Assembly: GCA_964497185.1 (NCBI GenBank)
Contig: CAZCBX010000002.1
Coordinates: 2,533-66,532 of the forward strand
Length of the DNA stretch: 64,000 bases
Direction: 5' to 3'
DNA from: an uncultured Bdellovibrionales bacterium
GTDB taxonomy: Bacteria; Bdellovibrionota_G; JALEGL01; JAGRMV01
A model generated the notes under the pieces. It was not told the origin of the DNA, searched no databases, and worked only from the letters and a program-made list of their open reading frames with translations. The position numbers were made by a program, and so were the translations under genes. Of the stretch, positions 1 through 64,000 are shown piece by piece (the first letter of the stretch is position 1; every line of letters starts with the position of its first letter).

Positions 1-1
1 T

Positions 2-3000
2 GCACCTGCCACCATCGATGAAGGCAGTGACCTTACCTACACGATTACGCTCACCAATAACGGCGCCGCCCAAGCCACCAATGTTGCACTCGATGACAGT
101 TGTCCTGCTGGTACCACGCTTAATACCAGTAGCCAGACTTTGGGCAGTTACGCAGCCCCGACCTGGACCGTGGGCACGTTGACCAATGGTCAAAGCGAAA
201 CGCTCACCTTAAATTGTACGGTCAACGCTGGTCAAGGTGGCAACACGATCAGCAACAGCATTCTGGCCACCGATATCAGTTTGGATCAAGACGACGCCAA
301 TCAGGCCAACAATGCGGCGGGGCCTGTGGATACGGTCGTCAACAACGACGCAGACTTAAGCATTGATAAAACCGCGCCAGCCACCGCCAGCGAAGGCAAT
401 GACATTGTGTACACCATCACGGTGACCAACAATGGTCCTGCCCAGGCCACCAGCGTCACCGTGGATGACAGCTGTCCGGCTGGTACCACCTTGAACACCA
501 ACACCCCATCTTTGGGCAGCTACACACCGCCGACCTGGAGCGTTGGCACACTGGCCAGCGGCCAAAGCGAAACGCTGACTCTAAACTGTACCGTCAATGC
601 CGGTCAGGGCGGCAATACCATCAGCAATAGCATTCTGGCGACCGACATCAGTTTGGATCAAGCTGACGCCAACCAAGCCAACAACGCGGTGGGTCCGGTT
701 GACACCGTCATCGACAACAATGCCGATCTAGCCATCAACAAAACCGCGCCAGCCACCGTGGATGAAGGCAGTGACCTTGTCTATACCATTACCATCAGCA
801 ACGCAGGTCCTGCACAAGCAAGCAGCGTCACGGTTAATGACAGTTGTCCTGCCGGCACCACGCTCAATACCAGCAGTGAAACTTTTGGTAGCTATACGGC
901 GCCAACTTGGACCGTCGGCACCCTCAATGATGGTCAAAGCGAAACGCTTACGTTAAATTGTACCGTCAACGCCGGTCAAGGTGGCAACACGATTAGCAAT
1001 AGCATCTTGGCGACCGACATCAGCCTCGACCAAACCGATCCCAACGCGGCCAACAACGCGATTGGTCCAGTGGACACCGTTGTTAATAACAACGCAGATC
1101 TTGTCATCAACAAAACAGCTGCGGCCACCGTGGATGAAGGCAGTGACATTACTTACACCATCACCTTGACCAACAATGGTCCTGCTCAGGCGACCGGCGT
1201 CGAAGTCGATGATGCTTGTCCCGCTGGCACCACGCTTAACACCAGCAGTGAAACCTTCGGTAGTTATGCGGCACCAACCTGGACTGTCGGCACCCTCAAT
1301 GATGGCCAAAGTGAAACGCTTACTCTGAATTGTACGGTCAGCGCAGGACAGGGTGGCAATACGATCAGCAACAGCATTTTGGCGACCGACATCACGTTGG
1401 ATCAGACCGATTCTAACTTAGCCAACAACGCCGTGGGTCCGATCGATACGGTAGTCAACAACGACGCCGATTTGGCGATCACCAAAACTGCGCCTGCCAC
1501 CATTGATGAAGGCAGTGACATTACCTACACCATCACGTTAACCAACAATGGCGCGGCCCAAGCCACCAGCGTCGAAGTCGATGACAGTTGTCCCGCGGGT
1601 ACAACCCTGAATACCAGTAGTGTCACCTTTGGTAGCTACGCTGCCCCAACCTGGACCGTTGGCACGTTGACCAATGGCCAAACCGAAACCTTAACCTTGA
1701 ATTGTACGGTCAACGCTGGTCAAGGTGGCAACACGATCAGCAACAGTATTTTGGCAACCGACATCACGTTGGATCAAGACGATGGCAATCAAGCCAACAA
1801 TGCTGTGGGTTCGATTGACACGGTGGTCAACAATGACGCCGACTTGGCGATCACAAAAACTGCGCCTGCCACCGTCAATGAAGGCAGTGACATTGTTTAC
1901 ACCATCACGTTAACCAACAACGGTGCCGCGCAAGCCAGCAACGTGGAAGTCGACGATGCATGCCCAGCGGGTACCACGCTTAACACAAGCAGCACAAGCG
2001 TTGGCAGCTACACGGCGCCGACCTGGGCAGTGGGTATTCTCAATGATGGCCAAAGCGCCACATTAACGTTGAACTGTACGGTCAATGCCGGCCAGGGTGG
2101 CAACACCCTTAGCAACAGCATCTTGGCCACCGACATCAGCTTTGATCAAACCGATCCCAATTTGGGGAACAACGCTGTAGGGCCTGTGGATACGATCGTG
2201 AACAACGACGCAGATTTAAGCATCGACAAAACCGCGCCTGCCACCATTGATGAAGGCAGTGACATCACCTACACCATCACGTTAACCAACAATGGCGCGG
2301 CCCAAGCCACCAGCGTCGAAGTCGATGATAGTTGTCCAGCGGGTACTACACTGAATACCAGCAGTGCCACTTTGGGTAGCTACGCTGCGCCGACCTGGAC
2401 GGTGGGTACGTTGACCAATGGCCAAAGCGAAACACTCACTTTGAATTGTACAGTCAGCGTCGGTCAAGGTGGCAACACCCTTAGCAACAGCATTCTGGCC
2501 ACCGACATCACGTTGGATCAAGACGACGCCAACCAAGCCAACAATGCGGTAGGACCGATTGATACGATTGTGAACAACGACGCCGATTTGGCCATTACGA
2601 AAACAGCCCCGGCAACGATCAACGAAGGCAGTGACTTAACCTACACCATTACGGTGACCAACAACGGTGCCGCGCAAGCCACCAACGTTGAAGTCGATGA
2701 CAGTTGCCCCGTGGGTACAACCCTGAATACCAGTAGTGTAACCTTTGGTAGCTACGCTGCCCCAACCTGGACGGTTGGCACGTTGACCAATGGCCAAACC
2801 GAAACCTTAACCTTGAATTGTACTGTCAATGCTGGTCAAGGTGGTAACACGATTAGCAACAGCATCTTAGCGACCGACATCACTTTGGATCAAGACGACG
2901 CCAACCAAGCCAACAATGCGGTGGGTCCTGTCGATACGATTGTGAACAACGACGCCGACTTGGCGATCACGAAAACCGCGCCTGCCACCATCGATGAAGG

Positions 3001-6000
3001 CAGTGACATTGTTTACACCATCACGTTGACCAACAATGGCGCCGCGCAAGCCACCAACGTTGAAGTCGATGACAGTTGTCCCGCGGGCACCACGCTCAAT
3101 ACCAATAGTGTAACCTTCGGTAGTTATGCTGCACCGACCTGGACCGTCGGTACACTGACCAATGGCCAAAGCGAAACGTTAACTTTAAACTGTACCGTCA
3201 ACGCAGGCCAGGGTGGCAACACCATTAGCAACAGCATCTTGGCGACCGACATCACGTTGGATCAAGACGACGCTAACCAAGCCAACAATGCGGTGGGTCC
3301 TGTCGATACGATTGTGAACAACGACGCTGATTTGGCCATTACCAAAACCGCGCCAGCCACCATCGATGAAGGCAGCGACATTGTTTACACCATCACGTTA
3401 ACCAACAACGGTGCTGCACAAGCTAGCAGCGTCGAAGTGGATGACAGTTGTCCCGCGGGCACCACCTTGAATACCAGCAGCGTCACTTTTGGTAGCTACG
3501 CAGCGCCGACCTGGACGGTGGGTACGTTGACCAATGGTCAAACCGAAACCTTAACCTTGAATTGTACCGTCAACGCTGGACAAGGCGGCAACACGATTAG
3601 CAATAGCATTGCGGCGGTTGACATTAATTTGGATCAAACCGATCCGAACTTGGCCAACAATGCGGTCGGTCCTGTGGATACGGTGGTGAACAATGATGCC
3701 GATATGGCGATCACCAAAACCGCGCCAGCCACCATCGACGAAGGCAGCGACATTGTTTACACCATCACGTTAACCAACAACGGTGCCGCGCAAGCTAGCA
3801 GCGTCGAAGTGGATGACAGTTGTCCCGCGGGTACCACCTTGAATACCAGCAGCGTCACTTTTGGTAGCTACGCAGCGCCGACCTGGACGGTGGGTACGTT
3901 AACCAATGGTCAAAGCGAAACGTTAACCTTGAATTGTACCGTCAACGCGGGTCAAGGCGGCAACACCATTAGTAACAGCATCTTCGCGACTGACATTACC
4001 CTGGATCAAACCGATCCGAATTTGGCCAACAACGCCGTCGGTCCCGTTGATACCGTGGTGAACAATGACGCCGATTTAAGCATCGATAAAACCGCCCCCG
4101 CGACAATCAACGAAGGCAGCGACCTGACCTACACCATTACACTGACCAACAACGGTGCCGCGCAGGCCACCAATGTTGAAGTCGATGACAGCTGTCCTGC
4201 AGGCACCACGCTCAATACCAGCAGTGCCACCTTCGGTAGCTATGCTGCGCCAACCTGGACGGTGGGCACGTTGACCAATGGCCAAACCGAAACCTTAACC
4301 TTAAACTGTACGGTCAGTGCCGGTCAAGGTGGCAACACCATTAGCAACAGCATTGCGGCTGTGGACATTGTATTGGATCAAACCGATCCGAACTTGGCCA
4401 ACAACAGCACAGGGCCCATTGATACATTGGTCAACAATGTCGCCGATCTTACAACAAACAAAACCGCGTCCGCCACCGCCAATGAAGGCAGTGACATCGT
4501 GTACACCATCGTGTTAACCAACAATGGCCCCGCCCAAGCCAACAACGTAACGCTCACCGACAGCTGCCCAGCCGGCACCACTTTTAATGGTAGCACGCCC
4601 ACCCAAGGCAGCTATATCGCACCAACCTGGACCGTGGGCGATTTGAACAGCGGTGCAACCGCCACGCTAACCCTCAATTGCAACGTGAACGCAGGTCAAG
4701 GCGGCAACACCATCACCAATACCATTGTGTCTGGCGATCTAAGCATGGATCAAACCGAAGGCAACGCCGCCAACGATGGATCCAGCGCCAGCACCACCAT
4801 CAACAACATCACCGACGTAGCCTTTACCAAAACCGGTCCGCTGGGCTCGCAGGTGGCGCTCGACATTGTTTATACCATCACCGCCACCAACAACGGCCCC
4901 AACACCGCCACTTCTGTGATGATCACCGATAACTGCCCTGCCGGCACCACCTACAATGCCGCCGGCACCTCTGCCACCGAGGGAGCCTATGCCGCTGGCG
5001 TGTGGAACTTGGGCACCCTCGAAAACGGCGATACTGAAACGTTAACTTTGGCGTGTACCGTCGACGCTGGCGAAGAAGCCAACACCATCACCAACAGCCT
5101 AAGCATTGCCAGCTTATCCATGGATCAAGCCGACACCAACACCGGCAACAACGTAGCATCTGTCAGCACGCTGATTGCAGACGTAGGTTTGGGCGGTGTA
5201 TACGCTGGCGATGAATTCTGGACCGTTATTCCGCGTAACCTTGACCAAGGTGGATCGGGCCCATGTTTCAACGGTGATTGTATTGTCACTGTACAAGGTG
5301 AAGTGGGGACAACGGTTGTGGTTAATGGTGTCACAACCGTCATTCCAGCCGCTGGTCAGTTTACGCAAGTGATGTCAGAAGCCAACGATGTTGCGCCTGT
5401 GACAGGCATATCCTCCACTGCGCCATTTGAAATCACAGCCGACGATCTGATTACCGTATTTGTAGGTAATGCACTGAGCCAACCGACTTCCTCTGGCACA
5501 TTGATTTTACCCGTCTTTGCATTGGGCCAAACCTATTACTCTATCGGCGAACCGGAGATTCAAAATAACGTTCCTGCGCTGACGTTCCATCAGATTATCG
5601 TGGTTGCCACCGAAGATACCACCACGATTAACGTCGATGGAGATGTTCAAGTGTTGGATGAAGGAGAGTCTTACTCCTACAGAGAAAATTCATTTAATAA
5701 CGACATTACCGGTCGTTTGATCACGGCCGATAAACCGATCGCCGTATTTACCTCAAACCCGTGCTTGGATACCATCGTCGGATCTGGCGCATGTGACGCA
5801 ACCATGGTCCAACTTGAGCCATTTGACCTTGCCTCCGACACAGAATTTTTATTTGGTGGTTTCAGCATTCAAGATGAAAGAGTCAAATGTGTGGCGATTG
5901 AAGATACCACTTCCATTACGCTCAACGGAGTAGCGGTTCCAGGAACGTTCGATGCGGGGGATGTCTATCAAGTTGCCAATAACACTGTGGCCCACATTCA

Positions 6001-6367
6001 AGCCGATAAACCGCTCACCTGCGGCGTCATGTTGATTGGGGGCGCCGGGCAAACTGATCCAGCGTATTCCGCATTGCCTGGTATCAATCATGGCGTGAAA
6101 GAAGCTTCCTACCCTGTACCCACACCATTCTTAAATGGTAATATGACGGTCATGGTGCGCACAGCCGATACAGGTTCCTTCCTTTATGATGGTGGAACGC
6201 TAGCGGGTTGGACTGCGTTCCCATCAAAGCCCAGCTGGTCTTACAATATCATTAACATCACAGCAGGTGCGCATACCCTAGAAGCCGATACAGCATTTAT
6301 ACCTTTAATGGCTGTTCGGCCTGTAGCCAATGCTGCGTATGCAACTGTTTTAGGAGCATTATGGTAA
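2..6367 (+). CDS. Giant surface/adhesin-like protein with DUF11-type tandem repeats (5'-partial; continues upstream of the window). A non-repeat C-terminal domain of about 400 aa follows.
   Basis: The reading frame is open from nt 2; the track ORF 140..6367 is only its first Met. A ~125-aa unit (KTAPATIDEGSDITYTITLTNNGAAQA..CPAGTTLNTSS..GSYAAPTWTVGTL.NGQSETLTLNCTVNAGQGGNTISNSILATDI.LDQ.D.N.ANNAVGPVDTVVNNDADLAI.K) repeats at an exact 375-nt period (about 367, 742, 1113, 1488, 1863 ... 4460). Nucleotide identity between units is very high. This is the conserved-repeat-domain (DUF11) architecture. Confidence 0.8.
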   Translation, partial: APATIDEGSDLTYTITLTNNGAAQATNVALDDSCPAGTTLNTSSQTLGSYAAPTWTVGTLTNGQSETLTLNCTVNAGQGGNTISNSILATDISLDQDDANQANNAAGPVDTVVNNDADLSIDKTAPATASEGNDIVYTITVTNNGPAQATSVTVDDSCPAGTTLNTNTPSLGSYTPPTWSVGTLASGQSETLTLNCTVNAGQGGNTISNSILATDISLDQADANQANNAVGPVDTVIDNNADLAINKTAPATVDEGSDLVYTITISNAGPAQASSVTVNDSCPAGTTLNTSSETFGSYTAPTWTVGTLNDGQSETLTLNCTVNAGQGGNTISNSILATDISLDQTDPNAANNAIGPVDTVVNNNADLVINKTAAATVDEGSDITYTITLTNNGPAQATGVEVDDACPAGTTLNTSSETFGSYAAPTWTVGTLNDGQSETLTLNCTVSAGQGGNTISNSILATDITLDQTDSNLANNAVGPIDTVVNNDADLAITKTAPATIDEGSDITYTITLTNNGAAQATSVEVDDSCPAGTTLNTSSVTFGSYAAPTWTVGTLTNGQTETLTLNCTVNAGQGGNTISNSILATDITLDQDDGNQANNAVGSIDTVVNNDADLAITKTAPATVNEGSDIVYTITLTNNGAAQASNVEVDDACPAGTTLNTSSTSVGSYTAPTWAVGILNDGQSATLTLNCTVNAGQGGNTLSNSILATDISFDQTDPNLGNNAVGPVDTIVNNDADLSIDKTAPATIDEGSDITYTITLTNNGAAQATSVEVDDSCPAGTTLNTSSATLGSYAAPTWTVGTLTNGQSETLTLNCTVSVGQGGNTLSNSILATDITLDQDDANQANNAVGPIDTIVNNDADLAITKTAPATINEGSDLTYTITVTNNGAAQATNVEVDDSCPVGTTLNTSSVTFGSYAAPTWTVGTLTNGQTETLTLNCTVNAGQGGNTISNSILATDITLDQDDANQANNAVGPVDTIVNNDADLAITKTAPATIDEGSDIVYTITLTNNGAAQATNVEVDDSCPAGTTLNTNSVTFGSYAAPTWTVGTLTNGQSETLTLNCTVNAGQGGNTISNSILATDITLDQDDANQANNAVGPVDTIVNNDADLAITKTAPATIDEGSDIVYTITLTNNGAAQASSVEVDDSCPAGTTLNTSSVTFGSYAAPTWTVGTLTNGQTETLTLNCTVNAGQGGNTISNSIAAVDINLDQTDPNLANNAVGPVDTVVNNDADMAITKTAPATIDEGSDIVYTITLTNNGAAQASSVEVDDSCPAGTTLNTSSVTFGSYAAPTWTVGTLTNGQSETLTLNCTVNAGQGGNTISNSIFATDITLDQTDPNLANNAVGPVDTVVNNDADLSIDKTAPATINEGSDLTYTITLTNNGAAQATNVEVDDSCPAGTTLNTSSATFGSYAAPTWTVGTLTNGQTETLTLNCTVSAGQGGNTISNSIAAVDIVLDQTDPNLANNSTGPIDTLVNNVADLTTNKTASATANEGSDIVYTIVLTNNGPAQANNVTLTDSCPAGTTFNGSTPTQGSYIAPTWTVGDLNSGATATLTLNCNVNAGQGGNTITNTIVSGDLSMDQTEGNAANDGSSASTTINNITDVAFTKTGPLGSQVALDIVYTITATNNGPNTATSVMITDNCPAGTTYNAAGTSATEGAYAAGVWNLGTLENGDTETLTLACTVDAGEEANTITNSLSIASLSMDQADTNTGNNVASVSTLIADVGLGGVYAGDEFWTVIPRNLDQGGSGPCFNGDCIVTVQGEVGTTVVVNGVTTVIPAAGQFTQVMSEANDVAPVTGISSTAPFEITADDLITVFVGNALSQPTSSGTLILPVFALGQTYYSIGEPEIQNNVPALTFHQIIVVATEDTTTINVDGDVQVLDEGESYSYRENSFNNDITGRLITADKPIAVFTSNPCLDTIVGSGACDATMVQLEPFDLASDTEFLFGGFSIQDERVKCVAIEDTTSITLNGVAVPGTFDAGDVYQVANNTVAHIQADKPLTCGVMLIGGAGQTDPAYSALPGINHGVKEASYPVPTPFLNGNMTVMVRTADTGSFLYDGGTLAGWTAFPSKPSWSYNIINITAGAHTLEADTAFIPLMAVRPVANAAYATVLGALW
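367..4835 (+). repeat. In-frame tandem array of 375-bp coding repeats, 12 or more units in this span; more lie upstream.
   Basis: Exact 375-nt periodicity of the motif aaaac(c/a/t)gcgcc(a/t)gcc and of long identical stretches such as accatcacgttaaccaacaa. Confidence 0.85.
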
Positions 6368-6906
6368 AATATAAAAATAGTATTAAAACAATGGCATGGT
6401 TGTTGTCCTTTGCATACTTCAGCGCGGCGCACGCGCAAATTGCAACAAAATCGATGGACGCAGAGCCACAAATGCAAAGCATTTTTATTCTCAATGAAAA
6501 AATGAAAATCACCGACGATTGCATATTGGCTGTATTAATAAACGGCACACAAACAAAATTTTGGTTTCTGGATATGCCTACTGCAAAAGCCCGCAAAAAA
6601 AAGCATGCCGGTTTGAATTATGTGACCAACCACGTGGATAGTTTTATCGATCACCACGGTGTTGTGGTGGATATCGCCGACCTAATCGAAGATTATGCGG
6701 TCTTTGGTTATATTGAGAAAAAAACCAACAAGAAGGGCTTTGAAAACTTTATTGTTCATTATGACAATTTGCTTGGTCAAACTGTCAAAAAGAGGCTCCC
6801 ACTCAACGAAATATACAAACGATACCTGCCAGACAACAATATTTTTAATCAGCGTGATCCCCAACGCCATTGCATTGAAAAAAACCTACCAAAAGTGGAT
6901 CAATAA
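6361..6906 (+). CDS. Hypothetical Lys-rich secreted protein in an AT-rich islet.
   Basis: N-terminal signal-like MAWLLSFAYFSAAHAQ. Local AT content is much higher than the flanks. No recognisable family. Confidence 0.3.
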   Translation: MVKYKNSIKTMAWLLSFAYFSAAHAQIATKSMDAEPQMQSIFILNEKMKITDDCILAVLINGTQTKFWFLDMPTAKARKKKHAGLNYVTNHVDSFIDHHGVVVDIADLIEDYAVFGYIEKKTNKKGFENFIVHYDNLLGQTVKKRLPLNEIYKRYLPDNNIFNQRDPQRHCIEKNLPKVDQ

Positions 6907-6996
6907 AAGATTGAAAGACTGGTTGATTTAGGCGAGCTGGCGTGTAGACGATTTATAAAAAACTTCGCATATGCAAAGTTCCAAAGGACAAAAAAA

Positions 6997-7521
6997 CTAA
7001 GAATCCATTTCTGAAAATTTAAGGGTGGTTTTAATCCTTAAAGCATCTTGTGCATCTTCCACTGAAAGCGGTGTGCAGTGTGGCTGCGTGACCAAGCGCG
7101 TATAGGACTGAATTAAATCTTTAAAATGACAGTAGTTGTCACCCCATCTATTTTTGGCAAGATAACCCGCCACATGGTAATCATACGCCCTGGCGACCAA
7201 CTTGGGATTTTCAGAAGAGCTGGTCATAAATACCACCGTATTTTTCAACCATGGTTTGGTGCGAATGAATTCCAAAACATCAAAACCGTTCATGCGTGGC
7301 ATGTGAATGTCTAAAAAAACCAAGAAAGGGTGAGGCTGGCCTGAATCGTCTTGCTCTTTGCTCAAGCGCAACAATTCATTGATAAAAATCTCACCACTCT
7401 CACAAAAAACAAATTCCATTTTGGGGTGGCATAGCAAGGGGCGAAGGCATTTTTTCATCGCGTAGATGTCAATTTCATCATCATCCACAATGTAAATTTT
7501 TGTTTTTGCTGAGTACGCCAA
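6997..7521 (-). CDS. Single-domain response regulator (CheY-like receiver).
   Basis: IYIVDDDEID...FLDIHMPRMNGFDVLEFIR...MTSS motifs of REC domains. No output domain. No cognate kinase is adjacent. Confidence 0.7.
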   Translation of the reverse strand: MAYSAKTKIYIVDDDEIDIYAMKKCLRPLLCHPKMEFVFCESGEIFINELLRLSKEQDDSGQPHPFLVFLDIHMPRMNGFDVLEFIRTKPWLKNTVVFMTSSSENPKLVARAYDYHVAGYLAKNRWGDNYCHFKDLIQSYTRLVTQPHCTPLSVEDAQDALRIKTTLKFSEMDS

Positions 7522-7696
7522 AGCATTAACATTGTTAATTTTATGATTAAAAAAATCAACAAAAATGTGTCAGGTTTCCACTGACTAACCATGGATAGGT
7601 GTCAAAAGGTCATCCACCGTAAGTGCAGATGTGGCGCAAACAAAAATGCCCCACCATACGGTGGGGCATTGAAATGATCACCCAATGGTTAAAGGT

Positions 7697-8290
7697 TTAA
7701 CCAAGGTTCTCATTCGCAAATTCCCAATTAACGAGTTTATCGAGGTATGCCTCGATGTAATCAGGGCGTTTGTTTTGATAATCCAAGTAATAGGCATGTT
7801 CCCAGACATCCAACGTCAAAAGTGGGGTGGCTGAAGAAGTTAGCGGCGTTTCGGCATCATCGGTTTGCACGATGTCCAGTTTGTCACCACTTTTGACCAG
7901 CCAAGTCCAGCCTGAACCGAACAAACCAGACGCTTTGTCCGAGAACTCTTTACGAAACGTATCGTAGTCGCCCCAGGTGTCTTGAATCAAGTCAGCCACT
8001 TTGCCACTGGGTTTGCCGCCACCTTTGGGTGCCATGCTATGCCAATAGAACGTGTGATTGTAAATCTGAGCGCCGTTGTTAAAAATGTTTTGTTTGTCCT
8101 TGTGACCATGCACCTCTTTGATCACTTCTTCCAAAGCTTTATCTTGGTAAGGGGTGCCCTCAATGGCATTGTTGTATTTTTTAACATAGCCCTGGTGGTG
8201 TTTGCCATAGTGAAAACTCAATGTTTTGGCAGAAATGGCTGGATCCAGCGCATCTTCACTGTAAGGTAATTCGGGAAGCGTATAAGACAT
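7697..8290 (-). CDS. Superoxide dismutase, Fe/Mn family.
   Basis: HHQGYVKKYN, FNNGAQIYNHTFYW and DVWEHAYYLDYQNKRPDY motifs. Start placed at MSYTLPELPY, which is preceded by aaggag; the track ORF extends to 8311. Confidence 0.9.
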   Translation of the reverse strand: MSYTLPELPYSEDALDPAISAKTLSFHYGKHHQGYVKKYNNAIEGTPYQDKALEEVIKEVHGHKDKQNIFNNGAQIYNHTFYWHSMAPKGGGKPSGKVADLIQDTWGDYDTFRKEFSDKASGLFGSGWTWLVKSGDKLDIVQTDDAETPLTSSATPLLTLDVWEHAYYLDYQNKRPDYIEAYLDKLVNWEFANENLG

Positions 8291-8492
8291 GGTTGACTCC
8301 TTTGTCATCAATGATTAACAATGAGCACACCATATGTGCTGACCCCCCAAATGTCCAGTGTGAAGGTCCCTACCAAAGTAAGGCTTTGGCCCTATCAGCC
8401 AAACAAGATATCAATCAAAGCATGTAAGGGCTTGAAATCACTAAATTACTAAAATCATGCTTTGGGTATACCCCTGGTCATGAACGACCAAT

Positions 8493-8954
8493 GTGGTATG
8501 CTATGGCCATATGATTCAAAAAATAGATCCGCCTTCTGCGCTCACTGATACCCAACAAGCTGATATTGTTTCGTTTTTAGCCACACATCTAGAACAATTT
8601 GGCGATCACCCCAAAGACATTCAAAAGTGTTTGGACTACGCCATGGACCCCAACCGAGGTGGCCATGTGTATTTGGCGCGTGCTGAAGATCAAACGCTTC
8701 AAGGTGTGTGCGTGGTGCTTAACACCCACATGATGGGATTTATTCCGCCGCATATTTTGGTTTACATTGCCGTCGATGGGTCTTTGCGAGGCCAGGGCAT
8801 CGGCAAAAAGTTGATCACTTATGTGCAAAATGACTTAAAAGAGGGCATTGCGCTGCACGTAGAGCCCGACAATCCTGCACGGCGTCTCTATGATCGGCTG
8901 GGTTTTACCCATCGATACCTTGAAATGAGGTGGACTCCCGATGGCCTATCTTGA
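8493..8954 (+). CDS. GNAT family N-acetyltransferase.
   Basis: RGQGIGKKLI acetyl-CoA binding motif; about 150 aa. Confidence 0.6.
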   Translation: MVCYGHMIQKIDPPSALTDTQQADIVSFLATHLEQFGDHPKDIQKCLDYAMDPNRGGHVYLARAEDQTLQGVCVVLNTHMMGFIPPHILVYIAVDGSLRGQGIGKKLITYVQNDLKEGIALHVEPDNPARRLYDRLGFTHRYLEMRWTPDGLS

Positions 8955-10029
8955 GATGTATCGCGATCGGTTGAAGCACAACCATAAGCAATTAAAGAAT
9001 TTATTTAAAAAACACGACATCCACTACGGCATCACCACCAAGCTTTTGTGCGGCAATCGCACCTTTTTGGAAGAAGTGCTTGCGCTCAAACCACCCCAAG
9101 TGTGTGATTCGCGCATGACCAATCTGAAAATGATCAAAAAGATCGATCCCAACATCGAAACCATGTACATCAAGCCGCCCCCAAAAAACGCCATCAAATC
9201 CTTGGTCGAATACGCCGATATCAGCCTAAATACAGATTTTGACAACATCAAACGCATTGCCAAAGAAGCCCAGCGTCAAAATAAGGTGCATAAAATCATC
9301 ATCATGATTGAAATGGGCGATTTGCGTGAAGGGGTGCTGGGCCATCAAGTGGTGCCTTTTTATGAAAAGGTGTTTCGGCTCAAAGGCATTAACGTGATTG
9401 GCATTGGCACCAACCTGAACTGCCTCCATGGAGTGATGCCCTCGCACGATAAATTGATCCAGCTTTGTCTGTATCGACAAATCATTGAACTGACGTTTAA
9501 GCGAAAACTGCCCTTTATCTCAGGTGGCAGTACAGTAACCATCCCTTTAATTTACAATAAGCAACTACCTAAAAAGATTAACCATTTTCGAGTTGGTGAA
9601 GCGCTTTTTTTTGGCGCCAATCTATTTACCAAAAAAACCCTGCCAGGTTTTTATGATTCTGTTTTTCAGCTGTTTACAGAAATCATTGAGCTTTATGAAA
9701 AGCCCAAAGTTCCGATGGGACAAATGGAAGAAACCCCACTGGGCGATTCGGTTCAAGTCAATCCGGACGATTATGGCAAAAAATCCTTTCGCGCCATTCT
9801 GGATGTGGGCATTTTGGACATCCACCCCGACTTTTTAAGACCCGTCGATAAAGATGTTAAAATTATCCGCGCCAGTTCCGATATGTTGGTGGTCGAACTG
9901 GAGCAAGGGCAAAAAGATTACAAAGTGGGCAGCGTGCTCAAATTCAACCTTACCTACATGGGCGTGTTGGGCTTGATGAATTCTCGCTACATTGAAAAGA
10001 AAATCATCGACGAAAAAGCCGCCCACTAA
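8941..10029 (+). CDS. PLP-dependent enzyme with alanine-racemase-type fold (YhfX/Orr-like putative amino-acid racemase).
   Basis: Length and motif pattern of the alanine racemase N-domain family. Overlaps the upstream GNAT gene by 14 nt. Confidence 0.45.
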   Translation: MAYLEMYRDRLKHNHKQLKNLFKKHDIHYGITTKLLCGNRTFLEEVLALKPPQVCDSRMTNLKMIKKIDPNIETMYIKPPPKNAIKSLVEYADISLNTDFDNIKRIAKEAQRQNKVHKIIIMIEMGDLREGVLGHQVVPFYEKVFRLKGINVIGIGTNLNCLHGVMPSHDKLIQLCLYRQIIELTFKRKLPFISGGSTVTIPLIYNKQLPKKINHFRVGEALFFGANLFTKKTLPGFYDSVFQLFTEIIELYEKPKVPMGQMEETPLGDSVQVNPDDYGKKSFRAILDVGILDIHPDFLRPVDKDVKIIRASSDMLVVELEQGQKDYKVGSVLKFNLTYMGVLGLMNSRYIEKKIIDEKAAH

Positions 10030-10031
10030 TT

Positions 10032-10090
10032 CCAAACCCTCCGTCCAAACCCTCCGTCCCCAAAGGGACAGTCCCTTTGGGGACGGAAGG
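10032..10090. repeat. REP-like palindromic element (family 1: CCTCCGTCCCCAAAGGGACAGTCCCTTTGGGGACGGAGG).
   Basis: Perfect about 40-bp palindrome plus a half-site direct repeat. Related copies at 10188, 31161 and 31229. Confidence 0.8.
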
Positions 10091-10187
10091 GATGCTTTAA
10101 AATGGCGCAGCTCGCAAGCAATTATCTGGCAGGTATTTCAGCGTTGTTGATGTTTTTGACGGGTGGTTTTTAACTGGATGGCGCTTG

Positions 10188-10219
10188 ACCCTCCGTCCCC
10201 CTGGGGACGCAGGGTTTTT
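10188..10219 (+). terminator. Family-1 hairpin (ccctccgtcccc..ggggacgcaggg) followed by TTTTT; rho-independent terminator for the + strand gene ending at 10029.
   Basis: GC-rich stem plus T-run in the convergent intergenic region. Confidence 0.5.
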
Positions 10220-12764
10220 ACGATTGATCTTCTTTGGCTTTGATGATTTTTACAGCCTGTGCAAGGTCCAATTTTTTGATATCCACATCTTTTTCCAAGC
10301 CAAAGTTTTTGGTGCCCATTTTTAAAAACGGACCATACTTGCCTTCCATCAGCTCAATTTTCTTTTTCTTTGAGGGGTGTTCTCCCAGCTCCTTGAGCTT
10401 TTTGGAGCCACGTCGGGATACTTTGGGCTCGGCCAACATGGCCAGGGCACGTTTTAAGTCGATGGTGTAGACGTCATCGGGTTCTTTGATGGAGCGAAAA
10501 TCGTCGCCTTTTTGCACATAAGGTCCAAAACGACCGCGATTGGCCCGTATTTCTTCCCCTGTTTCCGGATCGGCACCCAACGTGCGGGGTAAAATTAGCA
10601 AATGCACAGCTTCATCCAGCGTGATGCTGGTGACATTGAGCTCTTTGGGGATGCTTGCTCGTTTGGGTTTGGGGTTGTCATCAGTGACTTCGCCCAGCTG
10701 CACATAAGGGCCGTAACGACCCAACAAGGCATAAATGTTTTCGCCCGTATCGGGATGTTTACCAATCGGCTGGGGGCCTTTTTCTGAAATTTCGATGATC
10801 TCATCAATTTTTTCTTTGGTTAGCTCGGATGGCGCAATGTCATTGGGAATGCTGGCACGAATGTCTTCTTCGCCCTTGGGCGTTTTTTTAATCAAAAATG
10901 GCCCAAAGCGGCCCACGCGCAATTCTACATCCTCATCGAGTTTCTTGAGCAATTTGACTTCACGAGAATCATCCGGGTCAATGTTGGGTTCTTTCTTTTC
11001 AATTTGCGAGCGCAGTCCATTTTTGCCCAGAAAAAACTCCTTTAAATAGGGTTTGGCCTCTCGCGTACCTTCGGCAATTTCGTCCAATGCTTCTTCCATG
11101 GTCGAGGTAAAATTGTAGTCGATAAAATATTCAAAATGCTTTTCCAGCAGCTGAATCACCACAAAACCCGTATAAGAGGGCACCAAAGCCGTCCCTTGTT
11201 TGTGGGCATAATCTCGGTCCATGATGGTGCTGATGATCGACGCGTACGTAGATGGACGACCAATCCCCGATTTTTCCAGGGCCTGAATGAGCGAAGCCTC
11301 CGTGTATCGAGCAATCGGCTTGGTTTCGTGGGGCACTTTTTCCAGCTGGTTGCAGTCCACCGTATCTTTCACCTTTAGATCCGGCAGCAGCACTTCGCGA
11401 TCTTCCAACGCTTCATCGGGGGAGTCCTTGCCTTCCACATACACGCGCAGAAAACCTGGAAACACAATTTTCATGCCCGAGGCGGCAAAAAGCGCATCCT
11501 TGGAAGCAATGCGCACCTGCATGGACTTCTTTTTGGCTTCGGCCATTTGCGAAGCCATGGTGCGTTTCCAAATCAAGTCATAAAGCTTAAATTCGCGGTC
11601 GGATAAGCCTGTTTTGCCGGGTTCGGTAAACTCAGCTCCTGCGGGTCGAATGGCTTCGTGCGCCTCTTGGGCGGCCTTGGACTTGGCGCTAAACTGACGG
11701 GGCTGAGGGCTTAAGTACTCTTTGCCATAGAGTTTTTCAACTTGTTTGCGTGTGGCGGCCAGCGCTTGAGACGATAGGGTGGGTGAATCGGTTCGCATGT
11801 AGGTGATCAACCCTTGCTCGTACAAAGCTTGTGCGGTGCGCATGGTGGTCCGTGAAGTAAAGCCCAATTTTCGACTGGCTTCCTGTTGAAGCGTCGATGT
11901 AATAAAAGGAGGGTAAGGCTTTGATTTAACATCTTTTTCTTCAACCTTGGTGATGTTCCAAGGTCCTTGTTTGAGTTCTTTGAGCAGGGCGCCGGCTTGC
12001 TTTTCATCCACCTGAATCACATCATCGGGTTTCTTCAGTTTGCCTGTGTAGGGCTCAAAATCCTTGCCCGATGCCACGCGTTTGTCGCCCACCTGCACCA
12101 ATTTGGCTTCAAATTCTTTGCCATCTTTGGCCAGCTGCGCTTTTAAATCCCAATACTCTGCTTTGACAAACTTGATGCGTTCTCTTTCGCGTTCCACCAA
12201 CATCCGAACGCCGGCAGACTGAACGCGGCCCGCTGAAAGCCCATAGGCGATTTTTTTCCAAATCAATGGCGAAAGCGAGTAGCCCACCAGACGATCCAAA
12301 ATGCGTCGGGTTTCTTGAGACGCCACCAGCTGATAATCAATGTCACGGGTGTTCTCCAGCGCTTTCTCAATGGCTGATTTGGTGATCTCATGAAACACCA
12401 TGCGTTTGACAGGCACTTTGGGCTTGAGTAGCTCCAACAAATGCCAAGAAATGCTCTCTCCCTCGCGGTCCTCATCTGTGGCCAGATACAATTGAGAACA
12501 ATTTTTTAAATCTTTGCGCAGTTCGGTGATGATCTTCGACTTGCCCTTGGGCACCACATAAATGGGTTCAAAATCTTGGTCGACGTTCACGCCCAGCTTG
12601 GCCCATTCTTCGCCTTTGTATTTGGCAGGAATGGCCGAGGCCGACTGAGGAAGATCTCGTACATGGCCAATGGATGCCTTCACAATAAAATTGGAAGGAA
12701 GAAATTTCTTGATGGTTTTGGCTTTGGTGGGTGACTCAACAATCACTAAGATTTTATCTGACAA
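10218..12764 (-). CDS. topA: DNA topoisomerase I.
   Basis: TOPRIM N-terminus IVESPTKAKTI. 848 aa. The C-terminal GRFGPY(V/L) repeats are typical of TopA C-terminal repeat domains. Confidence 0.9.
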   Translation of the reverse strand: MSDKILVIVESPTKAKTIKKFLPSNFIVKASIGHVRDLPQSASAIPAKYKGEEWAKLGVNVDQDFEPIYVVPKGKSKIITELRKDLKNCSQLYLATDEDREGESISWHLLELLKPKVPVKRMVFHEITKSAIEKALENTRDIDYQLVASQETRRILDRLVGYSLSPLIWKKIAYGLSAGRVQSAGVRMLVERERERIKFVKAEYWDLKAQLAKDGKEFEAKLVQVGDKRVASGKDFEPYTGKLKKPDDVIQVDEKQAGALLKELKQGPWNITKVEEKDVKSKPYPPFITSTLQQEASRKLGFTSRTTMRTAQALYEQGLITYMRTDSPTLSSQALAATRKQVEKLYGKEYLSPQPRQFSAKSKAAQEAHEAIRPAGAEFTEPGKTGLSDREFKLYDLIWKRTMASQMAEAKKKSMQVRIASKDALFAASGMKIVFPGFLRVYVEGKDSPDEALEDREVLLPDLKVKDTVDCNQLEKVPHETKPIARYTEASLIQALEKSGIGRPSTYASIISTIMDRDYAHKQGTALVPSYTGFVVIQLLEKHFEYFIDYNFTSTMEEALDEIAEGTREAKPYLKEFFLGKNGLRSQIEKKEPNIDPDDSREVKLLKKLDEDVELRVGRFGPFLIKKTPKGEEDIRASIPNDIAPSELTKEKIDEIIEISEKGPQPIGKHPDTGENIYALLGRYGPYVQLGEVTDDNPKPKRASIPKELNVTSITLDEAVHLLILPRTLGADPETGEEIRANRGRFGPYVQKGDDFRSIKEPDDVYTIDLKRALAMLAEPKVSRRGSKKLKELGEHPSKKKKIELMEGKYGPFLKMGTKNFGLEKDVDIKKLDLAQAVKIIKAKEDQS

Positions 12765-12886
12765 GATGATAGGTCCTTTAAAAGGGGGTTACGATAACCT
12801 GGCCCATGGCCAGGCGCTATATCTATATTAAGTATTTCTGGTCGTATCCGAGATTTTGCAAAATGTAAAACATCAAACCATTGGCG

Positions 12887-13213
12887 TTAATCGGGCTGTG
12901 GACGCCCCAGCACGTGAAAGTGCAAATGAAACACCTCCTGTCCACCGCCCTCATGGACATTCATTTGAACTTTGTAGCCTTTTTCCAAGCCCGCCTGCTT
13001 GGCAATTTTGGGAATGGTAAGCAGCAAATGCCCCAAAAGACGTTGATCTTCGGCACTGGCATCGTCCAACGTGGCGATTTCTTTTTTGGGAATCACCAAC
13101 AAATGCACGGGCGCGGAAGGTTGAATGTCTTTAAAAGACAAGCAATGTTCATCCTCATACACGATGTCTGCGGGCACCGCTCGATCGATAATTTTTTTAA
13201 AAATGGTCGACAT
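12887..13213 (-). CDS. HIT-family (histidine triad) nucleotide-binding protein.
   Basis: HxHxHxx motif HLHFHVLG near the C-terminus; 108 aa. Confidence 0.8.
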   Translation of the reverse strand: MSTIFKKIIDRAVPADIVYEDEHCLSFKDIQPSAPVHLLVIPKKEIATLDDASAEDQRLLGHLLLTIPKIAKQAGLEKGYKVQMNVHEGGGQEVFHLHFHVLGRPQPD

Positions 13214-13222
13214 GTTGGCCTC

Positions 13223-14809
13223 CTAACGAAATACCACCCAAAGAAAAATAACCGTAAGCACCAGGGTGGTGGACAACAGAACATTGACCGTGCTGACAGA
13301 TGAGGTGGCTGCTTGGTTCTTCTTGGCATATGCAAAGGTGTAACCTTGAAGTGACGCTTCTTTGGGCTGGGCCGTCAACAAGCTGACCCCCACCAAAACT
13401 GCCGAGCAAACCACAAACATAAAAATGGCAAAATGAAGGAAATTCATCTCAATAAAGTACTTTACCAGACCATCGCTAAGGCCCTGTTTTTTATTGATAA
13501 TTTCAAGAGCAAAACGAGCACCACCCAGCACAAAGCCTGTCCACAGTGCGCTGAGGGCGCCGGGTCCGTTGCCACGCACCCAGAAAATCCCAAAGATAAA
13601 CACCACCGCGATGGGCGCCGAAATGTAAGCCTGCACGCTTTGCAAATAAATGTACAGTTCGGTGCTGATGTATTTCATAAATGGAATCCACAAAATACCC
13701 AAAAGCACCATGATCAATGTGGCCCCTTGGCCCACCCATACCAGCTCTTTGTCGGTGGCCTGGGGCCGCCAAGGCTTGTAAAAATCCATGGTGATCAAGG
13801 TGGAGGAAGAGTTAAACACCGAACTCAAAGAAGACATCAGCGCCGCAAGCAAGGCAGCAATCATCAACCCCTTGACACCGGTGGGCAAAAGCTTTTCAAC
13901 CAACATGGGAAAAGCCGTGTCGCCGGTCACCTCTGGAAAAATGGCTTTTGCAGCCAAACCGGGCAAAACCAAGATAAAAACGGGCAAAATCTTTAAAAAA
14001 CCGGCAAAAATCGTGGCTTTTTGGGCAGTTTCTACATTTTTTGCAGCCAATGTTCGCTGCACAATCACCTGGTCGGTACACCAGTACCAAATGCCCAAAA
14101 TGGGCGCGCCAAAAAAGATCCCCGTCCAAGGAAAGTCTGGATCACTGGCGGGCTTAAACATGTGAAAATAATCCTCTGGCAATGCCGCGGTCAAGCCACT
14201 CCAGCCCCCAGCTTTGATCATGCTCAGCACCGTTAGCGCAATGGCACCGGTGATCAATATCACCGTTTGAATCGAATCGGTGATAATCACCGCCCGCAAG
14301 CCGCCAGTGACGGTGTAAATGCCGGTGGCAATTACCAACACCAAGCAGGAAGTCCATAAATTCCAGCCCGCAACCTGCTGCAAAATGATGCTACCGGCAA
14401 AAAGCGACACCGAAATTTTGGTAAAAATGTATGCGCCGATGGACACAGCCGACAGGTAGTTGCGGCAACCTTTATTGTATCGGCGTTCTAGAAATTCGGG
14501 CATCGTAAACACACCCGATCGAATGTAAAATGGCACAAACACCCAGCCCAAAATCAACACGATGATGCACGCCAGCCACTCAAAATGCCCCACGGCCAGG
14601 CCGCTAGACGCCCCCGTACCGGCCAAGCCCACAAAATGCTCGCTGGAAATATTGGACGCAAAAAGCGATGCTCCAATCACAAACCAGCCCATCCCACGGC
14701 CCGCCAAAAAGTAATTCTTGGGCGTATCTTTCTTTCGCCCCGCAAACATCCCAATACCAATCGTCGCCAAAATATACCCAACAATAATCACAAGATCGAG
14801 CGTTTGCAT
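13223..14809 (-). CDS. Sodium:solute symporter family (SSS) transporter.
   Basis: 528 aa, multi-TM. SSF signature regions GGLRAVIITD and FAGF..ILP. Confidence 0.8.
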   Translation of the reverse strand: MQTLDLVIIVGYILATIGIGMFAGRKKDTPKNYFLAGRGMGWFVIGASLFASNISSEHFVGLAGTGASSGLAVGHFEWLACIIVLILGWVFVPFYIRSGVFTMPEFLERRYNKGCRNYLSAVSIGAYIFTKISVSLFAGSIILQQVAGWNLWTSCLVLVIATGIYTVTGGLRAVIITDSIQTVILITGAIALTVLSMIKAGGWSGLTAALPEDYFHMFKPASDPDFPWTGIFFGAPILGIWYWCTDQVIVQRTLAAKNVETAQKATIFAGFLKILPVFILVLPGLAAKAIFPEVTGDTAFPMLVEKLLPTGVKGLMIAALLAALMSSLSSVFNSSSTLITMDFYKPWRPQATDKELVWVGQGATLIMVLLGILWIPFMKYISTELYIYLQSVQAYISAPIAVVFIFGIFWVRGNGPGALSALWTGFVLGGARFALEIINKKQGLSDGLVKYFIEMNFLHFAIFMFVVCSAVLVGVSLLTAQPKEASLQGYTFAYAKKNQAATSSVSTVNVLLSTTLVLTVIFLWVVFR

Positions 14810-14857
14810 AAAAGCTTCTGTAAATTTTCACTCCTCACAAAGCAAGAAAAAAATTGG

Positions 14858-14892
14858 GGACAGACACCATAGGTGTCTGTCCCCAATTTTTC
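14858..14892. terminator. Perfect hairpin ttggggacagacacc-atag-gtgtctgtccccaa flanked by an A-run and a T-run (bidirectional terminator-like), between the NTase gene and the SSS gene.
   Basis: 15-bp perfect stem; T-run on both strands. Confidence 0.5.
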
Positions 14893-15084
14893 ATTGAGGG
14901 CTTTGTGGTTACGACGAGCAGGGCGCGGTTGTCCTAGCAGGTGGATTGAATAATGATTTACTACATATTTCGGAATTCCTGGGACGCGGAATTTCGACTC
15001 CACCATGATCTATCGAATATTATTTGGTATTTTGAATTTAATTTGGATTTCTAGATAACGTAGATCGTTATCCATAAATTCAAT

Positions 15085-15534
15085 TCAATCTTGTTTTTCT
15101 GAAAGTTTTTTTAGAATCTTTAAATCTTCTAAGTCTTTGGGTCGACCAGCAGCTTCTTTCATTTTGATGAGATCATCCAATGAAGCAAAGTTCACTTTTA
15201 TGTCCCCAAGCTCTGATACCATTTTATTTTTCCAAATCTCATCAAAAGATTTCACCCCTTTGACAAAGGGATGAATGTCCAGAGGGAGATCATATTGTCG
15301 AAGCAATATCTTGAAATTGAGAAAATCCTCTTCAGAAGCATCTTCAATATCATAACCAAACGCACGCAAGGCGTCGCGCACTTTTTGAATGTTTCCTTGT
15401 GTAGGGCGAACGAAAAGATCCAGATCAATGGTTGCACGAACCCAGCCATAGGGTGCGAAAGCATTTGCACCAATAACTACATAGTCAACGCTATTTTCGT
15501 TTAACAATTGCAGCAGTTTGGTGATTTTTGTCAT
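15085..15534 (-). CDS. Nucleotidyltransferase-fold protein (possible toxin/antitoxin-type NTase).
   Basis: G-x-N...D-L-D motif (VIGANAFAPYGWVRATIDLDLFV) typical of the pol-beta-type NTase fold. AT-rich. Flanked by about 125-bp direct repeats. Confidence 0.4.
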   Translation of the reverse strand: MTKITKLLQLLNENSVDYVVIGANAFAPYGWVRATIDLDLFVRPTQGNIQKVRDALRAFGYDIEDASEEDFLNFKILLRQYDLPLDIHPFVKGVKSFDEIWKNKMVSELGDIKVNFASLDDLIKMKEAAGRPKDLEDLKILKKLSEKQD

Positions 15535-15679
15535 ACTTTTTTTTAATTTGATATTGGAATATAGAATGCTCTAAATGCATCTCCCACCGTTTTTTAGTGC
15601 TCAATGAAAGATAATACTTCAAATCATCGTCAGCATTGATGCTATCACCTTTTGCAACTTTGAAAATTTTCTTAACCAT
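15491..15679 (-). CDS. Small hypothetical protein (62 aa) upstream of and overlapping the NTase gene; possible partner of a two-gene cassette.
   Basis: ORF only; no recognisable motif. Confidence 0.2.
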   Translation of the reverse strand: MVKKIFKVAKGDSINADDDLKYYLSLSTKKRWEMHLEHSIFQYQIKKKYDKNHQTAAIVKRK

Positions 15680-15785
15680 GGTTTATTATACCAGATCCAG
15701 TCTCTACTGACGAATCAGCAGTGGAGGCATGTGATGCAATCGAAACCAAAATCTAATTCGATTACGGCATACCACCCGTGAATGA

Positions 15786-15925
15786 AATATCAATCGTCGC
15801 CAAAATATACCCAACAATAATCACAAAATCGAGCGTTTGCATCCAAGCTATGTAAGTTCCCCCCCCCACAAAGTAAGAAAAAAAATTGGGGACAGACACT
15901 TCAGGTGTCTGTCCCCAACCATAGG
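15786..15925 (-). pseudogene. Duplicated remnant of the SSS-transporter 5' end plus its upstream hairpin; second copy of the about 125-bp direct repeat at 14757-14905.
   Basis: About 85% identity to 14757-14905. Encodes MQTLDFVIIVGYILATID, which then diverges; compare MQTLDLVIIVGYILATIG of the intact gene. Contains a C9 homopolymer. Confidence 0.6.
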
Positions 15926-16170
15926 GCTCAATCATTACCCTCCAACAAAAATTTAGCAGGAATTTGCGTGCCATTGCTTCGTTGAACGGACTGCGAAATC
16001 AAAGCTGAACATTGCACACCTGCAAGCGGCTTAGGTCGTTGAAACCGTGGATCGACATCTGATGTCGCAAAAGAATACCAAAAATGGCCCAATGGCTTTT
16101 GTAAGTTTTTGAATTTATAGATAAAAATTTTTTATATCATGGTACGGAAATTGCTTATTGTGGATGGAAT

Positions 16171-17598
16171 ATGAAAAATGTATACATGATTGCAGCTTTG
16201 TTCTTTTTGGGGGCCAGTCATGCGCAAGCAAACGTCTGTTCCAATTTATCCACTCTAACCCAGACCCAAGGTGTATACAATGATGGAACCGGAACGGCGC
16301 GTTCTTTTGAGCAGCCAGAACTACTGCGGAATGAGATGCTCGATTTGTACGAGACTCATGTGCAAGATTATTTTGAAAAGGTGTTAACCGAACCAGCTTA
16401 TAGAGAATACCAACGCATGGCTGTGGCGGCATTTATAGAGGACTGCGGTTCTCGCTGCCAAAAAATGCTCAATACCGGCGTACTGCACGGAAAAGTACTT
16501 GAAGAAGCGCGACATGGATTGGTAAAATTGTTTTTTAAGGAATTGGTTTTTATTTCCGACCCAGGCACGAAAGCTTCAAGAAGGTCAGTTATTCCAACCG
16601 AAAAAGAAAAAAACATTAAGAATTTAGCCAGTCACGGCTTGTTTAAGAATTTTATTATTTCCATCAAACGTAAGGCCTATAAACATTACGACATAGCAGC
16701 TTATGCATCACGTCCACAAGAAGTGTTTCAGCAGGTAAAGCCCATCGTGATGGATATCGTGCAAAAATATATTCCATCAGCCATCCATCGTGAACAAATG
16801 TTAAAAAGAATTTCGGAAATTACACTTATGCCAAGTCAATGTGAAAGTCCTGCATGCACGATGGAAATGAAAAAATTTGTGTATGATCACCCGATCAATG
16901 AAGACATGAGCAGATCATTTGCATATTTGTATGACCACCAGAAAATTTTGTATTGTGATTGGTCTTTGGCGAGCAATAACAGCATGTTTCACCTTGTTCA
17001 TGTGATAGCGCATGAAATGGCTCATGCCATCGGGCCATGCACCATCATGTACAAGCGGTCTCAGGATAGTGACTTCTTTTTCGAAGAGCGAACCAACCCA
17101 ACCAAAGCAGCCAAAGAGTTTCCAATACCCGATATCATCCAGTGCCTGCGTGCTGAACAATCTGTTGGCGCACGCCGTTCTGAGTATGAAGTTTCATTTC
17201 TTGAGCCAGGACCATCGCCATTTTGTTCGCAGGAGGGGAACGTAGATGCGGATCATATTGAAGAAGCGTTTGCTGACTGGGTAGCCATTGAGGCTCTGGC
17301 AGCATATGGTGAGAAATACTGGAGGCATTTAACAACTGAACAATTTATCAACGGGTATGCAAATATTTTTCGAGGACAAAATTTTGAAGAGGATAAAGCT
17401 GCCAATCACCCGGATGAGGCGCCATACCCTCATCCTAGCGTAGTTGGAAGAATCGACCGACTCCTACTTGCACACCCGACCATTCGTAAAAATATGGGGT
17501 GTCCAGTTCAAAAAGAAGGACTTTGGCATTGCACTCAAGACTTCCACCCCAGTCAAGCCAACTATCCCGAAACTTTTATTGTATCAGAGCCGGAATAA
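16171..17598 (+). CDS. Putative secreted zinc metallopeptidase (HExxH).
   Basis: Signal peptide MKNVYMIAALFFLGASHAQA. HEMAH zinc-binding motif (VHVIAHEMAHAIG) and a downstream EEAFADWVA that resembles the M13-type ExxxD third-ligand motif. Only 475 aa, so not a canonical M13 peptidase. Confidence 0.4.
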   Translation: MKNVYMIAALFFLGASHAQANVCSNLSTLTQTQGVYNDGTGTARSFEQPELLRNEMLDLYETHVQDYFEKVLTEPAYREYQRMAVAAFIEDCGSRCQKMLNTGVLHGKVLEEARHGLVKLFFKELVFISDPGTKASRRSVIPTEKEKNIKNLASHGLFKNFIISIKRKAYKHYDIAAYASRPQEVFQQVKPIVMDIVQKYIPSAIHREQMLKRISEITLMPSQCESPACTMEMKKFVYDHPINEDMSRSFAYLYDHQKILYCDWSLASNNSMFHLVHVIAHEMAHAIGPCTIMYKRSQDSDFFFEERTNPTKAAKEFPIPDIIQCLRAEQSVGARRSEYEVSFLEPGPSPFCSQEGNVDADHIEEAFADWVAIEALAAYGEKYWRHLTTEQFINGYANIFRGQNFEEDKAANHPDEAPYPHPSVVGRIDRLLLAHPTIRKNMGCPVQKEGLWHCTQDFHPSQANYPETFIVSEPE

Positions 17599-17656
17599 TC
17601 ATTGCAGATAGGACGGGTTTTAAATTCGTCCTTTTAGCTCTACCCATAAAGCAAAT

Positions 17657-18580
17657 TTAAACCAAACGTTGGTTGGTGCTGAATTGGTCGAAGGCGAGTT
17701 TGGCCACGCCCAAAAGGCCGCCGTCGTTCCAGCAGGTGGATTGGACGATGGACGTTTTTAGGGCGGGGTGGTGTTTCATATTGTGGGCAAAGACTTCATC
17801 AATGCCGGGATAAAAAAAGTTGAACGCTTGGCTGACCCGGCCGCCGATGGCCACCACGTCGGGGTCAAATACAAAACATATATTGGATAAAGCTGTGCCC
17901 AACCGGCGGCCCATTTCGTGAAAAATGGCGATGGCTTTGGGGTTGCCCATGGTGGCTTCCTGAAACAAAATTTTTGCCTTCTGTCCGTGCTCTTTTTCAA
18001 GGGCTGTACCCGACACCCATGTTTCCAAGCATCCCACGCCACCACAGCCACAGAGCGGACCGTCTTCGCGAATTTTGATGTGACCCAACTCGGCACCCGC
18101 ACCCCGCGATCCTTTAAACACTTTGCCATCCAGGATGATGCCCGATCCGACCCCGGTGCCCAAGGTGAGCATGATAAATACGTTTGCGCCTTGGCCTTTG
18201 CCGCACCAGTGTTCACCCAAAGCCGCGGCATTGGCATCGTTGGCCACCACCACGGGAAAAGGCAAACGCTCTTCCAACTCTTTTTTGATGGCCACATTTT
18301 TCCACGTTGGGAAATTGGGGGAGGCATAAATCACGCCAGCTTCCGTAGAGGCAAAACCAGGCACTGCAATGCCCAAGCCGCCAATGGCATGGTTGGGGTG
18401 GTTTTGAATGACCTTTTGAACCTCATCGACGATTTGATCCATCACTTTTTGAGGCGTACGGCAGTTTTCTGTTCGAACGCGGGTGGGTGTGGTGAGATGA
18501 CCATGGGCATCCACCAAAGCGGTGCGCAAATTGTGGCCCCCCAAATCAATGGCCAACATGGTTGATGCATTTGTGTCCAT
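17657..18580 (-). CDS. ROK-family glucokinase/sugar kinase.
   Basis: ROK signature CGCGGVGCLE, Gly-rich ATP loop IDLGGHNLR. Confidence 0.75.
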   Translation of the reverse strand: MDTNASTMLAIDLGGHNLRTALVDAHGHLTTPTRVRTENCRTPQKVMDQIVDEVQKVIQNHPNHAIGGLGIAVPGFASTEAGVIYASPNFPTWKNVAIKKELEERLPFPVVVANDANAAALGEHWCGKGQGANVFIMLTLGTGVGSGIILDGKVFKGSRGAGAELGHIKIREDGPLCGCGGVGCLETWVSGTALEKEHGQKAKILFQEATMGNPKAIAIFHEMGRRLGTALSNICFVFDPDVVAIGGRVSQAFNFFYPGIDEVFAHNMKHHPALKTSIVQSTCWNDGGLLGVAKLAFDQFSTNQRLV

Positions 18581-18697
18581 GCATGGGAGCTACCAGATTT
18601 TTAATCAAGAGTAAAAAGTCCTGTTTGCTTTAAGTGCTGTAAGCTGGGTGCTTTGTCATTGGCTCGATGAGATTGTCGTGGTATACCCTTTTGCACT

Positions 18698-19234
18698 ATG
18701 ATTCTATCGGACAAACAAATTAAAAGTGAAATGGCAGATGGCAGCATCAAAATTGAACCCTACCGCGCAGAATGTCTAGGCACCAATTCCTACGATGTCC
18801 ATCTGGGCGCCACCTTGGGCGTATACACCGATGCCATTTTGGATGCCAAAAAAGACAACCCTGTTGAATATTTTGAGATTCCCAAAGAAGGTTTTGTGCT
18901 CAAACCCGGCGTGCTTTACTTGGGCATCACCGAAGAATACACCGAAACCCATCGCCATGTACCATTTTTAGAAGGCAAATCCAGCGCGGGGCGCCTGGGC
19001 ATTGACATTCATGCCACAGCGGGCAAGGGCGACGTAGGTTTTTGCAATTATTGGACCCTAGAAATTTCAGCGCAAATGCCGGTAAAAGTTTATGCCGGTA
19101 TGCCCATCGGTCAGCTGATTTATTTTGGCGTGGATGGCGAGATTGAGGTCAGCTACAAAGATAAGAAAAGCGCCAAATACAACACCAAAGATCCCCGGCC
19201 CATGGGCTCCCAAATGTGGAAAAACTCTTTTTAG
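18698..19234 (+). CDS. dcd: dCTP deaminase.
   Basis: MILSDKQIK N-terminus; 178 aa; conserved dCTP deaminase core. Confidence 0.8.
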   Translation: MILSDKQIKSEMADGSIKIEPYRAECLGTNSYDVHLGATLGVYTDAILDAKKDNPVEYFEIPKEGFVLKPGVLYLGITEEYTETHRHVPFLEGKSSAGRLGIDIHATAGKGDVGFCNYWTLEISAQMPVKVYAGMPIGQLIYFGVDGEIEVSYKDKKSAKYNTKDPRPMGSQMWKNSF

Positions 19235-19254
19235 GTGATGAGCTTCGTAACGGG

Positions 19255-19384
19255 GGGACCGAAGCTTTTTGAGGCTGGCTTCGTTCTCCTTCGTTCATCA
19301 TGCTCACGTACTGAAGTACGCTGCGCTGATTCCACTCTGTGCGGTCTCACCAGCCTCAAAAAGCTTCTAGTCCTCATACGCGCG
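19255..19384. repeat. Family-2-related intergenic repeat: 18-bp perfect inverted repeat gaagctttttgaggctgg / ccagcctcaaaaagcttc enclosing a 71-bp interior. A ctagtcctc motif follows the right arm.
   Basis: Seen directly. Overlaps a spurious 73-aa ORF. Confidence 0.6.
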
Positions 19385-19489
19385 ATTTTTTTTCTGGTTT
19401 GTACAGTGTGGCCTTGCCATCTACGTCAAGCGCTTTGTCCGTTTGGTCTATATTAAACTATGATGAAATGAACACCCTTAGCTAAGGTA

Positions 19490-19557
19490 GCTTTTTGGGC
19501 TTATGCGAGCGTCTCCGTTAGCTGCGCGAGGACTAGCGAGCATCAGCCCAAAAAGCT
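19490..19557. repeat. Family-2 repeat: stems gctttttgggct / agcccaaaaagc around core GCGAGCGTCTCCGTTAGCTGCGCGAGGACTAGCGAG.
   Basis: Conserved core shared with 35461, 35643 and 54188. Confidence 0.75.
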
Positions 19558-19597
19558 GAAAACTGCGCGCGTTTGAAATAAGAACAAAAAACTCGCT

Positions 19598-20056
19598 TTA
19601 AGCCAAGGACAATTTGGCTTTAATGGCATCGACCGATAGGTCTTCTTTGACCAAGTAACCACCAACAAACTCATAGTGTTGGGCACGCTGAACGTCTTCT
19701 TCTCTTTTTGAACTGGTAAACATCACCACCACGGAAATATCCAAATGGTCCATTTGTCGAACTTCTTTGTATTTTTCTAAAAACTCAAAGCCGTTGACCA
19801 TGGGCATGTTCACGTCGAGAAAAATAAACAGGGGCGGAAAGCCGTCGGGATATTTTGCTTTGTTTTCCTTATGGTTCTTTAAAAAAGAGAGCGCTTCCGC
19901 GCCGTCGCTGACTTCAAAGATTTCAAATTCGCGGTCGATTTTGCCCAACGTTCGTTTTAAAATGTATCGATCCTCTTCAGAGTCATCGACAATCATCACT
20001 GAAATTTTTTTATGTTTTGTCATGGTCTTATAAACGATGGTACAGCAATGGTCCAA
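19598..20056 (-). CDS. Single-domain response regulator (CheY-like), paralog of 6997..7521.
   Basis: VMIVDDSEED...FLDVNMPMVNGFEFLE...FTSS; no output domain. Confidence 0.7.
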   Translation of the reverse strand: MDHCCTIVYKTMTKHKKISVMIVDDSEEDRYILKRTLGKIDREFEIFEVSDGAEALSFLKNHKENKAKYPDGFPPLFIFLDVNMPMVNGFEFLEKYKEVRQMDHLDISVVVMFTSSKREEDVQRAQHYEFVGGYLVKEDLSVDAIKAKLSLA

Positions 20057-20114
20057 GCTTGGATAGTTGTTTCAGGATTAAATATTTTTGATACTCGGCG
20101 CGTGAGACGGGAAT

Positions 20115-20894
20115 ATGTTTGACGCGTTGCTAACAGCCATGGTAGGCATATGCAACATGAAAACACGTAAAAATATTTGGATGTTGTTATGGATGGTTTT
20201 GCTGATTGCCGGTCAAGCGCCTGCTCAAAATGCTATGAAAGACCCTTTTATTCAAATGACCGCACATGAGCACAATAAGACAGGCAAGTGCAATGCCGAT
20301 TTTTTAAACCGGCATCTAGGGGTGGTGCAGAAATTCGAATTTACATCCCAAGATCGGTGTTATTATGGTACATCGGGCGCGGATCAAATTACCTTACATG
20401 CATTTGCCCAACCCCATGAACAATGTCAGCGTCAAGCAAACCGGTCAGCTGATTTTTGTCATTTTCTCACCATCAATGGCAATCATTACCTTGTATCGCA
20501 CCGAACGCGTCTTGTCGCCCACGTTAATTATACTCGGAATACGGTTTCCAATGTCGCGCCAAAAATTTATATTTTCGGCTTGCAGGGGGATGATCATATC
20601 GACTTAAGAGGCCGCCTCTATAATGGGGTGCCACCCACAGGACATGTCAGTTTTCAGGATAATTTTGAGGCTGGTTTGCAAGAACATCTTTATATCTATG
20701 CGGGACCCGGCAACGACTTTCTTGTGGGTAGTTCGGGAGTCAATTATCTCTTTGATGAAGGTGGATGCGATACAGTGATGGGCGTCGATCAAGCAAACGA
20801 TCATTTCTACAAAGACGGCACATCTGATGAGGACTGCAACGAATGGCTTAACATGGACTGGCATCTGTTTAGAGGCGATTCCAGCGGCAATTGA
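20115..20894 (+). CDS. Hypothetical secreted protein with RTX-like Gly/Asp repeats (possible Ca-binding).
   Basis: Signal-like N-terminus. GPGNDFLVG and GGCDTVMG resemble GGxGxD nonapeptides. Weak. Confidence 0.3.
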   Translation: MFDALLTAMVGICNMKTRKNIWMLLWMVLLIAGQAPAQNAMKDPFIQMTAHEHNKTGKCNADFLNRHLGVVQKFEFTSQDRCYYGTSGADQITLHAFAQPHEQCQRQANRSADFCHFLTINGNHYLVSHRTRLVAHVNYTRNTVSNVAPKIYIFGLQGDDHIDLRGRLYNGVPPTGHVSFQDNFEAGLQEHLYIYAGPGNDFLVGSSGVNYLFDEGGCDTVMGVDQANDHFYKDGTSDEDCNEWLNMDWHLFRGDSSGN

Positions 20895-21043
20895 TGGTGT
20901 CAGGTAGCCCAAAAGTGTTAAGCGCTGCATCTAAATTTGCTATGTATGAATATACATTTATAATTTATAAATCATAAGATGCTTAAATTATTGTATTTTT
21001 TTGTGTTGAAATATACATAAAATATATTATACTATCAAGTAAG

Positions 21044-21448
21044 ATGTTGGCGAAAAAAACAGAACGTGCACAATTGCCCGAAAAAAAGCTTAAAGTATTA
21101 ACCAAAGCTTTTTTTGGCATCCTTGAAAACTGGCAGCTCAGCAATAATGACAAAGCCAAACTTTTGGGCTGGGAGTACGAGCACAAACGGTATGTCATCG
21201 ATGAAATGCGCAAAGGACAACGCGCCATTGACCAAGACGATGACAAAATTACGCGCATCATTGAGATCATCAACATTCATAAAAGTTTGCGCCTGTTGTT
21301 TCCCTACGACCTGGATTTGGCGTACCAGTGGATCACTGAAAAAAGAGAAGTGTTCAATCGTCACTCGGCTTTGGACATCATGAAAGCCGAGGGGATCATG
21401 GGTATCACAGCCATACGAAAATATTTGGACCATGCCCGAACTTCTTAA
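21044..21448 (+). CDS. Xre/MbcA/ParS-type antitoxin (DUF2384-like) of a RES-Xre toxin-antitoxin pair.
   Basis: 134 aa immediately upstream of, and overlapping by 17 nt, a RES-domain gene. The C-terminal region resembles the DUF2384 toxin-binding domain. AT-rich promoter region upstream. Confidence 0.55.
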   Translation: MLAKKTERAQLPEKKLKVLTKAFFGILENWQLSNNDKAKLLGWEYEHKRYVIDEMRKGQRAIDQDDDKITRIIEIINIHKSLRLLFPYDLDLAYQWITEKREVFNRHSALDIMKAEGIMGITAIRKYLDHARTS

Positions 21449-22115
21449 AACCGCGTACAAAAAACAGGTTTTTCGTGCATTTAATACCAAAAAAGTTTCT
21501 GAAGAACTGTTGGATGACATTGGGTTAACCCAAGCCGAACAAGACGTTGCCAAAGATTTTTTTTACGATCAAAAAACACAGCAGCAAAATCCAATTGAAC
21601 GGATTTTTGATCGATCCATGGGGCGGGCACAAATTGCCAGAGATATCCACGCCAAGTTCACGCCCGAAAATTGGAGCCATACGCGTTTTTCTGATGGAAG
21701 CCGGGGTGTGTTGTATACCGGGGAGGCTGTACAAACGGTGCTGGAAGAAAAAAAGTTTTACATGCAACGTTTTTACTTCGAAGAGTCCATGAAAAAAACG
21801 TTCAACGTCGATTTTGCCATCAGCAAGTTGCGCATTCAAACCCAAGCCTTGATTGATCTCACCAATGGAAAGTATTTTGATGTCCAGCAACTACAGTGTC
21901 CCGATCAAAAAAGTTATGCGTACTGCCAAGATGTAGCACGCCAGTGCATTGACCAAGGGGCGCAGGCCATTCGCTCGCCATCTGCCCGGCACGACCAAGG
22001 CGTATGCGTACCTATTTTTCGCATTGAGGTTGTGCAAAAAGACTACAACATTCAAACCTATGTGAAGGCCGAAATTGCCCATGGCAAAATGGAGCTTTTC
22101 TATCCCAAAAAATAA
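21432..22115 (+). CDS. RES-domain toxin (MbcT/ParT-like NAD-targeting toxin family).
   Basis: R..E..S pattern: the R of RFSDGSRGVLYTG, downstream E/S residues, and C-terminal RSPSARHDQGVCVPIF. Size 227 aa; paired with an upstream small antitoxin. Confidence 0.6.
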   Translation: MPELLKTAYKKQVFRAFNTKKVSEELLDDIGLTQAEQDVAKDFFYDQKTQQQNPIERIFDRSMGRAQIARDIHAKFTPENWSHTRFSDGSRGVLYTGEAVQTVLEEKKFYMQRFYFEESMKKTFNVDFAISKLRIQTQALIDLTNGKYFDVQQLQCPDQKSYAYCQDVARQCIDQGAQAIRSPSARHDQGVCVPIFRIEVVQKDYNIQTYVKAEIAHGKMELFYPKK

Positions 22116-22146
22116 ACTAAGATTTTGTTGAGAGGATGTGTGGAGG

Positions 22147-22545
22147 TTAAGAGCAGTGGCTCAAACTTTGAATTTTTTGCACCATGGCAAAAAAGCCGTT
22201 GCGGCGGGTGGGGCTTAAATGTTCACCCAAATCCAATTTGGCAAAAATGTCCTCAATGGGCATTTGTTTGATTTCGTATTCGGATTTTCCGCTATAAATG
22301 GTGATTAAGATGGAGGCCAAGCCTTTGACAATGAAGGCATCGCTGTCGGCTTTGAAAAAATACTTGCCGCCTTTTTCCTCACAGGTGAGCCACACTTGGC
22401 TTACGCAGCCTTCAACGCGATTTTGATCGTTGCGATCGGCTTGGGGGAGGTTGGGTAGTTTTTTGCCTAGGTCAATGATGTACCGGTAACGATCTTCCCA
22501 GTCTTCGAACAATGCAAAATTTTCAACCAATTCTTCGGTTGTCAT
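22147..22545 (-). CDS. sufE: SufE-like sulfur acceptor protein.
   Basis: MTTEELVENFALFEDWEDRYRYIIDLGKKLP ... NRVEGCVSQVWL: conserved SufE Cys-containing motif. Start chosen at MTTEEL; the track ORF extends to 22602. Confidence 0.65.
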   Translation of the reverse strand: MTTEELVENFALFEDWEDRYRYIIDLGKKLPNLPQADRNDQNRVEGCVSQVWLTCEEKGGKYFFKADSDAFIVKGLASILITIYSGKSEYEIKQMPIEDIFAKLDLGEHLSPTRRNGFFAMVQKIQSLSHCS

Positions 22546-22611
22546 AGGTCCCTCTACCATTGATCTTTGCGACGCTTCTGAGCATGAGGCGTGCTCATGC
22601 ATCGGCGCAAC

Positions 22612-22917
22612 TTACCAGCTGGATTTGGTCACGCCGGAAATTTCACCGCTGTGCGCCAGCTCGCGAAATTTAATCCGAGATAAACCAAATTTACGGAAGT
22701 TGCCGCGTGGACGACCCGTCAAAGCACAGCGCAAACGAACGCGGGTTTCTGCTGTGTTACGAGGCATTTGTGCCAATTTGGCACGGGCTTCCATTCGCTC
22801 AGTAAGGGGTAGGCTGACGTCTTTGGACCGCTGACGCAATTCTTTGCGTTTGTCCGCTGCTTTGGCAGACCATAAAATACGATGATTGTTTTGTGCAATT
22901 TTTCCTTTTTTAGCCAT
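22612..22917 (-). CDS. rpsN: Ribosomal protein S14 (C-minus long form), outside any ribosomal-protein operon.
   Basis: [39 protein letters not shown] aligns with S14; 101 aa. A single Cys, so no zinc ribbon. Confidence 0.85.
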
Positions 22918-23003
22918 AGACGCCGCTTTTAGCCTACTTTTACCGCAATGGCAAGCAGTAAAATATTGAAAATCACCGATTTCATACGAAAAAAGTCGTA
23001 GGT

Positions 23004-23462
23004 TTATTGGTATTTTTCAATGCGATGGGCTTGAACGCGAAAGGCGGCTTTGAACTGGGGGTGATCGGTCGGCTGTATTTGGAAGGTGCCATAAATCCAA
23101 AAAGGCGCCCAGAGGTCTTCTGGATCGATGCGGTCTTGGGTTAATTCAACCATCACGATCTGATTGGCCGGTGGTGGAGGGCTATGAATGCAGGACACTG
23201 GATAGGGCACGAGGGTAAACTCAAAAATCTCGGCGGCATCGTCGGTCAGTGGGGTAACAAAACCCGCCATTTTAACCTTTTGGTTTTGCAGTGATTGAAG
23301 CAAGTCGGGTGCGTTGCCCGTGGTGGGGTCAAAAGCTTGAAGGTCGTTCCAGGTCAGTTTGGCGTACTCCGGGGCGGGGTCGGTTTTGGGTTTGGTGGTG
23401 CACGCACTCAGACTCAACAGCAAGCCAAAAATACAACCTATTGCGAGACGCCAGTGGTTCAT
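23004..23462 (-). CDS. DUF3299-like lipoprotein (ZrgD-like) of the zinc ABC importer operon.
   Basis: Start chosen at [21 protein letters not shown] (lipobox). Positioned directly after the permease, as in zrgABCD-type operons. Confidence 0.4.
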
Positions 23463-23464
23463 GG

Positions 23465-24673
23465 TTAGCTTTGTAACCCATTTTGCAGCGATTGGCGATA
23501 GGCGATCACGCTCGGCAGCAGAGAAAACACCAGGCTGGCGCCCCATAGCAACCCCAGCCATGTCCATTCGGTGGGATGGATCCAGTGGTGGGTCATGAAC
23601 AAACCATAGTTTTGTTGCAGCCAGGGCGCAGCCAGTCGAAGGCTCACGTGAAGCATCAAAAGCCCTACCACAATGGCCACAGCGCTGATCAGCGCCGTTT
23701 CAATGATAAAAAGACCTGCGATGGATCGCGGCCGCGCGCCCTGCGATCGCAACACGGCCATTTCGTATCGCCGTTCTCTCATGGAGCTAAGCAGCGCGAT
23801 TAAAAGCCCAAACATGGCCGTTACAAACACCAAAAAAGAAATCACCATCAATGTTTTTTCAGCCATGGATACCAAGTTCCACATTTCATACAGGGTGAGG
23901 CTGGGCAAGATGGCCAGCAAGGCCTCCTGTGGGTAGGTATTGAGCCAACGCTGCCATTCAAAAATGGACAATTTGCTTTTGAGCCCAATGAACATGGCGG
24001 TGATGGCTTCGGGGCGCGAAGGAGCGAAACCATCGATTTGATCTTGGTGAAGCCATTCGATGGCCGACAAGTCAACGTAAAGGGCACGGTCCACGGGGGT
24101 GCCGGTGGGTTTTAAAATGCCACTGACGGTAAAACCGTGCTGGTCGTGGGGGGCAAAAGAAGTTTCTCCCAAGCCGTGCGACACGGTGATCGGCTTGCCC
24201 ACCTTGTAGCCGAGCTGTTTGGCCACCCACGCGCCCAGCACAACTTGATGATGGTGTGCAAAAGATTTTCCATCAGCGAAAGTCAGCGGCCGTTTGGGGC
24301 CGTACTGAAAATGAGTAAAAAAATCGGGTGTGGTGCCAATCACGCGGAAACCACGGTGTGAATCGCCAAGCGATATCGGAAGAACAAAGGCTGCTTCGGG
24401 TTCTTGGGTGAGTTGGTCATAAAGATCATATGAAATGTTGTTGCTGGGAAAACCATGGTGAAACACCGTGCTCAATAACAATTGAGTGCTGCCGGTCTTG
24501 GCTCCGACAATTAAGTCAATGTTGGAAACCGTATGTTGAAAACTTTCTTTGGCATCGCGCTGCACGCGTCCCACACCCAAGAGCAACACCACACTCAGCG
24601 CAATGGAAGCGATGGTCAGGCCGACGCTTTGTCTTCGAAACAACAAACTTTGATAAGCCAAACGAAAAAACAT
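23465..24673 (-). CDS. ABC transporter permease (FtsX/MacB-like fold).
   Basis: 402 aa; N-terminal TM, a large periplasmic domain, then 3 C-terminal TM helices. Confidence 0.7.
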   Translation of the reverse strand: MFFRLAYQSLLFRRQSVGLTIASIALSVVLLLGVGRVQRDAKESFQHTVSNIDLIVGAKTGSTQLLLSTVFHHGFPSNNISYDLYDQLTQEPEAAFVLPISLGDSHRGFRVIGTTPDFFTHFQYGPKRPLTFADGKSFAHHHQVVLGAWVAKQLGYKVGKPITVSHGLGETSFAPHDQHGFTVSGILKPTGTPVDRALYVDLSAIEWLHQDQIDGFAPSRPEAITAMFIGLKSKLSIFEWQRWLNTYPQEALLAILPSLTLYEMWNLVSMAEKTLMVISFLVFVTAMFGLLIALLSSMRERRYEMAVLRSQGARPRSIAGLFIIETALISAVAIVVGLLMLHVSLRLAAPWLQQNYGLFMTHHWIHPTEWTWLGLLWGASLVFSLLPSVIAYRQSLQNGLQS

Positions 24674-25356
24674 TAGGTGTCCTCGCGTTTGCGCAACGTG
24701 GCCATGTCCAAGGTTTGATCAAAATAACGGGAGAGGGTTGGATCATGGCTCACCATCATCACCGTCATGCCGTGGGTTTTGCATTCTTCCAACAAAAGCT
24801 TCATCAAGCGCGATGCATTGGCAGGATCCAAGCTGGAGGTTGGTTCATCGGCCAAGATAAAAGACGGGTGGCCCATCATGCTGCGGGCAAATGCCACACG
24901 CTGTTGTTGTCCATGGCTTAGCTGATTGGCTTTTTGCTCCAACATGTTGCGGCTTAAGCCCAATGCTTGTGCATAAGTTGCAGCCAGTTCAGGCAAAGGC
25001 ATTGAGTGTGCGTGGGCGTTTTGACGGCGCACCCGCGAGTACGAAAGCGGCAAAAGTATGTTGTCCAATACACTTAAGTAACCAATTAAATTAAACTGCT
25101 GAAAAACGTACCCCAAGTGATCGGCGCGAAATTGATCGCGTTGCCCCCGCGACATCGCGTGCAAGGGGTGCCCCAAAATCGTGAGCTGCCCATGGGTTAC
25201 AGGGTTGATGCCCGATAGCATGTTGAGCAGAGTTGTTTTGCCACTACCACTGGCGCCTTGAATCAGCGTGTGCTGGCCAGGGGCGATGGTAAAATTTTCA
25301 AAATGCATGGGGCGCTGCCCCGGGTAAGCGTAGGCCAGGTGTTTGGCTTCAAGCAT
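24673..25356 (-). CDS. ABC transporter ATP-binding protein.
   Basis: Walker A GASGSGKTT, signature LSHGQQQRVAFAR, Walker B ILADEPTSSLD. Confidence 0.9.
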   Translation of the reverse strand: MLEAKHLAYAYPGQRPMHFENFTIAPGQHTLIQGASGSGKTTLLNMLSGINPVTHGQLTILGHPLHAMSRGQRDQFRADHLGYVFQQFNLIGYLSVLDNILLPLSYSRVRRQNAHAHSMPLPELAATYAQALGLSRNMLEQKANQLSHGQQQRVAFARSMMGHPSFILADEPTSSLDPANASRLMKLLLEECKTHGMTVMMVSHDPTLSRYFDQTLDMATLRKREDT

Positions 25357-25362
25357 GATCGA

Positions 25363-25944
25363 TTATTTCTTTTTGATCTTGATCAAGGTGCTGTTTTTTT
25401 TCAGCGTGGCTTTGGGAAAAATCTGTCCACCCGCGATGATGGTGGCTTCAATGTGATCGATTTTGGAAGCGAGCTGGAAAAAGGGCTGAAAGTCAATGGA
25501 CTCAATGGCTACGTCTTGTTTGCATGCCCAATGAAAAGAAACCACAAAATCGGCATGCCCTCCGGGCAATTCGGCGCGTTTAAAAGAAGACTCTTGCAAG
25601 TGGCATTGGTTTTGCGCAGGTTGCAAATCAAAAAGGCGCGTGTGTTGGCGCAAAAGAGGCACCGCTTCTTCGGAAGACAAAAGATCCCCCGAAGGCAAAT
25701 CAAATTCAATGGAAATTTCACGATGGGCAAAAACAATTTTGGCATTGGCCTGCCCATGTACATGACCACGGTGCGTGGTTATCGATTTTGAATCTTCGTG
25801 ATGGTCATGACCGTCGTGATCGTCTAAATTTTTTTCCTCGATTTCATCGCTGGAGTGGGGCGTCACCGAAGGAGCTGCAAAACCATGAGGGGATATCAAA
25901 AATGCAGGAGCCAGTAGAAAGAAAGCGATGGTTAAAAATTTCAT
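25363..25944 (-). CDS. His-rich periplasmic metal-binding protein (ZrgA/DUF2796-like).
   Basis: Signal peptide MKFLTIAFFLLAPAFLISPHGFA. His-rich tracts DDHDGHDHHEDSK..HRGHVHG. First gene of the ABC operon. Confidence 0.4.
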   Translation of the reverse strand: MKFLTIAFFLLAPAFLISPHGFAAPSVTPHSSDEIEEKNLDDHDGHDHHEDSKSITTHRGHVHGQANAKIVFAHREISIEFDLPSGDLLSSEEAVPLLRQHTRLFDLQPAQNQCHLQESSFKRAELPGGHADFVVSFHWACKQDVAIESIDFQPFFQLASKIDHIEATIIAGGQIFPKATLKKNSTLIKIKKK

Positions 25945-26047
25945 AGCTTTCGATTTACCACATTCATTTCTGGAAGAAAAGACGGGATGATGCTCGCCCT
26001 ATTTTTTCCATGACGAATGCGGGATATTGGCGTACATAGGGCCCCAT

Positions 26048-28864
26048 ATGAGTACCTACGATTTCGCCTCCATCGAACGCAAATGGCAAGATATTTGGGA
26101 AACCCAACGCACGTTTTCATCGGCGCAACCCTCCGATCCCGATTTCGACCCCAACCAACCCAAATATTATGTGTTGGATATGTTTCCTTATCCTTCCGGC
26201 AAGGGCCTTCATGTGGGCCACCCCTTGGGCTACATTGCCACCGATATTGTGGCGCGCTACAAGCGTATGACCGGCCATCAGGTTTTGCACCCCATGGGCT
26301 TTGATGCATTTGGTTTGCCCGCCGAGCAGTACGCCATCGAAACCGGCACGCATCCCGAAGTGACCACATTGAAAAACATCGAAAACATGCGCAAACAGCT
26401 TAAAGCGTGTGGCCTGAGCTATGATTGGTCGCGTGAAATTTCCACAACGGATCCGTCCTATTATAAATGGACGCAGTGGATCTTCTTGCAATTGTTTCAT
26501 GCTTGGTACAATGAACAAACCGACAAAGCCGAGCCGATCGACACACTGAAAAAAGCCTACCAAGCCGATCAATTTCGTTTTGATGGTCAAACACGGCTGG
26601 CCCAATCAGAGGCCGGCTATGCGCAAGCCTCCCCCTGGTTATCCATGACCGATGCACAAAAAGAGCAGGCATTGGCCGCCGATCGTTTGGCTTATATGGA
26701 TGACGTGGTGGTGAACTGGTGTCCAGGCTTGGGCACGGTGCTTGCCAATGAAGAAGTCACCATTGATGGCCGTTCAGAGCGAGGCAATCATCCTGTATTC
26801 AAGCGCCCGCTCAAACAGTGGATGCTGCGCATTACCAAATATGCGGATCGGCTTGAAAAAGATTTAGACCATGTTCACTGGCCTATGGCTGTCAAACAGA
26901 TGCAAACCCACTGGATTGGCAAAAGCCAAGGGGCCAGCGTGTGTTTCAACCAGCACCAACATCCAGAGGCTCCCGCCATTGAAGTTTTTACTACCCGACC
27001 CGACACGCTCTTTGGGGTTACCTTTTTGGTTCTGGCGCCTGAACATCCCATGGTCGATGAGCTTACCACCTCCGAGCAAAAGCAAGCCGTGGCGCAGTAC
27101 AAAAAACAAGCCTTGGCAAAATCGGAAGTGGACCGACAAGCAGAAACACGCGACAAAAAAGGGGTATTTACTGGTAGCTATGCCATCAACCCTGCAAGCG
27201 ATGAAAAAATTCCGGTTTGGATTGCAGACTATGTGCTGATGGGTTACGGCACTGGGGCCATTATGGCCGTTCCGGCGCATGATCAGCGTGATTTTGAATT
27301 TGCCCAAGCCTACAACATCGACATCCGCGCTGTGGTGGAACCCACCCCCAAATTTTTAAAACAGCACACGATCACCTTGCTCGAGTATTTGGAAGACCCG
27401 GGTTATCTATCGGAAGCCTTCACTGAAAAAACCCAATGCACGCAATCGGAAAGCCCAGCGATTAACTTAAACAACTTGCCTTGCGATCGCGCCAGCAAAA
27501 AGATGATTGATTTTTTAGAGCGTCATCAAATGGGGCAGGGCAAAACCCAATTTAAATTAAGGGACTGGCTTTTTTCAAGGCAGCGATATTGGGGCGAACC
27601 GTTTCCAATTTTGCATGGGCCCAACGGTGAAATTCGCGCGGTGGATGCCGACGATTTGCCCGTGGTGCTTCCAGAGCTATCCGATTTTAAACCCACTGCT
27701 TCCGATGACATGGACCAAGCACCCGCGCCTTCCTTGGATCGCGCGCCAGAAGAATGGAAAAAAGTGGTCATCGACGGTGTAGAATACACCCGCGAGCTCA
27801 ACACCATGCCGCAATGGGCAGGGTCCTGTTGGTATTATTTGCGGTTTACCGACCCCAATAACCAAGATGTGTTTGCCAGCCCTGAGGCGCAGGCTTATTG
27901 GATGGGCCAAAAAGGCGTCGATTTGTATGTGGGTGGGGTGGAACATGCGGTCTTGCATCTTTTGTACGCACGATTTTGGCATAAAGTCTTGTACGACTTG
28001 GGGCATGTGGCCTGCATTGAACCGTTTGGCACGTTGTTTAACCAAGGGTACATACAGGCTTATTCTTACCAGGACGCGCGCGGCATGTATGTGGATGCCA
28101 CCGCTGTGGAAGAGGATGATCAGGGCAATTTCACCCATCAAGGCAAACCAGTTACGCGCAATTTAGGTAAAATGGGCAAATCGCTTAAAAATGCCATTGG
28201 TCCGGAAGAAGTCATTGAAACCTTTGGCTGTGATACATTTCGTCTTTACGAAATGTATTTGGGCCCCATTGAGCAGTCTAAAACATGGGATACAGATGCC
28301 ATCATCGGCATTCATCGCTTTTTGCAACGGGTGTGGCGCAATTTTGTGACCGATCAAGCAGAAAAAACAAACCAAAAAGACTGCCCGCTCGAACCCAAAA
28401 TTGCGGGCATCCTGGCACGGACCATCGCGCATGTAACAGAGTCGATGAATGGCATGAAATTTAACACGGCCATTGCGCAATTGATTCAGCTTAACAATTT
28501 ATTTGTGTCCATGGATTGCATTCCCGAGCAGGCGGCCCAAGCCTTTATCAAAATGCTTAGCCCCTTGGCACCGCACATGGCCGAAGAAATTTGGCAAATG
28601 TGGGGCCACACCACGTCCATTGCGCATGCACCATGGCCCACCTACGATCCCAAAGCCCTCGAAAAGGATGAAATCGAGCTGGTGGTGCAGGTCAATGGAA
28701 AACGCCGTGCTAGTTTGCAAGTCAGCCCCAATATTGCCAAAGATGATGCTCAGGCACTGGCTTTGGAGCAAGAAAATGTACAAAAGCACTTGGAAGGCAT
28801 GAGCATCGTAAAATGCATATTTGTGCCCAAGCGCCTGGTCAATTTTGTGGTCAAGCCGCAATAA
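26048..28864 (+). CDS. leuS: Leucyl-tRNA synthetase.
   Basis: MSTYDFASIERKWQDIW N-terminus, HVGHPLGY (HIGH) and KMGKS (KMSKS) motifs; about 938 aa. The track ORF starts 21 nt earlier. Confidence 0.9.
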   Translation: MSTYDFASIERKWQDIWETQRTFSSAQPSDPDFDPNQPKYYVLDMFPYPSGKGLHVGHPLGYIATDIVARYKRMTGHQVLHPMGFDAFGLPAEQYAIETGTHPEVTTLKNIENMRKQLKACGLSYDWSREISTTDPSYYKWTQWIFLQLFHAWYNEQTDKAEPIDTLKKAYQADQFRFDGQTRLAQSEAGYAQASPWLSMTDAQKEQALAADRLAYMDDVVVNWCPGLGTVLANEEVTIDGRSERGNHPVFKRPLKQWMLRITKYADRLEKDLDHVHWPMAVKQMQTHWIGKSQGASVCFNQHQHPEAPAIEVFTTRPDTLFGVTFLVLAPEHPMVDELTTSEQKQAVAQYKKQALAKSEVDRQAETRDKKGVFTGSYAINPASDEKIPVWIADYVLMGYGTGAIMAVPAHDQRDFEFAQAYNIDIRAVVEPTPKFLKQHTITLLEYLEDPGYLSEAFTEKTQCTQSESPAINLNNLPCDRASKKMIDFLERHQMGQGKTQFKLRDWLFSRQRYWGEPFPILHGPNGEIRAVDADDLPVVLPELSDFKPTASDDMDQAPAPSLDRAPEEWKKVVIDGVEYTRELNTMPQWAGSCWYYLRFTDPNNQDVFASPEAQAYWMGQKGVDLYVGGVEHAVLHLLYARFWHKVLYDLGHVACIEPFGTLFNQGYIQAYSYQDARGMYVDATAVEEDDQGNFTHQGKPVTRNLGKMGKSLKNAIGPEEVIETFGCDTFRLYEMYLGPIEQSKTWDTDAIIGIHRFLQRVWRNFVTDQAEKTNQKDCPLEPKIAGILARTIAHVTESMNGMKFNTAIAQLIQLNNLFVSMDCIPEQAAQAFIKMLSPLAPHMAEEIWQMWGHTTSIAHAPWPTYDPKALEKDEIELVVQVNGKRRASLQVSPNIAKDDAQALALEQENVQKHLEGMSIVKCIFVPKRLVNFVVKPQ

Positions 28865-29012
28865 ATAGGCCGACCGAGCGCAGGGCTCGAAAAGGGCAAA
28901 AAGACCCTATTTTTTTTATAGGCATGGCTTGATTTGCAGGTCAAAGCCTGGTATCTACGCAAAGCTTCACAGAATTTGTGTGCGTAGAGGCAACAATATA
29001 AGGATAACCGTT

Positions 29013-29252
29013 ATGAAAAAAGAAATTCATCCAGAGTACAAAGAAGTTCTCTTTTTGGACGTGAGCACCAGCGAAAAATTTTTGGGTCGCTCCACCAAAC
29101 TGCCCAACGAAACCATGGAACACGAAGGCAAAGAATACCCCGTGATTCGATTGGATATTTCCAGCAGTTCTCACCCTTTTTACACAGGTCAAAGCCGCAT
29201 TTTGGATACAGAAGGCCGCGTAGAACGTTTTAAGAAAAAATACGGAAAATAA
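29013..29252 (+). CDS. rpmE: Ribosomal protein L31, type B (no CxxC zinc motifs).
   Basis: [12 protein letters not shown]...[25 protein letters not shown]; no cysteines; RBS aaggat. Confidence 0.85.
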
Positions 29253-29263
29253 GGAAAACCGAC

Positions 29264-29449
29264 ATGAGCGACATTATCTACATGATTTCTTCAGAGGGTA
29301 CGGGACATTTCTACACCACCTTGAAGAACAAAAAAAACAACCAAGAAAAATTAAAGCTGAAAAAATACGACCCAGTGGCCCGCAAGCATGTTTATTATGT
29401 GGAAAGTGCCAAATTGAGTAAATCCAAAGGCAAAAAAGTTTCGGTCTAA
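29264..29449 (+). CDS. rpmG: Ribosomal protein L33 (C-minus form).
   Basis: [37 protein letters not shown]; RBS aaggaaa. Confidence 0.85.
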
Positions 29450-29483
29450 CCAACATTTCAATCGATCAAAACGGAGAATCATC

Positions 29484-29753
29484 ATGGCTCAAATTTGTGA
29501 ATTAACCGGTAAAAAACCACTGACCGGCAACAACGTCAGTAACTCAAACATCAAAATCAAACGTCGACAAAATCCCAATCTTCATTCCAAAAAAATGATG
29601 ATTCCGGAGCTAAAAAAATCAGTGACGCTTAAGCTTTCAACCAACGCCATTCGCACCATTGACAAACTCGGCATCAGCGGTGCAATCCTGAAAGCAAACG
29701 AGGAAGTGCTTTCCAAGCAGCTTCGTCGCATTGCCCGAGAGTTGCGTAAATAA
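29484..29753 (+). CDS. rpmB: Ribosomal protein L28.
   Basis: MAQICELTGKKPLTGNNVSNSNIKIKRRQNPNLHSKK matches the L28 N-terminus. Confidence 0.85.
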   Translation: MAQICELTGKKPLTGNNVSNSNIKIKRRQNPNLHSKKMMIPELKKSVTLKLSTNAIRTIDKLGISGAILKANEEVLSKQLRRIARELRK

Positions 29754-29791
29754 GAATGGCCCAAATGGGCTCTTTCTAGTATGATAGGCGC

Positions 29792-30766
29792 ATGTCTTTA
29801 GGCTCAAAGTTACGTTTTCTTAAAAGCGGTAGAAAAGATTTTCAATGGGTAAACATCATTCCTCATTTGGGAATGCATCTGGCTGCCATTATTTTGGTGG
29901 CGCTTTCAGGGTTTAGCTGGATCGCACTGGCCGTATGCCTATTTTTATATGGCGTGCGCATGTTTGGTATCACCGCTGGATTTCACCGCTACTTTGCCCA
30001 CCGCAGTTATAAAACATCCCGCTGGTTTCAGTTTGTTTTGGCTTGGCTAGGGTGCAGCGCTGCACAGTTGGGTCCCATTTGGTGGGCCGGCCATCACCGC
30101 GACCATCACAAATATTCAGACACCGAAAAAGATGTGCATTCTCCCGTCGTGCGAAACTTTTGGTGGTCTCACATGGGCTGGCTTTTTTCAGACCGTTTTA
30201 ACCACACCCCTTCGGAAAATATGAAAGACTTTCACAAGTATCCAGAAATCATGTGGCTGGATAAATTTTCACTTTTGCCACCTGTGCTTTTGGCCGTGGC
30301 GACATTTTTTCTTGGACGATGGTTGGCTGTAGCCAAACCCGAGTGGGGCACCAGTGGCATGCAAATGCTGGCATGGGGCTTTTTTGCCAGTACAGTGTTG
30401 CTGTATCACGGCACTTTCACCGTTAATTCGGTGGCCCATCTATGGGGCAAAAAAGTTTATCCAAGCAAGGATGAAAGCCGCAACAATCCATTGATTGCGT
30501 TGATTACACTGGGTGAAGGATGGCACAACAATCATCACTTTTTCCCCAGCTCTGAAGCCCAAGGCCTGGAATGGTGGCAGTTTGATGTTTCTCATTATAC
30601 GCTTAAAGCGCTTTCATGGGTTGGTATCACATGGGATCTTAAAAAAGCCCCCCGCGATCATCATAAGTTTCGCATCGATGCTCAGGAAAAAAAAATCAAA
30701 CAAGAGCAGAAAAAGCGCAAGCGTGAACAAAAAAAACTAAAGAAAAAACAAAAACTGGCTGCATAG
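29792..30766 (+). CDS. Membrane fatty-acid desaturase (acyl-lipid/acyl-CoA delta-9 type) with a Lys-rich C-terminal tail.
   Basis: Three His boxes HRYFAHRSY, HHRDHHKY and HNNHHFF; 4 TM helices. Confidence 0.8.
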   Translation: MSLGSKLRFLKSGRKDFQWVNIIPHLGMHLAAIILVALSGFSWIALAVCLFLYGVRMFGITAGFHRYFAHRSYKTSRWFQFVLAWLGCSAAQLGPIWWAGHHRDHHKYSDTEKDVHSPVVRNFWWSHMGWLFSDRFNHTPSENMKDFHKYPEIMWLDKFSLLPPVLLAVATFFLGRWLAVAKPEWGTSGMQMLAWGFFASTVLLYHGTFTVNSVAHLWGKKVYPSKDESRNNPLIALITLGEGWHNNHHFFPSSEAQGLEWWQFDVSHYTLKALSWVGITWDLKKAPRDHHKFRIDAQEKKIKQEQKKRKREQKKLKKKQKLAA

Positions 30767-30804
30767 TAAAGTCTGGTTGTGGCTGTGTTGCGGCCTCCAT
30801 TTTT

Positions 30805-31125
30805 ATGAAAGACGATGCCTCCAATAAACCCGATTTGATCGGCGACGCATGGAAACAATCTGAATCTGCCCCCGATGTGTCCGGCTGGACAGTGTTGCTT
30901 CTGAAAAGTCACGACTACGACCACATGTATGACCATGGGTTGGACATCTTAAAAAATAAACGGTGGTCATTGATCCAAATACAACAAACACTTAAAGAGC
31001 AGGGCATTGCTACGATCATTGCGCCCATTCAAGGTCCGCTCAGTTTGGCTGAGGCCATCTATGTTAAGCCAGAAGATCTCAACAAAGCAAAATTGATGCT
31101 TCAAGCCATCCAAGACCAACTGTAA
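30805..31125 (+). CDS. Hypothetical small protein (DUF2007-like?).
   Basis: ORF followed by the hairpin and T-run terminator at 31161-31196. Confidence 0.3.
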   Translation: MKDDASNKPDLIGDAWKQSESAPDVSGWTVLLLKSHDYDHMYDHGLDILKNKRWSLIQIQQTLKEQGIATIIAPIQGPLSLAEAIYVKPEDLNKAKLMLQAIQDQL

Positions 31126-31160
31126 GTTTTTAAAAAAGCAACACGCCATGATTCAAACCC

Positions 31161-31196
31161 TGCGTCCCCAAAGGGACGCAAGCCTCCTCATTTTTT
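31161..31196 (+). terminator. Family-1-type hairpin tgcgtccccaaagggacgca followed by TTTTTT.
   Basis: Stem-loop plus T-run right after the stop of 30805..31125. Confidence 0.6.
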
Positions 31197-31228
31197 ATAC
31201 ACCATGCACGCCCAGCCTACACCTCCAG

Positions 31229-31268
31229 CCTCCGTCCCCAAAGGGACTGTCCCTTTAGGGACGGAGGG
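31229..31268. repeat. REP-like family-1 palindrome CCTCCGTCCCCAAAGGGACTGTCCCTTTAGGGACGGAGG.
   Basis: Near-perfect 39-bp palindrome; same family as 10050-10090. Confidence 0.8.
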
Positions 31269-31301
31269 TTGGTGTAAGTGCGGGGCTTGACTTTATCTTA
31301 A

Positions 31302-31318
31302 TTTAGACTTATTCTAAA
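31302..31318. promoter_or_regulatory. Candidate operator TTTAGA-cttat-TCTAAA next to the Fur-family gene start, overlapping a TTGACT -35-like element (31286).
   Basis: Perfect 6-5-6 inverted repeat, 3 nt before the ATG. The same half-sites recur upstream of ahpC. Confidence 0.45.
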
Positions 31319-31321
31319 AAT

Positions 31322-31729
31322 ATGAATAAATGTTTAACATCTGAACAAATTAAAACCCAGCTTTTGGAGGCAGGGGTGCAGCCAACAGCACAGCGTATGG
31401 CCATTTGTCAGTTTGTGCTTTGTGAAGCCGATCATCCAACGGCCGAAGAAATAAAACAGTGGGCCGATGATACATTTTCCATGATGAGCCGTGCCACCGT
31501 GTACAACACGCTCAACACATTGGTGGAAGCAGGCATGCTTAAAGAAGTACGCATTTCGGATTCGACCAAAGTACGGTATGACACCAATACAGGGCATCAC
31601 TATCATTTCTACGATGAAGCCACGGGTAAACTGGTTGATATTGACCCTGAACACATTGATATTAAAGCCAAGCTGCCATCTTCCATGAAAATGAAAGAAA
31701 TTGAAATTGTGATTAAAGGAACGATGTAA
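31322..31729 (+). CDS. Fur-family transcriptional regulator (likely PerR-type by context).
   Basis: Fur N-terminal DNA-binding region (TAQRMAICQFVL...ATVYNTLN) and HHYHF metal site. Lacks the CxxC structural-Zn motifs. Adjacent to ahpC-ahpD-dps. Confidence 0.7.
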   Translation: MNKCLTSEQIKTQLLEAGVQPTAQRMAICQFVLCEADHPTAEEIKQWADDTFSMMSRATVYNTLNTLVEAGMLKEVRISDSTKVRYDTNTGHHYHFYDEATGKLVDIDPEHIDIKAKLPSSMKMKEIEIVIKGTM

Positions 31730-31739
31730 AACCTTTTTT

Positions 31740-31768
31740 TTGACATTTATTTAGAATTAGTCTAAAAC
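31740..31768 (+). promoter_or_regulatory. ahpC promoter region: TTGACA -35 (31740) plus operator TTTAGA-attag-TCTAAA (31750-31766) between the -35 and -10 elements.
   Basis: Consensus -35 hexamer. Palindrome identical in half-sites to the one at 31302-31318. Confidence 0.5.
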
Positions 31769-31832
31769 AAGAATGATTTTAAAAACAAGCAACGTTCATC
31801 GTGAACTTTGCACAAAAAAAGGAGAAATACCC

Positions 31833-32396
31833 ATGAATGATCGAGTAATTGGCGTTGGCCAACCTTTCCCAGGATTTGACTTAACAGCCACGGTTTCAAC
31901 GGATGTAAGCGAATCCATTGAAAACGCGTTTAAAGACCTTTCTTATGAGAAAGATTACAAAGGCAAGTGGCTTGTGCTTTTCTTTTACCCCAAAGACTTT
32001 ACATTTGTATGTCCAACGGAAATTAAAGCATTTGGTGACTTGTACAGTGACTTCAAAGACCGCGACTGCGAAGTGCTTACCGCCAGCGTTGATTCTGAGT
32101 TTGTGCATTTGGCTTGGCGCAAAGACAACGAAAACCTTCATGACTTGCCATTTCCAATGTTAGCAGACATCAAACGCGAACTTTCAGGGGAGCTTGGCAT
32201 CATCGATCAAAATGCAGGCGTTTCTCAACGTGCCACTTTCATCATTGACCCTGATGGCATTGTCCGCCACATATCTGTCAATGACCTGAATGTTGGAAGA
32301 AATCCCAAAGAGATCATGCGTGTCTTGGATGCATTGCAAACAGATGAGCTTTGTCCTTGCAACTGGAAAAAAGGCGACGATACACTGAAAGTATAG
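31833..32396 (+). CDS. ahpC: Peroxiredoxin, typical 2-Cys (AhpC).
   Basis: FTFVCPTEI peroxidatic Cys motif and C-terminal resolving CPCNW. RBS aggag 8 nt upstream of the chosen ATG. Confidence 0.85.
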   Translation: MNDRVIGVGQPFPGFDLTATVSTDVSESIENAFKDLSYEKDYKGKWLVLFFYPKDFTFVCPTEIKAFGDLYSDFKDRDCEVLTASVDSEFVHLAWRKDNENLHDLPFPMLADIKRELSGELGIIDQNAGVSQRATFIIDPDGIVRHISVNDLNVGRNPKEIMRVLDALQTDELCPCNWKKGDDTLKV

Positions 32397-32462
32397 TGAT
32401 TGAACGATGCCTGCGTCTTTATGATTGTTTTATAAAGACGCAGACCATCTTCATTTGAAAGG

Positions 32463-33014
32463 ATGCTGAGCATGCAGGCGATTAAAGATCAGTTTGAAGA
32501 TTATGCAAAAGACGCAAAATTAAACTTGTCCTCCATTTTATCAGAAGAGGGCGCGCCGGGATTAACGCAAAAACAAATTGCGGGCACGGCTTTAACTTGT
32601 GCGCTTACGCTTCGAGATGAAGAACTGGCGCAAGCCATCACTCAAGAGTTTGAATCACTGCTCGACGAAAAAGACCACTACGGTATCCGAGCAGCGATCA
32701 GTTTGATGGCCATGAACAACGTATACTATCGTTACATGCATCTTTCCGAAGACGCTGAGTTATCCAAAATGCCTGCCAAACTTCGGATGAACGTCATGCG
32801 TGAACCGGGCATCGAAAAAAAAGATTTTGAAATATACAGCTTGGCCGCTTCCACGTTATCGGGATGTGGCATGTGCATTCAGGCCCACAACCGGGGTTTA
32901 AAGAAACTAAATGTCAGTGCAGAGGGCATTCAGTCTGTAGCCCGCATTGCTGCCATTATCAACAGTGCAAGCCAGTCATTGTGGCTTGCCAACACGTCAA
33001 ACAAAGGAGTTTAA
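32463..33014 (+). CDS. AhpD-like alkylhydroperoxidase / carboxymuconolactone decarboxylase family protein.
   Basis: CGMCIQAH (CxxC..H) motif. Sits between ahpC and dps. Confidence 0.65.
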   Translation: MLSMQAIKDQFEDYAKDAKLNLSSILSEEGAPGLTQKQIAGTALTCALTLRDEELAQAITQEFESLLDEKDHYGIRAAISLMAMNNVYYRYMHLSEDAELSKMPAKLRMNVMREPGIEKKDFEIYSLAASTLSGCGMCIQAHNRGLKKLNVSAEGIQSVARIAAIINSASQSLWLANTSNKGV

Positions 33015-33015
33015 A

Positions 33016-33486
33016 ATGAAAATAGACATTGGTATCAAAGAAGAACATCGCAAATCAGTAGCGGATCAAATGTCTCGCTTGCTGGCAGATACTTACATTC
33101 TATATTTAAAAACCCATAACTTTCATTGGAACGTAAAAGGTCCCATGTTTCAGACATTGCATTTGATGTTCGAAGAGCAATACACCGAACTGGCTTTGGC
33201 CGTGGATGAGATTGCTGAACGAATTCGAGCTTTGGGTGAAAGAGCGCCAGGCACTTACGCAGAGTACATGGAAATGGGCACCATCAAAGAGACCTCAGGT
33301 GTGCCCTCCGCGGAAGAAATGATTGAATTGTTGGTGCAAGGTCAAGAATCTGTCATTAAAACCGCACGCAAACTCTTTCCCCTAGCCGAAGAGGCGGGCG
33401 ATGAAGTATCCGCAGATTTGGCCACAGCCCGCATGACCATCCATGAAAAACGTGCATGGATGCTGCGCAGCTTGCTAGAATCGTAA
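33016..33486 (+). CDS. dps: Dps (DNA-binding ferritin-like protein).
   Basis: HNFHWNVKGPMFQTLHLMFEEQYTEL ferroxidase-centre motifs. RBS aggag. Start at the internal ATG of the track ORF. Confidence 0.8.
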   Translation: MKIDIGIKEEHRKSVADQMSRLLADTYILYLKTHNFHWNVKGPMFQTLHLMFEEQYTELALAVDEIAERIRALGERAPGTYAEYMEMGTIKETSGVPSAEEMIELLVQGQESVIKTARKLFPLAEEAGDEVSADLATARMTIHEKRAWMLRSLLES

Positions 33487-33564
33487 GCCCATTTGCGACT
33501 GGTCATCCCCCTGATTTTATGATTTATAGGTTTCCATCATGAACAAAATCAGGGGGATTTTTTA

Positions 33565-34224
33565 ATGGTTCGGTCAGCCGCCGCTTTATTGAGTGTTCTG
33601 ATGAGCTGGACGGCCTTTGCTTATTCAGGGCCTGAGCACATTTACCAAAGCTTTGAAGACGTCTTTACTTTTATGTCGTTGAGTGAGCTGACTACAAAAG
33701 ACCATGAGATCTTTCAAGCAGGATACGAAGCATGTTTTCAAGAAAAATATAGCGAAGCCAATTACCAATGCATCGTAGACATCTCAGAGCTTCAATGGTT
33801 AATCATGAAGTCAGGTCACCAAATTGAGTCTCTTGGTGCCAATGCAATCTTTATGGATAAAAATATGGAGCCTAGTGAAATTCATGCTCATTTTGCTGAT
33901 TTGGGTATCACGATGAGTAAGAAAGACGTTCAGTCGGTTAGGGCATACATTGAAAGACTGAGGCCATGTGGGCATCGCATAAGCATGAAAAAACTGACGA
34001 TGGAGTGTGTAGATCAAGCGCTGGGCACTTTTGCTAAACCAGCTATAAAACTTTATTATGCTTTTAAAAAGAAAGCATCACCCGATTTTGATTCATTGAA
34101 GGAATTTCGCGAGCAGTTGGTCGATTTTCCGGACGTCATGATCGGGGAGTACGCAGATTTTCTTGTTCCAGGCACTGTCATTGAAGTTCCAGGTCTAACT
34201 CCTGCTGAGTCGTTCCGACATTAG
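33565..34224 (+). CDS. Hypothetical secreted protein.
   Basis: Signal-like N-terminus MVRSAAALLSVLMSWTAFAYS; no family recognised. Confidence 0.3.
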   Translation: MVRSAAALLSVLMSWTAFAYSGPEHIYQSFEDVFTFMSLSELTTKDHEIFQAGYEACFQEKYSEANYQCIVDISELQWLIMKSGHQIESLGANAIFMDKNMEPSEIHAHFADLGITMSKKDVQSVRAYIERLRPCGHRISMKKLTMECVDQALGTFAKPAIKLYYAFKKKASPDFDSLKEFREQLVDFPDVMIGEYADFLVPGTVIEVPGLTPAESFRH

Positions 34225-34403
34225 GGCATGTTGATCGATTTTTTGGTTTTGCAGACGTAAAATTTTTCTGAGCCAAAATCACACTGGACAAGCTCAACCA
34301 CCAAGGTACAAAGTAAAGCGTATTGCTTGAGCAAAACACCATTTTCAAATAACTAAAAAAATTACTTAGCCTTGAACACATATTGGTGGGAGTATATTAT
34401 AAA

Positions 34404-35432
34404 ATGAATTCAAATACTTATGATGCTTTTTTGTTGGTTTCATTTGGGGGCCCTGAGGCGCCGGAAGAAGTGATGCCTTTTTTGGATAACGTCCTTCGTG
34501 GCAAACCAGTGTCAGAAGAGCGAAAAAAAGAAGTGGCCGAGCATTATTATCAGTTTGGCGGCGTTAGTCCCATCAATGCGCAAAATCGGGCGCTGATGGA
34601 CAAATTGCAAACGGCATTCCAAGAAAATCAAATTGATCTGCCCATCTACTGGGGCAACCGAAACTGGAAGCCCTACATTCTGGATGCGCTTACGCAAATG
34701 AAACAAGATGGAAAACGTCACGCGTTGGCTTATTTTACCTCAGCGTATAGTTCCTACTCAGGCTGTCGACAGTATCGAGAAAACATCCAAGCAGCCCAAG
34801 CCCAGATAGGAGAACAAGCACCCAACGTGTCCAAACTTCGTATGTTTTTCAATCACCCTCATTTTATTCAAGTCAATGCCAACCATATCGAAGATGCATA
34901 TGCAAAAATGAATAAAACCGATAAAAACAAAACCTTTTTGGTGTTTACCGCCCACAGCATCCCCATCGCGATGAGCGAAAACTGTGATTATGAAATGCAG
35001 CTGCATGAAACAGCCAGACTGGTGGCGCAAAAAGCCGGGTTTGACCATTACCGCCTGGTGTATCAGAGCCGAAGCGGACCACCCCAAATGCCCTGGCTTG
35101 AACCCGACGTATGTGACTTTATTTCTTCTTTGGATGAAAAAAAACATGATGCCGTGTTGGTGGCGCCCATCGGTTTTGTATCCGATCACATGGAAGTCCA
35201 ATTTGATTTGGATGTAGAGGCCAAAGAGGCCGCTCAAAAAAAGGGTTTGAATTTTTTTCGTGCGCGCAGTGCAGGCAATGATGATTTATTCGTGGAAATG
35301 ATTGTGGATTTGGTTTTGGAGCGGATGCACGATCGTGAAGATAAAAAATCGATTGGCCGGCTGGGGCCTTGGCATGATGTTTGTCCGCCGGATTGTTGTA
35401 CTTATACGCCGCGTAGGCCTGTGCAATCTTAG
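34404..35432 (+). CDS. hemH: Ferrochelatase.
   Basis: LLVSFGGPE N-terminal motif and conserved HSIP...MSE core; about 342 aa. Confidence 0.85.
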   Translation: MNSNTYDAFLLVSFGGPEAPEEVMPFLDNVLRGKPVSEERKKEVAEHYYQFGGVSPINAQNRALMDKLQTAFQENQIDLPIYWGNRNWKPYILDALTQMKQDGKRHALAYFTSAYSSYSGCRQYRENIQAAQAQIGEQAPNVSKLRMFFNHPHFIQVNANHIEDAYAKMNKTDKNKTFLVFTAHSIPIAMSENCDYEMQLHETARLVAQKAGFDHYRLVYQSRSGPPQMPWLEPDVCDFISSLDEKKHDAVLVAPIGFVSDHMEVQFDLDVEAKEAAQKKGLNFFRARSAGNDDLFVEMIVDLVLERMHDREDKKSIGRLGPWHDVCPPDCCTYTPRRPVQS

Positions 35433-35460
35433 ATTTTTTATGTTCATTGTGGAATTCTGG

Positions 35461-35533
35461 GGGCCCGAGGGGGTCCGCCTTCGCTAGTCCTCGCGCAGCT
35501 ACCGGAGACGCTCAGGTCGGACCCCCTCGGGCT
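35461..35533. repeat. Family-2 repeat, reverse core orientation: stems gcccgagggggtccg / cggaccccctcgggc.
   Basis: The core cgctagtcctcgcgcagctaccggagacgctc is the reverse complement of the core in 19490-19557. Confidence 0.75.
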
Positions 35534-35642
35534 GGCATTCAGTGGGCGTAATTGGGGGGATGGGTAAAAAATAATGACAAACGCCTGCGGCGTTTGTTTT
35601 TTACATTTATACCAACCACGGTATAGACGCCAATTGCCGTTA

Positions 35643-35713
35643 CAGCTTTTTGGGCTTGAGGCGAGCGTCTCCGCAGCGCAGCGAGGACTAGCGAGTTTCA
35701 AGCCCAAAAAGCT
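35643..35713. repeat. Family-2 repeat: stems cagctttttgggcttga / tcaagcccaaaaagctg around core GCGAGCGTCTCCGCAGCGCAGCGAGGACTAGCGAG.
   Basis: 17-bp perfect inverted repeat; conserved core. Confidence 0.75.
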
Positions 35714-35757
35714 GCTACCGTAAGCGCCTTTAAAACTAAGAAACCAATAAGCGGATG

Positions 35758-36123
35758 TTAAGGTTGCAGTAAAGCCCGTATTTTTTCAACCCGCCGCTGG
35801 TTGGCGCCGAGGTCAGAATGTCCTACGCGTGAGGCCGATCGGACGTGGATTTGTTCTTGCGTTTCGTTCAGTACAAATTCGACATCATCTCGAAAGCGAA
35901 AAATCAAACTGACAAAAACCAGATGCAGGTAGGTGGCTTCTTGCTGTATTACCTCTACGCGAAAATGCTTTTCGCATCGCTGTTTTAGTTCCGTTAGCTG
36001 TTGATCCACAGGCACCCCTGGAATAAAAGGCAGCGGCTGAATAAAATGAGATGCATCATCCGGGTAAACGGAACAAACACAATTGGGCGTAGCAGGGCAG
36101 GGACGCAAAGAATCGGTCTTCAT
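35758..36123 (-). CDS. DUF1499-like small protein.
   Basis: PATPNCVCS motif typical of DUF1499; 121 aa. Confidence 0.45.
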   Translation of the reverse strand: MKTDSLRPCPATPNCVCSVYPDDASHFIQPLPFIPGVPVDQQLTELKQRCEKHFRVEVIQQEATYLHLVFVSLIFRFRDDVEFVLNETQEQIHVRSASRVGHSDLGANQRRVEKIRALLQP

Positions 36124-36135
36124 GGTTTTACGCTA

Positions 36136-36918
36136 TCACTTGCTCTTTGAACTGCAACTTTTTGGCCAAGGAAAAAAAACGGGCGTTTGTTTTTGGTAGT
36201 CTTTGTAAGCTTGTCCCCTGGTCTCTCGCATGTGTTTGGCCTTCAGAGGAATGCCAGAGAAATAGCGTAAGAAAATATACTCCAAGCCCACAGTCAGCCA
36301 GGCCCAATACCCGTGTTCAAAACCACTGGCGTAGGTGGCCATGCCGATCCAGGCCACCCATTCAAAGAAATAATTGGGATTCTGAGACCAGGCCCATAAA
36401 CCTTCTTTGCAAAATGCCTGAGGATCGTTATTTTGTTTTTTAAATTTTTCCACTTGATGATCGGCCAAGCTTTCCATGCTTAAGCCAAGCACATACAAAG
36501 CCCCGCCGATGATGCACAACACCTTCAACGCGACCGTTGCTTCAAAGATCGGTGCAAAAGGGGCCACAAACATGATGGCCAGCAAACCTTGGCCCATAAA
36601 AAATCCGAAAAATTTAAGCTTTGTATGGCGCTGCCAATGATTCACCAAACGCTCATAACGACGGTCTTCGTGCCCACTGGCGTACCTCTTCCATAACGTC
36701 CAGGCCAAACGAAATGACCAGAGGGTGGGCATGGCCAGCCAAGCCCACAACCAAATTGAATGAGGCGCATGGACAAAAGCAAGTATGGCAAATGCCATGG
36801 CAATAGACAGACACCAACCAAAATCGGCCAACATGTATCTTTTTTTGTAGGCGCTCCAAGCCCATAGTAAGCTCATCCAACCCATAATTACAGAAGAAAT
36901 GACAATCCAGGTGTGCAT
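36136..36918 (-). CDS. DUF1295 / steroid-5-alpha-reductase-like membrane protein.
   Basis: Multi-TM, 260 aa. C-terminal LRYFSGIPLKAKHMRETRGQAYKDYQKQTPVFFPWP resembles the DUF1295/ICMT-like C-terminus. The family commonly neighbours CFA-synthase-like genes. Confidence 0.45.
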   Translation of the reverse strand: MHTWIVISSVIMGWMSLLWAWSAYKKRYMLADFGWCLSIAMAFAILAFVHAPHSIWLWAWLAMPTLWSFRLAWTLWKRYASGHEDRRYERLVNHWQRHTKLKFFGFFMGQGLLAIMFVAPFAPIFEATVALKVLCIIGGALYVLGLSMESLADHQVEKFKKQNNDPQAFCKEGLWAWSQNPNYFFEWVAWIGMATYASGFEHGYWAWLTVGLEYIFLRYFSGIPLKAKHMRETRGQAYKDYQKQTPVFFPWPKSCSSKSK

Positions 36919-37021
36919 ACAGATTTCGTATCAAACCCATGGAACACGGCTACTTTTTTTCTTTTTGTTTTGAAAGTCATCGCATAGGGTGAGGGCCAAA
37001 TTGAATGTATATAAATGAAGG

Positions 37022-38068
37022 ATGCACATCATGTTGCAAAAAATAATTCAATGGGCTGAACAAGGCTGGCTGCCAGATCAGATCATTCGCATGGGCATGC
37101 GCCAACTGGTGCAGCAGCGCTACGCCCAACAAGAAAAACTCTATCAAAATCAGAACCGCGAACAAACGATGCTGGATGTGCTTTCGCAGGGCCCGATTGC
37201 TGAAAACACACAAGAAGCCAACGAGCAACACTATGAAGTGCCGGCCCAATTTTATGCTTGGGTGCTGGGTCCAGCCTTGAAATACAGCAGCGCCTATTTT
37301 TCACAACCCGATGACTCTTTGTACCTGGCCGAACAGGCGATGCTGCAAAAATATGGTGAATTTGCGCAGCTAGAGGATGGCATGGATATTTTAGAATTGG
37401 GCTGCGGGTGGGGCAGCTTGACGCTGTGGATGGCTCAGCAGTATCCCAATAGCACCATCGAAGCCATTTCCAATTCTCGGTCTCAGCATGACCACATCAT
37501 GCAACAATGCGTAAAGCGTGATTTGCACAATGTAAAAGTACGAACGGTCGACATCAACGAGTTTACGCCCCATCAGACATACGATCGGGTGGTTTCGGTG
37601 GAAATGTTTGAGCACCTTCGCAACTATCATCAACTCTTTGAGCAAATTTCAAGTTGGCTTAACAAAGATGGTAAATTGTTTGTTCACATTTTTTGTCATC
37701 GCCGCTGGGCTTACCTATTTGAAACCGAAGGGGCCGACAACTGGATGGGAAAGTATTTTTTTACAGGCGGTGTGATGCCCAACCAAACCACATTTGAAAA
37801 CATTCAAAGCGCACTGACGTTGGAAGAAAAAGAGTGGGTATCGGGACAGCATTATCAACAAACAGCCGCAGCTTGGCGCCAAAACTTAAAAAACCATGCC
37901 GATGACATTGAAGCGCTTTTTGGCACCAACTATGGTCCAAAGGAAGCCCGTCGCTGGTTGGGTCGTTGGAATATGTTTTTTATGGCGTGTGAAGAGTTGT
38001 TTGGCTATCGCAAAGGGCAAGAGTGGGGTGTTTCTTTGTACAGATTTTCAAAGGCATCAAAGACATGA
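37022..38068 (+). CDS. SAM-dependent methyltransferase of the cyclopropane-fatty-acyl-phospholipid synthase (CFAS/mycolic acid cyclopropane synthase) family.
   Basis: ILELGCGWG SAM motif and RVVSVEMFEH; 348 aa, shorter than Cfa. Confidence 0.7.
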   Translation: MHIMLQKIIQWAEQGWLPDQIIRMGMRQLVQQRYAQQEKLYQNQNREQTMLDVLSQGPIAENTQEANEQHYEVPAQFYAWVLGPALKYSSAYFSQPDDSLYLAEQAMLQKYGEFAQLEDGMDILELGCGWGSLTLWMAQQYPNSTIEAISNSRSQHDHIMQQCVKRDLHNVKVRTVDINEFTPHQTYDRVVSVEMFEHLRNYHQLFEQISSWLNKDGKLFVHIFCHRRWAYLFETEGADNWMGKYFFTGGVMPNQTTFENIQSALTLEEKEWVSGQHYQQTAAAWRQNLKNHADDIEALFGTNYGPKEARRWLGRWNMFFMACEELFGYRKGQEWGVSLYRFSKASKT

Positions 38069-39330
38069 GCGAGCCACAGCGCATCGCTGTTGTTGGTTCA
38101 GGTATATCGGGTTTGCTTTCCGCCTACCTATGGAGTCAAAAAGCAGAAGTCACGCTCTATGAAGCTAGAAAAAGAATAGGGGGACACACCCATACCCACC
38201 CCATATCCATGGGCGGTCGAACCCATCCGGTGGATTCAGGTTTTATCGTGCTCAATGACCGTACGTATCCCACCCTTCACCGTTTTTTCAAAGTTCTGAA
38301 TGTATCCGTACAAGATGCCGAAATGTCTTTTTCTTTCTACCGGCAAGACCGCAACGCTTATTATGCGGGCAACAATCTAAATGGCTTGTTTGCCCAGCGC
38401 AGCAATCTCTTTTCGCCTCGGTTTTACTGTTTTCTATGGCATGTTTACCGGTTTGGCCATCAGGCTTTGGCAGATCTTGAAAAAGGGTTAGCTTTGGATG
38501 TCACACTCGGTGATTATTTAACGCGAATCAATGCCCATCCTCGTTTGGTGCAAGAATACATTTTGCCCATGGTGGCATCCATCTGGTCAGCGCCCGATCA
38601 GGTGTTGATGGCACATCCTGCCCATGCCATTTTATCGTTTATGAAACATCATGGTTTGCTCGACCTCACGGATCGTCCACAATGGCAAACCGTCGTGGGT
38701 GGCAGCGACCAATACATCAAAGCTTGTTTGGCCAATCGTCCGATCACCATTGTTTCAGATCAGCCCATTGAGCGTATTGCGCGCGCAGCGCATGGCGCCA
38801 TTGTCACTGGGCAAGATGGGGTTCAAGAAAGGTTTGACCGTGTCATTGTGGCTGTTCATGCCGATCAAGTGCTACCACTGCTTGACCAACCCCAACCTTG
38901 GGAAGAGGCTTTTTTTTCGACTTGGCGTTATGAAAAAAATGAAGTGCTAATTCATACTGATTCACGCTGGATGCCGCCGCATCGAAGAGCATGGGCTTCA
39001 TGGAATTATTTTCAAAGCCAAACACACCGTAAAAATAAATTGGTCATGACTTATTATATGAATTTGCTGCAGGGGCTGGATGCCCCCAAAGATATTTTTG
39101 TCACGTTGAATGCGCAAGATTTGATCGACCCGGAAAAAGTTCTTGAAGGTGTTTCGTACAAGCATCCAATTTTTTCAAGCACCTCACTCAAGGCAAGAGA
39201 ACTTTTTTTAACACGTCATCCTAAGCACGACTGCGTTCAATATGTTGGCGCTTACTTCGGATATGGCTTTCATGAAGATGGCGCACGTTCCGCACTGCGC
39301 ATAGGGGAAGAGCATGGACTTACCCTCTAG
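38065..39330 (+). CDS. NAD/FAD-binding amine-oxidase-like oxidoreductase.
   Basis: IAVVGSGISGLLSAY Rossmann dinucleotide motif. ATGA start/stop overlap with the upstream methyltransferase. Confidence 0.7.
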   Translation: MSEPQRIAVVGSGISGLLSAYLWSQKAEVTLYEARKRIGGHTHTHPISMGGRTHPVDSGFIVLNDRTYPTLHRFFKVLNVSVQDAEMSFSFYRQDRNAYYAGNNLNGLFAQRSNLFSPRFYCFLWHVYRFGHQALADLEKGLALDVTLGDYLTRINAHPRLVQEYILPMVASIWSAPDQVLMAHPAHAILSFMKHHGLLDLTDRPQWQTVVGGSDQYIKACLANRPITIVSDQPIERIARAAHGAIVTGQDGVQERFDRVIVAVHADQVLPLLDQPQPWEEAFFSTWRYEKNEVLIHTDSRWMPPHRRAWASWNYFQSQTHRKNKLVMTYYMNLLQGLDAPKDIFVTLNAQDLIDPEKVLEGVSYKHPIFSSTSLKARELFLTRHPKHDCVQYVGAYFGYGFHEDGARSALRIGEEHGLTL

Positions 39331-41242
39331 CCAATACCTCAGTGCCGACATCGTTCATCACCGTTTTTCCCCAACCAAACGTACATTTCGCTACAGGGGT
39401 CATTATCTGTGGTGTCACATCCATGAACTTGCGACATTGCCTAAAAAAGACCAGTGGTTTGGGTACAATCAGTCAAAGCTTTTTTCAGTCTGGGATAAAG
39501 ACTATCTTGACCCCGAGGCCAAAGGGTCCATCCAAGAAAAAATTTTTTCCTGGTACGAGCAAGAAGCTGTTGTGATTCCCGAAGATGTCTATTTATTCAC
39601 GTGTCCCAAGGTATTGGGGCACGTTTTTAATCCCGTTCATTTTTATTTTGGTGTGCGACAAGGCCACTTAGAAAACGTGGTGGTGGAAATCAACAACACG
39701 TTTGGTGAACGTCATATTTATACGGTGCCCGTGGATCAACCCCTCCACCAAAAAAGCTTTCATGTCTCGCCATTTTTACCGGTTGAGGGAACATACCGGT
39801 ATGACTTTACACTCAGCCCTGAAAAAATAGGGGTGGGCATTCATGTTGAGCAAAAAAAGCAAAAAATTTTCTTTGCATCGGTTCAAGGCAATTTTTCCAA
39901 TCATAGTCTGGCCGAATACCCTTTTTGGAAGCGGTTTTTGCCACTTTTAAATTATCCCAGAATTCTCTGGCAAGCTGCGCTCATTTTTTATAAACACAAA
40001 CTTCCTGTGTATACCAAACCACGACCGCAAAACAGACATACCGTCAAAAAAGCCACGCCCAATGCGTTTGAAAAACTGTGCATGGCCATGGTCGACCGCT
40101 TTTTTAAAAAGGCGCAGAAAGGCCGGCTTGAAGTATGGATGCCCGATGATTCTTTGCGGCATTACGGAGACGAACAGGCCAACGTCACCGCACGCATGGA
40201 AATTCATGCATATTCATTTTTTACAGCGGTCTTTTGGGGTGGGGACATTGCTTTTGGAGAACAGTACGAACAAAAATCATGGGATAGCCCTGACTTAATC
40301 AGCTTGTTGTCATGGTTTGCCATGAATCAAGATGTCATGGACGATCAAAAACTTTTTACTTCTTGGTTTGTACGAAAAATGACGTCCCTTCGCCATGCGC
40401 GTCGAAACAATACCTTGAGGGGGAGTCGAAAAAATATTTCTGCACATTACGACCTAAGCAATGACTTTTTTGAAAAAATACTGGATCCCCACATGCAATA
40501 CTCGAGTGCGCTGTATGAAAAGCCCAACATGACGTTGGCCCAAGCCCAGCAGTGCAAAATTGATCGAATTGTACAGCAACTGGCCGTGGACAAAGGCATG
40601 CATGTTTTGGAAGTGGGATCGGGCTGGGGTGGTTTGGCCATGGAAATTGCCCGACAAACAGGCTGCAACGTGACCACCATTACTCTTTCCAAAGAGCAAA
40701 AGAAATATGTGGAGGCACGCATTGCGCAGCAAGGCATGCAAAAACAATTGAATGTTGTCCTTCAAGACTATCGAAACATTCAAGAGGTGTATGATCGTGT
40801 GGTGTCGGTAGAAATGATTGAGGCAGTGGGCCGAGAGTTTTTGCCTTCTTATTTTCAAAAAATTTATGCATGTGTGAAGCCCGGTGGTCTGTTTGTTTTA
40901 CAAGGCATTACCATGGCTGAAGAAAAATACGATGTATACGCTTCCAAAGCAGACTGGATTCAAAAATACATTTTTCCTGGCTCTCACATTCCCACTCAGT
41001 CTATGGTGATGAACTTAGCTCAAGGCGCTGGGTGGCAACGATTGGCGCAAGCTGAGTTGGGACCATCATATGCAAAAACGCTTCATCAGTGGCATCAAAC
41101 CATGATGGCTAAGAAACAAGCGTTAACCGACATGGGCTTTGGCGAAAAAATATTGAGACGCTGGGCCTATTACTTTTCTTACTGTGAAGCCGGCTTTCGA
41201 CAAGAACATTTGCACGATTACCAATGGACGTTTCAAAAATGA
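39314..41242 (+). CDS. Fusion protein: N-terminal DUF1365 domain (about 250 aa) joined to a C-terminal cyclopropane-fatty-acyl-phospholipid-synthase-like methyltransferase (about 390 aa).
   Basis: Single uninterrupted 642-aa ORF. The C-terminal half carries the Cfa motifs ISAHYDLSNDFF, VLEVGSGWGG and RVVSVEMIEAVG. The N-terminal half has no methyltransferase motifs and matches the size of a DUF1365 domain. Confidence 0.65.
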   Translation: MDLPSSQYLSADIVHHRFSPTKRTFRYRGHYLWCHIHELATLPKKDQWFGYNQSKLFSVWDKDYLDPEAKGSIQEKIFSWYEQEAVVIPEDVYLFTCPKVLGHVFNPVHFYFGVRQGHLENVVVEINNTFGERHIYTVPVDQPLHQKSFHVSPFLPVEGTYRYDFTLSPEKIGVGIHVEQKKQKIFFASVQGNFSNHSLAEYPFWKRFLPLLNYPRILWQAALIFYKHKLPVYTKPRPQNRHTVKKATPNAFEKLCMAMVDRFFKKAQKGRLEVWMPDDSLRHYGDEQANVTARMEIHAYSFFTAVFWGGDIAFGEQYEQKSWDSPDLISLLSWFAMNQDVMDDQKLFTSWFVRKMTSLRHARRNNTLRGSRKNISAHYDLSNDFFEKILDPHMQYSSALYEKPNMTLAQAQQCKIDRIVQQLAVDKGMHVLEVGSGWGGLAMEIARQTGCNVTTITLSKEQKKYVEARIAQQGMQKQLNVVLQDYRNIQEVYDRVVSVEMIEAVGREFLPSYFQKIYACVKPGGLFVLQGITMAEEKYDVYASKADWIQKYIFPGSHIPTQSMVMNLAQGAGWQRLAQAELGPSYAKTLHQWHQTMMAKKQALTDMGFGEKILRRWAYYFSYCEAGFRQEHLHDYQWTFQK

Positions 41243-41706
41243 AAAAACTGCGTTTTTCATATCAAAGTTTGCTGTATGCGCCGGTGGAAGAAGTCTACGC
41301 ATGGCATATGGACCCGATGGCTTTTCAGATGTTGACGCCACCTTGGGAGAAAGTGGTGGTTAAAGAGCCATTGCAAACCATGCAGCCGGGTGAGACCATG
41401 ACGTTGGTGATGTACCCGCCTCCAGGAATTTTACCTATAAAATGGGTTGCGAAAATCGCGGAGGTTCAACACCAATCGTTATTTGTGGACGAGCAAATCA
41501 AGGGGCCATTTGCCTATTGGCGCCATTGCCATCGTTTTCACGAAGTGGAAAAAAATCGTTGCCGTGTAGAAGACGACATCGAATTTGAGCTGCCGCTGTC
41601 GTTTTTGTCCCATCGTACTATGGGCAGTTGGGTCACAAAAAAACTGATGAAAACATTTGAATATCGCCACCGCGTGTATGCTCAGGTTTTTCGGGAGTAC
41701 ATGTGA
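41224..41706 (+). CDS. SRPBCC (polyketide cyclase/START-like) lipid-binding protein.
   Basis: 160 aa with 19-nt coupling overlap. Size and pattern of SRPBCC proteins found in such lipid operons. Confidence 0.45.
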   Translation: MDVSKMKKLRFSYQSLLYAPVEEVYAWHMDPMAFQMLTPPWEKVVVKEPLQTMQPGETMTLVMYPPPGILPIKWVAKIAEVQHQSLFVDEQIKGPFAYWRHCHRFHEVEKNRCRVEDDIEFELPLSFLSHRTMGSWVTKKLMKTFEYRHRVYAQVFREYM

Positions 41707-42935
41707 ATCCCAAAGTGATCATTGTTGGAGCGGGGTTGGCTGGACTTTGCTGTGCACGGCATTTGCATCGTCGGGGTGTGGACGTTGTGCTGCTAGAGCA
41801 AAAGCAGGAGGTGGGCGGTCGATTGCAAACCACACAGCTTGATGGTTTTGTATTGGACCATGGCTTTCAAGTTTACAACACCGCGTATCCTGAAGGCCAG
41901 CAAGAACTCAATTACCAAGCTCTGGATTTCGGCTATTTTGACCCTGGCGCGTATATATTTATGGAAGGCCAGCGATACAATGTAGGAGACCCACTGCGGC
42001 AACCATCTACGCTGATTTCAACACTTCAAGCCCCCATCGGCAGCGTCAAAGATAAAATGCTGATGGCCAAGCTGAGCCTGTGGAGCCGTCAACTGTCTCA
42101 TGCGCAGCTGATGGCCATGCCCGTACAGACGACCTTATCCTTTCTTCGCGGTTATGGGTTTAGTTCCAAGATCATTGCCAATTTTTTTCAACCATTTTTT
42201 GGTGGGGTGTTTTTAGAAAAGTCACTTCATACGTCTCATCATCTTTTTTTGTATGTTTTTTCCATGCTGGCCAAAGGCAAAGCGGCCCTGCCCAAAAACG
42301 GCATGCAAGCCATTGCTCAACAACTTAGCCAGCATCTGCCAAACGATCAGCTATTGCTGGGACATACGGTAGAAAGCATCCAAGACGGTCGCGTGACATG
42401 TCAAAATGGCAAAACGATCAAAGCGCAACACATTGTCTTGGCCGTGGAGCAACACACCGCTCAAAAGCTTTTGGGTCAACCCCAAACACAAGCGTGGGTT
42501 GGAACCTACAACGCGTACTTTGAAGTGGACGCACTGCCCATCGAACACAAAAAAATCTGTTTGATGACGGATCGCCATCCATGGATCCAAAACATATGTT
42601 TTCCGTCGATGATTCAGCCATCTTACGCCCCCAAGGGGAGAAATTTAATGAGTGTCAGCGTCAATATCACACCAGAAGAAGACCGGTCTGGGTTGGCGCA
42701 GCGAATTGAACATGCCGTCATAGATCTTTTCGATCACGAGTGTGGCGCGATTCAAGCACTCGCCCAGTTTGAAGTACCTTACGCATTGCCATACCAAGAA
42801 CCTCAAACCCTGCTGCCATGGCAGCGTCCGCAGAACATTGATCAAGGGCTTTGGGTTTGTGGTGACTGGCTGGATCAAGGTTCGATTCAGGGTGCCATGG
42901 TGTCTGGGCGAAGAGTCGCGGAGCAACTTTGCTAG
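41703..42935 (+). CDS. FAD-dependent oxidoreductase (amine oxidase / phytoene-desaturase-like).
   Basis: VIIVGAGLAGLCCARHL...LLEQKQEVGGRL dinucleotide-binding motif; 410 aa. Confidence 0.7.
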   Translation: MNPKVIIVGAGLAGLCCARHLHRRGVDVVLLEQKQEVGGRLQTTQLDGFVLDHGFQVYNTAYPEGQQELNYQALDFGYFDPGAYIFMEGQRYNVGDPLRQPSTLISTLQAPIGSVKDKMLMAKLSLWSRQLSHAQLMAMPVQTTLSFLRGYGFSSKIIANFFQPFFGGVFLEKSLHTSHHLFLYVFSMLAKGKAALPKNGMQAIAQQLSQHLPNDQLLLGHTVESIQDGRVTCQNGKTIKAQHIVLAVEQHTAQKLLGQPQTQAWVGTYNAYFEVDALPIEHKKICLMTDRHPWIQNICFPSMIQPSYAPKGRNLMSVSVNITPEEDRSGLAQRIEHAVIDLFDHECGAIQALAQFEVPYALPYQEPQTLLPWQRPQNIDQGLWVCGDWLDQGSIQGAMVSGRRVAEQLC

Positions 42936-43351
42936 ACCTGCATCATCTATGCTTATGGGCTGCGCTGCTAAGCACATGCTGGATGACTGGCTTAATTTGG
43001 TACGTGCAAGTGGTGCATTACCCCATGTTTGCGCAAATGGACCACGCAACGTTTAAAGCTGCCATGCGAATACACCAACAAAGAACTTCATGGGTGGTGG
43101 TGCCTTGGATGCTGCTGGAGCTGGGTACAAGCCTATGGCTTTGGCTTACAACCTGGACCTGGCCCCACCATGCATCGGTTTTGTTGCTCGCGCTGATATG
43201 GCTCTCTACCTTTCTTTGGCAAGTTCCTTGTCATCGTCAACTCAGTACAATGTGGAATGAAAAAACCCATCAACGGCTGGTGAAAACCAACTGGATGCGA
43301 ACATGCATGTGGACGTTGCGCAGTTTTTTGTTTGCATGGCTGTTGATGTAG
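42929..43351 (+). CDS. Small integral membrane protein (DUF1772-like?).
   Basis: 140 aa, 4 predicted TM helices, Trp-rich. Confidence 0.3.
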   Translation: MLDLHHLCLWAALLSTCWMTGLIWYVQVVHYPMFAQMDHATFKAAMRIHQQRTSWVVVPWMLLELGTSLWLWLTTWTWPHHASVLLLALIWLSTFLWQVPCHRQLSTMWNEKTHQRLVKTNWMRTCMWTLRSFLFAWLLM

Positions 43352-43440
43352 TCGCAGTGGGTAAAAATCTTTACAAGTGAACTTGATGTTCTTGAAAAAG
43401 CCCGATACAAACAAGTTCACGAAGTAAAAAAGGAGTTGTT

Positions 43441-43965
43441 ATGAAAAATATCATTTGGATTTTGTGTGCGGTCGTTACCGCAGTTCCCGCTTTTGCAACC
43501 ACCACCACACCATTGCTGAGCAGTCGTGAATACACGGTGGGCGCGGGCGACATTGAAACCTCCTTTTTCTTTGAACCTTCCATTGTCAGCGTAAACGGAA
43601 ACTCCAACAATTCGCTGACCTTTCAAGCAGGTGCCAACTTGTTCATGGATGACGTATTTGCACCCGGTGTAGAATTTGAATGGACTGCTTTCGAGAACGC
43701 CGATAATCGTTTTCGACTCTTGCCCAACGTCAAAGCCTACTTGCCCAACCGATCCCGTTTTTTACCCTACATGCAAGCAGGATTGGGTTTTACAAGAGCC
43801 TTCGACGAAAACTTTTTGACCCTCACCCTCGGACCAGGCATCAACTATATGCTCTCCAACACCGTCGCCATCGGCGGCCAGCTTCGTTATGACTTAAACG
43901 TAGGCACAGAAAACTTGCACGAAGTAAGCATCCCCGTCCAATTCGCCATCTACTTTAGATATTAA
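43441..43965 (+). CDS. Small outer-membrane beta-barrel protein (OmpW/OmpA-like family).
   Basis: Signal peptide MKNIIWILCAVVTAVPAFA, alternating amphipathic strands, C-terminal aromatic AIYFRY. Confidence 0.5.
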   Translation: MKNIIWILCAVVTAVPAFATTTTPLLSSREYTVGAGDIETSFFFEPSIVSVNGNSNNSLTFQAGANLFMDDVFAPGVEFEWTAFENADNRFRLLPNVKAYLPNRSRFLPYMQAGLGFTRAFDENFLTLTLGPGINYMLSNTVAIGGQLRYDLNVGTENLHEVSIPVQFAIYFRY

Positions 43966-43976
43966 GTAAGATCAAT

Positions 43977-43996
43977 TTCCATGGTTTTCCATGGAA
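43977..43996. promoter_or_regulatory. Perfect palindrome TTCCATGG-tttt-CCATGGAA immediately upstream of the RHH antitoxin start; candidate autoregulatory operator.
   Basis: 8-4-8 perfect inverted repeat. Confidence 0.4.
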
Positions 43997-44016
43997 ATTT
44001 ATGGTATGCTAAAACC

Positions 44017-44223
44017 ATGAAAGAAGGAAACTTGGCAGTTGTACTGCCCATGGATTTAAAAAAAGCGGTTAGCAATCACTGCAAAGAACATGGGTTAAAG
44101 ATGAAAAAATTTGTTGAAGAAGCATTGATCGAAAAACTCGAAAACACAATGGATATTGCCTCTATTGCGGCACGTGAAAATGAAGAAACCATTCCTCTCA
44201 GTGAAGTACTCAAAAAACTATAA
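44017..44223 (+). CDS. Ribbon-helix-helix (CopG/ParD-like) antitoxin.
   Basis: MKEGNLAVVLPMDLKKAV beta-strand plus helix pattern. Overlaps the downstream toxin gene. Confidence 0.5.
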   Translation: MKEGNLAVVLPMDLKKAVSNHCKEHGLKMKKFVEEALIEKLENTMDIASIAARENEETIPLSEVLKKL

Positions 44224-44485
44224 AATCGAACTGAAAAAATCAGCCGCAAAAGAGCTGATCAAAATCCCCAAAACCTACCAACAACAAATTATTGATGGCT
44301 TAAAAGTACTGGAATCCAATCCAAACACACAAATCCTAGACATTAAAAAACTTCAGACCAAAGGAGACTTTTTCCGCCTCCGCATTGGATTATACCGAGT
44401 CATCTACGAAGTGCGTAAAAGCCAAGTTTTGATTTATGTGATCAAAATCGCTCACCGAAAAGAAGTCTACAAAAAACTCAAGTGA
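44180..44485 (+). CDS. RelE/ParE-family toxin.
   Basis: About 100 aa, Lys-rich, with a C-terminal RIGLYRVIYEV..VLIYVIKIAHRKEVY typical of the ParE/RelE fold. Paired with the upstream RHH gene. Confidence 0.55.
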   Translation: MKKPFLSVKYSKNYKIELKKSAAKELIKIPKTYQQQIIDGLKVLESNPNTQILDIKKLQTKGDFFRLRIGLYRVIYEVRKSQVLIYVIKIAHRKEVYKKLK

Positions 44486-44746
44486 GCTACAATAAACCGG
44501 CTACGTTAGATCAAGGATTGAACCAAGGTATATTCATGATTGCTTCAAAATTTCCTCTAGCTTTTGTTTTACGTCAGGACATCAAGGTGCAAAGAGGGCG
44601 TACACAATGTCATCATTGCTTAGCTGAAGTCCACCCCATTCGATCATCGACGACATCGTAGGTTTTTTGGGCCGCCCCATGGGGCTGTTATGCAGCAAAG
44701 CGGAATCCTGCCCCAAGGGGCGGCTCAAAAAACCAGAAGTCTCGGA

Positions 44747-45655
44747 TTAATCCAAATCCATTTTATCCACATTAAACCCCTTCAACGTCTCCGCAATCCC
44801 CTCAAAATCCTTATGAAAATCATTTTCACGCAGCTGCAACTGCGCATTAAAATTACCCGCTTTCAATTGTCGAATGTACCGACGAAGCGCCACCATGGGC
44901 CCTACAGAACGATGCGATAAAATAAGCGTAAAGAGAAAAAAGATAAAGCAGTACACGCTGACAATTAAAAATATGCCTAAAAAGAAATATTGATAAATAT
45001 GTTCTTGCACCTGAAGCTGAGGATCGACATAACTTTTTAAAAAACTATACGAAAACAGGGATAGGGTGGTGCATACCAACAGCACGGCAGACACATTCCA
45101 AAAAGCGAGTGTGAGTTGATAAGGCTTGTCAATCAAGTAGGTTTTACGATTGTTGTTTTCGTTCCATAGCTCGTCACCGTAGCTGTATATGCAAATGATG
45201 GTGATGATGGTGCCCGCCATAAGCTGCATGTCAGCAAGATTGAATGCATAGGATTTAAATGGACCCCAGGGTAGGTTGATAAAATCGCGGACAAAGCCCA
45301 ACAGAGTTTTGTCAATGACGTTGCCCATGATGCCCGCAACAAACACGGTTAGCCCCAGTTTCAACCAGTACACCCGTTTGTTTTGAAAAAAATACAAAAG
45401 CACAAAATACAGTGCCAGCGCATAGCCGCCCAGGGTGCTAAAAAAAACCACGCGGACCAATTCCCGAAACTGAGCGAACGATCCAAAGATTAAGCCAAAG
45501 TTTTTAACGGGTATAATTTGCAGCAAGCGACCACGAATGGGCTCTTCCAGATTGTAACCCCACTGCTTGGTGATTAAATCGAGACCGACCAAAAACGTTA
45601 ATAGGCCAACGGCCAAACCGAAGTGAAACCGTTTTTCTCGGCGTTCATGAGACAT
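44747..45655 (-). CDS. lspA: Lipoprotein signal peptidase II (LspA) fused to a C-terminal 2TM plus HAMP-like module.
   Basis: Residues 1-165 align with LspA (GNVIDK and FNLADM catalytic Asp motifs). Residues about 166-302 add two TM helices plus SHRSVGPMVALRRYIRQLKAGNF...NDFHKDFEGIAETLKGF, which matches a HAMP AS1-connector-AS2 pattern. Confidence 0.7.
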   Translation of the reverse strand: MSHERREKRFHFGLAVGLLTFLVGLDLITKQWGYNLEEPIRGRLLQIIPVKNFGLIFGSFAQFRELVRVVFFSTLGGYALALYFVLLYFFQNKRVYWLKLGLTVFVAGIMGNVIDKTLLGFVRDFINLPWGPFKSYAFNLADMQLMAGTIITIICIYSYGDELWNENNNRKTYLIDKPYQLTLAFWNVSAVLLVCTTLSLFSYSFLKSYVDPQLQVQEHIYQYFFLGIFLIVSVYCFIFFLFTLILSHRSVGPMVALRRYIRQLKAGNFNAQLQLRENDFHKDFEGIAETLKGFNVDKMDLD

Positions 45656-45666
45656 GCTCTATTGTA

Positions 45667-46932
45667 CTAGGCAATGAAGATGCTGGCAATGCACGCGGTC
45701 ATAAAACAAGCCAACGTTCCTCCGACCATCGAGATTAAGCCGAGTTTGGCCAGTTCTCTGCGGCGTTCTGGAACCAAAGCGCCAATGCCACCGACTTGAA
45801 TGGCAATGGAGCCAATGTTGGCAAAGCCACAAAGCGCATATGTAGAAATAATGGCAGATCGGCTGGATAACGTGGGCAATGCTTCTTTGAGATCGATGTA
45901 GGCCACAAATTCATTAAGCACCATTTTTTTGCCCAAAAAATTTCCTACTTGAATGCATTCATCCAAAGGCACGCCCATTAAAAAAGCAAAAGGAGAGAAT
46001 AAATAACCCATAATCAGCTCAAAGGTGAGATTGGGAAAACCCAGCCATGCACCCGCCCAACCGATAAAGCCATTGATGAACGCCACCAGCCCAATAAACG
46101 CGATCAGCATGGCGCATACGTTTAGCGCCAGTTTTAACCCATCTCCAGCACCCACCACAGCCGCATCAATCATGTTTTCAGCCGTTTTGGGAAAGCTGGT
46201 TTTGAGCGTACCTGCGGTCAGCGCTTCTTCTGTCTCAGGAATCAATATTTTTGCAATGGCCAAGGCGGCAGGGGCAGACATCACCGATGCGGCCAGCAAA
46301 TGACCTGCATCAATACCAAAGCCAGCATACGCTGCCAATACGCCTCCAGCCACAGTGGCCATGCCACCGGTCATAAGGGCCATCAGTTCGGAACGCGTCA
46401 TTGACGACAAGTAAGGAAACACCACCAGAGGGGCTTCGGTTTGGCCGGCAAAAATATTGGCTGCGGCAGCCAGCGATTCTGCACCCGATGTGCGCATGGT
46501 TTTCATCATGATGATGGCAAAAAATTTCACAATTTTTTCCATCAGGCCCACATGGTAAAGCACAGCCATCAGGGCACTGGTAAAAATAATGGTGGAGGGA
46601 ACAATCACGGCAAAAATAAAACCAAATTTGCCCATATCAGCCAAAGGCCCAAACAAGAACTGCGCACCATCGAGCGAAAAGTCCAAAATGGCTTGAACCC
46701 CTGATTTCAAACCCGAAAAAAGAGCTCGGCCCACGGTGGTTTTTAAAATTAAAAAACCAAAGACGAGTTGTGCCATAAGGCCGCCTAGAACAGTTCGCCA
46801 CGCAATGGCTTTTCGGTCACTGCTAAGCCCGTAAGCAATGCCAACCATAACAGCCAGGCCAAACATGGGAATGAGGATGCGCATGATGATCTCCTGAGAT
46901 AAGATTGCCATGGCATACCCAATACCGCGCAT
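45667..46932 (-). CDS. nupC: Concentrative nucleoside transporter (NupC/CNT family).
   Basis: 421 aa with the characteristic CNT N-terminal and C-terminal membrane domains. Confidence 0.75.
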   Translation of the reverse strand: MRGIGYAMAILSQEIIMRILIPMFGLAVMVGIAYGLSSDRKAIAWRTVLGGLMAQLVFGFLILKTTVGRALFSGLKSGVQAILDFSLDGAQFLFGPLADMGKFGFIFAVIVPSTIIFTSALMAVLYHVGLMEKIVKFFAIIMMKTMRTSGAESLAAAANIFAGQTEAPLVVFPYLSSMTRSELMALMTGGMATVAGGVLAAYAGFGIDAGHLLAASVMSAPAALAIAKILIPETEEALTAGTLKTSFPKTAENMIDAAVVGAGDGLKLALNVCAMLIAFIGLVAFINGFIGWAGAWLGFPNLTFELIMGYLFSPFAFLMGVPLDECIQVGNFLGKKMVLNEFVAYIDLKEALPTLSSRSAIISTYALCGFANIGSIAIQVGGIGALVPERRRELAKLGLISMVGGTLACFMTACIASIFIA

Positions 46933-46964
46933 AAGCGCAAGAGAAACTCAAAAAACTTGATTGG

Positions 46965-48017
46965 TTACGGCTGCGTGGGCGGCTCATTGATGTGAACCAA
47001 CTGATTTGGGATGACGAGTAAGTCCTTTTCCATGGCTGTGATGGCCTCATCTAAACGCTGACTGATTTTTTTTGAGCCCCAGGCATTTTTTACAGAGGGA
47101 AACTGGATGTGCCACGCTTGCTTAACATTGCCCACTCGAATGACGGACGTTTCTGGGCTTTCTTTTTGAAGAAAAGAAATGATTTTTTGACTGGCTTCGA
47201 GCCAGTTTCGTTGCATGGGTGAAAAAGCTTGATCCTTGTCATAAGAAGCATGGTTGGACCAATAAAGCAGTGCAAGTTCGTGCTTATCATGGAAGCAAGC
47301 ATGCACCAAGCCGCAGAGGGTGACATCCGCACCATCTTTGAGTTGAACATCCATGACTTGTTGAACCGTGGTTTTCTCTTGGAGGGGATCGTAGAGCACC
47401 TCAGCGGTTGGATCAAAAAATTCAACCCCCGCGCGAAACGCCAGCTCCATTTTTTGCGCGCCCACACCATCTTCTGGGGTGATGATGCCTATGGTATGCG
47501 TTCGGCTTTTGCCCGCTGCGATGATTCCACTGATAAAAAGGGCCTGTGGAAGATTGAAATCGATGGAGACCACGTGGTTGGCTTGATCGAATGCATCTGC
47601 GACCAGCCATGTGGTGGAATGATTGAACGCATTGAGTTGTTTGAGCACGTTGGCATGTTCCAAACCGTCTATGATTACATAGGTAGGCCAGGTGGGTTCC
47701 TTTTGCAAGCGATCGAACAAACCCTGGCTATTGTCTAGGGACCAGACCGAAAACGAAAGCTGATGGTTTTGGGCCCATTTTTCAAGGGCTGTTTGGGCTT
47801 CTTTGGGCAGATTTTTTTGTAGTTGGGGATGCATCACCCAGACCATCGTTGCCGACATTTCTTTGGTGGGCATAGGGGTAGGTTGTTTTGCCGGTTGCGA
47901 CTCTGGTGCGGCGATGGTCTTGGGTGCGGTGGCGGCGCTTTGCTCTGAGGTTTCACATCCTGTCAAAGTCATCATGCCAAAAGCAGCGATCATCATGGCG
48001 TAGGTAAGGTGTTTCAT
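46965..48017 (-). CDS. Lipoprotein, possibly BMP-family (PnrA-like) nucleoside-binding protein.
   Basis: Lipobox MMTLTGC. The C-terminal half resembles BMP substrate-binding proteins. Lies upstream of nupC in the same orientation. Confidence 0.35.
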   Translation of the reverse strand: MKHLTYAMMIAAFGMMTLTGCETSEQSAATAPKTIAAPESQPAKQPTPMPTKEMSATMVWVMHPQLQKNLPKEAQTALEKWAQNHQLSFSVWSLDNSQGLFDRLQKEPTWPTYVIIDGLEHANVLKQLNAFNHSTTWLVADAFDQANHVVSIDFNLPQALFISGIIAAGKSRTHTIGIITPEDGVGAQKMELAFRAGVEFFDPTAEVLYDPLQEKTTVQQVMDVQLKDGADVTLCGLVHACFHDKHELALLYWSNHASYDKDQAFSPMQRNWLEASQKIISFLQKESPETSVIRVGNVKQAWHIQFPSVKNAWGSKKISQRLDEAITAMEKDLLVIPNQLVHINEPPTQP

Positions 48018-48156
48018 CCCATGAAGTATAAAAAATATGCACTGGATATCAATATTTTTCACGAAAAGGTGATTTGTTAAAATTGCATAAAGATGGCGTC
48101 AAAGCAGGTGAAAGAGTCTGTTTTTTTGTGATGAAATTCGGTACAAGAACAAGCAT

Positions 48157-48849
48157 ATGACAAAGCAAAAATATTGGGTGCTGGTGGTTGAAGATGACCC
48201 AGATCTGCTAGAAATTGTTAAAACCAATTTGGAAGAACTTGGCTACCAAGTTCTAGAGGCGATGGACGGTAGAAAAGCCTGTGAGTTGGCAGTTTCACAT
48301 CAACCCCATTTGATTTTGCTGGATATGATGTTGCCCAAAATGCAGGGCATGGAAGTTTTGCAATTTTTAAAACGCAATAACCAAACCGAGCACATTCCCA
48401 CCATCATTATTTCTGCCAAAGATGATGAAAACACGGTGGTTAAGGCGCTGGAAGAGGGTGCGGATGATTACATCACCAAACCCTGTGGGCCTCGTGAAAT
48501 GGTAGCGCGCATCAAAGCGGTGCTACGACGTCAAGCATCGGAAGAGGGCAGCAGCGAACAAATTAGGGTTTCAGGTGATTTGCGGGTGGATTTTCAAAAG
48601 CACGAAGTGCGCATGCAAGATGAAATTGTGGCCTTGACCAAAACCGAGTTTGATATTTTATGGTCATTTATGCGCGATCACAATCAAGTGTTTACACGCA
48701 AACAGCTTTTGCAAATTATTCATGGCCCTGGCGTCCATACTCTCGATCGAAACATTGATGTGCACGTTGTATCCTTGCGAAAGAAATTAAAGGACCATGG
48801 TCAGAAGATAGAAACCGTTCGCGGTGTTGGCTATCGCATGAATTTTTAA
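48157..48849 (+). CDS. phoB: OmpR/PhoB-family response regulator.
   Basis: REC domain plus a winged-helix C-terminus (VRGVGYRM). Followed by a histidine kinase and pstCAB-phoU. Confidence 0.75.
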   Translation: MTKQKYWVLVVEDDPDLLEIVKTNLEELGYQVLEAMDGRKACELAVSHQPHLILLDMMLPKMQGMEVLQFLKRNNQTEHIPTIIISAKDDENTVVKALEEGADDYITKPCGPREMVARIKAVLRRQASEEGSSEQIRVSGDLRVDFQKHEVRMQDEIVALTKTEFDILWSFMRDHNQVFTRKQLLQIIHGPGVHTLDRNIDVHVVSLRKKLKDHGQKIETVRGVGYRMNF

Positions 48850-50600
48850 TGACGCGCGTTCTTTTTCGTTCTCGGCTTTTTCGCAACTTGTTTGCCATGA
48901 TTGCGGTGCTTTTATTTTTGTCCAGCATGATGGTGGCAGGACTTTACTTTTTTACCTATCGACAGCAAATGTATGCTCAGGTCGAGCAGGACCTTAAACG
49001 TCAAATTCAAATATGGCATGTGATGCATGCGGGCGGACTCGCCGCGCGTGCAAAAACAAACCAGAGCCAACAAGCCATGGTGTTTGATCGCATGACCATC
49101 ATTGATAACCAAGGCAAAGTCTTGCTGGATACCAAAAAAGATCCAAATCAAATGGACAACCACGCGCTGCGGCCTGAAGTTTTGCAGGCAGGTCAAAAAA
49201 CCTGGGCCACTGCCAAACGATACAGCGATACAATGCAGGCACCCTCGCTCTATGTGGCACAGCAGATCCAAGAAAACGGTCAAACCTACACCATCCGAGC
49301 GGCGCGATCGATCAAAGCCATCAATGAAAAAGTGTATGCCCTGCTGGGCAGATTGGTGTTGGTGCAAATCGGGGTGCTCATTTTATCCATGATGTTTTTG
49401 TATTTCGTATTGCGTAGACCCCTGCATGACGTGGCCCACATTCAACACGTGGTGCAACGTTATCAACAGGGCGACTTGACTCCGAGGACCAACATTAAAT
49501 CTACGGGTGAAATCAAAGAACTGGCTTCCGGCATTGACTACATGGCAGATGCGGTACAACAGCGCATGGAGCATTTATCCAATTCGCAGCAGAAACTGCA
49601 TCAAATATTGGATTCGTTGCAAGATGGTCTGGTGATCATGAAAAACAATGCTGAAATTGAATGGTTTAATCGGGCTTTCCAAAACATCATGCAATTACCC
49701 AACTTGGCCAACCACCAAGTGCTGACCGAACAAGTGCGACATGCAGAGATTGTATCATTGATCAACGAGGTGGCCCATCATGGCAAGCCAGCCAAAACGG
49801 TATGCATGGTGGAGGAAGAAAAAACGCAATACTTGCTTTTTCACGCCTTTCCCATTGATTTGCAAACCACCCGCATGCTTGCTTTAAGCGTAACCGATAC
49901 CACCACAGCACACGCAACCAATCGAGCCAAGCATGAATTTATCGCCAATGCATCCCATCAATTAAAAACGCCTCTGGCTGCCATTCAAGGCTTTGCAGAA
50001 ACCATGATGGATTTGCCGCACCTCACCGAGTCAAAGCGGGCCAGCTATCTGCAAAAAATCATAGAGCGCAGCAAAGCTGCAACGGCCATGATTATTCGCT
50101 TGTTAACATTAACCAAAATCGAAGGCGGCGCTTCAGAATTGGACATCCGACCCGTTGATCTTCACACCTTTATCAACGAGGTGGTGGCCAGTCAGGAAGG
50201 GTTGGCTACGTCGTCACAAGTGCAGATCAACACAATGGTTAAGGGCGATGTGCTCGCGGTAGAGACCGATGATCGAATTTTGGACATTGCGGTGAGCAGT
50301 TTATTGGAAAATGCCATTGTTTATAGCCCTAGGGGAGGCGTCATTGAGCTCAAGGTTAAGCGTGAACATGATAAAATCTGCATCCAAATTGCGGATCAAG
50401 GCATTGGCTTTGATGCAGAACAAAAAAAACGTATTTTTGAACGTTTTTATCGCACACCTGAGGCGCAGAATGCACATCAGCAGGGTACTGGCATTGGACT
50501 TGCCCTGGTCCAGCAAGCAGTAGAGCGATTGGAAGGACAATTAAGCATTGAGAGTGAGAAAGGACAGGGCTCTGTTTTTGAAATACGATTTCCAGCATAA
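48849..50600 (+). CDS. phoR: Sensor histidine kinase (PhoR-like), with an unusually large periplasmic loop.
   Basis: 2 TM, HAMP, PAS, HisKA H-box ANASHQLKTPLAAIQGF, HATPase_c with N, G1 and G2 boxes. Confidence 0.7.
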   Translation: MTRVLFRSRLFRNLFAMIAVLLFLSSMMVAGLYFFTYRQQMYAQVEQDLKRQIQIWHVMHAGGLAARAKTNQSQQAMVFDRMTIIDNQGKVLLDTKKDPNQMDNHALRPEVLQAGQKTWATAKRYSDTMQAPSLYVAQQIQENGQTYTIRAARSIKAINEKVYALLGRLVLVQIGVLILSMMFLYFVLRRPLHDVAHIQHVVQRYQQGDLTPRTNIKSTGEIKELASGIDYMADAVQQRMEHLSNSQQKLHQILDSLQDGLVIMKNNAEIEWFNRAFQNIMQLPNLANHQVLTEQVRHAEIVSLINEVAHHGKPAKTVCMVEEEKTQYLLFHAFPIDLQTTRMLALSVTDTTTAHATNRAKHEFIANASHQLKTPLAAIQGFAETMMDLPHLTESKRASYLQKIIERSKAATAMIIRLLTLTKIEGGASELDIRPVDLHTFINEVVASQEGLATSSQVQINTMVKGDVLAVETDDRILDIAVSSLLENAIVYSPRGGVIELKVKREHDKICIQIADQGIGFDAEQKKRIFERFYRTPEAQNAHQQGTGIGLALVQQAVERLEGQLSIESEKGQGSVFEIRFPA

Positions 50601-50666
50601 TCATCGATTGATGAGACGACAAAATGTTTTACAAACCCGTCTTCAAAAGGTAGCTAGAGACTTCTC

Positions 50667-51551
50667 ATGAGATTTATTCGGCTCAAAGAGATACCCGTCC
50701 ATGCGTTTTTGTTTTTGTCGGCTTTTGTATCTATACTGACCACGCTTGGCATCGTCTTGGTGTTGCTCAAAGAAAGTCTCGCCTTTTTTGAAACGGTGCC
50801 GCTCACCGAATATTTGTTTGGAACCCAGTGGACGCCTTTGTTCAAACCTCAGCATTTCGGGTTTCTCCCGCTTTTGTGTGGCACATTGCTCATTGCAGTG
50901 GGGTCTGCCTTTGTGTCGATTCCTTTGGGGGTGCTTACCGCCACGTTTATGAGTGAATATGCCAGTGATCGCGTGCGCGGATGGATTAAACCACTGCTAG
51001 AAATTTTATCCGGTGTACCCACGGTCGTGTATGGCTACTTTGCGCTTACATTCATTACGCCCCTTTTGCGCACGGTTTTCCCTGAAACTGAAATCTTCAA
51101 CGCCGCCAGTGCAGCCATTGTGGTGGGCATCATGATCTTGCCCATGGTGGCTTCCATTAGCGATGATGCGATGCGATCTGTGCCCAATGCCCTTCGTTAT
51201 GCCGCTTATGCCTTGGGAGCAACCAAGTCGGAAGTTTCTACCAAGGTGGTATTCCCAGCCGCGCTATCCGGCGTGATTGCTTCCTTTGTGCTGGCGATTT
51301 CTCGGGCCATCGGCGAGACCATGGCGGTAACTTTGGCCGCAGGGGCAACACCCAACCTTACGCTCAATCCCTTGGAGAGCATTCAAACCATGACGTCTTA
51401 CATTGTGCAAATCAGTTTGGGGGACACCCCGCAAGGCACCATTGAATACCAAACGCTGTTTGTGATTGGGCTAACGTTGTTTGTGATCACCCTGGGTATG
51501 AACTTATGTTCAGACTATATTTTACGAAAGTATCGGCAAAAATATGATTAA
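50667..51551 (+). CDS. pstC: Phosphate ABC transporter permease PstC.
   Basis: 6 TM; EAA-like motif region ALGATKSEV. Confidence 0.85.
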
Positions 51552-52428
51552 AGGATTGGATCAGCAATACATCACGCGGTTAAAAAAGCGCAAACGAAGA
51601 GCAAAAATCTTTCACGGTTTGTGTTTTATGGCTTCCATGGTGGGCTTAATATTTTTGGGCGCTTTGTTTGTCTCCATCATTGGGGACGGATGGGCCTATT
51701 TGTCCTGGGACTTTTTAACCAACTTTCCTTCGCGGTTTGCCCATAAGGCGGGTATTCAGTCTGCACTGATGGGGTCCCTTTGGATGATTGGCTTAACGTG
51801 TTTGTTTGCCATTCCTTTGGGCATTGGAGCCAGTGTATTTTTGGAAGAGTTTGCGCCCAAAAACAAATGGATCAAAACGATTGAAATCAACATCTCCAAT
51901 TTGGCTGGCGTGCCTTCCATCGTCTATGGGCTGCTGGGACTGGCCATTTTTGTTCGCTGGTTTCAATTGGATCGCTCATTGCTGGCGGGGGCATTGACCA
52001 TGAGTTTGCTGATTTTACCCGTTATTATTATCGCTTCGCGTGAGGCCATTCGCACCGTACCCAATTCATTGCGTTACGCGGCTTTGGCTTTGGGTGCAAC
52101 CAAATGGCAAGTGGTCCAGGGCCATGTACTACCTGCGGCCATGCCTGGCATCATGACCGGTATTATTTTATCGGTCTCTCGTGCCATTGGTGAAACCGCG
52201 CCATTATTAATGGTGGGCGCATTGGGATATGTTGCCTACAACCCTCAAGGGCCCATGGATTCTTTTACCGTACTACCCATTCAAATTTTTAACTGGGCTT
52301 CACGTCCGCAACCCGAGTTTCATGCGCTGGCCGCATCCGGCATCATCGTGCTTTTGGTGGTGTTGCTCACCATGAACTCCATTGCTATTTTTCTTAGACA
52401 TCGATTTCAAAAAGGAAAAGTCAAATGA
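51544..52428 (+). CDS. pstA: Phosphate ABC transporter permease PstA.
   Basis: [10 protein letters not shown] motif; 294 aa. Confidence 0.85.
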
Positions 52429-53192
52429 CCGAAAAAGCACAACCCAAACCCATCATGCACTCCAAAGATTTGTCGGTGTTTTACGGCGATTTTCAAGCGG
52501 TGAAACAAGCCAGCATTCCCATTTATGAAAAAACAGTTACTTCCATCATTGGCCCCAGCGGATGTGGAAAAAGCAGCTATTTGCGCTGTTTGAACCGCAT
52601 GAACGACTTTATCCCCGGCATTCGCATTGATGGACAAACCACCTATCAAGGCAAAAACATTTACGATGCCGACATTGATCCCGTTACACTTCGCAGAAGC
52701 ATTGGCATGGTTTTTCAAAAACCCAACCCCTTCCCAAAAACCATTTATCAAAATGTGGCCTGGGGTCCCAAAATCAATGGCATTCGAGACAACATGGACG
52801 AAAGAGTGAACAAAGCGCTCAAGCGTGCCGCCATCTGGGATGAAGTGAAAGATAAACTGGATCAAAGCGGACTTTCATTGTCGGGTGGTCAGCAGCAACG
52901 CTTGTGCATTGCGCGCGCCATTGCGATGGAGCCTGAAATTATTTTAATGGATGAACCATGCAGTGCGCTGGATCCCATTTCCACCAGCAAAATCGAAGAT
53001 TTAATTTTTGAGTTAAAAAAGAAATACACCATTGTGATTGTTACGCATAATATGCAACAAGCCGCGCGGGTTTCAGATTACACGGTGTTTATGTACCAGG
53101 GTGAAGTGATTGAGTACGGACCTACAGATCGTATATTTACCCGCCCTCAAAAACAGCAAACTGAGGATTATGTCACGGGCAAGTTTGGCTAA
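52425..53192 (+). CDS. pstB: Phosphate ABC transporter ATP-binding protein PstB.
   Basis: GPSGCGKSS Walker [15 protein letters not shown] signature, [11 protein letters not shown]. Confidence 0.9.
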
Positions 53193-53355
53193 AGGAGTAC
53201 GGGCTTCGAACGGAGGAAACCGCATAAATGGCACAGCTTTCCGCTTGCGCCTCAATCTGTGCTCATTTCTGCGATTTCGGTTATATGGAAATTTATAGGG
53301 ACTTAAGGATATCGACATTTTGACGTAAGGTAAAAAATAAGAGAGGAAAAAACGT

Positions 53356-54018
53356 ATGTCCAAACATTTAGAGAATGATTTAGAAAAATTAAAAAAAGAT
53401 ATTTTGCAAATTGGTACCATGGTGGAGGAAACCGTTGAAAAAGCCATGCGGGCTTTTCGTAAGGGAGATGTCGAAACTTCTAAAAAAATCATTGAAACCG
53501 ATGAGATCATCAATGCCAAAGAAGTGGAAGTAGAAGAAGAGTGTTTAAAACTTTTGGCCCTCTATCAACCAGTGGCGCAAGATTTGCGTTTTATCACCAC
53601 CGTCATCAAGATCAACAACGACCTAGAGCGCATGGGCGACATATCGGTGAAAATTGCCAAGCGCACCATTTCCTTATCCAAGGAACTGCCCATTGATATT
53701 CCGGAACAGCTAACCCAAATGACAAGAATCACCAAATCAATGGTGAAAGATTCACTCAACGCGTTTTTTAACAAAGACGCATCGCACTCGCGTGAAATAT
53801 GTCAGCGCGACGATCAAGTGGACAAACTGCACAAAGAAACCATCCGCTTGCTTCGAGAAAAAATGCAAGAAGACGGCAAAAACATTGATCAGTACCTCGA
53901 TATGGTCACCGCGACCAAGGGCATTGAACGGATCGCAGATTTGGCCACCAACATCGCACAGGATGTAGTGTACATGGTTGAAGGTGAAATCATTCGCCAT
54001 CAAAACAACTGGGTATAG
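53356..54018 (+). CDS. phoU: Phosphate signalling regulator PhoU.
   Basis: Two PhoU repeats (E..DxxxD patterns); 220 aa. Confidence 0.85.
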   Translation: MSKHLENDLEKLKKDILQIGTMVEETVEKAMRAFRKGDVETSKKIIETDEIINAKEVEVEEECLKLLALYQPVAQDLRFITTVIKINNDLERMGDISVKIAKRTISLSKELPIDIPEQLTQMTRITKSMVKDSLNAFFNKDASHSREICQRDDQVDKLHKETIRLLREKMQEDGKNIDQYLDMVTATKGIERIADLATNIAQDVVYMVEGEIIRHQNNWV

Positions 54019-54047
54019 TGATTAAAAACTTTCGTTTCAAAGCCGCT

Positions 54048-54080
54048 CCCGAGCAGAGCTTTTTGGGCTTAAAGCTCCGG
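54048..54080 (+). terminator. Hairpin gagcttt-ttgggctt-aaagctc after phoU; a partial family-2 arm.
   Basis: 7-bp stem; shares gctttttgggctt with family-2 stems. Confidence 0.4.
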
Positions 54081-54187
54081 CGTAAAATCGAAATTTGTTT
54101 CGGGGTAAAGTAAATATATAGAAATAAACGCCAACGGCGTTTATCTTTATTACCTCTATCCAACCCACAATGAAGCAGAAATATCAG

Positions 54188-54254
54188 CCCGAGGGGGTCC
54201 GTATGGGCGTCTCCGGTAGCTGCGCGAGGACTAGCCCATACGGACCCCCTCGGG
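54188..54254. repeat. Family-2 repeat: 20-bp stems cccgagggggtccgtatggg / cccatacggaccccctcggg around core GCGTCTCCGGTAGCTGCGCGAGGACTAG.
   Basis: Perfect 20-bp inverted repeat; conserved core. Confidence 0.8.
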
Positions 54255-54264
54255 CCTTACGTTT

Positions 54265-55581
54265 CTACATCTTTTTGCAAAAAACCACCATGCTCTCTAA
54301 GTGGTAGGTGTTGGGAAACATTTCAAAAGGCGCAATGCTTTGAATGCGATAGCCATACGCCGAAAGTCGTTTTGCATCTCGGGCCAGGGTGGTTGGGTCA
54401 CAAGATACATATACGAGGGTCTGAATGCCCATTTTGGGAAGCCAGGGAAGCACTTTTTCGTGTAGTCCAGAGCGTGGGGGGTCCACGATGGCATGGCGAA
54501 ATTGTGCATCTTCTTCGTCATACAGTCTTTCTAGTTCCAGTTCCACTTTGCCTGCACTGAAATTGGTTTTGTCTTCCGTGCCATTGCGTAAGCTGCTTTG
54601 CTCTGCGCAGTGAATGGCTTCCTTTTGCACCTCAATGCCCGTTACGTGCAATCCTTGTTTGGCCAAAGCCACGCTAAATAGTCCCGAGCCGCAGTATAGA
54701 TCCAATATTGGATCCGTCGCATCACTCAAAACCGCGCATACCTTTTCAACCAGTTTGGAAGTGATTTTCACATTGGTTTGAAAGAATAAATCGGGACGAA
54801 GAATGTAAAATACATCGCCTATTTTTTCTTCTAAATAGGTTGGGTTGTAAAACAAGGGCTTGCAGTCTTTGCCAAACGCGGCTTTGCTGCCACGCATGAC
54901 AGTTGTGGTGTAAAAGTTCCATTTTTTTTCATACGCATCAAACCGTCGCATCAGTTCGGTGCGAGCGAAGTCTGGCGTAACAGAAAAAATAATGGCGATG
55001 GCATCGTCGATCAAGCGGAGGGTCACAAAAGGCATGACATGGGCGTTGATGTTTTCAATGGCTGGTTTTATTACAGCCCAAGCTTCGTTTAACAATGGAT
55101 CGGCCAACAAGCACCGATCGATGTCCAAGGTTTCATAGGTGTCCCAGGCGGTATACCCTTGCTTGCCATTGGGCTCTCGGCGATACACCACACGATTTCG
55201 ATAATGGTATTTTTTTTCGCCCACCAGCACATCGCTGATCGGCCCGTGCTGATCGGTGTGTCCAATGCGTGAAAGGATGTCGGCCAGTTGTTTCTTTTTG
55301 ATGCCTGGAATGATGTCTGGTTGAATATGCTGGTAGTTGCAGCCGCCGCAGCGGTCAAAATAGGGGCAAGGGGCCTCGATGCGATGCTCAGAGGGCTTTT
55401 CAATCGACACCAGTTGACCAAACGCAAATTTCTTTTTGGCTTGCGTGATTTCAATGGTGGCTTGGTCGCCGGGCGCGGTTCGGGGGACAAAAACGGTGAA
55501 TCCGTCGGGCTTGGCAATGCCGTTTCCTTGGAAGGCTAGGTTTTCGATGGTGGTTTGGGTTTGGTGGCCTTTTTTAAACAT
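54265..55581 (-). CDS. rlmD: 23S rRNA (uracil-C5)-methyltransferase RlmD/RumA family (TRAM plus Fe-S plus MTase).
   Basis: N-terminal TRAM, 4-Cys cluster CPYFDRCGGCNYQH, SAM motif DLYCGSGLFS, catalytic C-terminus. Confidence 0.8.
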   Translation of the reverse strand: MFKKGHQTQTTIENLAFQGNGIAKPDGFTVFVPRTAPGDQATIEITQAKKKFAFGQLVSIEKPSEHRIEAPCPYFDRCGGCNYQHIQPDIIPGIKKKQLADILSRIGHTDQHGPISDVLVGEKKYHYRNRVVYRREPNGKQGYTAWDTYETLDIDRCLLADPLLNEAWAVIKPAIENINAHVMPFVTLRLIDDAIAIIFSVTPDFARTELMRRFDAYEKKWNFYTTTVMRGSKAAFGKDCKPLFYNPTYLEEKIGDVFYILRPDLFFQTNVKITSKLVEKVCAVLSDATDPILDLYCGSGLFSVALAKQGLHVTGIEVQKEAIHCAEQSSLRNGTEDKTNFSAGKVELELERLYDEEDAQFRHAIVDPPRSGLHEKVLPWLPKMGIQTLVYVSCDPTTLARDAKRLSAYGYRIQSIAPFEMFPNTYHLESMVVFCKKM

Positions 55582-55659
55582 GGGGTTATGTATCTGTTCT
55601 GGGAAGTAGGTTCAAGGACAATTGCGTTTTGTTCTTGGTTTAAATAGAGATCGGTGGGA

Positions 55660-55802
55660 CTTTGGGCTTGCCCCAAAAAAGCTCCACGAACTCCACCGCA
55701 CGCCCACCTGCCGAAGACAATGGGTGTCATCTGAGAGAATCCTCTTCGGCCATGATATCTCACCTGTCAAACACATTCCGCTTTTTTGGGGCAAGCCCAA
55801 AG
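55660..55802. repeat. 143-bp element with perfect 23-bp terminal inverted repeats (ctttgggcttgccccaaaaaagc / gcttttttggggcaagcccaaag) and an internal 8-bp hairpin; candidate MITE or structured small RNA.
   Basis: Seen directly in the divergent rlmD/fbaB intergenic region. Confidence 0.6.
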
Positions 55803-55943
55803 CTGCCCTGTAAACTCGGTCAATGGTGGTAGGAAAAATAAAGTCAAACGTCTACGGGCATTTGCATAGGGATGAAATTCGGCTTGCATATTTTGTGGGC
55901 AAGGGTAGAACTCTTTTTACATGGCTTGAAGGAGAAATGATTT

Positions 55944-56996
55944 ATGAATGTACAAGAAATTACGTCGATTTTAAAAGAGCATGAGAGTTTGCTTTCTCAT
56001 GAGTGCCAAACGATTGCCAAAGATCGGTTGCATTTGCCGGGTCCGGATTTTGTGGATCGGATTTTTGGTCCGTCCGATCGCAATATCAATGTGTTAAAGA
56101 ATTTAGAATGGCTTCACCAAACGGGACGTTTGGCGGGTACGGGGTATCTTTCAATTTTGCCCGTAGACCAAGGCATCGAGCATACGGCAGGGGCTTCCTT
56201 TGCGCCCAATCCAGATTATTTTGATCCTGAAAACATTGTCAAGCTGGCCCTTGAGGGTGGTTGCAATGCGGTGGCGTCTACGTTTGGAGTGTTGGGCCGT
56301 GTGGCGCGAAAATATGCCCATAAGATTCCTTTTATTGTAAAACTCAATCACAATGAGCTGCTGACGTATCCCAATAAATTTGATCAGGTGGCATTTACTT
56401 CACCCCAAGAGGCTTATGAGATGGGCGCTGCGGGCGTAGGGGCCACGATCTATTTTGGCTCGGAGCAGTCCAATCGACAGCTGGTGGAAATCGCGGATAT
56501 GTTTGCACAGGCTCACGCGCTTGGCATGTTTACGGTGCTTTGGTGTTATGCCCGCAACAGTGCGTTTAAAAAAGGTGGCAAAGATTATCACGTCGCCACT
56601 GATATTACATCCCAAGCCAATCACCTGGGTGTCACCATTGGTGCAGATATTATCAAACAAAAGCTACCCGAGAACAATGGCGGTTTTACCGATGTGGGTT
56701 TCGCCAAAACACATCCTTTGATGTACGACAAGCTTAGCTCGGATCATCCCATTGATCTTACGCGCTATCAAGTGGCCAATTGTTATATGGGTCGAGCGGG
56801 CTTGATCAATTCGGGTGGGGCATCGGGCGACAATGATTTGCAGGATGCGGTAAAAACGGCGGTTATCAACAAACGTGCAGGTGGCATGGGGTTGATTTCG
56901 GGCCGCAAAGCATTTCAAAAGCCGCTCAATGAAGGCATTGAGATTCTTCATGCCATTCAGGATGTGTACCTCTGTAAAGAAATTACGGTGGCTTAA
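55944..56996 (+). CDS. fbaB: Class I fructose-bisphosphate aldolase (FbaB/DhnA type).
   Basis: 350 aa; conserved DhnA-type TIM-barrel with the Schiff-base Lys region. Confidence 0.75.
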
Positions 56997-58003
56997 TGGC
57001 CACCATGCCAACCGCTGGAACCTTTCCCCATACGCGTTTGCGGCGCACGCGACAGTCTGCCTGGGTGCGCAATTTGGTTCGACAAACCCGCTTAAGCGTT
57101 CATGACCTTATCTGGCCCTTGTTTGTTGTGGACGGTCAGAATCAACAAGTGGAAGTGCCCGCCATGCCCGGTGTATTTCGGTACAGCGTGGACCAAATCG
57201 TGGAGATGGCATTGCGCGCGCAAGATGTAGGTATTCCGGCAGTGGCCTTGTTTCCATATACACAGCCACAGCTGAAAAACGCGCAGGCAACCGAAGCCGT
57301 TAATCCAGATAACCTTGTTTGTCGGGCCGTGCGCGCGGTTAAAAAAGCCGCTCCCAACCTGGGCGTACTTTGTGATGTGGCACTGGATCCATACACCAAT
57401 CACGGCCATGATGGGTTGTTGAAAGATGGCAAAATTGTCAATGATGCCACATTGGCGGTGTTGACCAAGCAAGCATTGGTGCAAGTGGAAGCCGGTTGCG
57501 ATATTTTGGGACCTTCTGACATGATGGATGGACGTGTGGGCGCCATTCGAAAAGCATTGGAAGAACAAGGCATGACCGATGCGTTGATCATGTCGTATGC
57601 GGCCAAATATGCATCGGGCTTTTATGGTCCGTTTCGTGATGCCGTGGGTTCTCGCGCTGCACTGGAGGGTGATAAAAAAACCTATCAACAAGATCCGGCC
57701 AACAGCGATGAAGCGTTGCGCGAGGTCGCGCTGGATATCGAAGAAGGCGCGGACATGGTGATGGTCAAACCAGGTATGCCATATTTGGACATCATCGGGC
57801 GCATTAAGGAAAGTTTTGCTGTCCCGACCTTTGCCTATCAAGTCAGTGGCGAATACAGCATGATCAAAGCAGCCAGCGCCCAGGGTTGGTTGGACCAAGA
57901 CATCATCATGATGGAAAGTCTGTTGTGTTTAAAGCGTGCGGGTGCCAGCGGGATTCTGACATACTTTGCCTATGATGCCGCACAAAAGTTAGCCAAGCGA
58001 TAA
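56996..58003 (+). CDS. hemB: Porphobilinogen synthase (delta-aminolevulinic acid dehydratase).
   Basis: HTRLRR...DLIWPLFV N-terminus, ALDPYTNHGHDG active-site region, VMVKPG Lys. TAATG overlap with fbaB. Confidence 0.9.
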   Translation: MATMPTAGTFPHTRLRRTRQSAWVRNLVRQTRLSVHDLIWPLFVVDGQNQQVEVPAMPGVFRYSVDQIVEMALRAQDVGIPAVALFPYTQPQLKNAQATEAVNPDNLVCRAVRAVKKAAPNLGVLCDVALDPYTNHGHDGLLKDGKIVNDATLAVLTKQALVQVEAGCDILGPSDMMDGRVGAIRKALEEQGMTDALIMSYAAKYASGFYGPFRDAVGSRAALEGDKKTYQQDPANSDEALREVALDIEEGADMVMVKPGMPYLDIIGRIKESFAVPTFAYQVSGEYSMIKAASAQGWLDQDIIMMESLLCLKRAGASGILTYFAYDAAQKLAKR

Positions 58004-59383
58004 ACCCGCCACCGCTTGAGCACTTTGCTCCATCAGGTCGGGTATGCCCACTTTCGAATAGCCATTGCCCAAAAGTACAATGCCATCAAAAGGTTCAACG
58101 CCTTTAAAAATTTGCTCAACGCGCTGGGCATGGCCCAAAGTGTATTGAGGCATGCTGTTGGGCCAACGCTGTAGGTAGGTGTGCTGCGGCTGTCCAGTGA
58201 TGTCGAGCAGCGCTTGCAAATCGGCCCAAGCCCAATCGGTCAATTCTTGGTCGGATGCGGTCAACAGATCTTCCTGCATGGCGCCACCCAGAAAAGCACG
58301 AATTAACACTTTGCCCTGCGGCGCGCGGTGGGCAAATTTTTCACTGCAAAAAGTGCTGGCCAAAATGTGGCGTTGTTCCTTGGCGGGTACAATCATGCCC
58401 ATGGCATGAATGCGATCGTCCACTTGGTTTTGATTAAAAATAAAATGTGCAATGGCGCTGGATGCAAAAGAAATGTCACGAAGCTCATTTTTGATAGGGG
58501 CCGGTAAGAAATTGGCCAAATGCGCCACATTTCGGGGTGGGGTGGCAAATATCACGTGATCAAACAATTCCAACTGGCCTTGTACACGCACTTGCCATTG
58601 GCCTTGCGCGGTGGCATCCACCGATTGCACCAGCGTGTTTGTACGAATCCATGCAGGGGGAAGTTGATTGGCCAAGGCATCGATGAGGGTTTGCATGCCG
58701 TTGTTAAAAGAGCGAAAGCTCCCATATCGAGGTCCACTGGCATGCGCGCCCATGCCCTCCTTTTTCATGCCTTTTAAAATGCTTCCGTACTTTTTTTCAA
58801 GAGCCACAAATTGAGGCAGTGTGCTTTGCATGCTTAAGCGATGCGGATCGGCAGTATAAATGCCCCCAATCATGGACTGGGTAATTTCTTCCAAGTTGCC
58901 TCTGCCAAAACGACGCGTGATAAACGAGGCCAGCGATTCATCGGAGGTCTCAGTTCGACGGGGCATCCATGGTTCCATCAACGTTCGGAGTTTGGTGGAC
59001 CAGCTTAAAGCGGGGCTTTTTAAAAAGGCCAGGCGTTGGGTGGGGCCCATCAAGTAAAACCCTTTGGGCGTGGTCAACATTTTACCAGCACGAACGATGT
59101 AGCTTTTTCGATTGTGGGCATTGGGTTCCATGAGCTCAGGGGTCAGTCCCAATGCGTCAATGACCTTTGCGATATGGGGTTTGTACAAAAAAGCGTCGGG
59201 CCCTTTTTCGATCAGGCAGTCCTGGTCCCGAAAGGTTTGAATGATGCCGCCCAGATGATTTTTCTGTTCAAAAAGGCTGCATGAAACATCTGGACGTTTT
59301 TGAAACAGCGCATGCGCGGCAGACAACCCGGCGATACCCCCGCCAATAATGGCAATGTTAGGCTTGGGTTTGCTCGTGGACAT
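57989..59383 (-). CDS. hemY: Protoporphyrinogen oxidase (FAD, HemY type).
   Basis: IAIIGGGIAGLSAAHAL dinucleotide motif; 464 aa. Tail-to-tail with hemB; overlaps hemE by 26 nt. Confidence 0.8.
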   Translation of the reverse strand: MSTSKPKPNIAIIGGGIAGLSAAHALFQKRPDVSCSLFEQKNHLGGIIQTFRDQDCLIEKGPDAFLYKPHIAKVIDALGLTPELMEPNAHNRKSYIVRAGKMLTTPKGFYLMGPTQRLAFLKSPALSWSTKLRTLMEPWMPRRTETSDESLASFITRRFGRGNLEEITQSMIGGIYTADPHRLSMQSTLPQFVALEKKYGSILKGMKKEGMGAHASGPRYGSFRSFNNGMQTLIDALANQLPPAWIRTNTLVQSVDATAQGQWQVRVQGQLELFDHVIFATPPRNVAHLANFLPAPIKNELRDISFASSAIAHFIFNQNQVDDRIHAMGMIVPAKEQRHILASTFCSEKFAHRAPQGKVLIRAFLGGAMQEDLLTASDQELTDWAWADLQALLDITGQPQHTYLQRWPNSMPQYTLGHAQRVEQIFKGVEPFDGIVLLGNGYSKVGIPDLMEQSAQAVAGLSLG

Positions 59384-60368
59384 ATTCGATCAGTCGAATG
59401 ACATTTTCAACAGGGGTTCGGGGTTTGATGCCATGGCCCAAATTAAAAATATAGCCAGGTCGGCCATCAACTTCAGCCAATATGCGGTCGGTTTCTTTTT
59501 GAATCACCGAAAAATCTTCCAGCAGCACGTCTTGGTTTAAATTGCCTTGAATGGGCATAAAGTCCAGCGTGGGCCAAATTTGATCAATGTTTACATCGCT
59601 GTCCAGTCCCATGACCGTTGAGCCAGCTTGTTTCATCGTTGGCAAAAGTTCGCGAGTGCGCGTACCAAAATAGATGGTGGGCACTTGAGACATCGCCGCA
59701 AAAATTCGTTTCATATGGGGCAGTACATGCGCTGTGTACTCTTCAGGCGTCAGCAAACTGATCCAGCTGTCGAAAAGCTGAATAACGTCCGCTCCGTGTT
59801 GTACTTGCATGTTTAAATAAGCAATGGTGCCGTCGGTAAGATGGGTCATCAGGGTTTGAAAAGCTTCTGGATCTTCTTGCATGAGCGTGCGCACGTGCCG
59901 AAAATCTTTGGATTTCCCCCCTTCAATGCAGTAGGTGGCCACGGTGAAGGGCGCCCCTGCAAAACCAATCAGTGCTTTGTGGGCGGGTAATGCGCGACGC
60001 GTTTGGCGCAAGGCATGACCCACGTAGGTGAGTTCTTCGATATCAATTTTTTCAGGGTAGGGCGCGCGGGTTCCAGCGCGCAAGGGATTATGAATGATGG
60101 GGCCATGGTTTTTGGCAAACTCCAGCTTAAAGCCCAAGCATTCGGTGATCAGCAAAATATCTGCAAAAATAATGGCCGCGTCTGCACCGATGGTTTCGCA
60201 TGCAAATACCGTGGTTTCACAGACCAGTTCCGGTGCTTTGCACAGTTCTAAAAAAGATACTTTGGCACGAAGATCGCGGTATTCTTTCATGTAACGTCCG
60301 GCCTGGCGCATGAGCCAGACTGGGGTATGAGACACTGGTTTTTGGGCGATGGCATCAAGTAGCAACAT
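59358..60368 (-). CDS. hemE: Uroporphyrinogen decarboxylase.
   Basis: PVWLMRQAGRYM N-terminal signature; 336 aa. Confidence 0.9.
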   Translation of the reverse strand: MLLLDAIAQKPVSHTPVWLMRQAGRYMKEYRDLRAKVSFLELCKAPELVCETTVFACETIGADAAIIFADILLITECLGFKLEFAKNHGPIIHNPLRAGTRAPYPEKIDIEELTYVGHALRQTRRALPAHKALIGFAGAPFTVATYCIEGGKSKDFRHVRTLMQEDPEAFQTLMTHLTDGTIAYLNMQVQHGADVIQLFDSWISLLTPEEYTAHVLPHMKRIFAAMSQVPTIYFGTRTRELLPTMKQAGSTVMGLDSDVNIDQIWPTLDFMPIQGNLNQDVLLEDFSVIQKETDRILAEVDGRPGYIFNLGHGIKPRTPVENVIRLIEYVHEQTQA

Positions 60369-60475
60369 GAGGGGGTTGTATCATAAACTGGGTAGAACAG
60401 CATGAAAGTTTCACTGTTCGCGTTAAAAGTTTTACCCTTTCCACCATGCACTCTTTTTTTTACAGTGCTGTGGAG

Positions 60476-61123
60476 CTAAAGTGCGCTGGCGCGACAGTTG
60501 CCTACACCGGCTTGAATGGTTCGGTCGCTGGGGATGGTGTCGATAACGGTGCCAGCAGAATTTCGCTCGACCAGCTCGACCACCCCTGCGCGACTGGACT
60601 CAATTTCGCGCGCGCTTTTGGAGTCTTCATCGATGCCTTCTCCAATAATGCATATCTGTTGGCCATGGCGCACCACTGTATTGGGGGTGGTCGACTTATC
60701 TACGCGAACGGTAAAGCCTTGAGGATCGTACATCACAATGCCTCGGTGTTGGATGAGGGGTGTACAGTTTTTACAAAACACCACGTCACTGTCAAAAGTG
60801 TAAAGACGTAGAATGTCTTCATTGCCAAAACATCGGTCTTGCAACGGGACCCCGTTGGTATCCAGGGCAGGGTTGTATGCAAAGACGCGTTCTCCGCCAC
60901 TATTGGAAAAAAAACACACCCCGACATATTTGTTTTGAAGGGCGGCAGTGGATTGTGCAAAGAGCAAAATATTCAACATTTCATTGGCGGTGGTGTTCAA
61001 ACGGGTGAGTTTTCGATCGGGTGAAAAAGTGGCGATGGATAAAGTAATCAAAATGGTGGCAATGAGTAAGGTGACGGCCATCTCAATCAAATTAAAGCCT
61101 TGATTGGAAAAAGTGCGTTGCAT
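60476..61123 (-). CDS. Type IV minor pilin (FimT/GspH-like) with a prepilin N-methylation motif.
   Basis: GFNLIEMAVTLLIATILI class III signal motif after a short leader. Confidence 0.6.
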   Translation of the reverse strand: MQRTFSNQGFNLIEMAVTLLIATILITLSIATFSPDRKLTRLNTTANEMLNILLFAQSTAALQNKYVGVCFFSNSGGERVFAYNPALDTNGVPLQDRCFGNEDILRLYTFDSDVVFCKNCTPLIQHRGIVMYDPQGFTVRVDKSTTPNTVVRHGQQICIIGEGIDEDSKSAREIESSRAGVVELVERNSAGTVIDTIPSDRTIQAGVGNCRASAL

Positions 61124-61244
61124 GGAACCATTATACCGCCTTTTATTTCAATCCATAAAGAGGTTTTTTCTCAAAGGTTTCATATAAGTGCTCGAAAACA
61201 AAAATAACTTGTCCAAAGGGCGGATGAAAAGGTAAAATATAACC

Positions 61245-61709
61245 ATGTTCAAATACTTGTTTAAAAACCGTCGCTGGATCAAATTCATCGATCCAAAGCA
61301 GCAAACGCGTCTGGCTTTGGAAATCGTATTGCTGGTTTTGCTTTTTCCGGTCTTGTTTTACATTTTGACCGTCAGCGAGCTGTGGTCCACCATATTCTTT
61401 GGTGACCAGGCAGAAGTGATGCGCAACTTGTTTTACAGCCAGCTGATGCTAATGACCAAGGCTTGGCACGTCATTTTGCTCATTGTGTTATTCATCGCAT
61501 TTTTAAGCGTCTTTTTTACCCATAAATTGTTTGGCCCGATTTATCGCTTCACCCAAGCGCTCGAAGAAAAGATGGAAGGCCAAAAAGACATTTATGCAGA
61601 CATTCGCAAAGGCGACTATTTTGAAGAATTTGCACAACTGGTCAAACGCATCACCCGAGACGATGTAGAGTTGAAAGTGCCCCATGAACCCACGGACACA
61701 CAAAGGTAA
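61245..61709 (+). CDS. Small 2TM membrane protein with a C-terminal HAMP-like module (stand-alone).
   Basis: TM1, loop, TM2, then HKLFGPIYRFTQALEE...GDYFEEFAQLVKRI (HAMP-like). Paralog of 61719..62249 and of the LspA C-terminal extension. Confidence 0.4.
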   Translation: MFKYLFKNRRWIKFIDPKQQTRLALEIVLLVLLFPVLFYILTVSELWSTIFFGDQAEVMRNLFYSQLMLMTKAWHVILLIVLFIAFLSVFFTHKLFGPIYRFTQALEEKMEGQKDIYADIRKGDYFEEFAQLVKRITRDDVELKVPHEPTDTQR

Positions 61710-61718
61710 TTCAAACAA

Positions 61719-62249
61719 ATGTGGAAAAAACTAAACGAAAAACTTTTTAAAACCAAGCGCACCACCATTTGGATTGTGCCCGATAGCCAAACGCAATTTA
61801 TTTGGGATTTGGTGAAACACTATGTGCTAATATTGTTTGTTTTTATTTTTTTTGCGTACATGCCACCGTTTGCGGGCATGTTTTCCATCCACTCTGTGGA
61901 AGCCCATCAATCCGCCTTTCGTGACTTTGTAGCAATCAATCAAGCCAAATGGCCTTTGTGGTTGGTCTTAGCGCTTGTTTTTGTTTTTTACGCAGTCATG
62001 ATCTCTCACCGCATTTTTGGACCTTTGTTCAAACTTAGAAGCTACCTAGAACAAGACCAAAATGAGTCTCTTTCTTATCCGCTGTCTTTTCGCGAGGGGG
62101 ATTATCATGGTTCTTTGCCAGAAGTCATCAACGGCTATCGGCAAAGTCAACTCGCCCAAAAGGAGCAAATTTTACTTGAGCTGCAACAATTGGCTGAAAA
62201 ATACCCCCAAGACTCGCAGCTTCAAGCGCTTATTCAAAAACTATCGTAA
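61719..62249 (+). CDS. Small 2TM membrane protein with a HAMP-like module, paralog of 61245..61709.
   Basis: Shared motifs I(V/D)P(D/K)(S/Q)QT and SHRIFGPLFKLRSYLEQ...GDYHGSLPEVINGY. Confidence 0.4.
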   Translation: MWKKLNEKLFKTKRTTIWIVPDSQTQFIWDLVKHYVLILFVFIFFAYMPPFAGMFSIHSVEAHQSAFRDFVAINQAKWPLWLVLALVFVFYAVMISHRIFGPLFKLRSYLEQDQNESLSYPLSFREGDYHGSLPEVINGYRQSQLAQKEQILLELQQLAEKYPQDSQLQALIQKLS

Positions 62250-62281
62250 CGTTCAATGAATGATTAATGAAGGAGTCGTAA

Positions 62282-63187
62282 ATGATGATCCACGCCCTAC
62301 AGCCCCGCCGTCGAGCCCATCGTGGCATGACTTTTATCGAACTAATGGTTGGCATGGTCTTAACTGGCGTCATCATTACCTCTACGTATCGAATCTTTAA
62401 GTCGACCAGCAAAAGCACCATTCAAAATGTTGAAAGCAGCAAAGCGGAGCTGGATGTAAAACGTTTTGTTTCGATGGTCAGCAATGACATTGAGCGTGCA
62501 GGCAGTGATCCTACAGGCCGAGCGCTGTATGGCTACATTAAATTTGATGAATGTGGTCCCGCCTCAGCCGACCCTGAATATCAAGCGCCGGTGCAAATCG
62601 TCTATGGCATCAATCCGGCACCCGCCAATGAAGATTGTTCTGTGCAAATTGGTGAATTCGGTTTGATGTCCTATTTGCCATTTGATGAAAACAATGATGG
62701 CGAGATTGGCCCAGAAGAGGGATTGTCTTTTGATGCCGATGACAACGGTACCGTGGACCCCTACGAGGGATTGGGTGTGGGGGTGTTGGCTAGTCCCTTA
62801 CTGCGCAAAGAGACGGACGATTACATTGTGTATGACTTATACGACAGTGATGGAGATGGTTTGGACGATACCATTCGCAGAATCAATGTTGGCAATGCGT
62901 TTGATGACACCGATGATGTGGCCGAAGACGTACTGCGCAATGTGGCAGACATTGAGGTTCAATACTTTGGCATTGTTGCCGGCACTGATGGAGAATATGG
63001 CGAGATTGACAACTTGACGTTTTTTAACAACATGCGCGAAATTCAAATTACCGTGTATTCACTCTACGGTGATTTTGACCCAGGATACACCAATCCTTTT
63101 TTCGACAGTGATCACCCTTATTACAATCATCGCACCAACCGAACCGTATTTCGGGTCGGAGTGAATGTGATTAAGCCCGAAGCTTAA
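62282..63187 (+). CDS. Type IV minor pilin (PilW-like) with Asp-rich Ca-binding-type loops.
   Basis: Leader MMIHALQPRRRAHRG then MTFIELMVGMVL (prepilin cleavage/methylation motif). DENNDGEIGPEE, DADDNGTVDPYE and DSDGDGLDD loops of DxDxDG type. Confidence 0.55.
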   Translation: MMIHALQPRRRAHRGMTFIELMVGMVLTGVIITSTYRIFKSTSKSTIQNVESSKAELDVKRFVSMVSNDIERAGSDPTGRALYGYIKFDECGPASADPEYQAPVQIVYGINPAPANEDCSVQIGEFGLMSYLPFDENNDGEIGPEEGLSFDADDNGTVDPYEGLGVGVLASPLLRKETDDYIVYDLYDSDGDGLDDTIRRINVGNAFDDTDDVAEDVLRNVADIEVQYFGIVAGTDGEYGEIDNLTFFNNMREIQITVYSLYGDFDPGYTNPFFDSDHPYYNHRTNRTVFRVGVNVIKPEA

Positions 63188-63221
63188 TTTCGAATGGATT
63201 TGAAGTTTCTGTGAGATTCAT

Positions 63222-63297
63222 GGGGCCCGAGGCCGTTCGCATTCACGGGGTCTCCACAGCAAAGCGAGCACTTAGCGAGCTTCAAGCCCAAAAAACC
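63222..63297. repeat. Degenerate family-2-like repeat (hybrid arms gggcccgagg ... caagcccaaaaaac).
   Basis: Shares both arm types and a degraded core (ggggtctcc...gcgagc..ttagcgagc). Confidence 0.4.
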
Positions 63298-63412
63298 GTG
63301 ACCTCAAGCAACTTTGAAACCCATGAGTTGGCCACTGCATCCAGGGCCAAAAGATCGTGGCTAGATATATTGCGTGACTGCTTGAAATGCGCAACAGCAC
63401 TTCGATATTTGG

Positions 63413-63997
63413 CTACAATAAATTGATGACAAACTTTTCAAAAACGGCTTCTTTGCAATTGCCGTTTTTGTCGCGATAGGCGGCAGATACTTTGATAAGG
63501 ACTCTGTTGTCGTCTGGCTCGTCACAGTACAGACTATTGGGGCGGTCGTTGGAGTCTACAAGGTCACAGGGCGTGGCATCTTTGGGGTCTTGATCGTACA
63601 GCGTTACTTTGTCGGGGTGGGTGTTGTCTTGGCAGACCATGTGATGCAGAAAATAAATAAAAGGTCCTTCGTTGGAGCCGTCGTCGGGTTCACCATAGAT
63701 GTTTAAATTTTCTTGTGAGATCACTTCTGCACCTGGACCTCCCAAACGCAATTTTTCATCCGCGGTAACACCTGTACCAAGGGCAGCATATTGTATTTTA
63801 GACAATTCATTGATTTTGGCTTTGGCCAAAGTAATGGCGTTTTCGTAATTGTTTCGATTGGTCTTGGTAATCATCACTTGCGAAAGCATACCCGCCATGC
63901 CCAAAAAGCCGATGGATAACACAACCATGGTGACCATGGCCTCGATAATGGAGATTCCTTTGCAGCTTGACGTGGGGAACGGATGTTTCCACCTCAA
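63413..63997 (-). CDS. Type IV pilus minor pilin PilV-like.
   Basis: GISIIEAMVTMVVLSIGFLGMAGM matches the PilV N-terminal consensus; 194 aa. Confidence 0.65.
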   Translation of the reverse strand: MRWKHPFPTSSCKGISIIEAMVTMVVLSIGFLGMAGMLSQVMITKTNRNNYENAITLAKAKINELSKIQYAALGTGVTADEKLRLGGPGAEVISQENLNIYGEPDDGSNEGPFIYFLHHMVCQDNTHPDKVTLYDQDPKDATPCDLVDSNDRPNSLYCDEPDDNRVLIKVSAAYRDKNGNCKEAVFEKFVINLL

Positions 63998-64000
63998 GGG

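Follow-up and report, generated by a model that had tools for sequence, protein, structure and literature searches.

HAMP domains (PF00672) are found in sensor histidine kinases and chemoreceptors, as in Af1503, Tsr, NarQ and WalK. In these proteins the unit lies directly after TM2 and is built of AS1, a connector and AS2, with a proline at the start of AS1, a glycine at the start of the connector and a DExG motif at the start of AS2. In HtrII, the transducer that works with sensory rhodopsin II, HAMP comes after a pair of TM helices and there is next to no extracytoplasmic part; the protein reads its membrane partner via lateral TM contacts. Intramembrane-sensing histidine kinases of the BceS/LiaS type also have two TM helices and a minimal external loop, and leave sensing to a membrane protein that is their partner.

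Inner-membrane proteins that respond to membrane-held pilins or minor pilins include PilS, FimS/AlgZ of Pseudomonas aeruginosa and PleC of Caulobacter. They are histidine kinases with other TM architectures and defined response regulators, and fimS-algR adjoins the minor-pilin operon. Type IV filament systems also have the small inner-membrane proteins PilN/PilO and GspL/GspM, which are bitopic, have periplasmic domains and are encoded with machinery genes. PleC senses PilA in Caulobacter (PMC7196804). It is poorly understood how cells keep, order and load the priming complex of minor pilins at the type IV filament base, and how they sense their membrane pilin pool.

The window (the whole stretch of 64,000 nucleotides that was analysed, from an uncultured Bdellovibrionales bacterium) contains three copies of a small membrane module. 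Two are stand-alone genes on the plus strand, exactly where the initial annotation had placed them: P1 (61245..61709, 154 aa) and its tandem paralogue P2 (61719..62249, 176 aa), which starts 9 bp past the P1 stop. The third copy (44747..45178, minus strand; aa 160-302, 143 residues) is fused to the C-terminus of the lipoprotein signal peptidase LspA. The layout common to the three consists of a basic N-terminus with (I/V)Dx3Q, two TM helices and the pattern S/T-H-R/K-x-x-G-P ... G ... R-x-G/N-D-Y/F; in every copy there are two hydrophobic segments and the charge of the N-terminus is positive, +6 in P1. From its ORF, topology and AF2 model (pLDDT 85), P1 is predicted to be a 2TM protein with a divergent HAMP unit: a basic N-terminus with RRWIKFIDPKQQ, TM1 at about aa 22-43, a short periplasmic helix (45-72), TM2 at about aa 74-92 and then THKLFGP...EG...RKGDYF. 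P2 has the same layout plus a helical C-terminal tail of ~35 aa, and the LspA copy consists of NNNRKTYLIDKPYQ, TM1, an 8-aa loop, TM2 and SHRSVGP...AGN...RENDF. The N-terminal motif first described as shared held in part: I, D and Q are common to all copies and the rest is not, the third copy reading I-D-K-P-Y-Q-L.

Judged by alignment, P1, P2 and the LspA C-terminal extension are true paralogues. BLASTP gave an E of 6e-12 for P1 against P2 over 140 ungapped columns, 4e-9 for P2 against the LspA C-terminus and 1e-4 over 141 columns for P1 against the LspA C-terminus. The residues invariant in the three copies (R10, I15, Q20, H93, G97, P98, R121 and D124 in P1 numbering) all lie outside the TM helices, and on this evidence the similarity is well beyond generic TM composition, the objection that the initial annotation had raised against itself. 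Its count of three copies in 64 kb also stands, as a three-copy profile run against all six-frame ORFs found no fourth copy in the window (next best E 0.11), and within the window the motif [ST]H[RK]x(1-2)GP is confined to these three.

The family comprises ~3,900 clusters at 50% identity (3,882 at E<=1e-10), mostly stand-alone proteins of 150-200 aa. Orthologues of P1 are 41-62% identical to it, P0016 is an orthologue of P2, and a tandem pair of family genes is also present in a second locus (L053). The supposition that such proteins had not been described before agrees with our searches: Pfam and NCBIfam assigned the three copies and ten relatives to no family, giving chance-level TM matches only (SUa-2TM, Yip1, DUF2207_C); the source names are uninformative automatic labels, such as the JGI names 'methyl-accepting chemotaxis protein' and 'sensor histidine kinase'; and no description of the family was found in the literature, the string 'HAMP' in Kil/Tad papers being part of 'hampers' and 'Hampton'.

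The family appears to carry a divergent HAMP unit directly after TM2, as initially proposed, although the support is indirect and comes from relatives and structural models. P1, P2 and the LspA tail have no PF00672 match in Pfam even at E<=10 (gathering threshold 25 bits), whereas 16 of 66 diverse members match PF00672 in the homologous segment at E<=0.1 (best E 1.2e-9), and one relative, P0112, scores 44.7 bits. The HAMP homology of the window copies is thus transitive, since they miss the Pfam model and their relatives reach it. Many precomputed PF00672 matches exist in a branch of ~195-aa proteins, whose profile also matches Tsr, HtrII and a poly-HAMP kinase in the PDB. No meaningful match came from a PDB sequence search with a 10-sequence profile, and when Foldseek compared the P1 model with the PDB no match was significant (best E 0.85), though TM/HAMP proteins head the list. 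NCBIfam matches, far below their cut-offs, are local to the TM2-HAMP region of MtrB, WalK, BaeS and NarQ.

In the AF2 model of P1, the HAMP-like segment (aa 93-138; 61521..61658, plus strand) follows directly on the end of TM2 at about aa 92. The TM2 helix runs unbroken into AS1 (helix 74-110), and is followed by a coil at 111-126, the connector from G112, and by AS2 (helix 127-137), all with pLDDT of 81-90. Alignments place the corresponding segment of P2 at 62004..62147 on the plus strand (SHRIFGP ... REGDY ...). The position after the last TM helix recurs in the model of the LspA fusion, where four helices in the LspA domain are followed by helices 177-209, 218-265 and 284-291. In the P1 sequence, hydrophobic residues recur at a spacing of 3-4 (I99/F102/L106 and F126/F129/V133/I136). 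G97-P98 is invariant and G112 near-invariant in alignments of 10, 66 and 123 sequences, and these positions align with RP and EG of Af1503; hhalign puts the P1 segment in register with the HAMP of Af1503, but weakly (E 0.021, probability 2.2%). At the start of AS2 the family reads R-x-(G/N)-D-(Y/F), with R121 and D124 invariant, so that the acidic residue is kept in a motif unlike DExG.

The family shares with PF00672 proteins the placement after TM2, the AS1-connector-AS2 order, the proline and the glycine. It differs from them in having no sensor or output domain, in that the window copies fall below every HAMP threshold, in its (K/E)(G/N)D(Y/F) start of AS2 and in an extra conserved cytoplasmic N-terminal R...(I/V)Dx3Q peptide. 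That no output domain would be recognisable was borne out for the three copies in Pfam and NCBIfam, and an MCP signalling domain or HisKA plus HATPase_c is absent from all copies and from the matches listed (150, of median length 190 aa; 162 with earlier matches). The N-terminus is placed inside by the positive-inside rule and by the fusion of the module after the last TM helix of LspA, whose C-terminus in the window protein is presumably cytoplasmic. HtrII, whose HAMP1 is matched by the family profile at E 9e-5, is by analogy what the family most plausibly works like, as both have two TM helices, hardly any extracytoplasmic part and then HAMP. However, HtrII continues into a full MCP signalling domain with CheA/CheW coupling, whereas the family ends after HAMP or a short coiled coil, and its putative partner is a single-helix prepilin. 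The two TM helices and minimal external loop are also those of the BceS/LiaS-type kinases, but the family has no kinase core.

The flanks of P1 and P2 are prepilin-type by their GspH and N_methyl scores and N-terminal motifs, in accordance with the fimT-, pilW- and pilV-like genes named at the outset. Divergent from P1 lies a FimT/GspH-like gene (60476..61123, minus strand; QG↓FNLIEMAV), which scores E 6e-4 and 20.7 bits against the 21-bit cut-off of GspH and only E 0.096 with N_methyl. The divergent intergenic region of 121 bp (61124..61244) has a sigma-70-like site ahead of P1 (61209-61238, plus strand), a consensus match only. A PilW-like gene (62282..63187, plus strand; N_methyl 8.9e-6, RG↓MTFIELMVG) begins 32 bp past P2 with an AAGGAG ribosome-binding site, and a PilV-like gene (63413..63997, minus strand; N_methyl 3.4e-4) follows. 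These neighbouring prepilin genes encode a class III signal sequence of the type G↓(F/M/I)(S/T)(L/I)(I/V)E and a hydrophobic helix, and the cluster runs on past the window with a gene for a 510-aa PilX-like protein (L001 context). P1, P2 and pilW form an apparent operon, as the genes are 9 and 32 bp apart and a search of 60300-64000 showed no terminator-like site.

The association is kept across phyla, so the proposed link to pilus biogenesis is much stronger than the window by itself could reveal. A pilin or pseudopilin gene lies beside the family gene in 12/12 exact-protein look-ups, which span Bdellovibrionota, Planctomycetota, one Thermodesulfobacteriota MAG and one vent metagenome. Among the 16 family genes from outside Planctomycetota, 13 precede a prepilin gene on the same strand by -4 to +51 bp, and the PilW-like gene is, from these comparisons, the conserved downstream partner, with an equivalent pilin in relatives. 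Six Bdellovibrionota-type lineages have the family gene within a minor-pilin cluster, one of them with different flanks. No other protein of this cluster is nearly as well conserved as P1 (41-58% identity, against 22-28% for the pilins), and in relatives two further conserved bitopic proteins precede the family gene.

Planctomycetota have TadE/TadG-like genes at <=2.3 kb from the family gene in 18/36 scanned loci and 4/4 look-ups, typically in the order family gene, TadE, TadG, TadE; all TadE/G-like matches fall within this distance and none at 2.5-5 kb. As the TadE and TadG profiles merged on iteration, they are reported together as TadE/G-like. Downstream neighbours belong most often to the Pfam families Tad, TadE, Tad_C and VWA. 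The genome scan used two sub-alignments and covers the Planctomycetota-type branch plus five weak Nitrospirota matches only; the Nitrospirota loci, beside moaA/moaC/pfk, were left uncounted because they may be ordinary HAMP proteins. In addition, P0319 is a single ORF with both a type IV pilin and the module.

The position of the family gene beside minor type IV pilin genes across several phyla points to an undescribed accessory factor of type IV pili. Its most likely role, to which we give a probability of about 0.5, would be that of a membrane partner or transducer of (minor) pilins. The family members are predicted to be inner-membrane proteins with a cytoplasmic N-terminus bearing the conserved basic R-x5-(I/V)-D-x3-Q peptide, two TM helices, a short periplasmic loop that has no ligand-binding domain, and a HAMP unit after TM2 with no kinase, MCP or other output domain. 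In function the family is probably linked to the (pseudo)pilins of type IV filaments, and its gene is as a rule apparently co-transcribed, and often translationally coupled, with the prepilin gene behind it. Presumably dimeric, as other HAMP proteins are, the protein may bind within the membrane to the N-terminal hydrophobic helix of the minor pilin that is its partner. Through the HAMP unit and the N-terminal peptide the protein might then report or control in the cytoplasm the state of the pilin (storage, processing or loading into the priming complex), by analogy with HtrII, a 2TM-HAMP transducer reading a membrane partner, or with PilS sensing PilA. In LspA the module would work in cis, on an enzyme that likewise deals with N-terminal signal-anchor helices. 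That the TM helices of protein and pilin touch directly, and which way a signal would pass, we infer. PilS, FimS/AlgZ and PleC would resemble the family in responding to membrane-held pilins, and no sequence relationship between them was found. Several observations count against this role: the window copies by themselves reach no HAMP model, and Foldseek had no significant PDB match; a pseudopilin neighbour is missing from half of the Planctomycetota loci, and seven loci adjoin ndk; behind one bdellovibrio-type paralogue lies a lytic transglycosylase (Slt) gene; the LspA fusion has no obvious tie to pili; and no receiver for signalling is in sight, since there is no output domain.

It is rather unlikely, though it fits the HAMP homology, that these are HAMP-only modulators which pair with the HAMP or coiled-coil region of a separate sensor kinase, MCP or anti-sigma factor and regulate transcription of the pilin operon without touching pilins. 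The ~195-aa branch has a 60-aa coiled-coil tail that aligns with the start of the Tsr signalling helix, and one family locus follows an ECF sigma factor and a Ser/Thr kinase, with another near a hybrid kinase. However, the neighbour censuses showed no recurrent kinase, MCP or regulator, and P1 has almost no tail past AS2. That the family gene is so tightly coupled in translation to one pilin gene is more in keeping with a partner in stoichiometric amounts than with a regulator.

The LspA fusion raises the further idea, which we regard as doubtful, that the module recognizes any N-terminal signal-anchor helix, be it a class III prepilin leader or a lipoprotein signal peptide, and gates it or presents it to its membrane aspartic peptidase, PilD/TadV in trans and LspA in cis. 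The signal peptidase II domain of the window protein (45179..45655, minus strand; Peptidase_A8, PF01252, E 4.9e-21 over residues 20-156) has the GNVIDK and FNLAD motifs, which we take to hold the catalytic aspartates, and belongs to an ORF of 302 aa (44747..45655, minus strand) in which ~145 residues past Peptidase_A8 have no Pfam match. The fusion is kept in P0008, P0009 and P0012, so at least four proteins (27-62% identity) carry the module on an LspA that looks intact, and elsewhere the module lies directly upstream of prepilin genes. Moreover, the invariant residues R10, D16, Q20, R121 and D124 are on the cytoplasmic side, where the charged leaders lie. On the other hand, the active site of LspA is on the periplasmic side and that of PilD on the cytoplasmic side, so that it is not evident how one mechanism would serve both; none of the loci showed a prepilin peptidase gene beside a family gene, and the fusion is confined to one clade.

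Being membrane-embedded, highly conserved and encoded within pilin clusters, in relatives just behind the two bitopic proteins, the family could also provide structural parts of the pilus assembly platform, like PilN/PilO or GspL/GspM, but this is quite improbable. The resemblance to PilN/PilO suggested in the initial annotation was not upheld, and an identity with them is rejected: Pfam gave no match to the PilN or alignment-complex PilO families, and two TM helices with a cytoplasmic domain contrast with a bitopic protein with a periplasmic one. The only 'PilO' match was to PF06864 (PAP_PilO), a different pilin-accessory family, at E 0.066 and on a neighbouring gene, and the family genes sit with minor pilins rather than with pilMNOPQ or tad machinery genes. 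That the neighbourhood is coincidental and these are generic small membrane proteins unrelated to pili, as members in other contexts (ndk, moaA/moaC, Slt) might suggest, is very improbable and already disfavoured by the look-ups, by the adjacent pilin-type genes across phyla and two type IV filament classes, by the sharp distance limit of the TadE/G-like matches and by the single pilin-module ORF.

A role as pilin partner can be put to the test, given that cultivable carriers of the family exist, Botrimarina colliarenosi (Pla108_00710) and Crateriforma conspicua. As its gene is found together with one specific minor pilin or pseudopilin gene in both T4aP and Tad systems, in phyla far apart, the family is a concrete new candidate for the priming-complex step. 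Its members also make up a large class of HAMP proteins that have neither input nor output domain, which challenges the usual view of HAMP as a connector of two domains, and accounts for thousands of annotations as 'hypothetical' or misnamed 'methyl-accepting chemotaxis' proteins. More speculatively, and with a low likelihood, the family may be a dimeric 2TM-HAMP 'pilin receptor', a phylum-spanning accessory of T4aP and Tad that binds signal-anchor helices and controls the processing and release of a minor pilin, or of a prolipoprotein when fused to LspA. If so, it would be the first HAMP protein with a client TM helix as its input and the control of membrane-protein maturation, not phosphorylation, as its output.

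The ORF listing confirms the coordinates of two short tandem genes on the forward strand, P1 (61245..61709, 154 aa) and P2 (61719..62249, 176 aa). On the reverse strand, a 302-aa protein (44747..45655) carries a Peptidase_A8 (signal peptidase II, LspA) domain at residues 20-156 (Pfam, E 4.9e-21), followed by ~145 residues without any Pfam match. As proposed in the initial annotation, this tail is a paralog of P1 and P2: BLASTP aligned P1 with P2 at E 6e-12 over 140 columns without gaps, P2 with the LspA tail at E 4e-9, and P1 with the tail at E 1e-4. In the three-way alignment R10, I15, Q20, H93, G97, P98, R121 and D124 (P1 numbering) are invariant, and since all of them fall outside the hydrophobic helices, the similarity goes beyond generic transmembrane (TM) composition. 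There is no fourth copy in the window, as the best further hit of a three-copy profile against all six-frame ORFs had E 0.11, and the motif [ST]H[RK]..GP is unique to the three copies. The sole correction concerns the N-terminal motif described as shared, which reads IDKPYQL in the third copy; the remainder of that observation stands.

All three copies begin with a basic N-terminus (charge +6 in P1) and contain two hydrophobic segments. The AlphaFold2 model of P1, built from a 123-sequence alignment, is confident (mean pLDDT 85.2, pTM 0.66) and consists of TM1 (helix aa 17-43), a short external helical segment (aa 45-72), TM2 running unbroken into a cytoplasmic helix (aa 74-110), a coil (aa 111-126) and a final helix (aa 127-137). 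The model of the LspA fusion is weaker (pLDDT 69), with the four LspA helices followed by module helices 177-209, 218-265 and 284-291. The C-terminus of LspA is cytoplasmic and, thus, the module fused to it is N-in with a cytoplasmic C-terminal domain, in agreement with the positive-inside rule. No periplasmic domain is present in the family protein and, as previously noted, no output domain in any copy; the conserved residues concentrate in the cytoplasm, at the N-terminal peptide, the S-H-R-x-x-G-P junction and R121/D124.

The segment following TM2 had been called HAMP-like. The three window copies give no match to Pfam HAMP (PF00672) even at E<=10; among 66 diverse family members it is the only recurrent match, reached by 16 of them at E<=0.1 (best 1.2e-9). 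The relative P0112 scores 44.7 bits on the homologous segment (PF00672 cut-off 25), and many members of a ~195-aa branch carry a precomputed PF00672 match. Matches in NCBIfam are only local and sub-threshold, all of them on the TM2-HAMP region of MtrB, WalK, BaeS, NarQ, CpxA and MCPs. Against the PDB, the 195-aa-branch profile retrieved a poly-HAMP kinase (1.4e-5), Tsr TM2-HAMP (2.5e-5) and HtrII HAMP1 (9e-5). Alignment of the family by hhalign to the Af1503 HAMP, the identity of which was verified, was weak (E 0.021) yet in register, with GP on RP and GE on EG. Foldseek found no significant PDB match for the P1 model, its list being composed of WalK, Tsr, McpB, Af1503 and Aer2 poly-HAMP. In the AS1-connector-AS2 layout, the initial Pro of AS1 and the initial Gly of the connector vary little or not at all, and AS2 starts with R-x-(G/N)-D-(Y/F) instead of the DExG of HAMP domains. 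From this indirect but consistent evidence of sequence and model we conclude that the segment is a divergent HAMP. The family protein is an N-in, 2TM, HAMP-only membrane protein.

A word-indexed search with the three paralogs retrieved only 13 proteins, among them three more LspA fusions and, from Bdellovibrionota-type metagenomes, orthologs with 45-62% identity. An exhaustive profile search of 1.84 billion representatives revealed a large family, with 3,882 clusters at E<=1e-10, rising to 10,763 when the threshold is relaxed to E<=1e-3. Among the matches listed (150; 162 with the earlier ones), whose median length is 190 aa, nearly all are stand-alone, and a few carry the module twice in tandem. 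Such whole-module duplication, with two 2TM-HAMP units in proteins of 307-369 aa, is seen in P0017, P0024, P0163 (Planctomycetota-type) and P0112. The N-terminal peptide R-x5-(I/V/F)-(I/V)-D-x3-Q is conserved family-wide. Source databases name these proteins 'hypothetical protein' and now and then 'HAMP domain-containing protein' (UniRef), or, in automatic JGI labels, 'methyl-accepting chemotaxis protein' and 'nitrogen fixation/metabolism regulation signal transduction histidine kinase'; neither Pfam nor NCBIfam has a model dedicated to the family.

The LspA part of the fusion retains the GNVIDK and FNLAD aspartate motifs, and so is probably an active enzyme. The fusion is kept in at least four proteins (that of the window, P0008, P0009 and P0012), with identity down to 27%, and is thus no assembly artefact. 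Next to lspA and a small OMP beta-barrel gene (43441-43965), the overlapping DUF6290 (7e-7) and ParE toxin (2.8e-10) genes at 43981-44485 (+) look like a type II toxin-antitoxin module. The fusion prompts a broader view, namely that the module would handle N-terminal signal-anchor helices and modulate their peptidases; we consider this unlikely. With less support, the protein may also be a PilN/O-like structural part, or a HAMP-only protein that modulates some kinase or regulator. The reading that we prefer ties the family to pilins.

The window belongs to a 437-kb metagenome contig, in which hemB, hemY(-) and hemE(-) are followed by a FimT/GspH-like pilin(-), P1, P2, a PilW-like pilin, a PilV-like pilin(-), a 510-aa PilX-like protein and a 179-aa bitopic protein(-), and then by smpB. 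P1 and P2 are separated by 9 bp and P2 and pilW by 32 bp, and a search of this stretch yielded no terminator-like site. In five other Bdellovibrionota-type lineages, one of them with entirely different flanking genes, the P1 ortholog is again part of a cluster of minor-pilin genes (N_methyl, PilX_N), of which P1 is the best conserved protein (41-58% identity versus 22-28% for the pilins). The tandem pair is seen again at locus L053, and one 4,856-bp contig is the source of both P0004 and P0016. Copy number varies by lineage, with two or three family copies interleaved with pilin genes in several clusters (L006 10766-11197 and 11891-12160; L066 3876-4409 and 5001-5570); L006 appears frameshifted in several genes, with hemE in pieces. 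In relatives, the P1 ortholog is preceded in the operon by two more conserved proteins (274-301 and 138-153 aa; L004 4744-5981, L007 4728-5980, L064 4605-5990), without Pfam match and each apparently with one TM segment. They are absent from that position in the window cluster, where a similar-looking 179-aa protein lies downstream (L001 14410-14949, just past the window end). Several lineages (window 56996-60368; L001, L004, L007, L066) share the gene order hemY-hemE, minor-pilin cluster, smpB-purM-infA-SPOR-pyrF-SpoU, in which the cluster acts as a variable island and the housekeeping genes on either side are stable. Elsewhere in the window, a 2,075-aa protein (140-6367, +) is probably a giant surface adhesin; it carries 14 DUF11 repeats and, at the C-terminus, an IgGFc_binding domain.

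The pilin link is conserved in other phyla. All four Planctomycetota-type members looked up adjoin TadE and/or TadG (Tad + Tad_C) genes, and in both 195-aa-branch look-ups, one from a Thermodesulfobacteriota MAG and one from a vent metagenome, the gene 6-8 bp downstream encodes a type IV pilin; overall, a pilin-type gene lies beside the family gene in 12/12 look-ups. In GTDB species genomes, scanned with the Planctomycetota-type sub-alignment, Tad (14), VWA (12), TadE (10) and Tad_C (9) dominate among the two ORFs closest downstream at 41 loci. Locally iterated profiles detected TadE/G-like genes at 18 of 36 Planctomycetota loci, all of them no farther than 2.3 kb away with no such gene at 2.5-5 kb, usually in the one-strand order family gene, TadE, TadG, TadE; ndk adjoins the family gene at seven other loci of this phylum. 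The ndk-linked paralog subset (7/75 upstream ORFs; L039, L042-L044, L046, L047 and others, from Pirellulaceae MAGs) is not beside Tad pseudopilins. Outside Planctomycetota, a same-strand prepilin gene lies directly 3' of 13 of 16 family genes (gap -4 to +51 bp), and in one exception a lytic transglycosylase comes next. The relative P0319 is a single 355-aa ORF with a type IV pilin (TIGR02532 above cut-off) followed by the module; on its 1,434-bp JGI contig an internal Met falls exactly at the module start, and either a genuine fusion or the merging of two gene calls may explain the ORF. At the Thermodesulfobacteriota locus L063, lgt (prolipoprotein diacylglyceryl transferase; 3201-3992, -) lies within a thiamine gene group 2.5 kb from the family-pilin pair, probably by coincidence, though of note given the LspA fusion. 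The family gene is tightly linked, and often translationally coupled, to one prepilin gene across two type IV filament classes. The initial observation of three paralogs and the genomic association are both solid, and a coincidental pilin neighbourhood is effectively excluded.

HAMP itself is an already known domain type. However, Pfam, NCBIfam, the source annotations and the literature searched hold no description of a family with this N-terminal motif and without input or output domain, of its cross-phylum coupling to pilin/pseudopilin genes or of the module-LspA fusion; within these libraries, the suggestion that such proteins had not been described before holds.

A reasoned hypothesis is that the family protein would bind the hydrophobic N-terminal helix of its (minor) pilin laterally in the membrane. 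The nearest working analogues are HtrII, which has 2TM plus HAMP and reads a membrane partner, PilS, FimS and PleC, which sense pilin in the membrane (for PleC, PMC7196804), and the intramembrane-sensing kinases. Pilin occupancy would be coupled to the cytoplasmic face via the HAMP and the N-terminal peptide, and this face could regulate the pilin, hold it or hand it over.
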